A stretch of DNA of 52,936 bases, taken from positions 1 through 52,936 of IMG/VR virus record IMGVR_UViG_3300032213_002156; one strand, given 5' to 3'. Both the position numbers and the translations under genes were made by a program. Within the stretch, counting starts at the first letter, position 1, and each line of letters starts with the position of its first letter. Below, one piece after another: positions 1 to 52,936 of this stretch. This DNA comes from a virus (Duplodnaviria > Caudoviricetes). Under the pieces are notes generated by a model that was not told the DNA's origin, made no database searches, and saw nothing but the letters and a program-made list of their open reading frames with translations.

Positions 1-124
1 TATCAGTTACCAGGCAAACAGGTATGTTTAAGTGTCTGTGTATATTTTTTGCAGACCAATTGGCCATGGCAACATAATCTATTTGCTCGTTGTTAAATGC
101 AAATATTAATGCGCCAGCGGTCAT
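1..124 (-). CDS. Partial CDS running off the left edge; putative glycosyltransferase-like (GT-A) phage protein
   Basis: Not in the ORF track. Hand translation from ATG at 124: MTAGALIFAFNNEQIDYVAMANWSAKNIHRHLNIPVCLVTD. ATGA overlap with the stop of 121..429. The beta-alpha-beta pattern ending in 'VCLVTD' resembles GT-A N-termini. Confidence 0.6.
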   Translation of the reverse strand, partial: MTAGALIFAFNNEQIDYVAMANWSAKNIHRHLNIPVCLVTD

Positions 125-429
125 CGTTGTTTGTTGAGTTCTTCGTGTTCAATTAACCAGGCATTCATTTGTTCTTGCCAGCGTTGTTGTACAGCAAGTT
201 CTAGTTCCGCTACATCGACCTGTACAGGTGTTTCGTACAAGTCAAGAATAACTGCTGATTCTCGGTCAGGACATGCTGCCAGCAGTGTCAGCAGTTCTGG
301 GCCTGCACACCACATGCCACCTGCATAAGCAAATACTAGTTTAGCTTGATATTTTTCTTTAAGCAGTCGTCGGGCAGCCACGTGATCAAAACGGGCACGC
401 CCATGTGCAATTAGTTGTTCAGTATTCAT
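121..429 (-). CDS. Hypothetical phage protein (102 aa), possibly tail-fibre assembly related
   Basis: Clean ORF downstream of fibre genes, with its own sigma70-like promoter and coupled to the next gene. Function is inferred from context only. Confidence 0.6.
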   Translation of the reverse strand: MNTEQLIAHGRARFDHVAARRLLKEKYQAKLVFAYAGGMWCAGPELLTLLAACPDRESAVILDLYETPVQVDVAELELAVQQRWQEQMNAWLIEHEELNKQR

Positions 430-436
430 AGTGTTT

Positions 437-465
437 ATTATACAGGAAATATGGATAAAAGTAAA
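437..465 (-). promoter_or_regulatory. Sigma70-type promoter TTTACT-N17-TATAAT, probably giving a leaderless mRNA for 121..429
   Basis: Minus strand: TTTACT (465-460), 17-nt spacer, TATAAT (442-437), then 7 nt to the ATG at 429. No Shine-Dalgarno in between. Confidence 0.6.
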
Positions 466-483
466 GGGCCCTTGGGCCCTTTT
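463..483. terminator. Intrinsic terminator hairpin after the tail-fibre operon
   Basis: AAAGGGCC-CTTG-GGCCCTTTT, a GC-rich stem with T-runs on both strands, about 20 nt past the stop of 504..1499. Confidence 0.75.
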
Positions 484-503
484 GGTAAACCGCTACAGTT
501 CAA

Positions 504-1499
504 TCAAGCAACTGCGGCTGCAATAGTTGGTGTGCCCCATGCGGCGCTGGTTAGGTAAGTTGAGCTTGGAACAAATAGCGTTACTAATGTGGTAGGTGCT
601 GTTCCAAAAGATGTAAATGGTGACGCAGTTGCAGTGCCACCAGTGATAACGTCACTAGACCCTGTTCCAGACCCGCCTGGATCAGTCCAAGTTGTGGTCA
701 ATACCAACTGTGTTCCTGTGCCTGCTGTCTTGGCATTTAGTGCAATAAACTGTCCTGTGTACGGAGCAGTATCTGCAAATTGTTTGTAAATTAGTGTGTC
801 GCTTGTTAACAAATTATACCAGCCAGTTGTGGTGGCCAATGTGTTTGGTGTACCAGTTCCACCTGATTTGGTTGTACCTGTGTAGTTAGAGGCAGCAATG
901 GTTTGTGTCCCAAATGCACTGCCGCCGGTGATGAATATGTCACCCACCAGTGTGTTGGCCAAGTCATTCCATTCAGCATCGGCTAAATTACCTGTTGATG
1001 TTTTGCTTGTTTCCCACTTGATACGTCCACCTGCGTTGAAGAAATAACGTGCGGCATTGGCCCTGGCCCAGGTTACAGTGTGAGTGAAAGTAATTGTCCA
1101 AGCAGTTGATCCCGACCCAGTGGCAGTTGTTTTACTGGTTGTGCCTGAGAATGTTGTTGTTTGTGCACCACTAGCTACGGCATTACCACGGTTGGTAGTA
1201 AGGTTTGTGATATCAGTGGCCATGTTGGCCAAGATTGTAATAGTATCACCTACAACAGGGTTTGCTCTGCTGGTAATGGCAGTGCCTTGATGGCTGGCCA
1301 TTGACGACACTTTACTGTTCAATGTTGACCATTCAGTGGCCGAAACAGTTGCTCCGGCTGATACTGTGCTGAGTGCTGTTTCTCCATAGCCAGCAGTGGT
1401 GGCACCTGTGGACCAGATTCCGTTTACGTTTGAGCCGTTTGTGCTAACAAATCCATTATAGTCTACTGCAACTATCGTACTTCCTGCGGTGTATGTCAT
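504..1499 (-). CDS. Virion structural / tail fibre-associated protein (331 aa)
   Basis: Thr/Gly/Ala-rich beta-type protein with an 'ARYFFNAGG' motif typical of myovirus fibre/baseplate-distal proteins. SD AGGA; last gene of the tail operon. Confidence 0.6.
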   Translation of the reverse strand: MTYTAGSTIVAVDYNGFVSTNGSNVNGIWSTGATTAGYGETALSTVSAGATVSATEWSTLNSKVSSMASHQGTAITSRANPVVGDTITILANMATDITNLTTNRGNAVASGAQTTTFSGTTSKTTATGSGSTAWTITFTHTVTWARANAARYFFNAGGRIKWETSKTSTGNLADAEWNDLANTLVGDIFITGGSAFGTQTIAASNYTGTTKSGGTGTPNTLATTTGWYNLLTSDTLIYKQFADTAPYTGQFIALNAKTAGTGTQLVLTTTWTDPGGSGTGSSDVITGGTATASPFTSFGTAPTTLVTLFVPSSTYLTSAAWGTPTIAAAVA

Positions 1500-1511
1500 T
1501 TTGTTATCCTA

Positions 1512-2795
1512 TTAATTAATCTTAACAATTGCTTCTACTGTGCCTTGCTCAATAGAAGATTTGTTGTCTAAGGATCTGCCAATAACATTAAATGCTGTGG
1601 CCTCGCCTGGTTGGGCGGCTCGAGCAAGTCCATTACCTGCAGATACAAGCCTATCTCCCTTGCGTACAACACCGATGGTGTTAACCGGAACGCGACCTGT
1701 CATCGCAACAGGGGGGTGAGTTTCGTCAGTTCCAGCAACGGCATTCATTAAGTAGGCTGCTCTTGTACTTATGACACCGAACACACTTTCGCTTAGTTCG
1801 TTGGCAACTCGGGTGATTTCGTTGGCGCCACCTAGCTCAACCACTGTTCCTGCTGTTAAAACTTCGTCGGCTGCAAAACGTTCAGCAACGTCGGCATAAT
1901 TGGCATAAATGCCATTGGCACCAGAAACAATACCGGTTGCACCATTGATCAACATTACTTCAGTCGGGGTTCCGCCTATGTTGACATTGAATGCAATGTT
2001 ACCATTGCTAGTTTGATTATAAATTGTTGCTTGTGTGCCAGACACGCCAATACGGAAGTCTTGATTTACACCAACAGTAAGTCCGGTATTGTTTAAAACG
2101 CCCAATGATCCGGATGTGGTGTCATTGATATCACTGCGTAAAAATTGACTTGAATTAATTGAATCAAGCGTTTGAGCATTAGTTGCTGTGCCTTGGAATA
2201 ACGGAACTTGTGCTCCTACCAGGGTAGCCAATGTAATACCAGGACGTACTGTTGTAAATCCAGGAATTGCAACTTGTGGTGTGAATGCGGCGTCTTTACT
2301 AACAATGCCCACAATAGCATCGGCCACATACAATTCAATAACAGTGTGGCTAACAGCAGTGTTGTCTGTGATTGTGGCAACAATGGCGCCGGTTGTGCCA
2401 GTCCCTGCTGTAAATTGCGGACCAACCAACAACCACGCAGTACCTGTCCAAACATTCAACTGTGCGTTTACTGTGTCATACCACAAGTTGCCTTGTACGT
2501 TGCCTGTTGGAGCAGTGGATGATGCAGTAGCGGCAGAAATAACTTTAAAAGCAGATCCATTGTACACTTTCATCAATCCATTGGCTTTGTCCCACCAAAG
2601 TTGACCAGTCAACGGCGCTGTTGGAGGTGTTGTGTTAGACGCATTTTCCAGCAAGTGGATAAAGTTTTCGTCCAAAAATTCACCGTAACCAGCGTAATTT
2701 TTACCAACTAGTACCATGTTACTAGAAGTATTAATAGTACCATCTGCAATAGTAGCAAATATGGTGCCATCGGTTAGATTGATTGTATATGCCAT
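1512..2795 (-). CDS. Tail fibre-like protein with C-terminal intramolecular chaperone/autocleavage-like domain (427 aa)
   Basis: N-terminal 'LVGKNYAGYGEFLDENFIHLLENAS...GQLWWD' fibre-attachment motif. C-terminal 'YADVAERF...GTVVELGG...PVAMTGRVPV...KGDRLVSAGNG' chaperone-type motif. GGAG SD. Confidence 0.7.
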   Translation of the reverse strand: MAYTINLTDGTIFATIADGTINTSSNMVLVGKNYAGYGEFLDENFIHLLENASNTTPPTAPLTGQLWWDKANGLMKVYNGSAFKVISAATASSTAPTGNVQGNLWYDTVNAQLNVWTGTAWLLVGPQFTAGTGTTGAIVATITDNTAVSHTVIELYVADAIVGIVSKDAAFTPQVAIPGFTTVRPGITLATLVGAQVPLFQGTATNAQTLDSINSSQFLRSDINDTTSGSLGVLNNTGLTVGVNQDFRIGVSGTQATIYNQTSNGNIAFNVNIGGTPTEVMLINGATGIVSGANGIYANYADVAERFAADEVLTAGTVVELGGANEITRVANELSESVFGVISTRAAYLMNAVAGTDETHPPVAMTGRVPVNTIGVVRKGDRLVSAGNGLARAAQPGEATAFNVIGRSLDNKSSIEQGTVEAIVKIN

Positions 2796-2817
2796 TTGTA
2801 TCTTACTCCGTTAATTG

Positions 2818-2825
2818 TATTTATA
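2818..2825 (-). promoter_or_regulatory. T4-type late promoter TATAAATA
   Basis: Exact T4 gp55 consensus on the minus strand, 22 nt upstream of ATG 2795, followed by a GGAG SD. Confidence 0.75.
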
Positions 2826-2845
2826 ATGCAATTATATCTCTATAT

Positions 2846-3466
2846 TTATGCGGCGCTAAGGTTCGTTAACGTCTGGATACGGATTGTGTAATCAATTTGT
2901 ATCTGTCTGTTTAAACTCTTTTGTACCGGGTGAAATATTACATGGGTGATGAGACGCAAATTATCTGCTGATCCGTTCCATGTTTTAAGCCCTAGTTCGT
3001 CAAAAACGTACTCACCGTTGAAGTTTGTACTGTTATCAAATGCTTGTTGCCCAGGCGGCTCGCCGTAGTCTAACAGGCACGTTACTAAAATATCTGTGTA
3101 AACTTTACCAGCTGTGTGTAGCACTGTCATTTTGTTGTTGGCACTATCAGTGTCAGACGCAGAATTATCATCAACTACCTTGGCATAAGTTTCATTATAC
3201 AATGTGGCATTTTGTCCTGTTGTGTTAGGGGGCAAATAGGTAATAATACCAGTGGGATCCACGCTGGATCCACCGTTGCCAAACGCCATCTCATATATCC
3301 AACCGCCGCCCTGGGCTGACGTACGATTGCTCAGTGTTTGAGCCATGGCATAAGATATATTTTCGTAATGAATGGCGTTCTTTTTGTCTACCAATACTTC
3401 ACCAGTAACAGGGTCATGGATTTTTATAAATCCTTCAATTTTGGCCAGGCCGGGCTGAATTATCAT
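2846..3466 (-). CDS. Conserved baseplate/tail structural protein (206 aa)
   Basis: 'MAFGNGGS...LDYGEP...FDELGL...THVIFHPVQKSLNRQIQIDYTIRI' pattern; sits between the giant baseplate protein and the fibre genes. Confidence 0.6.
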   Translation of the reverse strand: MIIQPGLAKIEGFIKIHDPVTGEVLVDKKNAIHYENISYAMAQTLSNRTSAQGGGWIYEMAFGNGGSSVDPTGIITYLPPNTTGQNATLYNETYAKVVDDNSASDTDSANNKMTVLHTAGKVYTDILVTCLLDYGEPPGQQAFDNSTNFNGEYVFDELGLKTWNGSADNLRLITHVIFHPVQKSLNRQIQIDYTIRIQTLTNLSAA

Positions 3467-3600
3467 GCTCGCTTCTCCACTATAACTTCCTTGGTTTTAG
3501 GGTCAAAAATACGAATGTGCCCTTCAACAGATATTGATCCTGTTTCGTTGGGTTTCTTAGCCGGTGGCACCGGCTGTTGAGGTTGTGTACTTTGATTCAT
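3463..3600 (-). CDS. Small 45-aa protein paralogous to the N-terminus of the next gene
   Basis: Below the ORF-track cutoff. MNQSTQPQQPVPPAKKPNETGSISVEGHIRIFDPKTKEVIVEKRA*. Fills the gap exactly, has an ATGA overlap with 2846..3466 and a TAAATA 4 nt upstream. Confidence 0.7.
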   Translation of the reverse strand: MNQSTQPQQPVPPAKKPNETGSISVEGHIRIFDPKTKEVIVEKRA

Positions 3601-3616
3601 GCTTTATTTACCTTGA

Positions 3617-6600
3617 TTATTCGCCCCGTAAAAACCTTGCGGCCTGTGTCTCAGTATCTTGCAATGCTACACCGTTGCTTGGTGTGTTAATACCAGGAGC
3701 ATACCACGTTACGCCTCTGCGTACCAAAATAGTAACCTCAACTCCTTCTGGAGGTGCTGTATTAAATTCCACAGTAACCGGATTTTCATTGGTAATTGTG
3801 TAGCCGCCGTATTGTCGTATGCCGCCTATGTAAACTTCAACTGCTTCATTATCCACAGTGCTGTCGGCCGCTGATACATCTATCAGTTCAGCAACAAATG
3901 ATGTAGTAACTCCATCGCCAAGATTTACTCCTGGCACTAACGGATAAGTTATATTAGAAACAATATAATTCTGGAACTGTGGTGGTAGTAAGTTGCCGCG
4001 GCTGATATTGTATACATCAGCGTCAACTGCATGACTTGCTACGCCTGTTCCAGCTGTACCTCTCCGCAAACCGCTCACTGTATTGGCAACCGTATCACGG
4101 TTACGGTACATAATACGCTCGCCATTGATAGTTAGTAATCCCCAAATGTTCATTGCTAAATTTGGTTCATTCAATGCAGCCGCGTTGTGTACATAAATGA
4201 CATCATCTGTAGTACTGAGTGGCGCTACTAGATATGTTGTGGTAGCAGGAGTAATGCGGTATGTTGCTTGAACTCCGCGCATGTCTTGGAATATGCGGAA
4301 TGCCATTGCTTCTGGAGCAACGCTGTTGGTAAACTCGGTGATCATAACAACATCTGTTGCAGACATGATATAGCCGCTGGCCAATACTATCTGGTTGTCA
4401 ACAATAGTAAATCCATCATTAACAAATATCTGGAGACCATTGAGTGTTACCCATAAGCGATCTGGGTTGGTGATTACTCTGTTTAGGTACAGATTATTAA
4501 GTGTAACTGGACGTGGTGTTGAGAAATCATACTGCCCTGGCTCAACTGATGCATCACCAGGTGGATTATCGTACTTTGTACTGCTGAATGGCTCTACAAT
4601 TGCTGGCAGTGCTGTGGACGATACTGGCCCAACATACACTTGTGTTAGGATATCTTGTTGACGAGTATCGTTCCAGCTTGTTACTGCAATAATATCACCA
4701 TTGGATGGCACCATTCCATTGAATGCATTGAACAATAGCTGTGTGCCAACAACTGACGCTTGTGTGCCGGTTGTAACACAAATTAAAATTTTCTCGCCCA
4801 ATGTCAATGGCTCAGTAAACATCACAGCACGTGGAGTATTGGGATCATACGGTTCAACTGTGAAGTCCACACCCAACACTTGCGGAACGTTGTCTACGTA
4901 CACGTGAACTTCGTTGTCTGAAATAGTTGATTGTGAGAATCCCAATCGAGTTGGCAACAGATAATCTGTTGTACCGTCTGCTAGATATTCAATACCTGCA
5001 GACGTTCTAGCACGGATACCATTGAAAGTAACAACTACATTATCGGGGTTGGTATATTCCATACTGTTGGTTAAATCATACTCTAGTACACCTGTTACAC
5101 CTGTGATATACTGTGTGACAGGTACAGACCAACTGTAGTCAATTTCAGTGCCATCAATTGTAGTTGGGCCAATGGCACCTATCATCAAGTAATCATTTAT
5201 AGTGTACGGAGTACCAAATACTACTTCGGTACTGGTGGTACCGTAAGGAACAAATGTGTAATCTGTAGTTAATGTGCCATTGGCAAAAATTACAAATTGA
5301 TCAATCAACGAGTACTTCACTGGTACAACAACTGAGCTGCCAATTTCTGCACCGTTATATGCTCGCTTGAACAGTTGATTGCCACCACCAATTTCGTACA
5401 GTGTGATTACTATTTCGCTGCCAACTGCTACACTGGGATCCAATGTAATAGTTTGTTCTGCCCAGTTTGCTGTGTAGCTCACGTCAATAGCCAAGTCAAG
5501 TCCCAGCGTTTGATTTGCAATCAACATTGTTGCAGGTACCGGAGTAACCCCAGCAAAACTATAGGTTTCGCCAACAGATGTAACTGTAAACTTGCGCACT
5601 TCTGTGCGGAATCCGTGGCCGTCACGAGCCCAATCTGCACCAGGTGTTGTGTAAACTCGGATGTCAAGTGTGTCAAACTCACTGCCCGGAACTAGTTCTT
5701 CTGGTGCATAGCTTGAGTACACGTCAATGTATTCGCCGCCTTCGACGTTGATGCTGGTGGGTCTTGTTCCCAAGTACGGATCTGTATATGGACTTTCAAA
5801 GATAGTATCCAGTATAGTTTGATCAAACGTTGGGCGCCCTTCGGGACCATATGTTAAGTTATCAAACGGAGTTGAATCATAAGGTGCAACGTCAAAACCC
5901 GGGTACTGGTCGTAACCAACTCCAAACACTTGCACGCCCGGATACTCAACACCGTCGATCAACAATGGCAAACTCAGCCCTGGTTGGTTAACTGTAGGAG
6001 TGTAGAAGCCCATGGTACGATCAACACCAGACAACGTACCAGCATTTACCAAGATCCAATCCAATGGATCAAATGTAGCACTTTGTACGCCTGTGCTATC
6101 TGGGCTGGCTGCTTGCCATACGCGGTCTGCATATCTAACCTGTGTTCCATCGTCGTAATTTACATTTGGTTGCCATTCTTGAATGGTAGAGAAATATTGA
6201 TATCTATCATATTTTATTGTAGTTTTTATCTGGCGTACCAAATCATTGCCCATAACAACTGCGGCGGTGGCACCCGAACCGTTGCCGCCTACAAAAGTTA
6301 TAATTGGAGTAGTAACATATCCGCTGCCATATTCAGTGATGTTAACACCAACTACTTGTCCTGCGCTGTTGACAACAGCAGTCATTTCTGCAGGAACGGT
6401 GGCGGCACCAGTGATCGTAATAGTTGGCGCAACAGTATACCCACTACCTGTGTTGGTAATAACAACGGATTGAACTGTCAATGTATAATTATTATACCAA
6501 TCTACCCACGGGGTTTCTGTCCATATTATGGCATTTGATGCAGTGTCGGCATTAGAGTTAGTTGGACTATTAGCAGTTGACTCGGTATATGGCAACAGCA

Positions 6601-9600
6601 CCGGGGCAATGAATTGAGGTACTGTTAAAGTTTCATCAAAAAATGCCGGATTGTCAAAGTCTGTTATTGATCCTGGATACTCGTCATTGCCAGTGTACTG
6701 CAAATTGAACTCACGAATTTGTACATGGTATGGCTTGACTTCTTGAATGTAGTTTAGCACAAAGTCCTGGTTGTCTTGGCGGTACAATTGGTACGGCAGC
6801 AACGACCGGATTTTGTGGTTGACATCAATCAGGCTGGTTTTTAACAACCAATCAGGAGCAGAGAATTCACTCATGATAAATTCAAACATCAGCATCAAAG
6901 AACGGTTTCGATTTATTGCTAATTCGTCAATGAATATTTGTTGATTAATTGCCTGAACAATCTTGCGTGTTTCAATCACTGGTTCTTGGTCAAAGTACTG
7001 TGCATCAAACACTTCAGAGTCAAATCCAAAGTTACCAAGTGAGTAGTTCCATAATTCCGCACTGAGCTCAATGGTTCCATCTTCCAGTCCCACACGGTCC
7101 CAACTTGTCAGTGTGCGCTGATAAATTTCAAATTTTCCAGCAGGTGCGTTAGTTACTTTGACACTTGCTCCAACTGGAGCAACGTTGAGTGTTATTCCGG
7201 CCAACTCTGCATAATTTACAACAGTTGCAACAGGATTTACTGTGCTGTTGTAACCAGGTGTGTACCAGTTAATATAACTCCAATAACGGCTGGTATCATA
7301 ATTTTGTACACGCACTAGTCTTAGTTCTTTAGACCCAACCAATGGCCCTGCGATGACATCATATATGGTCCAGAAGCCCTGGTTACTCGAGTCTGTTGCA
7401 ACCAAATAACGATAACCGTATGGCACAATTAATAAGTTTTGGTAACCCAATTCTGTTATGTCAGCAACACGGAAATTCCAGTTTGTAAATGTGGCGGTAC
7501 CTGTTCCTTGACCCACACCAGTGGCCACAAACGAAACACCAATTGCGTTACTTGATGCGCCTATTGCAGTAAAATCAGTTGTGCCAACATAAGAAATTGT
7601 ATAAGTGTCACCTATGTTAAATGTTCCAGCATAGTAGGCCTGAGTTGCAGTTGGCTCAGTATCTTTGCTGTTCAGCAGTGTGAGACTCTTTGTTTCAGCT
7701 ATTGGATAGTTTGCCATTATGCGATTAGCATAACCAAAATAGTTTTTCAATGCGGCAAACCGGTCAACAAACATGCTTTGACGAGGTCTAAACTCAACGC
7801 CGTAGCGTTCTGCAGGACTCAAGCTGGCATCGGGTACTTGTGCACCTGTAATGTTAACGCCACTTAAACTATCTTGTAATTTCAGATAAAGGCCAGCACT
7901 CAAGAAACTGTCAGCAATACCATCTGCAATCAACTCGTATTCTTGGTGTACATTGTCGTCGTTCTTGATGCGGTCATATTCAATGTGCAAGATTGTATCT
8001 TGCGCACTAATTAACCCCATTACATTATAAATTGCAACAGTGCTTGCATTTAGCGGGGCTAGGTAAGAAATTCCACTGGAACGTGGGTTAGATATGTAAT
8101 TGGCAATGGCATTTGTGCTTAACTTTTTGTTTGCTGCCGTGGCCACTGTGGCAATATTACGCACCCAGAAATAATAACGAGTTGCAAAAATATTATCAGT
8201 ATTGAGCTCGGAACGAGTGGTGTAACTCACAACACTCAGTGGAGTACCTGGTCCTGTGTAGGCGGCAGGTGTTACATCACTTTCGATCCACTGATAAATG
8301 TCTACACTACTGCCTGGGAATACTTGACTCCACCGACGACTTGCATACACAATGTCATCTTGGTTAGGATCAATGAAGCGGACTGAATTGGTATCCCACC
8401 AAATTTCTCCAATTCTTGCGGCGGCCCAAGGATTGCCAATATTGCGCACAGGACCGTTGTTATAACTAGCAGGGTCAACTGCGCCAATGTAATCAATATT
8501 TTCTCTTGCAACGCCAAGAATTTTACCCTGTAATGGATCAATAAAATCCAAATACGATGTAATAGTAGATTCTAATTTATCATACATGTAAACAGAGTTT
8601 AATAATGCGATTTCAACCACTGGTTGTTGTACGTGCTTAACTGTCCAGGCAGGTGTTCTATCTGCATTTTCAAATACGCTAACACGGCCATAGTTAGAAT
8701 TACTACTGTCTCCAAAGTCACTTCCGGGTGATCCAATTAACAATCTGCCTGTTACATAACTGATGGCAGTGCCGTATTGGTCAAGCGGAGTGATATTGCT
8801 GTCGTACATCTGTTGACCAAACACAAATTGTCCTGGGTTGCTAACTGAGTCTGTAGAACTTGGCAAGTAATCAAATGTGTATGTCACACCACTCTGTACA
8901 ACCACTGTTGAGAACACTGTGCTACGGTCGTCAAAATAAGTTGTGTCGTTGTCAAAGGTAACAGGTTCGTACAAGTTACCTCTCGGCGCACCAACCACCA
9001 AGGTCGTTGCATCTGTATTGATAAACACTTCTGAACCAAAATTTGCATCAACAGTAGGTGCCGGGCTTGTTATGGTTTGTGTATAAACGTACTCTACAAA
9101 TCCAAAGTCAGCAAACGCTGTTCCGACTACGCCTGGCGACACAGTTAAACGGCTGTTTGATAATACGGCCGCTGCGTTTATAACATTCAAAGTTAATATG
9201 CCTTGTACTACAAGTATAATAGCCTGTGCTTCGGGGCTGTAAATAAAACTAATGATGCCAGTGCTGTTGTTATATGTGTAGTCAACATTAAGAATTTGTA
9301 ACGTGCCATCAACATATACCACTGGATTGTAAGTGGCATATTGTGAATAAGTCACTCCAATGTCATATGTTTTTGTAACGCCGTCAGCAGTAAAATATAA
9401 ATCTCCGGGTGCAGAGGCTCGCACATTAGGAATACCAACGCCCTCGTTGGCGCTATTAATGGCATTAACTACTCCGGCCACAGTGTTGTTAGGGCTAAGT
9501 GGAATTGTTATTTCATAGTTGTCAATTCGTATCGTGTCGCCGCCAGTTAACACAGGGTTTGGAACTTGAGATGATATTACACCGTATACGCGAGCCTGGT

Positions 9601-12600
9601 TTACATTGCGCTGTACACTACCAGCGCCCGGGAACACAGTGCCGTCGGTCGGTGCACCACTATAGATACTGCAATTATTTGGGCACAAGTCAACAGACTG
9701 TCCAAAGTTAACAAACCCTGCATTGGTAATATCAGTAGCAGTACCAGTACCGGAACCTGCCCCGGTTGCAATAAACACTGTTCCTATATTATTATTTACA
9801 GCTCCAACACTAATAAAATTAGTGTTCCCAACAGTTGCAATACTGTATGACTGGCCGACAATAAATTGTCCTGCGTTAACAGTTGCAGGGCGTTGTGTAA
9901 TCTTCTGTACCGATCGGAAAATATTACTTTCAATTTCAATTATGTCGCCAACTACCAGTGTTACATTATCTTCTAGTGTTACTGTATTGCCCGACACTGT
10001 AAATTGTCCGTCAATAAATTGGCCAGCATCGGTTAAAAACGCATTGTTAATTGTTACAGATACTGGGGTGTTAAATCCAGCAGGTAATGTAAAAGTTTTT
10101 ACTCCTGTTTCACCGATACCAACTTGATATCTTGCCACACTCCGATTGTACACATAGGTACTGCCATAGGCCAATCCATTGTTGTCATCAGTTGGTGCTC
10201 CAATGATTATCTGCTGGCCGTCTGTTGCTGTTGCTACACTTGTTCCAAATCCAGAACCTACTGGACCGGAAATAGTTTCAACATACGTAAAATATGAACC
10301 AGTTTCGGCGATAATCTTAGTGCCGGCAGCCGGTAGCGTAACAAAAGTTAATGTAGTTCCTGCAAACGTATAATCAATGTACGGTCGTTGTAGCGCACCG
10401 TTAACAGTAACGCTGAAAGAATTAAGATTTGTAGCGGTGTATAGTGTTGTACTTAGATCAAATACAGAAGTTGTTGAAACGCCAGATCCAGAATATGTGT
10501 ATTCCGTTATTGATCCAACATCGTCAATTGCAGTTACAGTGATTGTGATATCATTTGCCGGCGATGTTCCGCCGCCGATTGTTGCTGCATCAATTGTAAT
10601 TGTATTTCCAACTTCGTAGAATACACCAGGTTGAGTCATTGTAACTGTGTATACTCCGCGAACTCTTTTAACTGTAAATAATGCAAGTATGCCCGGACCG
10701 TCGGTTGAGTCCTGCTCAACATTGTAATAGGTTTCAGCATCCAATTGTGTCAACATATTTCTTGTTATTACAACTGGTAAATCTCTAAGGGGAGGAGTGG
10801 CAAATACCACATCCAATGAATTCAGAGTATACTCAACTCCATACGTTTGAACCACAGCATTAACAGTTACAGTTATTTGTCCAGGCTCTGCCAAGTCAAA
10901 TACTAAATTATCGCTGTAATTAAACGACGTAGTAACACTGTCGCCAATGTACTTTACTTCTTGAATTTCCAAATCCGAACGACCGTATGCATACACTGCA
11001 TTTTGCGCTGGGGCACCGACATACGCCCACCGTTCGTCTCGGCTGATTGCCACAGCGGAGCCAAAACTTCCTGCGCTGTTACCATAGTCGGGTGCAATCA
11101 ACAATTGTGTTTGTAGGAATTCATTACTGGCAGGTGCTCGGTACAGTATAACTGTATATCCGTCGCCACCGTTACTTTGTCCGGCTCCGGCAATGGCCCA
11201 GGATTGATATCCAATGTCTAATGCACTACCATATCCTACTGTACCGGTAGTTCCTAATTGTATTATTGGGCTTTCTTCATATGTACCGCGTTGGCCGCGG
11301 AGGTATGGATAGATTGCACCCGCGCCATCATCGTACATTGGTGCACCAATCAATGCCGCAATATTTTCGTACGCTTGAGCAACACTTGCGCCGTAGCCCG
11401 TGTTATATAATGGCGTGTTTTGATCGAGTGCGTAGCCGGGTGCAAAAACATTTTGTTTTTCAAGTACTTCCCACAACCCAGCACCGTTGTTGTCAACCCA
11501 GGCCATTGCACCTGGTATCAAGTCATTGGCAAATGATAATGTGCCAACATCACTGGCTTGAGCGACACGCATAGTGTCGAGATAAAATCCTATTCCTGAT
11601 CCAGTTATAGTAGTTTGATTACCATTTGGAAATGTGTACGCAACAGTGAGCGTGGTTGGAGTAGGAGTAGTTAGTACACGATATACGCCATTGAAAGAGT
11701 CATTGAAGAATCGAACAATTAATATATCGCCTAGAGATAAATTATGTACCTGAGTAAATGTTACTAGACTGGCACCGTCGAGATTGTCAGTAACACGAGT
11801 AACTCTACCCGGCACTTGAGTAGTACGATAAACATTCCAATCATAACTGTTGGTTTTAGCTACCCAAATTTTTGTACCATTGCCGATTGAGTCCAAGTTA
11901 GCGGCAATATTACTTGGATCATCTAAAGAAAATACTGTTATATCAACGTCGTCGATGTTGACATAGCCTGCGCTTGGCAACGCTGTATCGGTCATCTGAG
12001 TTGTGGTGGTGGTTAAGAAATTCGGCGAAGTTAACTTGTAACTTTCGCGCCACACATCATTTAACAACACAGTCTGATTTGCCAAACTTGTTTCGCCTGG
12101 CAAGATTACTTGTATGGTAGACGGATCACTTTGTAACAACGGCTCGTTTAATCGCAACTCAACATAACTGCGATTTGCGTTTGCTCCATATGTGCCGCGG
12201 CGTATAGCCCAGTTTTCGTAAATTTGATAATCTGCAGTCTCTTTACCAAGGTTGGCACCAGTGAATAATTCGGCACTTAATATTGTTCCTTTGGTGCCAA
12301 TAAATTGTTGATATAAGTTAACCTGACTAGCATCGTCGAGATTAATTGCAACCATGTATTCTCTAGGCTGGAATCCGATCAATCCAAAACTCAGTAGATC
12401 GTTATCGCCTTCGAGGTTTGCAGTTTGCGTGTTGTAACTGTTCTCTATCTGATCTGCTTTGTTTGCAATATTAGGCAACAGTCCTTTTTGTATCTTGGTG
12501 AAGTCACTTTTAACCCAGTCAGCATAGGCAAATTCTCTCTTGGGCTGAATAATATCTTGTGCGGACCAATAGTTGTTTTTGTAAAGAACAATCTCGCCCT

Positions 12601-15600
12601 TGGCATACTTGATATTTGGACTCCATTCTTTAATGTTGTCTCGGTTAAGCACAAAGCCTTGTGCATTTAATGTTCCGTTCCACTCAGTGGTTGTAATAGC
12701 ATTAACATAAATGCGATTTTGTCGTGCACCAGTTGCTGGATTGTAAATTAAATCTGCAAAAATACTGATGTTGTTAAGTATTACAATATCTTCATAGTTA
12801 ACAAATTGTAATTTTACATAGGAAATTGCCTGGTTGTTTGTGCCATTTATTGTGAATCGATTTTCTAATCGCTCAATTACCAAGTTTCTAGCATCAAACG
12901 GTGTGCGGTTTTGATCCAGCAACATATTTTCTGGATTTTGAACACTGATGCTGTCAACCACTGCGCCGGGTCTTTCTGCAATTAATTGCAGTGCGGCAGG
13001 ATTTAAATTGATTAAACTGTCAACTGCCCAGCCCTGGTTTGCCCAATAAAGAAACTCGCTGGCCATTTGCTTCCAGTCAAGTGTGTACCCATTTTCTCGT
13101 GTGTCAAATATTAACCCTTGTGTGGTCAAGTATTGTCCATAGCTTAACAAAAAGTCAACCACAGATGATTGGTTAGTAAACACAAACCCGTATGGAACTT
13201 GCACAATATCATTTGTATATTGCCGTGGGACTCGCACTGTACTGCCCCCGGCACTGATGGTTTGCAACTCGCCACTGGCACGACTTGCATAAATGTCAAA
13301 GTACGGATCGGTTGTACTGTAACCAAAAACTGCATATCCTGTATCAGTGAGTTGGATAATCACTGCACTGTATGCTACAGACGCAAAGGGTGAGTTTTTG
13401 TACAACATCAAGTCGTAGCTTTCGTCTGGCAACAATAAACTTGAATTTAAACTGTTAGGGCTAGAACGTTCTGTGTATATTTTTAAATATTGTTTATCTG
13501 TAAAACTTGCAGTTCTCCAGCACAAACGAACATCAAGATTTGCCAGTGCTTCTTCCAGTGCCTGTGTTGAATTAATGCCCAGCTGTTGATTGTAGTCAAC
13601 AATCCAGTTGATGTAACTGGCCTTGCTGACAGGAGTAACAACACCTGTTGATGTGTTAACGTTACCACCATACACTTGTACGCCGCTGGCGTCTAGTCGA
13701 TATCGACCATTGTACAAGTACTGTTGAAATTCTGTGCTGTACTTGTAAAGGTCTCGGTCCGCAAACAAGCTGAAGAATTTTGCAGGGCGTGTCAGTGCCA
13801 ACAAGCGCATGACAGCAAATGGGTAACTACTAGAGGTCCACCATGCAGCCTCTACTGGGCCGCCATCGCCGACCACCCAACTCTTGCGCCAAGCAGTAGG
13901 ATCATATTGTCCAACAACACTATCCAATGGAGCCAGTAACTGGCCTTCTGTGCCAGTTGGTATAAAGTAAGTTGATAAGTTTGGTCTTATAAAGTTGGGT
14001 CTAACATAAGCGCCTGCCGGATCGGCCACAATACCCGCTTGTATGTCATCCCATAACACCAAGTTGTCCTGTGTGTATGGCGCAGGGCCATATCGTGTTT
14101 CCCACCATGAGGGCATTTGACTAAAACCCAACATCTCCCACGGAGTGTAGTTTGGAGCCAGTGTATCATAAAAATATCTACTGATGCCGCGCCAGGCTCC
14201 CAGCAACGGCAAATCTTTTTCTTTGTCTCCTGCTTGACTATAGTTGTAGGTAAACGGATTGCTGGCAATGTACTGCTGTGTTTTGTAGTCTAGCTTGTTT
14301 TGTCCTACCCAAGTCAAAAAACTTTCGCCTAGAATAGTTGTAATCTCAGCCTGGGTATAATCTGTTGTGCGGAAATATCCCGGAATAACTTCTTCAGGTG
14401 GAATTGGTACTGGATTACCTTCGGTTTTTAAGTTGTTGAAAATTCTACGTTCAAATTCTAATAAGATATCATCGCGCATGTCGCCAAAGGCTGTGGTAAT
14501 ACTGCCATCGTGTCCACGGATAACAACAGTTGGGTTTACATAGTTTTCATCCAGGAACATTTCAGGTTTATATGCCTGATACAATCCCATTTTGGTAGGA
14601 GTGTTGGGGACAAAGTTACCGGCAGTGTCTGCGTATTCACGAATGGTAACTACATCGCCAACTGTCAACGTAACAGTAACAGTCAGTGTTGGACTGTCTG
14701 CTGATACAGTGTAATCAGAGTTTAATGTTAGCAGTGTATCGTTTAGATAAACCAATAACCCTAAAAAGTTTGCAGAAGTAAATGTGTGCGTTTGTAGGGT
14801 GTCAAATGTTCCAACTGTAATTGGAGTTACTGTATAAACAGTATCCGTGTAGACATTGCCGCTGGGCAACATGTCGCTGTAATAAAAGCTGTTTAAGTTA
14901 GTTTTACCAATGTTTAAATCAGTGACCACAGCGTCAAGAATTTCGCTTGTTGTTAAATTGCCCCATTCTCCTCGAATAGTGTTTTCTAACAGTCTGTTTT
15001 TAAATTTATTATATTCTCTATCGTTAAACTCTAACGATTTAAAGATATTATACTCACTGCTTCGCATAAAGAAGCCGGCCAGAGTCAATGGTGCGCTCTG
15101 TTCCAGTATAGTTGTACCATAGCGACCAATGTCGCCTAGATCGCGTGTGTTGTTTGCGCCGTTGATGACACCTGCAAAGTTGATTAAATTTCTAGCAATG
15201 CTTTCGTAATGTGTTCGTATAGTACCCAATGTGAAATAAGGACTGTTAACGTTAAACGGATTATTTGCCAAATTAATTGGCACTTGATAAAATCCATTGT
15301 CACTGGGCTCCGTGCTCAAGACCTGAACTTCAATGATTGACCCTGGTGTATAGATATTATTCAATACAATTGTAGTTGTAGTATTGGTTCTTGTTACTGT
15401 GTACTCTGCAGGCAAGATATACGTGTTGGCCACATAAAGTTGTATTGGCGGAACAACTGTGTTCTCAGGTATATTGATATTAAATCGTAACGGAGATCCA
15501 TCGTATGTAAACTGGAATTGTTGACGAATCAAACTTGGAGTCGCGGCCACTTGCCATCCAAGTTCTCGTTCGTAGACGACTCGACTGGCATATTGATACG

Positions 15601-18286
15601 AGTAGCCATCACTTATATTAAGAGTCTCAGAGGTATTTTGTACAACATACGTAAATTGATCTGTATAAAAATTATTATCAAATACAATGTCACCAATGTT
15701 GTTTATACTTAGATAACGAAGTGGAAATCCCAGCACAGTATCTGCGACACCTTGGCCAGTGGCATAACTGAACAACTTACTACCAGCAAATGTAGTGCTA
15801 GGATACTTGCTACGGTCGCTAAAACTAATGCCAGCAGAATCATACACATTAAACAATGGCGCTTGATTTGTCTTTGTCTTTTGTTGTCCTTTTATCCAAG
15901 CAACACCATCATAATAATAACTTGTTCCTTGTGTTGTTAATCCGTTAAGTGTAACTACTGTTTGATCAACTAGTACCGTGGAGTCATCAGCAGGAACTAG
16001 ATCAATGATAGGTTGTATAATTAGTGGTGGTACAGTGTCGGGTGTAATGAAATTTACAACGTAAATTTTATTTCTAACTTCTGGATCGGTGTCTGCTGCA
16101 AAAATAACACGGGTGCCTTGAACAAATTCGTATCCATCAATGCCGTAACCAAGTGATCCATTAATGGTACTCAGTGCGTCTGTGACAGCAAAGTCAACAA
16201 TATTAACTGGAAGTTTTCCTTGCGTTCCAAAATCATATAAGCGTGTTCCTGCATTAAATTCTATAATAGGGCGTTTAGCACTTTGACTGTTGCTTATAGT
16301 TGGTGTTGTGTTATTATACGCCGCAGATGCATTGATAACATCAATGTGGAACCAACGATTACTACGTGTCCAAGCACTTAAATCAGGGCTGGCACGACCA
16401 ATTGTAAGATACTCTGGGATCAGTGGCGCATTCAAAGAAGCATCATAGTTTCCAACATCGTATCTAAGACTATCATAAGGAATAAATGCATTTTGGGTAT
16501 ATGTTTCTGGCGTGACAAAATCAGTAACTGGCAATAATTTAATTGCTGTTCCAACACCTTCAACATAGTATTCTTGGTTTTCATACTCGGCCGGTATTGT
16601 GCTGCCACGAAATTGAACTTTAAGTCCGTTGGTAAACACTACGCCATTTGAACTGGTGTAGTTTGGGCGGCCAATGATGTCGTTGATATAGGTTGTGGTC
16701 GCATTGTCTTGATCAAGCAAATGAATTTGTCCGAAAATACCAGGATCTGTTCCGTCTTGATAGTACAATGTATCTTTGATTGCTGTTAGCAAAGGAATTG
16801 CTTGAAAATATCCTTCGGCATTTTTATACCAACTGGTATTTGAATATTGGTTACCAAAAGCAATAGAGAATTTCGTTAACTCAGCAACGTCGAGTATACT
16901 GGTCAACTGGATGTACTCTACACTGTCAATTGTGACGTAATTGATTTGCCAAACACTGTATCGTTGTTCTGGGGTAAGATCAACTGTTACTTCATACGGG
17001 GCAGAATCAAAGCCTCCGTCAACAGTTGAAATAATTTGCCAGCCACCTTCGGCTGCGCCTTCTACTGTGCTTAAAAATACCAGTGTTCTGCCATTGATAT
17101 TGGTAGTGCCGTCAATGCCTGTTGCGTTGTTCAAAAAGAATGTTGAAACAGGAATGTTGTTGATTTCGCTGAACATTAAATTTGTAGCCAGGTCAACTGA
17201 CCCAATGCTGTCAAGTCCGTAGTAAAAACTCTGCGCAGTGGATAACGGTACATTAAATGTTACGGCTCCAAGATCTTCGCCGTTGTTGGTTACGCCTAAT
17301 ACATCTCTACTGCTGATGTTAGGTGACCAAGGTAATACTCCGTTAACGCCAGGTTCTGCCTGTATCCAAAAACCTGGACCGGTACCAGGTGTCCCGTCAA
17401 TGATAGTCAACACGCCTTGCATGTTAAACTGTGTTTCACTTGCGTAGTACAGTGTGTCTGGGGCGTCTTGCGGAACAGTAAATGTGATGTTACCAGTGTT
17501 TGCACCATTGCGACTTACACCTTCGTTGTATTGATCAGTACGACCTTGCGATGGTGTTGTTTTAATCCAAAACGGAGACACTACGCCAAGATTTAAATTG
17601 AATACGTATGTGTTTCCACGCACAAGAGTCAGTGCCGGATTTGGCAAGTAATCAATGATGTATGCCGATGTTGTGGCCGCTGTTACACGATAGTTTACTG
17701 TTTCTGTTGCATTTTGTGCCACAGTGAATGTGTAGTTACCGCCACGCAATAATGTAATTGCAGGATTGGATCCGTTATAGTCTGAGAATGTATATACACC
17801 ATTTTCTCTTGTGACAATATAATCAGCAGAGAGTGGAACTGCTGTGCCGCCTACCGTAACTGACAGTGGGCCACTTGGCAACCAATAGTATTGACCGTAG
17901 TTTACAAACATGTCCCAGTTGATCTGCGGGTCCCAGGTATAGTACTCGCTAGTATAAAGCCGTTCGCTTTGATCAACAAAGGCACCTTGTGATCCCAATG
18001 AATCGGTAATACCTGGATAGGTAACTGCGTCTTTGATTACTGTGGAGTCAGTTTTTCTAAAGATAACGCCCGGTTCAAGTTGATAATCTGTGCGGGATCT
18101 AGTAGGTTCAATAACATATTTGTCATCAGCATTTACACCCGGGCCTACACGATGTCCAACATATCCTTGTGTCTTTTTAAACTGCGGCTCTTGTACCAAC
18201 TGATCTAGTGTGGCAGCTAAAAATTGCTTGTTTGTAGACGTCTGAAATATCTCTGGTAGAAAATCTACCGTTCTCACTGTGGCCAT
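3617..18286 (-). CDS. Giant baseplate wedge / virion structural protein (4889 aa)
   Basis: Coupled (TAATG) to the gp6-like gene. Contains FG-GAP-like propeller repeats (FGSAVAIS..YVGAP, FGTSVAT..IIIGAP, FGSEVFI..LVVGAP), Ig-like 'V.VNG..Q....DYT' repeats, a 'GSGYTVAPTITITG' motif and a 'YIQEVKPYH' wedge motif. Confidence 0.75.
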   Translation of the reverse strand: MATVRTVDFLPEIFQTSTNKQFLAATLDQLVQEPQFKKTQGYVGHRVGPGVNADDKYVIEPTRSRTDYQLEPGVIFRKTDSTVIKDAVTYPGITDSLGSQGAFVDQSERLYTSEYYTWDPQINWDMFVNYGQYYWLPSGPLSVTVGGTAVPLSADYIVTRENGVYTFSDYNGSNPAITLLRGGNYTFTVAQNATETVNYRVTAATTSAYIIDYLPNPALTLVRGNTYVFNLNLGVVSPFWIKTTPSQGRTDQYNEGVSRNGANTGNITFTVPQDAPDTLYYASETQFNMQGVLTIIDGTPGTGPGFWIQAEPGVNGVLPWSPNISSRDVLGVTNNGEDLGAVTFNVPLSTAQSFYYGLDSIGSVDLATNLMFSEINNIPVSTFFLNNATGIDGTTNINGRTLVFLSTVEGAAEGGWQIISTVDGGFDSAPYEVTVDLTPEQRYSVWQINYVTIDSVEYIQLTSILDVAELTKFSIAFGNQYSNTSWYKNAEGYFQAIPLLTAIKDTLYYQDGTDPGIFGQIHLLDQDNATTTYINDIIGRPNYTSSNGVVFTNGLKVQFRGSTIPAEYENQEYYVEGVGTAIKLLPVTDFVTPETYTQNAFIPYDSLRYDVGNYDASLNAPLIPEYLTIGRASPDLSAWTRSNRWFHIDVINASAAYNNTTPTISNSQSAKRPIIEFNAGTRLYDFGTQGKLPVNIVDFAVTDALSTINGSLGYGIDGYEFVQGTRVIFAADTDPEVRNKIYVVNFITPDTVPPLIIQPIIDLVPADDSTVLVDQTVVTLNGLTTQGTSYYYDGVAWIKGQQKTKTNQAPLFNVYDSAGISFSDRSKYPSTTFAGSKLFSYATGQGVADTVLGFPLRYLSINNIGDIVFDNNFYTDQFTYVVQNTSETLNISDGYSYQYASRVVYERELGWQVAATPSLIRQQFQFTYDGSPLRFNINIPENTVVPPIQLYVANTYILPAEYTVTRTNTTTTIVLNNIYTPGSIIEVQVLSTEPSDNGFYQVPINLANNPFNVNSPYFTLGTIRTHYESIARNLINFAGVINGANNTRDLGDIGRYGTTILEQSAPLTLAGFFMRSSEYNIFKSLEFNDREYNKFKNRLLENTIRGEWGNLTTSEILDAVVTDLNIGKTNLNSFYYSDMLPSGNVYTDTVYTVTPITVGTFDTLQTHTFTSANFLGLLVYLNDTLLTLNSDYTVSADSPTLTVTVTLTVGDVVTIREYADTAGNFVPNTPTKMGLYQAYKPEMFLDENYVNPTVVIRGHDGSITTAFGDMRDDILLEFERRIFNNLKTEGNPVPIPPEEVIPGYFRTTDYTQAEITTILGESFLTWVGQNKLDYKTQQYIASNPFTYNYSQAGDKEKDLPLLGAWRGISRYFYDTLAPNYTPWEMLGFSQMPSWWETRYGPAPYTQDNLVLWDDIQAGIVADPAGAYVRPNFIRPNLSTYFIPTGTEGQLLAPLDSVVGQYDPTAWRKSWVVGDGGPVEAAWWTSSSYPFAVMRLLALTRPAKFFSLFADRDLYKYSTEFQQYLYNGRYRLDASGVQVYGGNVNTSTGVVTPVSKASYINWIVDYNQQLGINSTQALEEALANLDVRLCWRTASFTDKQYLKIYTERSSPNSLNSSLLLPDESYDLMLYKNSPFASVAYSAVIIQLTDTGYAVFGYSTTDPYFDIYASRASGELQTISAGGSTVRVPRQYTNDIVQVPYGFVFTNQSSVVDFLLSYGQYLTTQGLIFDTRENGYTLDWKQMASEFLYWANQGWAVDSLINLNPAALQLIAERPGAVVDSISVQNPENMLLDQNRTPFDARNLVIERLENRFTINGTNNQAISYVKLQFVNYEDIVILNNISIFADLIYNPATGARQNRIYVNAITTTEWNGTLNAQGFVLNRDNIKEWSPNIKYAKGEIVLYKNNYWSAQDIIQPKREFAYADWVKSDFTKIQKGLLPNIANKADQIENSYNTQTANLEGDNDLLSFGLIGFQPREYMVAINLDDASQVNLYQQFIGTKGTILSAELFTGANLGKETADYQIYENWAIRRGTYGANANRSYVELRLNEPLLQSDPSTIQVILPGETSLANQTVLLNDVWRESYKLTSPNFLTTTTTQMTDTALPSAGYVNIDDVDITVFSLDDPSNIAANLDSIGNGTKIWVAKTNSYDWNVYRTTQVPGRVTRVTDNLDGASLVTFTQVHNLSLGDILIVRFFNDSFNGVYRVLTTPTPTTLTVAYTFPNGNQTTITGSGIGFYLDTMRVAQASDVGTLSFANDLIPGAMAWVDNNGAGLWEVLEKQNVFAPGYALDQNTPLYNTGYGASVAQAYENIAALIGAPMYDDGAGAIYPYLRGQRGTYEESPIIQLGTTGTVGYGSALDIGYQSWAIAGAGQSNGGDGYTVILYRAPASNEFLQTQLLIAPDYGNSAGSFGSAVAISRDERWAYVGAPAQNAVYAYGRSDLEIQEVKYIGDSVTTSFNYSDNLVFDLAEPGQITVTVNAVVQTYGVEYTLNSLDVVFATPPLRDLPVVITRNMLTQLDAETYYNVEQDSTDGPGILALFTVKRVRGVYTVTMTQPGVFYEVGNTITIDAATIGGGTSPANDITITVTAIDDVGSITEYTYSGSGVSTTSVFDLSTTLYTATNLNSFSVTVNGALQRPYIDYTFAGTTLTFVTLPAAGTKIIAETGSYFTYVETISGPVGSGFGTSVATATDGQQIIIGAPTDDNNGLAYGSTYVYNRSVARYQVGIGETGVKTFTLPAGFNTPVSVTINNAFLTDAGQFIDGQFTVSGNTVTLEDNVTLVVGDIIEIESNIFRSVQKITQRPATVNAGQFIVGQSYSIATVGNTNFISVGAVNNNIGTVFIATGAGSGTGTATDITNAGFVNFGQSVDLCPNNCSIYSGAPTDGTVFPGAGSVQRNVNQARVYGVISSQVPNPVLTGGDTIRIDNYEITIPLSPNNTVAGVVNAINSANEGVGIPNVRASAPGDLYFTADGVTKTYDIGVTYSQYATYNPVVYVDGTLQILNVDYTYNNSTGIISFIYSPEAQAIILVVQGILTLNVINAAAVLSNSRLTVSPGVVGTAFADFGFVEYVYTQTITSPAPTVDANFGSEVFINTDATTLVVGAPRGNLYEPVTFDNDTTYFDDRSTVFSTVVVQSGVTYTFDYLPSSTDSVSNPGQFVFGQQMYDSNITPLDQYGTAISYVTGRLLIGSPGSDFGDSSNSNYGRVSVFENADRTPAWTVKHVQQPVVEIALLNSVYMYDKLESTITSYLDFIDPLQGKILGVARENIDYIGAVDPASYNNGPVRNIGNPWAAARIGEIWWDTNSVRFIDPNQDDIVYASRRWSQVFPGSSVDIYQWIESDVTPAAYTGPGTPLSVVSYTTRSELNTDNIFATRYYFWVRNIATVATAANKKLSTNAIANYISNPRSSGISYLAPLNASTVAIYNVMGLISAQDTILHIEYDRIKNDDNVHQEYELIADGIADSFLSAGLYLKLQDSLSGVNITGAQVPDASLSPAERYGVEFRPRQSMFVDRFAALKNYFGYANRIMANYPIAETKSLTLLNSKDTEPTATQAYYAGTFNIGDTYTISYVGTTDFTAIGASSNAIGVSFVATGVGQGTGTATFTNWNFRVADITELGYQNLLIVPYGYRYLVATDSSNQGFWTIYDVIAGPLVGSKELRLVRVQNYDTSRYWSYINWYTPGYNSTVNPVATVVNYAELAGITLNVAPVGASVKVTNAPAGKFEIYQRTLTSWDRVGLEDGTIELSAELWNYSLGNFGFDSEVFDAQYFDQEPVIETRKIVQAINQQIFIDELAINRNRSLMLMFEFIMSEFSAPDWLLKTSLIDVNHKIRSLLPYQLYRQDNQDFVLNYIQEVKPYHVQIREFNLQYTGNDEYPGSITDFDNPAFFDETLTVPQFIAPVLLPYTESTANSPTNSNADTASNAIIWTETPWVDWYNNYTLTVQSVVITNTGSGYTVAPTITITGAATVPAEMTAVVNSAGQVVGVNITEYGSGYVTTPIITFVGGNGSGATAAVVMGNDLVRQIKTTIKYDRYQYFSTIQEWQPNVNYDDGTQVRYADRVWQAASPDSTGVQSATFDPLDWILVNAGTLSGVDRTMGFYTPTVNQPGLSLPLLIDGVEYPGVQVFGVGYDQYPGFDVAPYDSTPFDNLTYGPEGRPTFDQTILDTIFESPYTDPYLGTRPTSINVEGGEYIDVYSSYAPEELVPGSEFDTLDIRVYTTPGADWARDGHGFRTEVRKFTVTSVGETYSFAGVTPVPATMLIANQTLGLDLAIDVSYTANWAEQTITLDPSVAVGSEIVITLYEIGGGNQLFKRAYNGAEIGSSVVVPVKYSLIDQFVIFANGTLTTDYTFVPYGTTSTEVVFGTPYTINDYLMIGAIGPTTIDGTEIDYSWSVPVTQYITGVTGVLEYDLTNSMEYTNPDNVVVTFNGIRARTSAGIEYLADGTTDYLLPTRLGFSQSTISDNEVHVYVDNVPQVLGVDFTVEPYDPNTPRAVMFTEPLTLGEKILICVTTGTQASVVGTQLLFNAFNGMVPSNGDIIAVTSWNDTRQQDILTQVYVGPVSSTALPAIVEPFSSTKYDNPPGDASVEPGQYDFSTPRPVTLNNLYLNRVITNPDRLWVTLNGLQIFVNDGFTIVDNQIVLASGYIMSATDVVMITEFTNSVAPEAMAFRIFQDMRGVQATYRITPATTTYLVAPLSTTDDVIYVHNAAALNEPNLAMNIWGLLTINGERIMYRNRDTVANTVSGLRRGTAGTGVASHAVDADVYNISRGNLLPPQFQNYIVSNITYPLVPGVNLGDGVTTSFVAELIDVSAADSTVDNEAVEVYIGGIRQYGGYTITNENPVTVEFNTAPPEGVEVTILVRRGVTWYAPGINTPSNGVALQDTETQAARFLRGE

Positions 18287-21200
18287 TAAATTACTCCGCT
18301 GCCTGAGGCAGTTTTAAGGTTTGTGCTGGTTAGTGCTTCAATTACTTGAATGTCTGCTACTGTGGCTGCGTTAACAAAAATTTGGTTTGGTGCCGAGCGT
18401 ATTTCGTATAAGTCGCCAAAACTCTTTTGTGGACTTATTGGAACCAGCACTACAGAACTTACTACGTCGCCGATGTTTTGATGCAGGTACCCTGATAGTT
18501 CGGAGAAGTAGAATGTATCACCAAAGTTCCAATTTTCAATTGCAAAATAACTATTAATAAACGTTACTACCAAACTTTTTATTTCGCTAACTGATGCTGT
18601 AGACCCGCTGGCACGAATAACTTTAATTGTTGCACGTAGTTCTGGTGCTGCCTTAATACCAAACAATGGTTTAAAGTCAACTGAGTTAATGATCATGTTG
18701 TCAGAAATCATTTTGTAATCTTGTAGTCCTGCATACTCAGTAGTTAGTGTATCTAATGATGGTGGGTCTGGCTCTGGTACTGTTCCAGTTGCATCCACAA
18801 TATAATTTCTATATGCAGTGTAATATGCTTGTGTGACCACATAAACGTCAATGATGTTGGTTGATCCAGGGTCAATACGATTGGTCAACGCACTATTATG
18901 TCTGTATTGGAAAGCCAGGTCTTGTCGTCCAATACGAGTTATATAATCACTTGTTGTTACAAGTTCTGTGGTGCCTGTAGTAGTCAACGACAGGATATAA
19001 AATGCCGGTGGTGTTGTATACGTAAGTGTTGTGGTATTATACACACCGTATGCATAGAATACTTGTCCAACTACATACTGTGCTTTTACCACTTCAATGT
19101 CATCCATTGTGGCGTACTGAGAATTAATAACTCCGGGCTCTACCAATACATATCGTTGAAGATTATCAAAGTCAACAATTTGTTGGAAGAAAACATTTTT
19201 AGTTGTAGGATTTACATTGGGTGCAACAATTGTATTAAAGAAATCTGGATCATCAGGAACGCCGTCAGCATCATTATCCTGCCAAGAAACCAACACTTGA
19301 TAGTCATCAACATATCCGTCTGGTTGTACTGGTTGGTCAATGATGCGCATTGAAATATCACTTTCCAGCGGCAAGTTTGAATCAGGCTTGCTGTTTGTTT
19401 TTAATACTTTGACAAAGTCTCGGATAGTAGTTCCGGTACGACTATCATAGATTTGTTCGTCGCCGTAGAAGAAGAAGCGTGTTTGTAGTACACTGCCAAA
19501 GTAATAGTTCAGCGCACGGCTTGTAACAGTATACGACTCGCCATCAGTTACAAATTGCAAAAACCAACTTGCATCTAAGTTTGCACCAGTGGTATTACCA
19601 GCGTATGTTTGGCTCCATGTGGCATCAATGGCAAGATTGTTTGCAGTAATTAAATACCAGGTTTTAGTTAGATTATCATAACCCAGACCAAAATTACGAT
19701 ATAATTCAATCTGTGCGGCAGCATTATTACGCACTTCAGTTCCTAGATCTGTAACAAACAACGGAATAACTTGACTGCATACTGCACCAGTAGGAACAAA
19801 ATTATTAAGAACCACTGGGCCAACACCGTTGCTAAAATTGCCAAGATTTTGATTTGTTCCGTCAAGGTATATTGCCTGTGCCGATGCCCACACTACCAAC
19901 TTTTCATCGGCTCTTGTTGGTGTACCTAATACCAATTGGTTATTGGCATCAAAGTAATACCCAGCAGGAGGAATAAATTTAATCAAACTACCAACTTGGA
20001 CATATTGCATGTTGCTGGTAGTGTATTGCCCAAGCGGTACTGGTTTTCCTGCAGAATTTTTAAAATAGCCAGTTGTCTCGTTGGCCATTGTGGTGCTTTC
20101 GTTCCAGGTCACTGCCAGTTGTAACAATGCCGGACGAGGGAAATTAGCGTAATAAAATTGTTTGGCAGGGCTGTTGGCCAAGTTAACTTCAATTTGATTG
20201 GTGAGAATATCACTGATTTCGTTTGTAGTTAGCCAACTGAATAGGAATGTGGGCAACGCATTGTATTCGTACAGGGCACCATCACTGGAGAATGTGTTGG
20301 TACTTGAATACTTCCCTGTGTTGTCTACTAGATCAAGGTATCGACTTGTGCCAATTGAGGCACGGTTCAATGCTTTGGATTTAATAATTGAATTGTAGGC
20401 AGTGAACGGAAAGTTATTGTAGTCTTCGCCATTGACCATACGGTTCTGTGTGTAGTAACGAGCAGGAGCACGTTGTTTAATTTCGTCAAGTGTTTCACGT
20501 GCGAGAGCGTTGCTTACTGGTTCAGTGATACCACAATTTAGTGTAAGTGTTTCTAGTTGTCCAGTACGGCTGACATAACTAATGCTCAACAAGACATTTT
20601 GCATTTCTTCTGGATTGATAATATATTGCAATCCATTACTTGCACGAACATAAGCACGGAAAGTTCCAACAGGAATTTCAGAGAATACACCATCGCCAAA
20701 GTTCATGGTGATTTGATCATTGGCTCTGCTAGTAACTGAGTATATTGGACGGAGTGTGGTTAACTGTTCGGCGGCGGCAGTATACACACTTTCAACAAAC
20801 TCCCATTCTCGGCTAATGGTACCCACGTTATCCAATTGATACAGCCAACGGTCAGTGTTGTTGACACCTTCAATATTGATGTTGACTGCTCGATTAGAAA
20901 TGCGTTCTGGCAAGTTAAAGTCTTGATTTTGTAATACACCTTGTTTGAACAAGAAGAAGAAACCTGTATTGGCAGAAGCAAACCCTAATTGGTCGTTACG
21001 GAATAGCACATTAAATTGTCCATTAGGACGTGGACTAGGTTCATATATGTAACCGCGCCCACTGGCAGTAGCACTGACTGCTTCAAATGGCATGTTGACG
21101 CCATCAATTACAGAACTATAAGGTATAACTGGCAAGAAGCCTGGCAACAAGTTAATTGTGTATTCATCTGTACGGATTCCATTAATTGTTGTTTTGTTTC

Positions 21201-21720
21201 CAGGACGACCGTAACGTTGAGTGTCAACCATTGCGGCATTTAAAATAGCAGTGAATTGTTCTTGCCAGTTAAAGTTAGTTGGGTCCGCCCAATTAACAGT
21301 AATGTTGGCCAAGTTGATGCCATTGTAGTCCACAATATTTTCCGTTGTTTGAACTGAAAATACTTTAAGGTATCCTGAAGCTTCTGTGTTGCGTTTAGGA
21401 GTGTAACTGACTAGATTAGCAAGTTTAACAACACTGTCACGACGTTCGGCAGTGTCTAAATAATTTTCACGTGTGTTGAGGTCAGTACGGAAGGCCAGTG
21501 CTTGACCCATGAATGCCATTACATCTAGCAAGGCAATAAATTCACTTGACTCAATATAGTCGTTGAATGTTTCAGGGTAATACAGTCGTATGTAATCAAC
21601 AAAACTCTTGCGAAGAGTTTCAAAGTCATAACTTTGGAAGTTGGCTTCTTGGTAGGTTTGATAGATTGCTTTCCAATCCTCAACACCAAATACCGCAGTT
21701 TGTCTAGTAGTTTTTGCCAT
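18286..21720 (-). CDS. gp6: Baseplate wedge subunit, gp6-like (1144 aa)
   Basis: 'DFETLRKS...ENYLDTAERRDSVVKLANLVSY', 'FGDGVF' and 'ETLDEIKQRAPARYYTQNRMVNGEDY' are gp6/baseplate-J family motifs; adjacent to gp25. Confidence 0.85.
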   Translation of the reverse strand: MAKTTRQTAVFGVEDWKAIYQTYQEANFQSYDFETLRKSFVDYIRLYYPETFNDYIESSEFIALLDVMAFMGQALAFRTDLNTRENYLDTAERRDSVVKLANLVSYTPKRNTEASGYLKVFSVQTTENIVDYNGINLANITVNWADPTNFNWQEQFTAILNAAMVDTQRYGRPGNKTTINGIRTDEYTINLLPGFLPVIPYSSVIDGVNMPFEAVSATASGRGYIYEPSPRPNGQFNVLFRNDQLGFASANTGFFFLFKQGVLQNQDFNLPERISNRAVNINIEGVNNTDRWLYQLDNVGTISREWEFVESVYTAAAEQLTTLRPIYSVTSRANDQITMNFGDGVFSEIPVGTFRAYVRASNGLQYIINPEEMQNVLLSISYVSRTGQLETLTLNCGITEPVSNALARETLDEIKQRAPARYYTQNRMVNGEDYNNFPFTAYNSIIKSKALNRASIGTSRYLDLVDNTGKYSSTNTFSSDGALYEYNALPTFLFSWLTTNEISDILTNQIEVNLANSPAKQFYYANFPRPALLQLAVTWNESTTMANETTGYFKNSAGKPVPLGQYTTSNMQYVQVGSLIKFIPPAGYYFDANNQLVLGTPTRADEKLVVWASAQAIYLDGTNQNLGNFSNGVGPVVLNNFVPTGAVCSQVIPLFVTDLGTEVRNNAAAQIELYRNFGLGYDNLTKTWYLITANNLAIDATWSQTYAGNTTGANLDASWFLQFVTDGESYTVTSRALNYYFGSVLQTRFFFYGDEQIYDSRTGTTIRDFVKVLKTNSKPDSNLPLESDISMRIIDQPVQPDGYVDDYQVLVSWQDNDADGVPDDPDFFNTIVAPNVNPTTKNVFFQQIVDFDNLQRYVLVEPGVINSQYATMDDIEVVKAQYVVGQVFYAYGVYNTTTLTYTTPPAFYILSLTTTGTTELVTTSDYITRIGRQDLAFQYRHNSALTNRIDPGSTNIIDVYVVTQAYYTAYRNYIVDATGTVPEPDPPSLDTLTTEYAGLQDYKMISDNMIINSVDFKPLFGIKAAPELRATIKVIRASGSTASVSEIKSLVVTFINSYFAIENWNFGDTFYFSELSGYLHQNIGDVVSSVVLVPISPQKSFGDLYEIRSAPNQIFVNAATVADIQVIEALTSTNLKTASGSGVI

Positions 21721-21739
21721 AATAATCCATCTTGTAGAT

Positions 21740-21759
21740 TATTTATGGCGAAAATAAAC
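21740..21759 (-). promoter_or_regulatory. Extended late promoter GTTTATTTTCGCCATAAATA (copy 1)
   Basis: Contains ATAAATA 19 nt upstream of the gp6-like ATG; 19/20 identical to 30633-30652. Confidence 0.65.
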
Positions 21760-21773
21760 CACCCAGTTTATGT

Positions 21774-22148
21774 TTAGACGTAGCCTGCAGTTTGATTTTG
21801 CTGATCAAAAAACAGTGTTAAGAATTGTGTTGTTTGGCCAGGAACAGTGTCCAATGCTATCTGTATAAGTATGCCATTATCTTGCGGAAATAATTCAACC
21901 GTTTGTATATAGATTCTAGGATCTAGTCCGGCAACACGTTGTATTTCTGCCAGTATAGCTCGTTCAGTATCTTGTGTTTGATTTTCAAACAGGTAACTCC
22001 AGATCACTGTGCCATACCCAGGACGTCCAACCAGTTGCCCTTGCTGTATGTTAAATGCATTCAGCAAGTCGCGCTTGATTAACTCAAAGTCTACCAGTGT
22101 AAACTTCTTTGGCTGGTTGATAGTGTTGAATCCCACAAATGTTGTCAT
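21774..22148 (-). CDS. gp25: Baseplate wedge/sheath initiator, gp25-like (124 aa)
   Basis: 'LIKRDLLNAFNIQQGQLVGRPGYGTVIWSYLFE...DPRI' matches the GPW/gp25 family pattern; size and position fit. Confidence 0.88.
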   Translation of the reverse strand: MTTFVGFNTINQPKKFTLVDFELIKRDLLNAFNIQQGQLVGRPGYGTVIWSYLFENQTQDTERAILAEIQRVAGLDPRIYIQTVELFPQDNGILIQIALDTVPGQTTQFLTLFFDQQNQTAGYV

Positions 22149-22156
22149 AGTAATAT

Positions 22157-23269
22157 TTACCCTAATCTAGCCGTTACACTGCTTAACGCATTTCTGGCGC
22201 CGGTTACACCACTTGATGCAAATGCTGAGTCTACTGCCGCAATTCTACCAGTTGTAAGATCAACTCCTGCACCTTGTAAGCCAGCGGTAAAGCTGCCTGC
22301 TAATGCACCGGTAGCATCCAAGCCGCCTGCTAACAGTCCTTTGGCTTTGCTTGCCGCATTAGTTAATGCAGATGTATCAACTGCTTGCGGACTAAAATTA
22401 GGCAATGCTATTTTTGCACTGCCGACTAGTTTAGCAGTGGCAGCATTTAGTGTAGCTCTATCAACGGTCCCTTTAAATCCTGCAGCCGGAACAATGCCAG
22501 CCACTGCCGCAGGCAATTTAGTGTCGCTAAAATTAACTGCAAACTGCCCTTGCTTGGCCAACGAATCCATTTGACTTTTTAATCCAGATGTTAAACTGCT
22601 GGCAGCACCTGACAGTGCTCCAGTTGCTCCTGCGGCGCCGCCCGACAGTGCTCCGGTTATTCCAGATATAGAGCCAGTGGATCCCTTTGCCCAGTCAACT
22701 GCGGTGCCAACTCCAAATTTACTAGCATTGGCCAACAGTCCTCCAAGTTGTGCTGTACCTTTATTGGCCAATGACGACACACTACCTAGGTTGCCAGTGA
22801 TACTGCCGGCGCCGCCGGCGAGGCTGCTAACTGTTCCAGATAAAGCGTTAACTGCTCCAGAGACTCCACCTGATGCAAATGCCGAGTCTATTCCTGGAAT
22901 TTTTCCTGTACCCAGATCAACTCCTGCTCCTTTTAAACTATTAGCAAACCCGCTGGTTAGACTGGATAAGCTGCCAGAGGCCAAACCACCTAATGCCTTG
23001 GGCACTTCGGTTAGACCGGCAGTAGGTGATATCAAACTCTTTCCGGCATTTGCGGCCGCATTATATAATAATCCTGTTGGTGCTTTTAAATCTGTACCGG
23101 GAGTTACAATTTCTCCAGTTTTAACTAGTGTGTCAAAACTAGACTTCATTAACCCAAACTGTATTTTATCTTGCAGTGGGGGATTTTTTAACAAGTCGGT
23201 TACCCCGGCCACTCCATTTTTGCCAGTCCACACACTGGGACTTTTTAATACATCAGTTAATCCACTCAT
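22157..23269 (-). CDS. Gly/Ala/Ser-rich baseplate-associated protein (370 aa)
   Basis: Coupled by TAATG to the upstream ORF. Low-complexity, with an internal ~31-aa duplication. Confidence 0.6.
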   Translation of the reverse strand: MSGLTDVLKSPSVWTGKNGVAGVTDLLKNPPLQDKIQFGLMKSSFDTLVKTGEIVTPGTDLKAPTGLLYNAAANAGKSLISPTAGLTEVPKALGGLASGSLSSLTSGFANSLKGAGVDLGTGKIPGIDSAFASGGVSGAVNALSGTVSSLAGGAGSITGNLGSVSSLANKGTAQLGGLLANASKFGVGTAVDWAKGSTGSISGITGALSGGAAGATGALSGAASSLTSGLKSQMDSLAKQGQFAVNFSDTKLPAAVAGIVPAAGFKGTVDRATLNAATAKLVGSAKIALPNFSPQAVDTSALTNAASKAKGLLAGGLDATGALAGSFTAGLQGAGVDLTTGRIAAVDSAFASSGVTGARNALSSVTARLG

Positions 23270-23796
23270 TATGGTTGTCCTAAAAATCTAGCAGTGGTGC
23301 CGCATTTTAAATATCCGGCATCTTCTAATTGTTGCGCACTCAACCCATACTTACCAACACCTAGTTCATCAGTTACAACATCAGCAGGTTGGCACACACT
23401 GGCTGCTATTGCAGCCATAACAGCCTGGACCTGTGATGTTGATAGTGGACCTATGCCTTCTGTTACAGTTGATTGATCTACATAGTCTGCCACTGTGATG
23501 CCATTGTTAATGGGCACATCGGTAAGAATTGGCAACGAAGATATTATACCACCGTTATAAATTGCCAACAATGGGGTATCTGGGACACCTGCTGTGCCGC
23601 GATCAAGTCGAGATTGAGTAAACTGAACGGTCATAGTTTCTCGAGACTGTAGTTGATCGCCTGACCGTAATCCAACAAATGCGCCAGCGGCCAATTGTTC
23701 AAGATATATTTTCTCTGCCTGTGCTCGTGTTGCGCCACTGGGACCATCTAAGGTAAACAATTGTCCGTTTGGCAGTGTAAATGTAAATTTAACCAT
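23269..23796 (-). CDS. Baseplate-associated hypothetical protein (~175 aa), possibly the N-terminal half of a lysozyme-like domain
   Basis: ATG at 23796 (MVKFTFTLPNG) with an AAGGTG SD is preferred over GTG 23805. Ends in 'GVGKYGLSAQQLEDAGYLK'. Confidence 0.55.
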   Translation of the reverse strand: MVKFTFTLPNGQLFTLDGPSGATRAQAEKIYLEQLAAGAFVGLRSGDQLQSRETMTVQFTQSRLDRGTAGVPDTPLLAIYNGGIISSLPILTDVPINNGITVADYVDQSTVTEGIGPLSTSQVQAVMAAIAASVCQPADVVTDELGVGKYGLSAQQLEDAGYLKCGTTARFLGQP

Positions 23797-25318
23797 TTGC
23801 TTCACCTTCTACTGTGCCGCTCCAACCAGATGGCAATGGCGGGGTGTTAGGCGGGGTAGTCGGCTGTCCTTCCTCCATTGCAATTTCAACTTCTACACCT
23901 TGATTATGGAAAGGCCACGGTTCGTGTGTGGGGGCTCGTGTCACAATGCTTTCTAATCCTGTGGCTGAAATTTGCCATCCTGTTGCATTGTTAAACTCTG
24001 TGTCGGGCATTATACGTTTTTCTAATTTAATAGGAGGTTCTACATTTTCAGCAGATCCACCATTGAGATCAATGCCGCCGGCCCGCAATACCATTGCACC
24101 ACCAGCATTCCAAGATCCATTGTTACTGACCATTGCAAGACTGCCATCAGCACGTACCCCAATGCGAGCTTTACTGTAAAGAGTCATTTCATCGTTGCTG
24201 GTCAACGTTATTGTTTTTTCACTTTCTAATGTTGTGCCAGTCATACTTTTCATATTGATTGTGCCGCCGGCAAACATATTAATATCTTTGTCTGCATGTA
24301 GATTAATTGTACCTTGTGTGCGAACGTTGACTGAGTTTGTGGCATACACATCAACTGTGCCTTCTTGTCCAAACTCTAACCACGTTTGTCCATTGGCATG
24401 TATGATGTAAAAGAAGTTGCCGTCATCACTCATTGTGATTTGGTGCCCGGCAGCAGTACGAATTCGTACCAACTTATCGTCGCCTTCTAAGTTTCCATCA
24501 TCGAGAACAATACTATGCCCACCTTGGCGGCCAATGATATTAATGTCTGAAGCAGTAATTGACCCAGAGGCAATGCGTTTTTTAATGTCATCTTCGCTGA
24601 TACCACCTTGATATACTGGACGCCCTGGTGTGCTTAACCCAAACACAGCACTTGGACTTTCTCGTTGGCTTGTTGAACCAATGGGACCTCGCTGTGTATC
24701 GCCAAGTGTTCCTTGTTGAAACATTTCTGCGGCTAAAAAACTATGTACTGGTTTTGGCTGATTAAAAAATTGCGGATTATCGTCAATTTTAGTATTGTTT
24801 GGATTGATCTCTGTCACTGGCAACACCGTGGCGCCGTTGTAGTAGCTCTTTTGATCGCTGTTTTGCAAATCAAACGCCTTGCTTGATCCAATTGCAGGAA
24901 CCATGTGCATTATGCCGGCGTTTGGAATGCAGCCTATATAGTATCCAAGACTTGGGTCGCCACCAGCAAATACGCACAACACACTGACTCCGACATCAGG
25001 TGGTGTAAACCACATACCATAACTTTGTGGGTTACCATTGAGATACCCGCCAACACTGTCAGTATCACCTTTCTTGCCAGGACTTGGCGGTGTTGATCCG
25101 TAAAATGATGGACAATAACTAACGGTGCGCCATAGTGTTTTATCTTCTGGATCTGGCCCGGCAAACTGCTCAATGTAAACTTGTAGGCGGCCTTGTCTGG
25201 TAGGATCAACGTTGTTTTTTACCACACCAACAAATGGCCCAAAGTCCGCAGGTGTGCCACCACGGTCAAATTTGTAGTTTTGGGCAACGCCGCCATTTCT
25301 AATAATATTATCTGACAT
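23789..25318 (-). CDS. gp5: Baseplate central spike, gp5/VgrG-like (509 aa)
   Basis: OB-fold 'GVVKNNVDPTRQGRLQVYI...GMWFTPPDVGVSVLCVF', 'GHSIVLDD...IRTAAGHQITMSD', beta-helix repeats, and a His-containing tip 'PTHEPWPFH'. No T4-lysozyme insert is evident. Confidence 0.8.
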   Translation of the reverse strand: MSDNIIRNGGVAQNYKFDRGGTPADFGPFVGVVKNNVDPTRQGRLQVYIEQFAGPDPEDKTLWRTVSYCPSFYGSTPPSPGKKGDTDSVGGYLNGNPQSYGMWFTPPDVGVSVLCVFAGGDPSLGYYIGCIPNAGIMHMVPAIGSSKAFDLQNSDQKSYYNGATVLPVTEINPNNTKIDDNPQFFNQPKPVHSFLAAEMFQQGTLGDTQRGPIGSTSQRESPSAVFGLSTPGRPVYQGGISEDDIKKRIASGSITASDINIIGRQGGHSIVLDDGNLEGDDKLVRIRTAAGHQITMSDDGNFFYIIHANGQTWLEFGQEGTVDVYATNSVNVRTQGTINLHADKDINMFAGGTINMKSMTGTTLESEKTITLTSNDEMTLYSKARIGVRADGSLAMVSNNGSWNAGGAMVLRAGGIDLNGGSAENVEPPIKLEKRIMPDTEFNNATGWQISATGLESIVTRAPTHEPWPFHNQGVEVEIAMEEGQPTTPPNTPPLPSGWSGTVEGEANG

Positions 25319-26871
25319 TATGTATCTCTATTAATTTTTTGCACTGGTTTAGTTGTTGTCTCTCTGGCTGCATTGGCCAACGCGGCCCGCTCACGCAAAC
25401 TGCCCGGTCTAATATTAGGATTGCCCAATTGCGTTCCTTTTGCCAGTATTGGATTTCCAGTGGCAGCGCCGCCAGCAGTGTCGCTAAATGTAGGGACCGG
25501 AATTGCCTTTTCCAAGGCCGCCGGTCGCACACCAGCATCAACTGTGGTAGTGGTATCTCGTTCTGTTGAGCTAGTTGGCTTGGCGGAACTTGTGTCCAAC
25601 AAGTCAATGAATACACCTTTAAGCTCTTGTTCAAATTTACCTCTGCTGAATTTACTAACACAGTGTGATGCTTTATATGTATAAATGGCCTGTGGTGCAC
25701 TAGAAACATTAGGGTTTGCTAACCCAGTTCCAGTCAAGTCATAATCTACGCCAGGATTCCATTGTAGGTCAAAAATAATTTCTTGTGCGTCAAAGTTAAT
25801 TGAACCATCCGCATTGAACGGATTAAAATTATAATTGGTTGAGCTGACACCTGTGGCTGCTTCACCTTGTTGGAGCCAAGCAGGATCACCAACAATGGTT
25901 AACTCACACTTGGCAATGTCTGTTTTACTGTACAAATAATCAGCGGCTGATGCACCCACTGCATTGGCTTGGCCTTCTGCGCCCTGGCTGCTACTTCCTG
26001 CCACTGCTGCCTGATATTCTCGCGGCGGCGATTCTCTATTATTTGCTATCCTGGCATCTGTTAAGATTTTCGGATTGGTAAAAGTTGTAGCGTACAGTTT
26101 ATTAAACTTTTGTTCAAATTTAAGAACCTGTGTGTTCTGCCCGGTGAACCAGTATTTGTAACTTTTGTGTCGGCCACGGATCTTGCTTTTTGGAAAATAT
26201 TCACTTTGCATACTGTTTATAGGATATGCAGAAATTACATACGTAATATCATAAGCAAAATCATTACGTTTGGTATCAAACGGTAGTATTGGTGTGGTTT
26301 GCACAGAAATTTTATACCACATCAAATCACCTAATGGTTTTTGAGGTTTTACTTCGTTGGTGACTTCGTCGTTGATATACGCTGCCTGGTCAGCAATGTA
26401 CGTGCTGTTTTTTAATATTTCATTAAGAATAACTACAATTGGTGTTCCAGCACGAAAGTCAAATGTTCTAACATCGTAGTCAGCAGAGTTGCTTTCAGGA
26501 TTAACTTTGTCAGCAGGATTTTTTGCCTGTTGCATTGGAACTTTTGCTTTGTTAGGTTTTCCACCCTTGGTTACACGGGCATCACCAAGTGCCGCTGGAG
26601 CAAATTCTACGCTATATTTGTTTGCTACTTCCCATACGCCCGTTTTAACCAACTCGGCTTCTGTTTTGTTCAGTGATTCTATCAGACCAACTGCAATATT
26701 TTTGTTTACGCTCGGAGCCGCATTGGCCTTGGGCGGTGCGTCTGCACTGGTAGAGGACGGAGTAGTGGTAGTGGTAGTAGTGGTGGTACGACCAGGCGCA
26801 GATGTTCCTCTAACAGGACCGCTTCCGGCATTGTTAGCACGACCAGGTGCCGATGTTCCAGTTGTTGCCAT
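25318..26871 (-). CDS. Baseplate hub protein, gp27/gpD-like C-terminal part (~517 aa)
   Basis: True start likely ATG 26871, which has a strong GAGGAGGAG SD, rather than 26910. 'Y.YWFTGQN', 'LTIVGDPAWL' and 'VSKFSRGKFEQEL' hub-type motifs; directly upstream of the spike. Confidence 0.6.
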   Translation of the reverse strand: MATTGTSAPGRANNAGSGPVRGTSAPGRTTTTTTTTTPSSTSADAPPKANAAPSVNKNIAVGLIESLNKTEAELVKTGVWEVANKYSVEFAPAALGDARVTKGGKPNKAKVPMQQAKNPADKVNPESNSADYDVRTFDFRAGTPIVVILNEILKNSTYIADQAAYINDEVTNEVKPQKPLGDLMWYKISVQTTPILPFDTKRNDFAYDITYVISAYPINSMQSEYFPKSKIRGRHKSYKYWFTGQNTQVLKFEQKFNKLYATTFTNPKILTDARIANNRESPPREYQAAVAGSSSQGAEGQANAVGASAADYLYSKTDIAKCELTIVGDPAWLQQGEAATGVSSTNYNFNPFNADGSINFDAQEIIFDLQWNPGVDYDLTGTGLANPNVSSAPQAIYTYKASHCVSKFSRGKFEQELKGVFIDLLDTSSAKPTSSTERDTTTTVDAGVRPAALEKAIPVPTFSDTAGGAATGNPILAKGTQLGNPNIRPGSLRERAALANAARETTTKPVQKINRDT

Positions 26872-26872
26872 G

Positions 26873-28282
26873 TTATGCTCCTCCTCTTGTTCCGCGATTG
26901 CCGCCGGCATCTGCCGGCGGAGTGGCTGTTGGTGTTGCTGGAGTAGCAGGTGCAGGAGTTGTTTTTCTTCCGTCAGCCGGTGACACCTCGGCCAATGCCA
27001 CTCCTTTGGTCATTAAATCTTTTACAGTAGCGCCTGAGATTTCAATATTTGCTTTAATCACTCCTAAGTTTGTTCCAAATCCCACTGTGTACGGAATTGC
27101 AACTCCTTTAACACGATATTCAATCAACTTATTAGACACTGTAAAGTCAATGTCGGCCAACTTGAAAGGTATAATTTTTTCTACAACAGCATTTTTATTG
27201 TCAGAGTCGCTGGCTTGTACAATTTTTCCATTTTCGTCATACCCGTAAAATCTTATAACCAGTGCATATATTGCGGCCGAATATGGTATCTTAGAATCTT
27301 TATATGCGGCCTTTACTGCGTTCCAGAGATTGTCAATAAGCGTTATTCCTGCAGTTTCAGTTACTGAAAAACTTAGTTCTGCGGCATTGTGTGCGCTGTT
27401 GCTGCCTTTACCTGTGATAACACTTTTTATTTCCAAGTTATCAAAATAGTAATCTAGTCCAAAAAATGGATTTCTTCCAGCAGACCGAGAAACACCGGCC
27501 ACTGCACCACCAGTTGTTAATTCGGGTTGCACCCCTTCAACAGTTGACGGTGCACCACCACTTTGAATCAATAAGTTGTATTGGCTTATGGTCATCTTCC
27601 TGGTTTTTTGTAAAGCAGTATATTGCTCTGGCGTCATTAGATACCAACCGATGTTGTAAGTATAACTGGCATATTGATCCAACACATTATTTCTTGGAGC
27701 AAATGCTGATTGGTTGGCTTGTGCGGCTGCTATAATTTGTTTTGTGTTTGCCGCTGTGGCGCCATCTTCGCCTGCGGCACCAACGCCGGGCTGGCCGCCT
27801 GGGCGACCTTCTGAATTAAGAGGAGTATATAGTTCTCCTGTTTCTGGGTTTCGTCGAGATGTTGCCAATCCGCCTTCTTCGTTGTACACTGGCAAGCCTG
27901 ACGTGTTGTTAACTGACTGTGTTTCTGTTAAGGTCTTTACAGGAGGGTTAGTGCCATATTCAGTGTTTTGTGCCAGTGTGGCAGCTTCAGTGGTTGTGAG
28001 ACGTCCAGTACTGGTCGGTGGTGTTGGGGGATTCTGTGTGGCACCGGCTGCACTGGCAGCAACACTCGAGGCCGCGGATTGCGTGGGCGTTTGCAGTGCA
28101 GCCAACTGAGATTGTAATGCGGCAATTTGTCCAGGAATGGTTGCCACTTCATTGGCATATCTTGCTAGTATTGCTTGATTACTTTGCAAATTTCTATTCA
28201 ATGAGGCAAGCCCATTTTGGGCAATACGAAGTCTTCCTTGTAAACGAGCAATTTCTGCTTGTAGTTCTGATGCAGTTGCCAT
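26873..28282 (-). CDS. Baseplate hub-associated protein (469 aa) with N-terminal coiled coil
   Basis: 'NVLDQYASYTYNI...DYYFDNLEI...FSVTETAGITLIDNL...LVIRFYGYD' resembles the N-terminal half of large hub proteins; lies between the gp53-like and spike genes. Confidence 0.55.
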   Translation of the reverse strand: MATASELQAEIARLQGRLRIAQNGLASLNRNLQSNQAILARYANEVATIPGQIAALQSQLAALQTPTQSAASSVAASAAGATQNPPTPPTSTGRLTTTEAATLAQNTEYGTNPPVKTLTETQSVNNTSGLPVYNEEGGLATSRRNPETGELYTPLNSEGRPGGQPGVGAAGEDGATAANTKQIIAAAQANQSAFAPRNNVLDQYASYTYNIGWYLMTPEQYTALQKTRKMTISQYNLLIQSGGAPSTVEGVQPELTTGGAVAGVSRSAGRNPFFGLDYYFDNLEIKSVITGKGSNSAHNAAELSFSVTETAGITLIDNLWNAVKAAYKDSKIPYSAAIYALVIRFYGYDENGKIVQASDSDNKNAVVEKIIPFKLADIDFTVSNKLIEYRVKGVAIPYTVGFGTNLGVIKANIEISGATVKDLMTKGVALAEVSPADGRKTTPAPATPATPTATPPADAGGNRGTRGGA

Positions 28283-28285
28283 AGT

Positions 28286-28585
28286 TTAAAATCCCAGTAC
28301 CGAACGCAAGGTGCTCAACTTGGGCACGTAGATAAATGTGTCGATCACAAAGTCCAATGGAGGCTTTGTCAGTGTGTTGGGATTGCGCTGATAAAACACC
28401 CACCACAGTCCAGCAGAGTCGTACAAGTCGTAGGCCAACAGATCAGGACGATACTGATAGGTTTGATTGATTGTGAATGGTAAATCATCCGTTTGGCTTG
28501 GTATTGGTCTATTGACCATGGTATCCAAAAAGAACTGACTGTAGCCTGTGGTATAGTACGGACTGGTTGCGTTATAAGTTGACAT
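28286..28585 (-). CDS. gp53: Baseplate wedge protein, gp53/LysM-like (99 aa)
   Basis: 'YQYRPDLLAYDLYDSAGLWWVF...N' is the gp53/LysM-type signature. Confidence 0.8.
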   Translation of the reverse strand: MSTYNATSPYYTTGYSQFFLDTMVNRPIPSQTDDLPFTINQTYQYRPDLLAYDLYDSAGLWWVFYQRNPNTLTKPPLDFVIDTFIYVPKLSTLRSVLGF

Positions 28586-30615
28586 TACCAGAACCCTCCT
28601 TTGAGTAGATCACCATTGGCATACTGTTTTAAACTGAACTGCTGGCTTTGTTGCTTGCGACTCTGAACCGGCAACAGTGATATGCTTATGTTCATCTTTG
28701 TTGGCACATAGGTTGGACTGTTTTGACCAAATGATGCTGGTGCAGGAGGTTTGTTCATTCCGCCCTTGGGTAATCCAGCATTGGCCAAACGGTTGATTGC
28801 TCCACCTAGCACATTGCCCAGTATGCCACCACCCCAGGTTGTGCCTGGCCCAGTGGGGTTGGTACTTTGACGTTTGTTAAGCATGTTGCTGTTGTTGACG
28901 TTTTGACTGCGAGCACGTATATAGTCCACATCCGCAGGCAGATCGTATGTGAATGACTGTACCACGCAAGGATGTTCGTTGTATTGGAATTCGCCAAGAC
29001 CGGTTAGGTACACCAAGGGCGGTGGCGTTCCACGTTCAGCATCTTGTCCGTAAAACATTTTAGTTACACTTTTAAAGAAGTGTATCACTGCCAGCAAGTA
29101 CTCGGCCTCAGATGTGCTTTGTGCGGTAAACGGACAACTCAATGTGACAGGATCAACTGCACTGCTCTGATAGTAGTAGCCTTTGTAGTTGGAGTGTGTT
29201 AGATCATAGCTTGAGTAATTGGCTTTGTAGGAAGTGGCAATAGTAGGTGTATAGGGAAATATAATTCCTGTGCCTTTTAAAGGATTTAATATTCCAGGCT
29301 CTGGTGCATTGTACAAATAGTTAGCACCGGGTGCCAGTCTCAGTTTAACACGCCAATCGCCGTTGTTGGGATTTCTACGCTGGTTGGCAATGGTGTTCTG
29401 TGCTCGTGCCTTGTCCAGTGTGCCTTGCTTGATGGCTGCATTGAGATTGGTGCGCTCTTCTTCTTCATCAGGATTGGCGGCAAAATCTGGGGAAGGCGGA
29501 AATGCAACTGGATCACTGTCGCCAACATTTAGATTTTCTTCACGTGCCAGTTCGTCACGATTGGCCTGTTGCTCAAGTTCAAGCCGACGTTGTTCAAACG
29601 GATCATCGGCGGCTGCTTGTTCGTCCGGTGTTAACACAATCTCGTTAGGTGGCACATCGGCCGCTTGTTCTGCTTCAAATCTTGCTTGCTCAAACGGATC
29701 TGAGTTGGGATCAACATTGGCAGGATCAAACACTGATTCCCCAACTTCAGCAGGTTGCGGAGTGCTTACGCTTTCATTGTTATCAACTGCGCCCGGAGCT
29801 GTTTGAACATTGGAGGCGCCAACTGCGACTCCTAGGCTCGTTTCAGTTTGTCGATTTATAACAGGATCTGACCCGCCGGGAGATGCTACAGCAGTATCTG
29901 CTGAGGTAGTTCCTGAGGTGGTTGTGGTGGTTGTGGTTGTGGTGTTGGGTACTGTGGTAACTGTGGGTGTGCCGGGTGTTTTAGCATTATTTTGTTCAGT
30001 TCTAAGTGCGGCACGTTCGTCAGTAAGCTGTTTGAATTTGGCGTCCTGGGCGGCTTGTTCCGCATCTGACAATGGCGGTAACCCTCGTTTTTCTCTGAAA
30101 CCGGGACTGGGATTGTCTTTGACAAATTGGTTAATTTCAGCTTGTTTTGCAGCAATTTTTGGTTGTATTGCCTCACTGGCTGCATTGGGAGTTCCGAGGC
30201 CAGAAGTAATTGTAGTGGACCCGCCGCCGCTCACAGTTTCTGTACTAGTAGTGGTGTAGTTGACCGGGGTTACTTTGCTTGGTGAATTTTTGGCGTCTAC
30301 CTGATAATCAACTTTTTCAAAGTTTGATGGTGACGTCAGTCCTCTGTCAAACCTAGCATTTTCTGCCTGGTCGGCTGCGCTTACTACATCATAATCACGT
30401 CCGGCAACTTTTGCGGATCCTTGTACGTCAGCGCCCATGGTACCCGGGTTTGGATTTTTTGTTCCGTCGGCATTATATTTTCCACTGATTACATAATTTC
30501 CGTCGCCTAACGGTATTCCTGCCTGAGCGGCGGCGGCTTCTTCACTTAATCCGCCCTGACGTAGTTGATTAAAGGTCGCTGCTTTTTTTGGATCGTAACC
30601 TGGGGTAGTAGCCAT
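28585..30615 (-). CDS. Tail tube initiator/cap-like protein (gp48/gp54-like C-terminal domain) with a long low-complexity N-terminus (676 aa)
   Basis: C-terminal 'IIFPYTPTI...HSNY...CPFTAQ...AVIHFFKSVTKMFYG...PPPLVYL...PCVVQSFTYDLP...YVPT' tube-fold motif; immediately upstream of the gp53-like gene. Confidence 0.62.
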   Translation of the reverse strand: MATTPGYDPKKAATFNQLRQGGLSEEAAAAQAGIPLGDGNYVISGKYNADGTKNPNPGTMGADVQGSAKVAGRDYDVVSAADQAENARFDRGLTSPSNFEKVDYQVDAKNSPSKVTPVNYTTTSTETVSGGGSTTITSGLGTPNAASEAIQPKIAAKQAEINQFVKDNPSPGFREKRGLPPLSDAEQAAQDAKFKQLTDERAALRTEQNNAKTPGTPTVTTVPNTTTTTTTTTSGTTSADTAVASPGGSDPVINRQTETSLGVAVGASNVQTAPGAVDNNESVSTPQPAEVGESVFDPANVDPNSDPFEQARFEAEQAADVPPNEIVLTPDEQAAADDPFEQRRLELEQQANRDELAREENLNVGDSDPVAFPPSPDFAANPDEEEERTNLNAAIKQGTLDKARAQNTIANQRRNPNNGDWRVKLRLAPGANYLYNAPEPGILNPLKGTGIIFPYTPTIATSYKANYSSYDLTHSNYKGYYYQSSAVDPVTLSCPFTAQSTSEAEYLLAVIHFFKSVTKMFYGQDAERGTPPPLVYLTGLGEFQYNEHPCVVQSFTYDLPADVDYIRARSQNVNNSNMLNKRQSTNPTGPGTTWGGGILGNVLGGAINRLANAGLPKGGMNKPPAPASFGQNSPTYVPTKMNISISLLPVQSRKQQSQQFSLKQYANGDLLKGGFW

Positions 30616-30632
30616 ATGATTTTCCTATACGA

Positions 30633-30652
30633 TATTTATCGCGAAAATAAAC
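30633..30652 (-). promoter_or_regulatory. Extended late promoter GTTTATTTTCGCGATAAATA (copy 2) heading the baseplate operon
   Basis: ATAAATA core followed by an AGGA SD and ATG 30615; 19/20 identical to 21740-21759. Confidence 0.65.
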
Positions 30653-30673
30653 TGGCTATATAATGATTCCAGG

Positions 30674-30706
30674 TTGACAACGCAGTAAAAAGTGTTATAA
30701 TAAATA
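30674..30706 (+). promoter_or_regulatory. Consensus sigma70 promoter (TTGACA-N16-TATAAT, TGn-extended) overlapped by a TAAATA late core, upstream of gp55
   Basis: TTGACA 30674-30679, TG 30693-30694, TATAAT 30696-30701, TAAATA 30701-30706, SD GAGGAG 30713-30718, GTG 30728. Confidence 0.8.
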
Positions 30707-30727
30707 CATTACGAGGAGACACTGCCT

Positions 30728-31720
30728 GTGGCAACATCTAAACGAGCGGCATCCACACTGGATCCGTTAAAATCAATATCATCAACCCCGACTGCACCAA
30801 AAGTAAATTATCTCAACAACAGAGACATTCTCAAAGAGATACACGCTAGTAAAAATACGTACTGCTACTATAGAGATCCTGCCATTGACAGCCAATACGA
30901 CATTATTTTGCCCAGTTTGGACAAGATTAACCAGCGTACCATAGCAGAAGCAAGACGTAATCGTGCTGACCGACTCAAGCGTGAAGGCACCATTGTGGAC
31001 CCTGTAAAGATTCCCAATACAGACCTGGTATTCCGTATCAGTTGTTGGGATCATATCCCAATGGCCGAGAAAAAGATTCCAAAATCCGCACAAAAGAAGA
31101 AACAGAAGATTGAAGACCTGTTGGAGTTTGAAGACGAACCCGTTGATGATTCCTTGGACGAGTTACTGGATGATGTGGTGCTAAACCCTGTGCGTCAGCG
31201 ACTGAACTTTCCTCCGTTTGAACACTGGCGACTAGATGAAAACAAAGAACGGTTCCGTGTGGGCCGTAGTCACTGGCGGGGTGATTTGGAAACTGGTTAC
31301 TTCAGCAAAGACCACGGCGACATGACACGTAAACTGGCACACATGTTTATGAAACTGTGCGAACGCTATGCTACACGAAGCAACTGGCGCGGCTACACCT
31401 ACAATGAAGAAATGCGTGGGCAGGCCTTGTTACAGTTGAGTCAGATTGGATTGCAATTTGATGAATCAAAATCACAAAACCCGTTTGCCTACTACACTGC
31501 GGCCATCACCAACAGTTTTACTCGCATCCTTAATTTAGAAAAGAAAAGTCAAAACATTCGCGATGACATCCTAGAAATCAACGGACTAAGCCCATCGTGG
31601 ACCCGTCAAAATGCTTCCAAGCCCAGCATGGCCGCACTGAGTGGCCCTGTTACCATTACTACTTACATTGTGGACAAGCCTGTGGCAGAGTCCGAATCCG
31701 ACCGAGCAGGCACCGTTTAA
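30728..31720 (+). CDS. gp55: Late-transcription sigma factor, gp55-like (330 aa)
   Basis: 'NYLNNRDILKEI' and 'NWRGYTYNEEMRGQA...FDESKSQNPFAYYTAAITNSFTRILNLEKK' match T4 gp55 motifs. The canonical 55-47-46 gene order is present. Confidence 0.88.
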   Translation: MATSKRAASTLDPLKSISSTPTAPKVNYLNNRDILKEIHASKNTYCYYRDPAIDSQYDIILPSLDKINQRTIAEARRNRADRLKREGTIVDPVKIPNTDLVFRISCWDHIPMAEKKIPKSAQKKKQKIEDLLEFEDEPVDDSLDELLDDVVLNPVRQRLNFPPFEHWRLDENKERFRVGRSHWRGDLETGYFSKDHGDMTRKLAHMFMKLCERYATRSNWRGYTYNEEMRGQALLQLSQIGLQFDESKSQNPFAYYTAAITNSFTRILNLEKKSQNIRDDILEINGLSPSWTRQNASKPSMAALSGPVTITTYIVDKPVAESESDRAGTV

Positions 31721-31735
31721 GTCTTGCCAGACCGG

Positions 31736-31764
31736 TTGTTTCTCAGCAACATAGGTAGTACAAT
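31736..31764 (+). promoter_or_regulatory. Possible sigma70-type promoter for gp47
   Basis: TTGTTT-N17-TACAAT in the gp55-gp47 intergenic region. Confidence 0.4.
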
Positions 31765-31790
31765 AATATTTGGTATTACCTTATATAACT

Positions 31791-32807
31791 ATGTCCAATC
31801 TATTTAAAAAAGCCGCAATCTTTACTGACATTCACTTTGGACTCAAGTCAAACAGCACGTTACACAACGAAGACTGTTTGTCTTTTGTCAAATGGGCCAC
31901 TGCCAAGGCCCGGGCTGAAGGTTGCGAAACCTGTTTGTTCTTAGGCGATTGGCACAACAATCGGTCAAGTCTGAACATTGTTACATTAAACTACAGTCTA
32001 CAAGCACTGGAGCACCTCAATGATAATTTTTCAAGTGTTTATTTTATTCCTGGTAACCATGATTTGTATTACCGCGACAAGCGAGACATACAGAGTGTGG
32101 AATGGGCAAAGCATCTCCCAAATATTGAAATATGTAATGATTGGGTCAGTGTCGGTGATGTGGTTATTGCTCCTTGGCTTTGTGGTGACGATCATAAAAG
32201 GATTCCTAAATTAAGTGGCAAGTACATGTTTGGGCACTTTGAGTTGCCCGGATACATGATGAATGCCATGGTGGAAATGCCAGACCACGGAGAAATACGC
32301 AGAGAAGACTTTAATAATTTTGAGCATGTGTTTACCGGGCACTTTCACAAGCGGCAGACTAAAAAGAATATTACATACATCGGCAACTGTTTTCCGCATA
32401 ACTATGCTGATGCCGGGGACGACGAACGAGGAATGACTATATTAGAGTGGGGACAGGATCCTGTGTATCACGCTTGGCCTGCACAACCACGATATCGTGT
32501 GCTAGGACTTAGTAATGTCATTGACAATGCGCCCACCCTGCTTGGCAAAGATATGCATGTTCGTGTACAATTAGATATCGAAATCAGTTACGAGGAAGCC
32601 AATTTCATCAAGGAAACTTATATCAAAGACTACGGGCTAAGAGAAATGGCTCTTATCCCAAATAAAAATTCCGGAGTTGACACAGACATGGCACCCGGAG
32701 AAGTAAAATTTGAATCAGTTGATCAAATTGTTACAGATCAACTCACTAACATTGAATCCGAATTTTACGATCCAAAACTATTGCTAAAGATATACCAAAC
32801 ATTGTGA
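31791..32807 (+). CDS. gp47: Recombination endonuclease subunit gp47 (Mre11/SbcD-like)
   Basis: Metallophosphoesterase motifs DIHFG, GDWH, GNHD, GHFE, GHFH. ATG 31791 is preferred over TTG 31770. Confidence 0.92.
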   Translation: MSNLFKKAAIFTDIHFGLKSNSTLHNEDCLSFVKWATAKARAEGCETCLFLGDWHNNRSSLNIVTLNYSLQALEHLNDNFSSVYFIPGNHDLYYRDKRDIQSVEWAKHLPNIEICNDWVSVGDVVIAPWLCGDDHKRIPKLSGKYMFGHFELPGYMMNAMVEMPDHGEIRREDFNNFEHVFTGHFHKRQTKKNITYIGNCFPHNYADAGDDERGMTILEWGQDPVYHAWPAQPRYRVLGLSNVIDNAPTLLGKDMHVRVQLDIEISYEEANFIKETYIKDYGLREMALIPNKNSGVDTDMAPGEVKFESVDQIVTDQLTNIESEFYDPKLLLKIYQTL

Positions 32808-33508
32808 GCATACTCAATAACTTTGTTGTTCGAAACAGAATTAATTTAACCTTTGAATCTAGTGGGCTAGATACACTAGGGCAATGTCTTGATCGCAAAT
32901 ATTTTTTAAATTATCCATACGCAGTGAATTACAGATTCAATAGCAGAGGATTTAGAGACGACGAGTGGCCCGATGATTTAATTAACCATGTGTGGGCACT
33001 AGGAGACAGTTTTACTGTAGGGGTCGGTGCGCCTGTTGAGCATAATTGGTGTAATGTACTATCTAAGAATCTTAATTATAGAGTTCTAAATTGTAGTATG
33101 GAGGGTGCTAGTAATGATTGGATTGCTCAACGAACAGTAGAACTACTCAAGGAACTACCACTATCGAACATAATAATTCAATGGACTTACCTGCATCGAC
33201 GTGAAGTCAATGGCAATCAAGTACATTTTGACAAATCAAGTTTACATATCGATGACGTTGACAATCTAGTCAATAATATACAATTAGTCGAGTCGGTAAA
33301 GAATAAAACAAATGTTATTCACAGTACAATTCCTTATAGAAACATTGGTAATCCAAATATAATATATCAGTTACTGGTTAAAAGAATTGGCTTTCCAGTT
33401 ATTTTTATTCCGCCGGTGACACAAATAGACTTTGCTAGAGATTATCATCACTACGATTTGCTAACTAGTGCAGAGTATGCAAAACAATATGAACTATGTC
33501 TAACATAG
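32804..33508 (+). CDS. SGNH/GDSL-hydrolase-like protein (234 aa)
   Basis: 'NSRGFRD..W', 'ALGDSFTVGVG' (block I), 'GASND' and a C-terminal 'DYHH' (DxxH). AT-rich; GTGA overlap with gp47. Confidence 0.65.
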   Translation: MSILNNFVVRNRINLTFESSGLDTLGQCLDRKYFLNYPYAVNYRFNSRGFRDDEWPDDLINHVWALGDSFTVGVGAPVEHNWCNVLSKNLNYRVLNCSMEGASNDWIAQRTVELLKELPLSNIIIQWTYLHRREVNGNQVHFDKSSLHIDDVDNLVNNIQLVESVKNKTNVIHSTIPYRNIGNPNIIYQLLVKRIGFPVIFIPPVTQIDFARDYHHYDLLTSAEYAKQYELCLT

Positions 33509-34377
33509 TACTAATCAGTTATCCCTCTGGCGGGTTTGGTAATTTTTTGTTTCATGCATTAACAGAATATGCTGATTCAACATATAAGCCAGATAATTCA
33601 GAATTTAATTTTAGCAAAACGGGCAATAGCCATACCACAACAAAGTACACCAATGTTTATTTTAAAGATCCAACTGACTATGTGTTAGTTGTTCCAGATC
33701 AAAGTAAAAAAACTCTTGTGCTGTGTGACAATGGTATTAATAATGATTCATATACAAAAATCAATCAAGTGTTTGACAATGCTAAAATTGTGCGAACTGT
33801 GATTGATACCGATATTCGTCCTGTGATATACCAAACATGCATAGTTAAAGCAAAAGAATCAGATTTAGTTACCGAAACTCAAGATCAAGTTTTAAACAAC
33901 TGGATTGACTGCAATGAAGATTATGCAATTCGAGAAAATTTTACATTGTTTTATCATAACTGGAATTTTGGATGGGAACCAGTTGCAGATTATAATGTTT
34001 TAAATGTAAGTTTGGAACAGCTAATCACTGATCCGGTAGCATGTTTAACTAGGTTAATTGAACAGCTAGGGTGTCGGGTTGTTAAGAATGATATGTTAGA
34101 ACAGTTTTGCCATCAATGGCAAGCAAGCAATCAACAATATTTTGATGTTTATTGGCACTGGAAAAGAATCAATTCCGCACTTGACAATAATATAAATTTA
34201 AACATTAACAATATTACCAGTCTACACGATCAAGGTTACATTAACTATTGCATCGAGAGGAAGTTTAATGTTATAATACCCGTATACGACTACAGATATT
34301 GGTTTAGTGATACCAATCAAATTTTACAAATGGTTAGTCAAATAATACATGATACAAATAAAAAATCTAACAGTTAA
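33496..34377 (+). CDS. Sulfotransferase-like P-loop protein (293 aa)
   Basis: N-terminal 'LISYPSGGFGNFL' resembles a degenerate 5'-PSB loop, and 'VSLEQLITDP' resembles the YEDL..DP motif. AT-rich insertion between gp47 and gp46. Confidence 0.45.
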   Translation: MSNIVLISYPSGGFGNFLFHALTEYADSTYKPDNSEFNFSKTGNSHTTTKYTNVYFKDPTDYVLVVPDQSKKTLVLCDNGINNDSYTKINQVFDNAKIVRTVIDTDIRPVIYQTCIVKAKESDLVTETQDQVLNNWIDCNEDYAIRENFTLFYHNWNFGWEPVADYNVLNVSLEQLITDPVACLTRLIEQLGCRVVKNDMLEQFCHQWQASNQQYFDVYWHWKRINSALDNNINLNINNITSLHDQGYINYCIERKFNVIIPVYDYRYWFSDTNQILQMVSQIIHDTNKKSNS

Positions 34378-36430
34378 AAACTTTATGAGTGTCGGCAATG
34401 CTACACAAGGCATTGACTTTGACCGCAATGATCTAACACTTGTGTTAGGCGAGAACTTAGACTTAGGCGGCGACGGAAGTCGTAACGGTACGGGCAAGAC
34501 CACAATCATCAATGCATTAAGTTACGCATTGTATGGGCAGGCGTTAAGCAACATTCGCAAGGACAACCTTGTAAACAAGACCAACGGCAAGAACATGTTG
34601 GTTAGTCTGGACTTTGTTGTAAACGGTCAAGAATATCGAATTGAGCGTGGGCGCAAGCCCAATGTGTTACGTTTTTACGTTAACAATGAAGCACAAGTAT
34701 CAACGGACGAAGCGCAAGGCGACAGTCGCGAAACACAAGATGCCATCGAACGTATTATGAATATGAGCCACGACATGTTTAAACATGTACTGGCTCTAAA
34801 CACTTACACAGAACCGTTTTTAAGTTTAAAGGCCAATGACCAACGCAACATCATCGAGCAGTTGTTAGGTATTACCTTGTTGTCAGAACGAGCAGATGCT
34901 ATTAAAGAACTTAATCGTCAGACTAAAGATGGTATCAGTCAAGAAGAATTTCGTATCCGTGCAGTGCAAGAAGCTAACAAACGTATCGAAGAGCAAATTG
35001 AAAGCCTGCGTCGCAGACAAGTGCTTTGGCAAAAGAAATACGACAGTGATTTAGCCTATCTAGTTGGACAATATGATGATCTAGCAAAGATTGACATCGA
35101 AGTAGAACTGCTGGCTCACAAAGATCTAGCCGTGTGGATCACACGAAAACAACAGCAAGACGCCTATACCGCACTGGGTAGTCGTCAAACTGCTTGGAAA
35201 CAAAAACAAGACAAAGACATAGATGAGCTACAATCAATCTACAACAAACTTAGCCATATCGATATTGCAGTAGAACTACAAGCACACACAGACTTGGCCA
35301 CCTACATACAAAAAGCCAAAGACATTGCTGAGTTTGAAAAGCTCATTGCTAGGTGTGTAACAGACGAAGCAAAAGAACAGAAAACAATCGATAAACTCCA
35401 AGCCGAAATTGAAGAATTAAAAAATCACAAGTGTTATGCCTGTGGTCAAGACTTCCACGATGCCAATCATGAAACGGTATTAGCAACAAAAAAGAAAGCA
35501 TTACAAGAAGCCGCACTGCAAGCCTTGAGTACCAATGGACAATGGTTGGAAAATATCGATGCATTAAAAGAGTTAGGTGAGTTGGGTACTAAACCCACAA
35601 CACATTATCGAACAGAAACAGAAGCAATTCGACATTCAAGTGAACTAGAAAATATTCAGCACAAGATTGATGCTAAACGTGCAGAAACAGATCCATATGC
35701 TGAACAACTAGCAGAACACACACTTGTAGAAGTTGGTGTACAACCTATTACACACTACGATACAGAAGCTCAAGCAGTTGACCATCGCAGTCGCATGAAC
35801 ACCCTGGTGACACAGATTGCTACCAAAGGTGAAGAGAAGGATCCATACACAGAACAAATTACTGAAATGCAACAACAGGCATTGCAGACTGTGAGCTACG
35901 ATACGCTCAACGATCTCACACGCTTACAAGAACACCAAGACTTCTTGCTCAAACTACTAACAAGTAAAGATAGTTTTGTTCGTAAAAAGATCATTGATCA
36001 GAACTTGAGTTACTTAAACGCACGTCTTACACACTACCTAGATCGCATTGGATTGCCACACACTGTTAAGTTTCAGAATGATTTAACTGTGAGCATTGAA
36101 GAACTAGGACGTGAGCTAGACTTTGATAACTTATCACGTGGAGAGCGTAACCGACTAATACTATCAATGAGCTGGGCATTCCGAGATGTTTGGGAAAGTT
36201 TATACTCGCCAATCAACTTGTTATTCATTGATGAACTCATAGACAACGGATTGGACACGCAGGGGGTGGAGAACGCCCTGGCATTGCTGAAGAAAATGAG
36301 TAGAGAACGACACAAGAGTATTTGGCTTGTGTCGCATAGAGACGAACTAGCAGGGCGTGTAGAAAACATCTTAAAGGTTATCAAAGAAAACGGCTTTACA
36401 AGTTACAATACAGATATTGAAATTGCTTAA
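34349..36430 (+). CDS. gp46: Recombination ATPase subunit gp46 (Rad50/SbcC-like, 693 aa)
   Basis: 'KNFMSVG', Walker A 'NGTGKTT', zinc hook 'CYACGQ', signature 'LSRGE', Walker B 'LLFIDE', 'VSH'. Confidence 0.93.
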   Translation: MIQIKNLTVKNFMSVGNATQGIDFDRNDLTLVLGENLDLGGDGSRNGTGKTTIINALSYALYGQALSNIRKDNLVNKTNGKNMLVSLDFVVNGQEYRIERGRKPNVLRFYVNNEAQVSTDEAQGDSRETQDAIERIMNMSHDMFKHVLALNTYTEPFLSLKANDQRNIIEQLLGITLLSERADAIKELNRQTKDGISQEEFRIRAVQEANKRIEEQIESLRRRQVLWQKKYDSDLAYLVGQYDDLAKIDIEVELLAHKDLAVWITRKQQQDAYTALGSRQTAWKQKQDKDIDELQSIYNKLSHIDIAVELQAHTDLATYIQKAKDIAEFEKLIARCVTDEAKEQKTIDKLQAEIEELKNHKCYACGQDFHDANHETVLATKKKALQEAALQALSTNGQWLENIDALKELGELGTKPTTHYRTETEAIRHSSELENIQHKIDAKRAETDPYAEQLAEHTLVEVGVQPITHYDTEAQAVDHRSRMNTLVTQIATKGEEKDPYTEQITEMQQQALQTVSYDTLNDLTRLQEHQDFLLKLLTSKDSFVRKKIIDQNLSYLNARLTHYLDRIGLPHTVKFQNDLTVSIEELGRELDFDNLSRGERNRLILSMSWAFRDVWESLYSPINLLFIDELIDNGLDTQGVENALALLKKMSRERHKSIWLVSHRDELAGRVENILKVIKENGFTSYNTDIEIA

Positions 36431-36927
36431 AATCCAAAATATTGTTTAACTTCAATTAATGTTTTTCTAGTGGTATGTTGTCCGTGCATTGTGTCATTGG
36501 ACACGTTGAACATTTTTTTAATCCAGTTATTAACTGGTGCCGCAAACTCTAGTTCCAAATATCCGTTATGACCAAGATACAAACTACTGCTCGGTGGCGG
36601 ATCAGTATCCCATGGTGCTAGATATGCAGTTTGTTTAAAACTATGTATGTGATGTTTAAGATCCACATCATTGATATAACAACGTTTTAATTCAAAGTAC
36701 TTGTCTGGACTTTGATCTGTGATGTAATTTTTTCCATAATGTTCAATTTGCAATCGATTTGTATCTTTGGGATCGAACTCTAATACACATTCCCAATTTG
36801 TACTATCGGCCTGGAATCGCGATACAATCTCATGATTGATCTTGATCAATATAAACGGCCAAGTATTATTGTACTGTGATTGGTATTCGAAGGCCAGTTT
36901 TATAACGGCCTTGTTGTAGTTTTTCAT
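36427..36927 (-). CDS. Hypothetical protein co-oriented with the B12 radical SAM gene (~166 aa)
   Basis: ORF track gives 36427..36981; ATG 36927 gives less overlap. Beta-rich, with a 'YLGHNGYLELEF' motif. Start is uncertain. Confidence 0.55.
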   Translation of the reverse strand: MKNYNKAVIKLAFEYQSQYNNTWPFILIKINHEIVSRFQADSTNWECVLEFDPKDTNRLQIEHYGKNYITDQSPDKYFELKRCYINDVDLKHHIHSFKQTAYLAPWDTDPPPSSSLYLGHNGYLELEFAAPVNNWIKKMFNVSNDTMHGQHTTRKTLIEVKQYFGF

Positions 36928-38383
36928 ATGCTTCTTTGAGTTTGAGTAATTGGCTATCACCATTCCAGATTGTATATCCAAGATCCATTAGTACTTCTTG
37001 CATTTCAATGCGCCTACGAGCACGTTCTCGAAAATCTAGTCCGGGATTGGTAGACATCGTCCAGTTAAATCCTGCAACATGATTTCCAATGGGATCTTCT
37101 ATGCCTAGACTAACACTTTCATTGTACAAGGGTGTACCTTCGTCTATGCTGGCAGTGGTGCCTAAATTTACTCCGTATATGGTTCCATCTAGCGCATACT
37201 TTTGATATTTGCGAAACTGTTCAATCCCATGTGTATGATCTTCTATAGTCTCGGTAGGATATCCAACTATCATTAAGAAATAACAATTCATGTTGTTACG
37301 ATGTATCTGTTCTAGTGTAAAATCCATGTCTGCATTGCTAAAACCTTTTTTCATGTGATCTCTTACACGTTCGCTCAGACTTTCAACACCCATTGCAACT
37401 CCATTCATACCTGCTCGAGCAGCAATTTCATAATCAGCAACAGTCATACTGTCTGCATCACGTACAATAAATTGTCCTCCCCAGTTAAAATATCGATCTG
37501 ACAGATTGTTTGTTTGATAGTATTCAACTAGGCATTGACAAAACTCTCGAAAACTTTTCATACTGCCGTTGATCAAACTGTCAGTAAACCAAAAGTTTTT
37601 TACGTTGTATTTTTGATAGTGATGTATAAACTCATTAGCTACGCTACGGCCACTGCGGTATTTGTACTTTTTCCATGCCGAATGTATGTCACAAAAACTA
37701 CATTTACGAACACAACCCCTACTGCTGGTCACAGGTATTTGCGGATTGCCTGTTGTCCATAGATAGTTTTTGTTGATTACATCATCATAATTGGGATACG
37801 GAATAGAATCCAAATCTTCAATTTGTATAAAATTATCGTTGTTTATTCCAGGATAATCCACATTGCCGCTTAACAGTTCTAGTAATGCACGGTCACCTTC
37901 GCCGCGAATATAGTAATCTGCTAGATTATTGTGTATTAACCAACTGCCAAAGTCGTTTTGTTTTGATGCAATTCCGTTGCTACTAAGGCCGGCGCCCCCT
38001 ACAATTATTTTATTGTGAAATTTTGACCGTAGTTTTGACAATAACATTTTAGTAAAGATTTGACACTGAAATGTAAACACACTTATTCCCACCCACCGTG
38101 GATTAGTTTCAACAATATGTGCCACACAGATATCAATATACTGATCTAGCCAAGTTTGAGTAAATTGACTCAGTGTTCCTGTATGATCATTCAACGAAAA
38201 GTATTGATCTAGTTCTTGTTTTGTGTTATTATTGTTGTTGCACAGTTCTGCTAGTTCTAAATTAAAATCACTCACAGATACAGTATACCCATTTGCTTCA
38301 CAAATGCCTTTGAGTAGGCTGGTGGCAGCAGGAGGATAAATTAAGGATATCTGTGGAACATTTATTAGCAAAACATCTAACAT
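36866..38383 (-). CDS. Cobalamin-binding (class B-type) radical SAM enzyme (~505 aa)
   Basis: B12-binding domain 'PPAATSLLKG...WVGISVF...IIVGGAG...RGEGD', then 'SRGCVRKCSFC' (CxxxCxxC), 'FTDSLING', 'GVESLS', 'VGYPTET'. ATG 38383 avoids overlap with the divergent gene and follows TAAATA. Confidence 0.88.
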   Translation of the reverse strand: MLDVLLINVPQISLIYPPAATSLLKGICEANGYTVSVSDFNLELAELCNNNNNTKQELDQYFSLNDHTGTLSQFTQTWLDQYIDICVAHIVETNPRWVGISVFTFQCQIFTKMLLSKLRSKFHNKIIVGGAGLSSNGIASKQNDFGSWLIHNNLADYYIRGEGDRALLELLSGNVDYPGINNDNFIQIEDLDSIPYPNYDDVINKNYLWTTGNPQIPVTSSRGCVRKCSFCDIHSAWKKYKYRSGRSVANEFIHHYQKYNVKNFWFTDSLINGSMKSFREFCQCLVEYYQTNNLSDRYFNWGGQFIVRDADSMTVADYEIAARAGMNGVAMGVESLSERVRDHMKKGFSNADMDFTLEQIHRNNMNCYFLMIVGYPTETIEDHTHGIEQFRKYQKYALDGTIYGVNLGTTASIDEGTPLYNESVSLGIEDPIGNHVAGFNWTMSTNPGLDFRERARRRIEMQEVLMDLGYTIWNGDSQLLKLKEAYEKLQQGRYKTGLRIPITVQ

Positions 38384-38402
38384 AGCATATTTAACTGGAA
38401 TA

Positions 38403-40115
38403 ATGCAAGGATTTAAAATATCAAGCGTCACTGAATATCAATTGGAGATTACCTCTTATTGTAATGCCGCTTGTCCGCAGTGTCCACGCAACGTCAACGG
38501 CAGCGGTGTTAATCCACATCTTACACTAGAACATCTTCCTAGATCGGTAATAGACGCTGCCTTCACAGAAGATCTGTGTCTTAATTTAAGACAGGTATTC
38601 TTCTGTGGCAGTTACGGCGATCCTATTATGCATCCAGACTTCCTGGATATACTACGTGACTTTAGACACAAGTGTCCGACACTGTGGTTGTACATACACA
38701 CCAATGGCGGTGCCCACGATACAGAATATTGGACTACAATGGCAGAGATCATTGGAGGGTATGGTCAGGTAGACTTTAACATCGACGGAGTTGAAGATAC
38801 CAATCACTTGTACCGGCGCAATACAGACTTTAACAAAATTATTGCCAATGCCACTGCGTACATCAATGCAGGTGGACGTGCGGTGTGGAACTATATTATA
38901 TTTGAACACAATCAGCATCAAGTTGAGCAGGCAAGAGAGTTAAGCATCAAATTAAGGTTTAAAGATTTTAAACATCGTGCTACTGGTAGATTCTTAAATC
39001 ACAAAACCATGGAAGAATTTTCAGAATGGCCTGTGCAGAATCGACAAGGCGAAACAGAGTATGTTATCAAGCCCACTGTGTTAAAACAATACAAAAACAA
39101 AAGCATTAGCATACTTCCAGATTTAAAAAAGCAATACCCGGATATCAAAGAATATTTTGCCAACACTGAGATTAGTTGTGACTCGCTAAAAGGCAACAAA
39201 GTTGCTATCAATGCCGCAGGACTTGTGCTACCATGTAATATGTTAAGCCACAACCTGAGCGATGCCAGATTTCGTGACCAATCTGTTCTGCCGTGTAGTA
39301 ACGATTTAAGCACTGTGGATGGCAAAAATCAAGTGCAAGAATTTGTCAACCGTCACGGTGCCAACAACTTAAACATACATCATCGTTCGCTGGAACAGGT
39401 GTTTGATAGTTCTTTCTGGACAGATCTTGTAGATAGTTGGAAGTATAATACATTTCCTGAGAGATTATTTGAGTGTGCAATGACCTGCGGTAAACAGTTT
39501 CAAAAAGTATGGGATCAAACTAAAATGAACAAGACATTCTTAATCACTGGCGGCAATCGAGGTCTAGGACTACACCTAACAAAAACGTTTGGCGGAACTA
39601 GTGTTAGCCGGGTTCAAGGGTATGATATTACAAAACATGCTAAAGAAATTGCAGAAATAAGTTTAGACTTTGATGTGTTCATCAACAATGCGTTTGACGG
39701 GCCTCCACAAGAAGATTGGGCCAACTTTGCACAATCGCAAATATACATGGCAGTATATGATGCGTGGAAAGCGGCAAGAAAAGCCGGCTATATCATTAAC
39801 ATTGGCAGCGCCGGCAGCAAAAGTATTGTTGCTCCGGAGCCAAGATTTGAAACATATAGAATTAGTAAGGCAGCCCTAGAACACGCAAGTCGTCAAGGCA
39901 CACAGGCATTTAAACAAAACATTGTACCATTTAAAACAACACTCATTACACTAGATAGACTAGACACAGAACTTAGTCGTGGCCGTACCAATTGGACAGG
40001 CAACGGCATTAATTTAAACGACATCAGCAACTTTATAACATACGCTACCACAGTAAGTTCAAATACTGTGGTAGAAGAGGCAACTTTTTACGTGAACTTT
40101 GATCATAAGGCATAA
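38403..40115 (+). CDS. Radical SAM (with SPASM/twitch-like Cys region) fused to a short-chain dehydrogenase/reductase domain (570 aa)
   Basis: 'CNAACPQC', 'GSYGDP', 'HTNGG', 'IDG', auxiliary Cys 'ISC...GLVLPC...CAMTCG'. From residue 375 an SDR: 'LITGGNRGLG', 'INNA', 'INIGS', 'YRISK' (YxxxK). Confidence 0.85.
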   Translation: MQGFKISSVTEYQLEITSYCNAACPQCPRNVNGSGVNPHLTLEHLPRSVIDAAFTEDLCLNLRQVFFCGSYGDPIMHPDFLDILRDFRHKCPTLWLYIHTNGGAHDTEYWTTMAEIIGGYGQVDFNIDGVEDTNHLYRRNTDFNKIIANATAYINAGGRAVWNYIIFEHNQHQVEQARELSIKLRFKDFKHRATGRFLNHKTMEEFSEWPVQNRQGETEYVIKPTVLKQYKNKSISILPDLKKQYPDIKEYFANTEISCDSLKGNKVAINAAGLVLPCNMLSHNLSDARFRDQSVLPCSNDLSTVDGKNQVQEFVNRHGANNLNIHHRSLEQVFDSSFWTDLVDSWKYNTFPERLFECAMTCGKQFQKVWDQTKMNKTFLITGGNRGLGLHLTKTFGGTSVSRVQGYDITKHAKEIAEISLDFDVFINNAFDGPPQEDWANFAQSQIYMAVYDAWKAARKAGYIINIGSAGSKSIVAPEPRFETYRISKAALEHASRQGTQAFKQNIVPFKTTLITLDRLDTELSRGRTNWTGNGINLNDISNFITYATTVSSNTVVEEATFYVNFDHKA

Positions 40116-40146
40116 CTATAGAGCAAGGACAACCCACTAAAAACAC

Positions 40147-40578
40147 ATGACATGGCTATATCAAGATGCTCCAATTGAGACGTTGCCCGAAGAATGTGTT
40201 GGATTTGTTTACTTAATCACAAATAATCTCACCGGACGCAAGTACATAGGCAAAAAATTAGCAAAATTCTCAAAAACAACTTACAAAACTGTAAAACAAA
40301 AGAACGGCATTAAGAAGAAGAAAAGAATCCGCAGTAAAATTGACAGTGATTGGCGCGAGTATTATGGGTCAAGTCCAAATCTTACAGCAGACATTGAGGC
40401 ACTAGGCAAAGAAAACTTCATCAGAGAAATACTTTATTATTGTAACTCTAAAGCAGAATGTAGTTATGTTGAAGCAAGAGAACAATTTTCACGCATGGTA
40501 TTAGAAACAAATGATTATTACAACGGACACATTCAGGTGCGTGTGCATGGTAGTCACATAAAAAAAATAAAAAAATAA
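40147..40578 (+). CDS. GIY-YIG family endonuclease (Seg-like catalytic domain only, 143 aa)
   Basis: 'GFVYLITNNLTGRKYIGKK', 'YYGSS', 'GKENFIREIL', conserved Glu 'YVEAREQ', 'YYN'. Lys-rich insert; no C-terminal NUMOD DNA-binding module. Confidence 0.85.
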   Translation: MTWLYQDAPIETLPEECVGFVYLITNNLTGRKYIGKKLAKFSKTTYKTVKQKNGIKKKKRIRSKIDSDWREYYGSSPNLTADIEALGKENFIREILYYCNSKAECSYVEAREQFSRMVLETNDYYNGHIQVRVHGSHIKKIKK

Positions 40579-40581
40579 AAT

Positions 40582-41592
40582 ATGATATTAATTTTAACTG
40601 ATCCAGGAGTGGGAGGCACGTTTTTAACATGGAGCCTTCATTACCTTGCTGGACACAAAAATTATTTTCATTCTAAAACTAATAGGTGGGTTGACATACC
40701 CGAAGATCCAAACACTAATACCAATGCTCATCTATTTCTTCCAAATCAACCTCTTAACATTAATCAATCACATAACATATTAACTACTTTAAAAAATATT
40801 ACTACTTCTGATTTTCATACTATGTATTTTCACAATCTAAATGACGATGTCAGATCTTGTAATTCTCGTATTAATCCCGGTGATAACCATCTACCCACCA
40901 CTGAATTAATATCTTCTATTGCTCCAGAATTTAAAAAAATTATTGTGTTATCTAATAGCCATCCGTTGTATCAATGCTCATCGAGATTTAGAGTCTTGAC
41001 AGAAAAATGGTCTGATTTTGACAAAAGAAATTTATCTAACGAAGAGCAACTACTAGACTATGTTGAATACTTTTTTACCGATAGTTATAAAATTTGGCAA
41101 GAACAAAATTTAAATCATGTCTGGGACCAACGAGAATTTCTAGCATTAAATATGCGTCCATTTGCTGTTAAACAAATCGCGGGTAACGTTGATTTAACCA
41201 TTACTCATTATAATTTCAATACAGTTGAATTGTATACTATGTTTGATCAAACAGTTGATCAACTGTTTGAGTTTTTAGAAATTAATATCGACAACACCAA
41301 AAAATCTCGCTGGATTACAGTTTATAACAAATGGAAAAAAATACATGCTAACAGACTGTTATTTGCCATGTACTTTGATACTATTGTGGATTATATCATT
41401 AATGGAAATAATATGGATCTAGTAAGATTTGATCTTGATCTGGTTCAAGAAGCGGCTATACAACACTACCTTATATACAAACACAATTTAAACTTAAAAA
41501 CTTGGCAATTAGAAAAATTTACAAATACCAAACAATTATACAATCTTTTAGAACCAAACACCCACACGTTAGAAAACACGTATCTAATATAA
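40582..41592 (+). CDS. AT-rich hypothetical protein, sulfotransferase-like P-loop (336 aa)
   Basis: N-terminal 'ILTDPGVGGTFLTWSL' resembles a PSB-loop. Similar architecture to 33496..34377. Confidence 0.5.
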   Translation: MILILTDPGVGGTFLTWSLHYLAGHKNYFHSKTNRWVDIPEDPNTNTNAHLFLPNQPLNINQSHNILTTLKNITTSDFHTMYFHNLNDDVRSCNSRINPGDNHLPTTELISSIAPEFKKIIVLSNSHPLYQCSSRFRVLTEKWSDFDKRNLSNEEQLLDYVEYFFTDSYKIWQEQNLNHVWDQREFLALNMRPFAVKQIAGNVDLTITHYNFNTVELYTMFDQTVDQLFEFLEINIDNTKKSRWITVYNKWKKIHANRLLFAMYFDTIVDYIINGNNMDLVRFDLDLVQEAAIQHYLIYKHNLNLKTWQLEKFTNTKQLYNLLEPNTHTLENTYLI

Positions 41593-41594
41593 AA

Positions 41595-41940
41595 CTAGGC
41601 AACAATTACGACCGTGTGGTGAGTGCATTGGCTCACCCCCATTGAAGATATGTGCAATACCATATTTGGACTTGGGCGTCAAAGGCAATTGCTAACTTAA
41701 GGCAACAAATGGTTTGGGCTCTGTGAAGAAGATACACCCCATGCTTATAGGACTTGGATCTATATCGGGTTACTAGGGTTCCGTTGATATGTGAAGCTTG
41801 AGTAGGGGGTACCGGTCAACCGCCTCCGCGTAGGAAACTACAATCTCATTACGATAGATGACTGGGCTACTCAGATAATGCTCTCTCATGTTCACCGTGC
41901 ATACGGTGAATTATGACCAGTTAATCTAGATAATACTTAA
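41595..41940 (+). ncRNA. Candidate large structured non-coding RNA (unassigned family; strand inferred)
   Basis: No ORF of 60 aa or more, and more GC-rich than the upstream gene. Hairpins at 41618-41637, 41646-41667, 41762-41790, 41830-41841 (GTAG-GAAA-CTAC, a GNRA loop on the + strand) and 41891-41910 (8-bp perfect). Long-range helix TGAGTAG 41799-41805 / CTACTCA 41867-41873. Confidence 0.6.
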
Positions 41941-41959
41941 AAAAAAGAAATTAGAAAAA

Positions 41960-42004
41960 TATTGATGAGCGATAGCGAAATCAATAGAACTTCGCAGAAG
42001 TTCT
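41960..42004. terminator. Twin hairpins at the convergence of two transcription units
   Basis: TATTGAT..ATCAATA (41960-41986) and AGAACTTC-GCA-GAAGTTCT (41986-42004). The A-rich tract 41939-41959 gives U-runs on the minus strand after the mtnN stop. Confidence 0.55.
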
Positions 42005-42546
42005 TACACAGTTACACCAAGTTCAAGTAGTTTAGCAATAAAGAACTTTTCTCCCAAAGATACAGATTCTTTCCATGAATCCGATGCTTGAGCATCTGCT
42101 TGATCTGTAATATACTTGAAGCAACGAAACTCAATCTTATTGCGTATACAAGCCTTTGCGATAGAGTATGCTTCCATGTCGACTAGATCTGCAGGAATAC
42201 TAAGAATTGGATTCATTACAAAGTTGTCACCGGTACTGCATGTAAGTCCGTGAGTTCCTGTACTTAAAATAACATCATCCTCAAATGGTGTTTGCCCGTC
42301 TAAGCATCCCAGGGCTTGACACAAGATATCTCGTTGTACAAAACAAGTACATTCGTGCAGTCCGGGTCCAGCAGTTATGCCACCTGCTGTTCCAACATTA
42401 ATAATACGATCTGGTTGATATCGTTCAATTACCTGAGCGGCTGTTAATGCCGCATTTACCTTGCCTACCCCAGTATAAAAAACATTCATCATGTGTCGTA
42501 GGTTAGGAGCCTCGCCAGGTAAGGCAATCAACACTACTGTTTTCAT
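42004..42546 (-). CDS. mtnN: 5'-methylthioadenosine/S-adenosylhomocysteine nucleosidase (180 aa)
   Basis: PNP_UDP_1 motifs 'IALPGE', 'TGVGKVNAA', 'INVGTAGG', 'STGDNF', 'VDMEAYSIA', 'KYITDQAD'. Confidence 0.88.
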   Translation of the reverse strand: MKTVVLIALPGEAPNLRHMMNVFYTGVGKVNAALTAAQVIERYQPDRIINVGTAGGITAGPGLHECTCFVQRDILCQALGCLDGQTPFEDDVILSTGTHGLTCSTGDNFVMNPILSIPADLVDMEAYSIAKACIRNKIEFRCFKYITDQADAQASDSWKESVSLGEKFFIAKLLELGVTV

Positions 42547-42881
42547 ACAAAGGTATCAGGCCAATCACGGAACAGTGCATGTTGTATTGTTCCAGAAACA
42601 AATTGATTAAAACTTTTGTGTTTTACTTCTAGTTCTCCACTAAGTGGAGCAACACGTCGAAATGCTTCATCCATTTGGGCCATGTCTCGGAACTCCATCA
42701 GTATCATCCATTCGGGCATGTCAGCAATGCTACGGAAACCCATTTTACAACGAGTAATACGATAGTCTTGCATTTTGCCTTCTTCTTTTAAATGATCAAA
42801 AAAACTTTTCATTCCGTTGACCCAGTCAAGGTCTGATATGTCGCCTTCTTTGTCTGCCCAAATTGTGTATAAGTCTGCCAT
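42543..42881 (-). CDS. Small dimeric alpha/beta-barrel-like protein (DUF6614-like, 112 aa)
   Basis: 'YRITRCKMGF...PEWMILMEFRDMAQMDEAF...V' ferredoxin-like pattern; family assigned from recollection. Confidence 0.5.
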   Translation of the reverse strand: MADLYTIWADKEGDISDLDWVNGMKSFFDHLKEEGKMQDYRITRCKMGFRSIADMPEWMILMEFRDMAQMDEAFRRVAPLSGELEVKHKSFNQFVSGTIQHALFRDWPDTFV

Positions 42882-42882
42882 G

Positions 42883-43314
42883 TTATAGTGGTCCTAAAAT
42901 TTCAAAACCTTCAAGGTCTTGTTTGTACAAATGCGCTTGATCCAGATACAAGTACTCAAATCCGCGGTCTCTGTAAATTGCACACTCTGTTTGTAAACTT
43001 GTAATACCCAACCGTAGTCGAGGTGTACGATAGTTCCACGCAAACTGTGCGGCTAATAAATTTCGATCATCGTAGCGTTTCATCATAGAAAATGCTACCA
43101 GTTCGCCGTTGTCTCTGTAGCCTATGAGATCCATTCCGGGTTCTGTAAACTGACTGTCAAACAACGGCATTACACTGCCAAAGTGTTTGTAAATGCAGTA
43201 GGTTCTATATATGTCTTGCAGTTCAGCAATGTTGGGTTCAGTAATGTAAAACCAATCCACTCGTGGCCGATATGTTGTTTTTTCTAAATTAATACGTGCA
43301 AACTGATAAGTCAT
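42883..43314 (-). CDS. GNAT protein resembling the C-terminal domain of arginyl/leucyl-tRNA-protein transferase (ATE1/Bpt) (143 aa)
   Basis: 'IYRTYCIYKH', 'GYRDNGELVAFS', 'FAWNYRTPRLRLGITSLQTECAIYRDRGFEYLYL...YK' parallels ATE_C 'Y...G.L.AV...YDP....SLG....L.EI......G..Y.YLGY....M.YK'. Confidence 0.62.
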   Translation of the reverse strand: MTYQFARINLEKTTYRPRVDWFYITEPNIAELQDIYRTYCIYKHFGSVMPLFDSQFTEPGMDLIGYRDNGELVAFSMMKRYDDRNLLAAQFAWNYRTPRLRLGITSLQTECAIYRDRGFEYLYLDQAHLYKQDLEGFEILGPL

Positions 43315-43817
43315 ATTCTGGGATCCTTCCTATGCTGGAACAGCGCAGTGAGATATTCCTCAGGCCATGTATCATAGAATCCTTTGCTGGCCATTTGCTG
43401 TGCTTTGGTATTGAGATCGCTTAGACTCTGTACCAATGCCAGTGCGTATGTGCCTTGATTCATACAAATGCCGTTGACTATTTCTGGATCAGCAGGATGA
43501 TCTTCTAAAACCAGTATGTCTGCTGTGAGTAAAAACTCTTGATTGGCTTGATCTAAACTAGACGCAAACAGTTCATGTGGCCATTCCACAGGATCGTATG
43601 CATACACAATGACTTCTCGATTGCCCATGCCGTAACGTGCTCTATTCTTGAGATCGTAGTAGGGATCCGTGCCAATGAACACTTTGTAACTGCGTTTTAA
43701 TCGTGCTGATCGTGCGTAAGGACAAGGTGGAAAGCCGCCCAGCGCCGGATGTGGAACTTCTACAAAGTTCATGATCCACTGTTCGATGTCTTGTTTAACT
43801 TGATCTATGTTTAGCAT
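43311..43817 (-). CDS. DUF1415-like protein (168 aa)
   Basis: 'IEQWIMNFVE......PPCPYAR' and 'DHP' resemble DUF1415 (W...V.....CPFA; FHP). ATGA-coupled to the GNAT gene. Confidence 0.5.
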   Translation of the reverse strand: MLNIDQVKQDIEQWIMNFVEVPHPALGGFPPCPYARSARLKRSYKVFIGTDPYYDLKNRARYGMGNREVIVYAYDPVEWPHELFASSLDQANQEFLLTADILVLEDHPADPEIVNGICMNQGTYALALVQSLSDLNTKAQQMASKGFYDTWPEEYLTALFQHRKDPRI

Positions 43818-43823
43818 GATGTT

Positions 43824-44000
43824 TTAGAAAAATGGCAGTCCAGATTTTTTAGTTGTTTCTAAATTGTCTTTGATGATTTCAGAAACGGCATTGCGTTCTT
43901 CAAAACTGAGATTTAATGCAGCCTCATAAGATAGCCCACCACGCATATACCACACCATTTTTAATGCCTCAGATTTTATTGATTTAGCCTCTTTTTCCAT
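43824..44000 (-). CDS. gp51: gp51-like small baseplate hub/tail assembly protein (58 aa from ATG; probably also the -1 frameshift extension of the upstream ORF)
   Basis: Not in the ORF track. MEKEAKSIKSEALKMVWYMRGGLSYEAALNLSFEERNAVSEIIKDNLETTKKSGLPFF*. The 'SY...LNLSFEER' motif is gp51/chaperone-GT-like. The frame stays open upstream into the end of 44039..44875. Confidence 0.7.
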   Translation of the reverse strand: MEKEAKSIKSEALKMVWYMRGGLSYEAALNLSFEERNAVSEIIKDNLETTKKSGLPFF

Positions 44001-44038
44001 TTGATCTACCCATTTGGAAATTTGGTCAGAGTCCAGTA

Positions 44039-44875
44039 CTAAGAGGCGTCCGCGAAAAAACTTGTCATATCCAATGTAATAGCCTGTTTATATTCTTTAG
44101 TACATTCGCCACATGAAATTGTCAATGGTTGTATTTCTGCAGCTAATTTTGTTTCAATAATGTGATCTCTAATTTTACCAAATAGTCTACGATCACAATT
44201 TTTTAACATGTCTTCAATGTACTCGGGTTCGCTTACTAACGCATCAGGAGTTTTAACTGCTGAAATGCTTTGTGCCAATGCGCTTACAGTGATCTCTGTA
44301 ATTTTCATCAATGCCGCACTGAGCGCAGACATACGTTGTTCGTCGGGCATGTCGGTTCCCGGTAACACTTGTAGTATTTTCTGTTCTTCGAACTGTCGTT
44401 GATTATTCTCATTGAGGTTTCGGTACGACATTGGTTTAAAATATATTTCTAAATCTCCATCGTTTACGGGTTTAGAATAATCAGGAGCCTTCATATTCTC
44501 AAGCATGTTGCGTAAATCAATTCCGTAATCTGCTTCGTTTTTACAATGCGGACAAGTGGTTGAAATTTCCATTGTAGTTCCATAACTGGCCATGCGTATT
44601 GCAACCAAAATAGTATCCACATCCATGGCAGGTATGCTCCAAGGATCTTTAATAGCAGGAACGCAACTTTTAATAACATTAACAACAGCATTACCGTTGA
44701 ACAACGCATCGGGAGTCCTGTAAGTAATTTCATCAATTGCTGTCATTGGATAAACAGGCAGTTCTTGATTGGGCGGCATTGCAATTGCTCCTTCGGAATA
44801 ATATTTTCCGCCACTGGGCAACCGGACGTACACAGCCGGTTGTCTAAAATATTGTGTTAATGGGTTATTTGACAT
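44039..44875 (-). CDS. gp26: Baseplate hub assembly / tail chaperone protein, gp26-like (278 aa)
   Basis: 'VRLPSGG', 'PMTAIDE', 'DVDTILVAIRMASYG', zinc ribbons 'CPHC' and 'CGEC', C-terminal 'SFF'. Confidence 0.78.
   Translation of the reverse strand: MSNNPLTQYFRQPAVYVRLPSGGKYYSEGAIAMPPNQELPVYPMTAIDEITYRTPDALFNGNAVVNVIKSCVPAIKDPWSIPAMDVDTILVAIRMASYGTTMEISTTCPHCKNEADYGIDLRNMLENMKAPDYSKPVNDGDLEIYFKPMSYRNLNENNQRQFEEQKILQVLPGTDMPDEQRMSALSAALMKITEITVSALAQSISAVKTPDALVSEPEYIEDMLKNCDRRLFGKIRDHIIETKLAAEIQPLTISCGECTKEYKQAITLDMTSFFADAS
44054..44060 (-). other. Predicted -1 ribosomal frameshift heptamer T_TTT_TTC
   Basis: In-frame ...ACA AGT TTT TTC GCG... (X XXY YYZ) four sense codons before the TAG; the -1 frame is open to 43824. 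Confidence 0.7.
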
Positions 44876-44889
44876 GATTTTTTCCTAGG

Positions 44890-44895
44890 TAAATA
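44890..44895 (+). promoter_or_regulatory. Late promoter core TAAATA 5 nt upstream of the tape-measure ATG
   Basis: GGTAAATA-TAGTT-ATG. The same geometry occurs at 22154-22159 (-) and 49295-49300 (+). Confidence 0.65.
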
Positions 44896-44900
44896 TAGTT

Positions 44901-47423
44901 ATGGCAAGTATGTACACCCCCGAAGAAAAAGCAGAAATTGAAGCGCGAGCGACGGATGAGATAAAACGTCTTGGCGCTGTCTCCATTGAAACTAAAATGG
45001 CATTAATGGACATGTCCGTTGGTGTTAAAGGGTTCACTGGTAGTTTAACCAAAGGGTTTGGACAACTGGGAACTTCTGCACTGGGATTAACTAAACAACT
45101 GGCAGACGGTGAAATTGGTGCGTCGGTATTTAACAAATCCATCGGCGGCGTGGCAGATGCACTGGGAGATCTACTAGGATTGATTCCTTATGTGGGCGGT
45201 GCACTTAAAACACTGGTCAAAGGTGCGTCAGAGTACACGCAGGCAGTAAATCAACAGGCAGATTTACTGTATAAAAATTATCAAGAAATGTCTAAAATGG
45301 GTGCTACAGCATCCGATGGCATGCAAGGTGTTTATGATAATCTAAAACGCATGAACTACGGCACTGACGAACTGGACAAGTTCGTCAGTATTGTTAAAGA
45401 AAACTCAGTAACATTGGCCAATTTTGGCGGCACAGCAAGTCAAGGCCTTAACCAACTGGCCTCTGTGTCTTCGTCTATACAGCAAAGTGATATGGGACGC
45501 CAGTTCCGAGACATGGGCATGAGTGTTGACGAAGTTAACAAAGGCATTGCAAGTTATACAAAACTACAAATGCTGTCCGGTGCTCGACAAAAAATGTCCG
45601 CAGACGAGCAAGCCGCGGCAGCTGCCAACTACATTAAAGAAACAGACTTATTAGCAAAAATAACCGGTAAGAATAGAGAACAACAAGAACAGTCGCGCGA
45701 AAGTGCATTGGCAGAAGAACGCTATGCTGCCTACAAAACAGAATTAGAACAACGTGCTGCCATGGGCGACACAGCGGCTGCTGAACAACTTAAACAAGTT
45801 GAACGTACACAGATACAGTTAGACAAAGTGGCCCCTGAAACTCGCAAAGGTTTCTTGAACATCCTGTCAGGTAGTTTGAATACTCCAGAAGCACAAAAGT
45901 TGCTGTTGACAATGCCTAACGCGGCCGCAGTAGCAGGACAAGAAACATTTACACAGGCTGAATTCATGGCAGCCGCACAGAAAGATGCAGCCGCAAATGT
46001 AACAGGTTACGCCAAAGATTTGGCCAAAATGGGTGTTAACAACGAGACGTTTATAGCCTTCCAAGAACAAAACAAACTGGCAGCTATGGGTGTGACTGGA
46101 ACAGTTGAAGAGCAGTTAGAGGCAGCTAAAAAAGCACAAACTGTTACAGATAAAACCACGCAGAACATGACAGATCTGCAGGATGCCAATCGCGCATCAC
46201 GTGATAAATTGCAAGATTTAATCAACGCTGGTATAACTCCTGTTACAACTGGAATGAAAGGGCTGGCCAACGCCACTGATAAGACCATTGAAGCCATGAC
46301 TAAGTTGGCTAATGCGGCCGGAGTCACAACTAAAAAACGTGATGAACCAGGAGCTGCCGCACAAGCCGCACCAAGACCGGCTGCGCCGCCTCCTACTGCA
46401 CCTGCGGCAGCACCAGCCCCAGCGGCAGCTAAACCGGCAGCACCTGCGGCAGAACCTGCGGCAGCACCTGCCAAGACAGCGGCAGCACCAGCGGCAGCAC
46501 CTGCCAAACCAGCGGCAGCACCAGCGGCAGCACCAGCGGCAGCACCAGCGACAGCACCTGCGGCAGCACCTGCGGCAGCACCTGCCAAACCAGCGGCAGA
46601 ACCTGCGGCAGCACCAGCTGGTGGTAATGAAAAAGTTGGATTTTTAGATAAAGCATTAAATCGATTGGCAGGACAAACTCCGTCGGCAGCACCTGCGGCA
46701 GCCAAGCCAGCCGGGGCTAAACCATTGGCGGCGGCGGCAAAACCTAGTCCTCGACCACCAGAAGGATCTGGAGCATCAGAATCTGGTCCAGACAAAGCGT
46801 TGGCCTCGGCAGTTGATTTAACAAAAATATTAAAATTTACTGCTAGATCTGGTAGTCAACAAGCCTTTGAAGGCCTAAATGACACATTTAAAAATTCTGT
46901 TATCTCTGCCGCAACTGAGTATAACAAATTAACCGGCGGTGTGTTACAGATTAACAGTGCCAAACGAGATCCTGTAGACCAGCAAAGAATTTGGGATGAA
47001 TCTGTAGACGCCGGTAGACCTGGCGTAAGTCCAACAGGTATGCCTATAGGCAAGCCTGGACGTAGTTTACACGAAAAAGGCGAAGCAATTGATGTTCAAA
47101 ATTACCAAGATCCAATTGCTGTGTCTGCACTTAACAAATACGGATTAACGCAAAAAGTACCCAAAGATCCAGTACATTTTCAAGCCAAAGATGGTGGTGT
47201 AGTTCCACCGCTGCCAGGAGGATCAACAGTACTAGCAGGCGAAGCCGGGCAGTCCGAAGCAGTGGTTCCGTTACCAGATGGTAAAACAATACCTGTACAA
47301 ATGGTTGGCAATGAAGAACAAATGATCATGATGGCAGCACAACTAGATAAACTAGATCAAATGGTACGCATCATGCAAAATCAAGTAGGTGTGTCGGAGC
47401 AAATATTGAAGTATGCACAGTGA
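44901..47423 (+). CDS. Tape measure-like protein with Ala/Pro linker and C-terminal peptidase M15-like domain (840 aa)
   Basis: Long helical Ala/Gln/Lys-rich N-terminal region and a PAAA linker. 'QINSAKRD..DQ...PGRSLHEKGEAIDV...DPVHFQ' is an M15/LAS Zn-peptidase motif (SxHxxGxAxD; H). C-terminal 'GG.V......LAGEAGQSEAVVPL' tape-measure motif. Confidence 0.75.
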   Translation: MASMYTPEEKAEIEARATDEIKRLGAVSIETKMALMDMSVGVKGFTGSLTKGFGQLGTSALGLTKQLADGEIGASVFNKSIGGVADALGDLLGLIPYVGGALKTLVKGASEYTQAVNQQADLLYKNYQEMSKMGATASDGMQGVYDNLKRMNYGTDELDKFVSIVKENSVTLANFGGTASQGLNQLASVSSSIQQSDMGRQFRDMGMSVDEVNKGIASYTKLQMLSGARQKMSADEQAAAAANYIKETDLLAKITGKNREQQEQSRESALAEERYAAYKTELEQRAAMGDTAAAEQLKQVERTQIQLDKVAPETRKGFLNILSGSLNTPEAQKLLLTMPNAAAVAGQETFTQAEFMAAAQKDAAANVTGYAKDLAKMGVNNETFIAFQEQNKLAAMGVTGTVEEQLEAAKKAQTVTDKTTQNMTDLQDANRASRDKLQDLINAGITPVTTGMKGLANATDKTIEAMTKLANAAGVTTKKRDEPGAAAQAAPRPAAPPPTAPAAAPAPAAAKPAAPAAEPAAAPAKTAAAPAAAPAKPAAAPAAAPAAAPATAPAAAPAAAPAKPAAEPAAAPAGGNEKVGFLDKALNRLAGQTPSAAPAAAKPAGAKPLAAAAKPSPRPPEGSGASESGPDKALASAVDLTKILKFTARSGSQQAFEGLNDTFKNSVISAATEYNKLTGGVLQINSAKRDPVDQQRIWDESVDAGRPGVSPTGMPIGKPGRSLHEKGEAIDVQNYQDPIAVSALNKYGLTQKVPKDPVHFQAKDGGVVPPLPGGSTVLAGEAGQSEAVVPLPDGKTIPVQMVGNEEQMIMMAAQLDKLDQMVRIMQNQVGVSEQILKYAQ
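46401..46619 (+). repeat. Imperfect 12-bp tandem repeat CC(T/A)GCGGCAGCA encoding PAAA/PAAE/PAK units
   Basis: Directly visible tandem array inside the tape-measure-like CDS. Confidence 0.9.
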
Positions 47424-47427
47424 TCGC

Positions 47428-47435
47428 GGTAAATA
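47428..47435 (+). promoter_or_regulatory. Late promoter GGTAAATA upstream of portal
   Basis: Intergenic TAAATA core followed by an AAGGA SD and ATG 47462. Confidence 0.6.
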
Positions 47436-47461
47436 TTGCTGTATGCAAAAGGAAATGTTAA

Positions 47462-49297
47462 ATGGCTGAATCAACAGTTGGTAACGAATCTGGCCCAGGC
47501 CGCAAAAGGGGCTGGCTCAAGTATTTCAAAGTGGCCGCAGGTGACGCTAATGGCCAACTGAGTCCTATTTCTGGGCGCAATCAATCTGGCCTGCCAGGGT
47601 ACGACCGCCAAAATGGCTACACTGGCAACACAGGAACAGGCAATGATTTTGCATTCCGTAACTATGCTAGCCGTTTGCCCGAAGTTTATTCTGGACACCC
47701 CAATCGTATTGAGCGTTATAACCAATATGAAAACATGGACCTTGATAGTGAGATCAATGCATGTTTGGACATTATTGCAGAGTTTAGTACACAGAACAAC
47801 GAAGATAACAACACACCCTTTGATATCACGTTCAAAGAAACACCCACTGACCACGAAGTAGAAATTATTAAAAAGCAGTTACAACAATGGACCAAACTGA
47901 ACAAGTTAGACCAGCGCATGTTTAAACTGTTCCGTAACACCATCAAGTATGGTGATCAGGTGTTTGTGCGTGATCCAGAAACATTTGAAATGTACTGGGT
48001 TGACATGGTCAAAGTCAGCAGAGTCATTGTAAACGAATCTGAAGGCAAGCGTCCCGAGCAGTATATTATTCGTGACATCAATCCCAACTTCCAAAATTTA
48101 AGTATTGCACAAAAGACCACCAGCGACTACTATGTTAGCCGGTCAACAGGTAGCACAGGGCAAACCAACTACTCGGCACCCAATGGTGGCGGGGGTGGCG
48201 GGGGTGGTGGCACAGTGGGCAATAGCAGATTTGCACAGGCCATGAACGAAACCTGTATTGATGCCAAACACGTGGTACACATGAGTTTGAATGAAGGATT
48301 AGATTACTTCTGGCCATTTGGGCAAAGTATATTAGAAAACATCTTTAAAGTTTACAAACAAAAAGAATTGTTAGAAGACTCTGTGCTGATCTATCGTGTA
48401 AGCCGTGCTCCAGAGCGTAGAGTGTTTAAAATTGACGTGGGCAACATGCCCAGCCACATGGCTATGGCCTTTGTTGAACGTGTTAAAAACGAAATGCACC
48501 AGCGTAGAATTCCCACGGTGAATGGTGGCGGCGCAAACTTAATGGATGCCAGTTACAATCCACTGAGTATCAACGAAGATTACTTTTTCCCACAAACAGC
48601 AGACGGTCGTGGATCCAGCGTAGACACTTTACCAGGCGGTACAGGGCTCGGCGAAATTGACGATTTAAAGTACTTCAACAACAAAATGGCACGTGGTTTA
48701 CGTGTGCCATCGAGCTACTTGCCCACTGGTCCTGACGACTCAGACCGTGCAATGAACGACGGAAAAGTAGGCACAGCACTGATACAAGAGTACAGATTTA
48801 ACCAATATTGCGAACGTTTACAGCGTTTAATCATGCAAAAACTTGATGATGAATTCAAGATGTTCATGAAATGGCGCGGTTTTAACATTGACAACAGCAT
48901 TTTTGATATTGTACTAGGTCCTCCACAGAACTTTGCTAGTTACCGTCAGGCAGAAATGGATACTAGCCGTGTGAGCACATTTGGTGCACTAGAGCAGTTG
49001 CCCTACATGAGCAAGCGTTTCTTAATGGAACGCTACTTAGGATTGAGTCAAGAAGAGATTGTAGAGAACGAAAAACTATGGCGCGAAGAACGTGATCAGC
49101 CAGAGTTAAGCACTACACAAGGACAAGATTTACGTAGTATTGGTATTACTCCAGCAGGTATGGAAGCAGATATCAACACCGGTGAAGAACTGGCGGCCAT
49201 GCCACCTGCTGGCACGCCCGATGTTGGCGGCATGCCTGGAGCCCCGGCTGGCGCAGGAACAGCACCCTCGGCCGCTCCTCCGCCGGCAACAGCATAA
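47462..49297 (+). CDS. gp20: Portal protein gp20 (611 aa)
   Basis: 'LLEDSVLIYRVSRAPERRVFKIDVGNMP', 'EDYFFPQ...GRGSSVDTLPGG', 'DDLKYFNNKMARGLRVPSSYL' are T4 gp20 motifs. Confidence 0.95.
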   Translation: MAESTVGNESGPGRKRGWLKYFKVAAGDANGQLSPISGRNQSGLPGYDRQNGYTGNTGTGNDFAFRNYASRLPEVYSGHPNRIERYNQYENMDLDSEINACLDIIAEFSTQNNEDNNTPFDITFKETPTDHEVEIIKKQLQQWTKLNKLDQRMFKLFRNTIKYGDQVFVRDPETFEMYWVDMVKVSRVIVNESEGKRPEQYIIRDINPNFQNLSIAQKTTSDYYVSRSTGSTGQTNYSAPNGGGGGGGGGTVGNSRFAQAMNETCIDAKHVVHMSLNEGLDYFWPFGQSILENIFKVYKQKELLEDSVLIYRVSRAPERRVFKIDVGNMPSHMAMAFVERVKNEMHQRRIPTVNGGGANLMDASYNPLSINEDYFFPQTADGRGSSVDTLPGGTGLGEIDDLKYFNNKMARGLRVPSSYLPTGPDDSDRAMNDGKVGTALIQEYRFNQYCERLQRLIMQKLDDEFKMFMKWRGFNIDNSIFDIVLGPPQNFASYRQAEMDTSRVSTFGALEQLPYMSKRFLMERYLGLSQEEIVENEKLWREERDQPELSTTQGQDLRSIGITPAGMEADINTGEELAAMPPAGTPDVGGMPGAPAGAGTAPSAAPPPATA

Positions 49298-49305
49298 ATA
49301 CTTGT

Positions 49306-49527
49306 ATGATTTTAAACGAACTTTACCAACGTGACCCTGAAGGCTACCAAGATGTTGCTCAAGACAACAGCCAGCCTCAAAAAAATCAACTACGTAAAAC
49401 TCGTTTAACATTACGACAGTTAAGCAAGTTACGTCAGATGAACGACGTACGAACTTATGAATACAAAGAGAAACTCAAAGATATTCGTAAGCAGTATGCT
49501 CCCCCGGCCGCCCCTCCTGGCCTTTAA
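49306..49527 (+). CDS. Small conserved head-module protein (73 aa)
   Basis: Clean ORF after the portal with an 'RKTRLTLRQLSKLR' motif; TAAATA 5 nt upstream. Confidence 0.65.
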   Translation: MILNELYQRDPEGYQDVAQDNSQPQKNQLRKTRLTLRQLSKLRQMNDVRTYEYKEKLKDIRKQYAPPAAPPGL

Positions 49528-49565
49528 TAAAATAGTCAAATTCACCAGTTTTGACGTCTAAATAT

Positions 49566-49604
49566 GCTCAGTTTACTACTTTTGTGTAAGTAGTAAACAT
49601 GAGC
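49566..49604. promoter_or_regulatory. Long stem-loop in the leader of the prohead core/protease/scaffold/capsid operon
   Basis: GTTTACTACTT (49571-49581) / AAGTAGTAAAC (49588-49598) perfect 11 bp, extended by GCTCA/TGAGC. TAAATA lies directly upstream at 49559-49564. Confidence 0.6.
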
Positions 49605-49626
49605 CATAACCTTTGGAGGAAACAAT

Positions 49627-50388
49627 ATGACATCAAAATTTGAACAGTTAATTGAATTCGTAATTAACGATGAAGAAGCGAAAGCTAAAGAACTATTTCA
49701 TGATATCGTTGTTGAGAAATCACGCGAAATCTACGAAAGTTTAATGGAAGAAGAAGAAGGTGAAGAACTAGCCACTGAAGAAGTTGACGAAGATGTAGAG
49801 AACGACGGCGACGCTGCTGACGATTTGATCACTGATGTAGAAACTGAAGAAGAAGGCATGAATGAAGAAGATGACGACATGGATGCTGAGTTTGACGACG
49901 AAGCAGAAGAAGCCGGCGATGATCTTACACACGACATTGAAGGTGCCCATGATGCAGGCGAAGGCGATATCGAAGACCGTGTGGTTGACCTAGAAGACAA
50001 GCTGGACGAACTAATGGCTGAATTTGAAGCCATGATGGGCGGCGAAGAAGAACAAGAATTTGACATGGATGCTGGCGGCGACGCAATTGAAATGGATGAT
50101 ACATCAGAAATTATGCCTGAAATGGGCATGATGGAAGCTGTAAGTTTGTCCAAAGTAGCTCCTGCTAAAATGGGCGACGACGGTGCTAACACCAAAAGTG
50201 TAGTGCCACAGAACTCGGGTGCCAAAGGTATGCAAGGTTCTCCAGTTCGGATGACTGGAGATACAGCCCAAGGCCGTTCTGCTCCATCTGTAAAAGATAT
50301 GGGCATGACAACAAGTCCTAAACAAGGTGCCGCACCAAAGCCAGTGACCACACAGGCTGCAGGCGTAAACACTAAATCTCCAGTATAA
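49627..50388 (+). CDS. Highly acidic prohead core/scaffold-like protein (253 aa)
   Basis: Asp/Glu-rich, located between portal and protease (gp67/gp68 position); strong GGAGG SD. Confidence 0.65.
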   Translation: MTSKFEQLIEFVINDEEAKAKELFHDIVVEKSREIYESLMEEEEGEELATEEVDEDVENDGDAADDLITDVETEEEGMNEEDDDMDAEFDDEAEEAGDDLTHDIEGAHDAGEGDIEDRVVDLEDKLDELMAEFEAMMGGEEEQEFDMDAGGDAIEMDDTSEIMPEMGMMEAVSLSKVAPAKMGDDGANTKSVVPQNSGAKGMQGSPVRMTGDTAQGRSAPSVKDMGMTTSPKQGAAPKPVTTQAAGVNTKSPV

Positions 50389-50394
50389 GAGATT

Positions 50395-51042
50395 ATGGCT
50401 CGTTACCTACAAGAACACTTGACATTCTCACAAGCGCAGGTCGAACTGCTGAGTGAGGATGCTCAGGATGGTTCTGGTAAAACCCTTTACATGCAAGGAA
50501 TCTGCATTGAAGGTGATAAGCGTAATGCTAATGAAAGAATATACCCTGCTCACGAAATTCGTAAAGCAGTTGGCACTATTAATGAACAACTTAAGAGTGG
50601 CAATTCGGTATTGGGAGAAGTAGATCATCCAGATGATCTTAAAATTAACCTAGACCGTGTGAGTCACATGATTGATAAAATGTGGTGCGACGGTGCAATC
50701 GGTTATGGAAAATTGAAGATATTACCAACGCCAATGGGACAACTGGTTAAAACCATGTTGGACAGCGGTGTTAGATTAGGTGTTTCAAGTCGTGGGTCAG
50801 GAAACGTCGACGACAGAACAGGACATGTCAGTGACTTTGAAATAGTCACTGTAGATGTAGTTGCACAACCCAGTGCTCCAAATGCATATCCCACAGCAAT
50901 ATATGAAGGCCTCATGAACATGAAGTACGGTCATAGATTGTTGGAAGTGGCACGTGAAGCCGGCGCGGACAACAAGGTACAGAGATATTTGAAAAGTGAA
51001 GTAGTAAAACTGATCAAAGATCTCAAAATTAGGGAGGAATAA
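50395..51042 (+). CDS. gp21: Prohead protease gp21 (215 aa)
   Basis: 'NANERIYP', 'LGEVDHP', 'ILPTPMG', 'GVSSRGSG', 'DVVAQPSAPNAY'. Confidence 0.95.
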   Translation: MARYLQEHLTFSQAQVELLSEDAQDGSGKTLYMQGICIEGDKRNANERIYPAHEIRKAVGTINEQLKSGNSVLGEVDHPDDLKINLDRVSHMIDKMWCDGAIGYGKLKILPTPMGQLVKTMLDSGVRLGVSSRGSGNVDDRTGHVSDFEIVTVDVVAQPSAPNAYPTAIYEGLMNMKYGHRLLEVAREAGADNKVQRYLKSEVVKLIKDLKIREE

Positions 51043-51044
51043 GC

Positions 51045-52145
51045 ATGTTAGATGCTATTAAACCGTTACTAGATAGCGACTTGATCACCGAGGAAACTCG
51101 CCAGGAGATCAACGAAGCTTGGGAAGCCAAGCTGGTTGAGGCTCGTGAACAGGCTCGTGCAGAACTCCGCGAAGAGTTTGCACAACGCTATGAACATGAC
51201 AAAACAGTGATGGTGGAAGCCCTAGATCGTATGGTAACAGATGGTCTTACTGCAGAGATTCAAGCCGTTGCTGCCGAAAAAGCACAATTGGTAGAAGATC
51301 GCGTTCGATTCCAAAGCAAGATGAATGAAAATGCCACAAAGTTTAACAGCTTTATGGTCACTAAACTTGCCGAAGAAATTAGCGAACTGCGTAAGGATCG
51401 TAAGCAGCACAATGAAGGACTCCAGAAATTGGAAGGCTTTATTGTTCATGCATTGGCTCGCGAAATTCAAGAATTCGCAACTGACAAACGTGATGTTGTA
51501 GAAACAAAAGTTCGTCTAGTACGTGAAGCACGTAGCCAATTGGAAGCATTGAAAGCACGTTTCGTAACTGAATCTGCACAGAAAATGTCACAATCTGTTA
51601 GCCGTCATCTAAAGGCCGAACTCAGTCAATTACAAGAAGACATCAAAGTTGCTCGCGAGAACAATTTTGGTCGTCGTATCTTTGAAGCATATGCAAGTGA
51701 ATTTGGTGCTACCCATCTCAATGAGAAAGCGGAAGTGCGCAAGTTACACGATACAATTGCAAACAAAGATGCAAAATTGTCTGAAGCCATCAAACTTATT
51801 AAGAATGCAAAAGTTCTTAATGAGTCAAAAGAGCGTGAAATACGAATGATTAAAGAGTCCAACCAACGTGCAAACGTTATGGACGAATTACTAGCCCCTC
51901 TTAACAAAGAGAAGCAAGAAGTCATGCGTAATTTACTCGAAAGCGTCCAAACTCCACGTTTGAAAAACGCATTTGAAAAGTATCTACCGGCTGTTCTAAC
52001 CGACCGCTCTGTAAAAGCCTCTAAAGTGATTACAGAATCCGTGTCAGCAGTCACCGGCGATAAATCTGCCCGTAGCCAAATTGAAGACGACAGTGCTGAA
52101 TCTAGCAATGTTATCGACATCAAGCGTTTGGCAGGGTTAAATTAA
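51045..52145 (+). CDS. gp22: Prohead scaffolding protein gp22-like (366 aa)
   Basis: Coiled-coil, Glu/Lys-rich, 'FGRRIFEAYASEF'; lies between the protease and major capsid genes; GGAGG SD. Confidence 0.8.
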   Translation: MLDAIKPLLDSDLITEETRQEINEAWEAKLVEAREQARAELREEFAQRYEHDKTVMVEALDRMVTDGLTAEIQAVAAEKAQLVEDRVRFQSKMNENATKFNSFMVTKLAEEISELRKDRKQHNEGLQKLEGFIVHALAREIQEFATDKRDVVETKVRLVREARSQLEALKARFVTESAQKMSQSVSRHLKAELSQLQEDIKVARENNFGRRIFEAYASEFGATHLNEKAEVRKLHDTIANKDAKLSEAIKLIKNAKVLNESKEREIRMIKESNQRANVMDELLAPLNKEKQEVMRNLLESVQTPRLKNAFEKYLPAVLTDRSVKASKVITESVSAVTGDKSARSQIEDDSAESSNVIDIKRLAGLN

Positions 52146-52163
52146 TTAAAAAGGAGACATTAA

Positions 52164-52936
52164 ATGTCACAACAATTATTAGAAGGTCGCTGGGACGAGA
52201 CCAAGGAAGCATTGCTTGAAGGTCTAAACGGTTCCAAGCGTACCAGTATGAACGTTATTCTTGAGAATACACGCAAGTACTTGAAAGAAAACGCAACTGC
52301 TGGTTCCACAGCATCAGGCAACATTGCTACATTAAACCGTGTGATTCTACCAGTTATCCGTCGTGTTATGCCAACAGTTATTGCTAACGAGTTGGTAGGC
52401 GTTCAGCCAATGACAGGTCCAGTTGGTCAGATCCACACACTACGTGTGCGTTATGCCAACAACTTGACTGACAACTCTGCAGCCGCAACCAGTGTCACTG
52501 CTGGTCAAGAAGCCCTGAGTCCATTCACTATTGCTACTGCATACTCTGCAGTACCAAAAGGCACAGACTCTACATCAACTTACACAGGCGCTAACACAGC
52601 TACTATGGAAGGTAACGGCGGTAAGCAAATTAGCGTACAGATCTTGAAGCAAGCAGTTGAAGCCAAGACACGTAAATTGCAAGCACGTTGGACATTTGAA
52701 TCTGCACAAGACGCACAAGCCATGCACGGTATTGACGTTGAAGCAGAAATCATGGCCGCACTGGCACAAGAGATCACAGCTGAGATCGACCAAGAGATTC
52801 TCTTGAGTTTGAGCACTCTGGCTGCTGTTGAGTACACATACAACCAAGCTACCGTTTCTGGTACTGCTACATTCGTTGGTGACGAACACGCTGCTCTAGC
52901 TGTGTTGATCAACCGTGTTGCTAACCTGATTGCCCA
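52164..52936 (+). CDS. gp23: Major capsid protein gp23 (5' part, truncated by the window end)
   Basis: Not in the ORF track because it has no stop. AAGGAG SD; MSQQLLEGRW...ILPVIRRVMPTVIANELVGVQPMTGPVGQIHTLRVRY...KTRKLQARWTFESAQDAQAMHGIDVEAEIMAALAQEITAEIDQEIL are T4 gp23 motifs. Confidence 0.96.
   Translation, partial: MSQQLLEGRWDETKEALLEGLNGSKRTSMNVILENTRKYLKENATAGSTASGNIATLNRVILPVIRRVMPTVIANELVGVQPMTGPVGQIHTLRVRYANNLTDNSAAATSVTAGQEALSPFTIATAYSAVPKGTDSTSTYTGANTATMEGNGGKQISVQILKQAVEAKTRKLQARWTFESAQDAQAMHGIDVEAEIMAALAQEITAEIDQEILLSLSTLAAVEYTYNQATVSGTATFVGDEHAALAVLINRVANLIA

What the first reader, a model, noticed from the sequence alone, without database searches (positions are those of the whole stretch)
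41595..41940. Candidate new large structured ncRNA with two ATGAC-N10-AGATAAT boxes
Seen: this ~350-nt ORF-free stretch is the only long intergenic region in an otherwise tightly packed window. It is dense in helices: GGTGAG/CTCACC, AGATATG/CATATTT, ATATCG/TGATAT, CGG-TCAA-CCG, GTAG-GAAA-CTAC, TTCACCGT/ACGGTGAA. The 3' part has two copies, 55 nt apart, of ATGAC-(10 nt)-AGATAAT-R-CT (41858-41882 and 41913-41937), separated by the perfect hairpin. The 3' end of each 10-nt insert can pair with an upstream CTTG-led segment (TTGAGTAG 41798-41805 with CTACTCAG 41867-41874; TTGGAT 41754-41759 with ATCTAG 41924-41929), giving two nested, similar modules. Short direct repeats AGGCAACAA (41597, 41700) and GGACTTGG (41668, 41750) add to the modular look. 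Inference: a folded RNA with a duplicated protein-binding or tertiary module, loosely like box C/D or kink-turn architectures. I cannot match it to tRNA, tmRNA, RNase P or an intron.
Basis: partly seen in the sequence, partly recalled or inferred. Interest (0 to 1): 0.85.

Follow-up and report, generated by a model that had tools for sequence, protein, structure and literature searches.

The report
New large structured jumbo-phage RNA
The gap holds a gene for a roughly 410-base folded RNA that matches no known RNA family, is shared by well over a hundred related giant-phage genome fragments, and has an odd pair of boxes that always change together.

Summary
The finding holds. Window 41597-42004 (+ strand) encodes a ~410-nt structured RNA, about 65 nt longer at the 3' end than reported.

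- **Conservation:** 114 of the first 120 share 76-94% identity over 149-527 nt, while their flanks diverge.
- **Structure:** on 85 distinct copies, 92 pairs are 97.5% paired against 85.9% in shuffles. 56 pairs show changes on both sides.
- **Strand:** invariant G-U pairs place the RNA on the + strand.
- **Known families:** no Rfam 15 family matches, even at E<=5-10. ARAGORN finds no tRNA or tmRNA.
- **Expression:** contigs from four RNA libraries cover it, which is weak evidence.
- **Copy number:** one copy in a complete 347-kb phage genome, far from its tRNA cluster.
- **Boxes:** both boxes are real. Their 7-nt tails were identical to each other in 135 of 136 parsed loci, across nine different words. 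Base pairing does not explain this.
- **Context:** a small nuclease gene usually lies just upstream, GIY-YIG in 141 loci and PD-(D/E)XK in 8.

Function is unknown. My best guess is a ribonucleoprotein scaffold with two kink-loop-like modules.

The parts
41597..42004 (+). Whole RNA gene (~410 nt). It starts a few bases after the stop codon of the upstream ORF and ends at a hairpin that reads as a terminator.
   Evidence: Conservation starts near 41597 and ends near 42005, while flanks diverge. 92 pairs, 56 with changes on both sides. Invariant G-U pairs fit only the + strand.
41610..41680 (+). 5' domain. Closing helices 41610-12/41678-80 and 41638-41/41673-76 enclose hairpin H1 (41618-24/41631-37) and hairpin H2 (41646-67, conserved loop).
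   Evidence: helices 1-5. H1 positions show up to 4 pair types (for example 120:138 = CG 30, GC 20, UA 17, AU 14).
41689..41705 (+). Hairpin H3, with the near-invariant loop AACUUAA.
   Evidence: helix 6 (4 of 5 pairs change on both sides). Loop letters are invariant.
41715..41741 (+). Hairpin H4, with the conserved purine-rich loop GUGAAGAAGAUACA. This loop is kept even in divergent members.
   Evidence: helices 7-8. Divergent loci L087, L091 and L100 keep it.
41743..41779 (+). Long hairpin H5. Its loop (41760-41764) pairs with 41852-41857 to form a pseudoknot.
   Evidence: helix 9 (14 pairs) and helices 10-11 (5 pseudoknot pairs, all changing on both sides; 291:551 = CG 49, UA 21). First seen as MI pairs.
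41799..41848 (+). Central three-way junction. Closing helix is 41799-802/41845-848. The near-invariant core hairpin pairs 41805-09 with 41823-27 and 41813-15 with 41820-22. Hairpin H7 (41830-41841) carries a GNRA-type loop.
   Evidence: helices 12-17. In loci found with a different word, the outermost core pair switches from G-C to A-U (A at 41805 with U at 41827) in at least 25 of 42.
41858..41881 (+). Box A: AUGAC, then a variable 7-8 nt insert, then CUC, then the 7-nt tail X (41873-41879, AGAUAAU here).
41890..41911 (+). Hairpin H8, between the two boxes.
   Evidence: helix 18 (9 pairs, 3 changing on both sides).
41913..41937 (+). Box B: AUGAC, then a variable 7-nt insert, then UCU, then tail X (41928-41934). 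This tail has the same word as in box A.
   Evidence: Tails identical in 106 of 106, 29 of 30 and 111 of 111 distinct parsed sequences.
41961..41985 (+). Hairpin H9, with an internal GA / GAA loop and a 2-bp tip (GC..GC).
   Evidence: helices 19-20 (8 of 8 pairs change on both sides). The motif is kept in divergent loci.
41986..42004 (.). Hairpin H10. It reads as a terminator on the - strand, and in many relatives it is followed by a T-run on the + strand. It probably terminates transcription in both directions.
   Evidence: terminator-like site on the - strand. helix 21 (6 of 7 pairs change on both sides). T-rich tails are visible.
40147..40578 (+). Gene for a 143-aa protein that consists of a GIY-YIG domain only. 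It is the usual upstream neighbour of the RNA.
   Evidence: Pfam PF19835, E 4.7e-32. On the same strand upstream in 141 of 166 loci, within 60 nt in 107 of those 141.
40582..41592 (+). 336-aa ORF with no family match, lying between the GIY-YIG gene and the RNA.
   Evidence: No Pfam or PHROG match and no tblastn match in phage isolates. RNA-library contigs of relatives do not cover it.

Best explanation
**What it is.** Window 41597-42004 (+ strand) is the gene for a stable, multi-domain noncoding RNA of about 410 nt. The RNA belongs to a clade of jumbo phages whose nearest isolates by portal protein are Atu_ph07 and PA5oct.

**How it is made (inferred).** It is transcribed at the 3' end of a rightward operon. 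It begins directly after the stop codon of the last ORF, which is usually a small nuclease gene. It ends at a hairpin that probably terminates transcription in both directions.

**Fold (shown by covariation).**
- A 5' junction domain.
- Three hairpins with conserved loops.
- A near-invariant three-way junction, tied to hairpin H5 by a pseudoknot.
- A 3' domain in which two similar boxes flank a hairpin.

**How it works (inferred, not shown).**
- It acts in trans as the RNA core of a ribonucleoprotein.
- Each box folds as a kink-loop-like purine-rich motif: 5' R-U-G-A facing 3' G-A-U-R, with a 12-13 nt loop.
- The two boxes bind two copies of one partner. This would be why their 7-nt tails must stay identical to each other.
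- The invariant junction is the functional centre.

**How sure I am.** That it is a genuine structured RNA family: about 0.9. This particular mechanism: about 0.35.
For: **Conservation**
- 114 of those 120 align to the window over 149-527 nt at 76-94% identity, and the flanks do not align.
- A second, independent 16-mer gave 42 further loci. Of these, 41 are true copies and one is a chance match.
- Variability shows no 3-base periodicity.

**Structure**
- RNAalifold on 85 copies gave 93 pairs, 50 of them with compensatory changes.
- On my curated 92 pairs, which include a pseudoknot, 97.5% of cells are paired. Shuffles give 85.9%, and none of 500 shuffles reached the observed value.
- The covariation score is 0.351, against at most 0.062 when partners are slid by 1-3 columns.
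- The core hairpin itself covaries (G-C to A-U) in loci that were not selected by the core word.

**Strand**
- G-U pairs are invariant in 85 of 85 copies, for example 339:357 and 272:311.

**Novelty**
- 0 Rfam hits at gathering score in the whole window.
- Only two chance-level hits at E<=10 in 41400-42150.
- 0 hits at E<=5 in six other loci.
- 0 tRNA or tmRNA genes in the window.

**Expression**
- Contigs from 4 of 4 RNA libraries, from four studies, cover 41612-41947. Two of them differ from the window at only 3 positions.
- One 871-nt contig joins the GIY-YIG gene to the RNA.

**Boxes**
- Tails are identical in 106 of 106 loci (7 words), 29 of 30 and 111 of 111 distinct sequences (8 words).
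- Divergent members keep the rule with quite different words (read by eye).
- No column of five neighbouring proteins comes near that coupling. The best MI is 0.73 where H is about 1.
- UGAC/UGAC on the 5' sides is constant in 101 of 111 sequences.
- The base before UGA in box B pairs with tail position 5 as A-G 54, G-A 32, A-A 16, G-G 7.

**Copy number**
- A covariance model finds exactly one copy (E 4.4e-35) in a complete 346,856-bp genome.
Against: - No experiment supports any function, and no protein partner has been identified.
- An L7Ae-family gene is absent from the window and from the complete relative genome.
- The kink-loop reading rests only on which letters are constant. It is weaker in the divergent members.
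- Identity of the tails is not needed for the local pairing I propose, so it remains unexplained in itself.
- The RNA-library evidence comes from assembled contigs. They give no strand, no ends and no exclusion of DNA carry-over.
- The near-invariance of the core is partly circular for the first 120 loci, because they were picked by that very word.
- The tight link to nuclease genes could mean a functional partnership that my reading ignores.
Confidence: 0.5

Rival explanations
1. The RNA is a guide or scaffold for the small nuclease encoded just upstream. The single-domain GIY-YIG or PD-(D/E)XK protein has no DNA-binding domain. The RNA would position two nuclease copies, and its two identical tails would read two identical half-sites, for example the two strands of an inverted repeat.
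For: - A nuclease gene lies upstream on the same strand in 149 of 153 loci that are not cut (141 GIY-YIG, 8 PD-(D/E)XK). The GIY-YIG gene ends within 60 nt of the RNA in 107 of 141.
- The 143-aa protein is a GIY-YIG domain alone.
- Two unrelated nuclease families occupy the same slot.
- The tails differ between lineages but are always identical within one RNA.
Against: - Homologues of the GIY-YIG protein (38-49% identity) occur in 507 isolate phage records.
- In the two such records I opened there is no room for this RNA downstream.
- The covariance model, run on those two genomes, gave no hit in one and a chance-level hit (E 0.24) elsewhere in the other.
- 34 of 141 loci, the window included, have 62-1954 nt between the gene and the RNA. 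L091 has no nuclease gene there at all.
- Most loci belong to one clade with conserved gene order, so adjacency may be inherited.
- No protein column tracks the tail word.
- 7 nt is short for a guide.
- The 9-mer complement is not enriched in a complete genome.
Confidence: 0.08
2. The RNA has its own, still unknown function, and the nuclease genes beside it are selfish homing endonuclease genes. These would use the highly conserved RNA gene as their target or landing site, as free-standing endonuclease genes do next to conserved genes in T4-like phages (recalled knowledge). This explains the adjacency but not what the RNA does.
For: - Three nuclease architectures occupy the same position: GIY-YIG alone, GIY-YIG plus NUMOD3 (357 aa, L033), and PD-(D/E)XK_15.
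- PHROG matches include homing endonuclease families.
- Extra genes are inserted between the nuclease gene and the RNA in 34 of 141 loci, which marks a plastic region.
- The RNA also occurs without any adjacent nuclease gene (L091).
Against: - The 143-aa form is present in nearly all copies and is well conserved (61-87% identity to the window's protein in 29 of 30 aligned copies, and 37% in the divergent L087). Selfish endonuclease genes are usually patchy in distribution.
- It lacks a DNA-binding domain.
- Its best PHROG match is a broad family present in hundreds of cyanophages.
Confidence: 0.25
3. The element is a cis-acting 3' untranslated region. It would protect, process or regulate the operon's messenger RNA, for instance the nuclease message, and would not act in trans.
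For: - It begins right after a stop codon and shares the operon's terminator.
- One RNA-library contig joins the gene and the RNA.
Against: - About 400 nt with a near-invariant junction, a pseudoknot and conserved loops is far more than a 3' stabiliser needs.
- The upstream gene differs between loci: GIY-YIG, PD-(D/E)XK, an unrelated 336-aa ORF, or a gene on the other strand.
- The RNA stays the same across these contexts.
Confidence: 0.1
4. The RNA is a ribozyme. One version of this reading is a leftover of a group I-type intron that once carried the endonuclease gene.
For: - The near-invariant core and pseudoknot resemble a catalytic centre.
- It is associated with endonuclease genes of intron-borne types.
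Against: - No match to the group I or any other ribozyme model in Rfam, even at E<=5-10.
- No exon can follow on the + strand. Two noncoding, covarying hairpins and then a convergent gene come next.
- The upstream ORFs end with ordinary stop codons.
Confidence: 0.07
5. It is a DNA-level element, with the two boxes acting as repeated protein-binding sites (iterons of a replication origin, or promoter-like sites), or it is a hidden coding region.
For: - Direct repeats that change in concert are typical of repeated protein-binding sites on DNA (general knowledge).
- The element lies where transcription converges.
Against: - Compensatory changes occur in 56 of 92 pairs.
- The many invariant G-U pairs make sense only for RNA of the + strand.
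- Variability has no 3-base periodicity.
- The spacer between the promoter-like hexamers is 10 nt, not 16-18. The promoter scan finds nothing there.
- The cumulative GC skew shows no turn at this point.
Confidence: 0.03

Closest known systems
GOLLD, ROOL and OLE: large ornate noncoding RNAs of bacteria and phages with no known function (Rfam families; functions and phage association recalled, plus abstracts listed)
   Same: - Several hundred nucleotides long, with many covarying helices, conserved loops and a pseudoknot.
- Carried by phages.
- Function unknown.
   Different: - No sequence or structure match to any of them.
- Smaller, at about 410 nt.
- Not next to tRNA genes. The complete relative genome has 27 tRNA genes about 80 kb away, and the window has none.
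- Carries the duplicated boxes with identical tails.
Box C/D RNAs and their kink-turn or kink-loop motifs (consensus RUGAUGA / CUGA, recalled)
   Same: - Each box has UGA on the 5' side and GAUGA or GAUAA on the 3' side.
- These could form tandem sheared G-A pairs plus a U-U pair, closed by a loop, as in a C'/D' kink-loop.
- There are two such motifs per RNA.
   Different: - No full C or D box.
- The loops are 12-13 nt long.
- The RNA is four to six times longer.
- No L7Ae-family gene in the phage.
- Bacteria are not known to use box C/D guides (recalled).
- No identified target for a guide.
HEARO/omega RNAs and other nuclease-associated guide RNAs (IscB, TnpB; recalled, and the abstract of PMC10055086 listed)
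   Same: A large structured RNA is encoded next to a small nuclease gene, and part of the RNA differs between lineages.
   Different: - The nuclease here is GIY-YIG or PD-(D/E)XK, not RuvC/HNH.
- The RNA lies 3' of the gene and is followed by a terminator.
- No transposon ends were seen.
- The variable words are 7-9 nt and come in two identical copies.
- No Rfam match.
Group I introns carrying GIY-YIG endonuclease genes in T4-like phages (recalled)
   Same: A structured RNA of a few hundred nucleotides is physically linked to a GIY-YIG gene in a T4-related phage.
   Different: - No match to the intron model.
- No downstream exon.
- The RNA lies at the end of an operon, between convergent genes.
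Small RNAs derived from 3' untranslated regions in bacteria (recalled)
   Same: It starts just after a stop codon and shares the operon's terminator.
   Different: It is far larger and more structured, and it keeps its form whatever gene lies upstream.

Membership tests
Any of the 4227 Rfam 15 families | Covariance-model score at or above the family's gathering score | tested here: not met
   - 0 hits in the whole window.
- Only two chance-level hits at E<=10 in 41400-42150 (17.7 and 15.7 bits, against cut-offs of 80 and 42).
- 0 hits at E<=5 in six homologous loci, 24,668 bases.
tmRNA / tRNA | tRNA-like acceptor and T arm, and a tag reading frame | tested here: not met
   ARAGORN finds 0 genes in the window. 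No Rfam tmRNA family hits.
Group I intron | Match to the intron core model | tested here: not met
   No hit at E<=10 or E<=5 in six other loci.
Group I intron | Exons on both sides, on the same strand | tested here: not met
   Two covarying noncoding hairpins and then a convergent gene follow the RNA.
Kink-turn / kink-loop (box C/D-like) | Tandem sheared G-A pairs with an adjacent U-U pair, formed by a UGA strand and a GAU strand | tested here: inconclusive
   - The letters are constant as required: UGAC/UGAC in 101 of 111 sequences, and GAU in nearly all tails.
- Purine-purine combinations occur at the next position.
- Geometry cannot be tested with these tools.
Kink-turn / kink-loop (box C/D-like) | A partner protein of the L7Ae family | tested here: not met
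   PF01248 is absent from the window and from the complete 346,856-bp relative genome at E<=1. A host protein was not examined.
Kink-turn / kink-loop (box C/D-like) | A guide stretch complementary to a methylation target | not testable with these tools
   The host is unknown. No complementary site was found in the phage loci.
GOLLD/ROOL-type large phage RNAs | Homology to the family model | tested here: not met
GOLLD/ROOL-type large phage RNAs | Frequent position next to tRNA genes (recalled feature) | tested here: not met
   The window has no tRNA gene. In G001 the 27 tRNA genes lie at 3 kb and 103-116 kb, and the RNA lies at 195 kb.
Nuclease guide RNAs (HEARO/omega type) | Encoded beside an IscB or TnpB-type nuclease | tested here: not met
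   The neighbours are GIY-YIG (PF19835) or PD-(D/E)XK_15 (PF24608) proteins.
Riboswitch or other 5' leader | A regulated gene downstream on the same strand | tested here: not met
   The next gene is on the opposite strand. A convergent gene also follows in relatives, with one conserved neighbour in 69 loci.
Sigma-70 promoters (reading the boxes as -35/-10 hexamers) | Spacer of 16-18 nt between the hexamers | tested here: not met
   The spacer is 10 nt, and the scan lists no site in 41593-42003.

The most novel reading that the evidence does not exclude
The RNA is the targeting subunit of a new kind of RNA-directed nuclease. A scaffold RNA would carry two identical 7-9 nt recognition strands. 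These strands would place two copies of a minimal, single-domain nuclease on the two half-sites of a symmetric DNA target. The nuclease would be GIY-YIG, or PD-(D/E)XK in some lineages. This reading would explain three things: why the tails must be identical within an RNA yet differ between lineages, why the nuclease lacks a DNA-binding domain, and why two nuclease families occupy the same slot.
Probability: 0.07. Interest if true: 0.95.

Novelty: categorically new. Interest (0 to 1): 0.78.

Why it matters
**What is new.** This is a new class of large structured RNA, with depth that few candidates reach.
- At least 165 natural copies.
- 56 covarying pairs and a pseudoknot.
- A core that is almost frozen in sequence.
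- No resemblance to any of the 4227 curated RNA families.

**Why specialists would care.**
- Large, intricate RNAs with no known function are rare. They have repeatedly turned out to be catalysts, ribonucleoprotein cores or self-assembling particles.
- Jumbo phages are a frontier in which noncoding genes are almost unstudied.
- The rule that the two box tails are always the same word, while that word changes between lineages, is a kind of covariation that base pairing does not explain. It points to a partner that reads both boxes. That is directly testable by mutating one tail, or both.
- The constant company of minimal nuclease genes raises the possibility of a new RNA-nuclease partnership.

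**Limits.**
- Function is unknown.
- No cultured phage carries it.
- Pieces of it may already sit unnamed among the 8,495 candidate motifs of PMC10690425. I could not see that paper's supplementary tables.
- "Categorically new" here means new as an RNA class. It does not mean a proven new mechanism.

Tried and rejected
**Searches for relatives or known families**
- Blastn of the 411 nt against 50,697 isolate phage records gave no match.
- Tblastn of the 336-aa ORF gave no match.
- Covariance model R1 (152 positions; H4 through the pseudoknot) gave no hit in Atu_ph07, PA5oct or Melnitz-3. In BUCT-ZZ01 it gave only a chance-level hit, E 0.24.
- Single-sequence folding energy was not informative.

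**Looking for a partner of the box tails**
- No complementary copy at a fixed place within 3 kb.
- No third sense copy.
- The 9-mer complement is not enriched in the complete genome G001: 1 forward and 4 reverse, two of the latter being the boxes themselves; the control gave 1 and 3.
- I could not make pairing between the two variable inserts, or a switch in which both tails compete for the AUUAU after H8, work for all variants. I judged this by eye.
- No column of five neighbouring proteins tracks the tails.

**The GIY-YIG protein**
- Phmmer against PDB sequences gave only a chance hit.
- The AlphaFold model is confident (pLDDT 91), but Foldseek found no PDB match with E<=0.001.
- My recalled idea that it is the counterpart of T4 endonuclease II therefore stays untested.

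**Sequencing runs**
- 15 DNA runs hold small shares of the words. I did not lay them, so they are no evidence of habitat.
- In one search, parts of the stretch without cover (40604-41611 and 41948 onward) prove nothing.

**Literature**
- Four word searches and passages from two papers gave no description of this RNA.

Full report
**1. What is in the window**

The stretch 41593-42003 has no ORF of 60 aa or more. It lies between the end of a + strand ORF (40582..41592) and the end of a - strand gene (42004..42546). Its G+C is 0.43-0.48, against about 0.30 in the genes upstream.

The window is an IMG/VR virus record that CheckV rates 15% complete. It carries T4-like baseplate, portal and SbcC-like genes. 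Its portal protein is closest to those of the jumbo phages Atu_ph07 (53.8% identity) and PA5oct (49%).

**2. A conserved family**

It also occurs in three MAG contigs among 185,579 species genomes. In my own blastn, 114 of the 120 loci align to the window over 149-527 nt at 76-94% identity. The alignments begin near 41597 and end near 41990-42005, and the flanks are not alike. The other six loci (L033/L080, L087, L091, L100/L121) share only 25-74 nt by blastn. Read by eye, they keep the same order of elements.

Picking loci by the core word makes the invariance of that word circular. I therefore repeated the scan with a different 16-mer, 20 nt upstream. This added 42 loci that lack the exact 20-mer, and 41 of them are true copies. 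In these the core is still nearly constant. In at least 25 of them, the first G of GGGGG (41805) is A and the last C of CCUCC (41827) is U. That is a compensatory change in the outermost core pair.

Variability has no 3-base periodicity: entropy by phase is 0.66, 0.63 and 0.71. The region is therefore not coding.

**3. Structure**

I aligned 85 distinct full-length copies to make alignment A1. They came from 98 untruncated sequences. Ten exact duplicates were removed, and L033, L091 and L100 were left out as too divergent for MAFFT.

RNAalifold predicted 93 pairs, 50 of them with compensatory changes. A mutual-information scan added two features:
- a helix 41799-41802/41845-41848, which closes a three-way junction;
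- a pseudoknot between the loop of the long hairpin (41760-41764) and 41852-41857.

For the resulting 92 pairs:

| Measure | Observed | Control |
|---|---|---|
| Cells forming a standard pair | 97.5% | 85.9% in shuffles (0 of 500 as high) |
| Pairs with changes on both sides | 56 | 39.2 in shuffles |
| Covariation score | 0.351 | 0.062 or less with partners slid 1-3 columns |

These controls do not remove relatedness. However, many positions show three or four pair types, and changes recur in different sub-lineages.

Several G-U pairs are invariant or nearly so (339:357, 272:311, 284:299). On the - strand these would be C-A mismatches. The RNA is therefore the + strand.

The fold, in window coordinates:
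- **5' domain, 41610-41680:** two closing helices around hairpins H1 and H2.
- **H3, 41689-41705:** loop AACUUAA.
- **H4, 41715-41741:** a conserved purine-rich loop.
- **H5, 41743-41779.**
- **Three-way junction, 41799-41848:** holds the core hairpin and the GNRA-capped H7.
- **Pseudoknot strand, 41852-41857.**
- **Box A, H8 (41890-41911) and box B.**
- **An A-rich linker.**
- **H9, 41961-41985:** has a GA/GAA internal loop.
- **H10, 41986-42004.**

H10 is listed as terminator-like on the - strand. In many relatives it is followed by a T-run on the + strand. It probably ends transcription from both sides.

**4.

Five of the six local helices are confirmed. ATATCG/TGATAT is not, because 41765-41769 pairs within H5.

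The two long-range helices are possible in most sequences (87.2% and 95.7% of cells). Neither has a single change on both sides, and neither differs from shuffles. One of them clashes at 41799 with the well-supported 41799:41848 pair. I treat them as unsupported, not as refuted. They could be alternative conformations.

**5. The boxes**

Each box reads: (A/G)UGAC, then a variable insert of 7-8 nt, then CUC (box A) or UCU (box B), then a 7-nt tail.

The tails of the two boxes are the same word in every count but one:

| Set | Identical tails | Distinct words |
|---|---|---|
| Parsed loci of the first scan (duplicates included) | 106 of 106 | 7 |
| Parsed new loci (12 of 42 not parsed) | 29 of 30 | n/a |
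| Distinct parsed sequences of both sets | 111 of 111 | 8 |

- The single exception differs at the last letter.
- All four combinations of A/G at tail positions 1 and 5 occur, and they occur with different insert types. The changes were therefore repeated and independent.
- The divergent members keep the rule with unrelated words: AUGGGAA, AUGAAG, AGCAAA and GGGAAA (by eye).
- As a yardstick for shared ancestry, the best column in any of five neighbouring proteins reaches MI 0.73 where full coupling would be about 1.0.

This is identity, not complementarity, so a helix between the tails or with a common complementary strand does not explain it. I found no complementary or third copy nearby or in a complete genome.

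The constant letters fit a purine-rich non-canonical helix closed by a 12-13 nt loop, like a kink-loop. These letters are UGA on the 5' side and GAU on the 3' side. The predicted pairs are A-G, G-A, U-U and then purine-purine. In box B that last position reads A-G 54, G-A 32, A-A 16 and G-G 7. No L7Ae-family gene is present in the window or in a complete relative genome.

**6. Context**

I examined 166 loci. One of them, L170, is the chance match.

| Upstream of the RNA, same strand | Loci |
|---|---|
| Homologue of the 143-aa GIY-YIG protein | 141 |
| PD-(D/E)XK_15 protein (six end within about 32 nt of the RNA start) | 8 |
| Cut by a contig end | 13 |
| Neither found (L091, L048, L122, L170) | 4 |

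- The GIY-YIG gene ends within 60 nt of the RNA in 107 of the 141. In the other 34, the window included, 62-1954 nt lie between.
- L033 has a 357-aa GIY-YIG plus NUMOD3 protein. L091 has a PrkA kinase gene on the other strand.
- Downstream genes are convergent and largely the same across loci (DUF6614 in 69). Most copies therefore sit in one syntenic clade, and adjacency alone does not prove a functional link.
- Homologues of the GIY-YIG protein (38-49% identity) occur in 507 isolate records, mostly Kyanoviridae. In the two I opened they follow ribonucleotide reductase genes and leave no room for this RNA.
- A covariance model of 152 positions finds exactly one copy in a complete 346,856-bp genome with terminal repeats, at 195,407-195,557, E 4.4e-35. 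It finds none in Atu_ph07, PA5oct or Melnitz-3.
- That genome's 27 tRNA genes lie at 3 kb and 103-116 kb.

**7. Expression**

One search found four RNA libraries from four studies that hold a small share of the words. When laid at 80% likeness, contigs from all four cover 41612-41947. Examples are 41687-41852 with 3 differences, 41762-41940 with 3, and 41693-41907 with 7. They also cover the GIY-YIG gene. One 871-nt contig joins the gene to the RNA with 279 other letters between them.

These are assembled contigs. They show presence in RNA libraries, not strand, ends or level, and DNA carry-over is not excluded.

**8. Comparison with known families**

- No Rfam 15 family matches at gathering score in the window.
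- At E<=10 in 41400-42150 there are only two chance-level hits.
- At E<=5 in six other loci there are none.
- ARAGORN finds no tRNA or tmRNA.
- It is not a leader or riboswitch, because no gene follows on its strand.
- It is not an intron, because there is no downstream exon.
- It is not a promoter pair, because the spacer is 10 nt.
- It works most like the large ornate RNAs of unknown function (GOLLD, ROOL, OLE), but it is not a member of any of them.

Literature searches found no description. One study predicted 8,495 short candidate motifs, 67 nt on average, from IMG/VR (PMC10690425; I read passages only). It could contain fragments of this RNA in supplementary tables that I could not open.

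**9. Mechanism**

- **Shown:** conservation, fold, strand, single copy and the tail-identity rule.
- **Inferred:** transcription from the upstream operon, with termination at H10.
- **My best guess (about 0.35):** a trans-acting ribonucleoprotein scaffold whose two kink-loop-like boxes bind two copies of one partner, with the frozen junction as the functional centre.
- **Rivals:** a partnership with the adjacent nuclease (0.08); a cis-acting 3' element (0.10); a ribozyme or intron remnant (0.07); a DNA element or coding region (0.03).
- **Independently of what the RNA does,** the nuclease genes may simply be homing endonuclease genes parked beside a conserved target (0.25). This reading is compatible with my best guess.

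**10. Verdict**

This is a real, well-supported and apparently undescribed class of large structured phage RNA. The function and the meaning of the identical tails remain open.

Noticed in passing
window 40582-41592 (+): A 336-aa ORF with no Pfam or PHROG family and no tblastn match in 50,697 phage isolates sits between the GIY-YIG gene and the RNA. About 24 of 141 related loci also have 0.7-1.2 kb inserted at this spot, so it looks like a hot spot for gene insertion.
   Followed up: partly
window 40147-40578 (+): The 143-aa GIY-YIG protein gives a confident AlphaFold model (pLDDT 91) with long beta-hairpins. Foldseek finds no PDB chain with E<=0.001, despite a strong Pfam SegE_GIY-YIG match. 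Its PHROG family (447) is labelled 'NAD synthetase', which looks like a propagated misannotation.
   Followed up: partly
L123 and L124 (NZ_JBBAKG010000003.1, NZ_JBBAKG010000001.1): Two large contigs (148 kb and 183 kb) of a Haliscomenobacter MAG each carry a copy of the RNA with the usual phage neighbours. They are either jumbo-phage contigs binned with the bacterium or a hint to the host.
   Followed up: no
window 3617-18286 (-): A single ORF of 4,889 aa lies next to the baseplate genes. I did not examine it.
   Followed up: no
window 38403-40115 (+): A 570-aa protein combines a radical SAM domain with a weak short-chain dehydrogenase-like C-terminal part. It is conserved upstream of the GIY-YIG gene in 58 loci.
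   Followed up: no
window 41597-41603 and 41700-41706: Both copies of AGGCAAC could pair with UUGCU (41689-41693), so the 5' end might compete with the 3' strand of hairpin H3. Many relatives lack the 5' copy, so this is not general.
   Followed up: partly
G001:C1:102805-116350: The complete 346,856-bp relative genome has 26 tRNA genes clustered within about 14 kb, plus one at 3.3 kb.
   Followed up: no
window 41845-41851 vs 41869-41875, and 41765-41771 vs 41925-41931: Each box contains a look-alike of the local 3' partner of an upstream helix (CUCA and AUCxxG). Covariation neither supports nor excludes this.
   Followed up: partly
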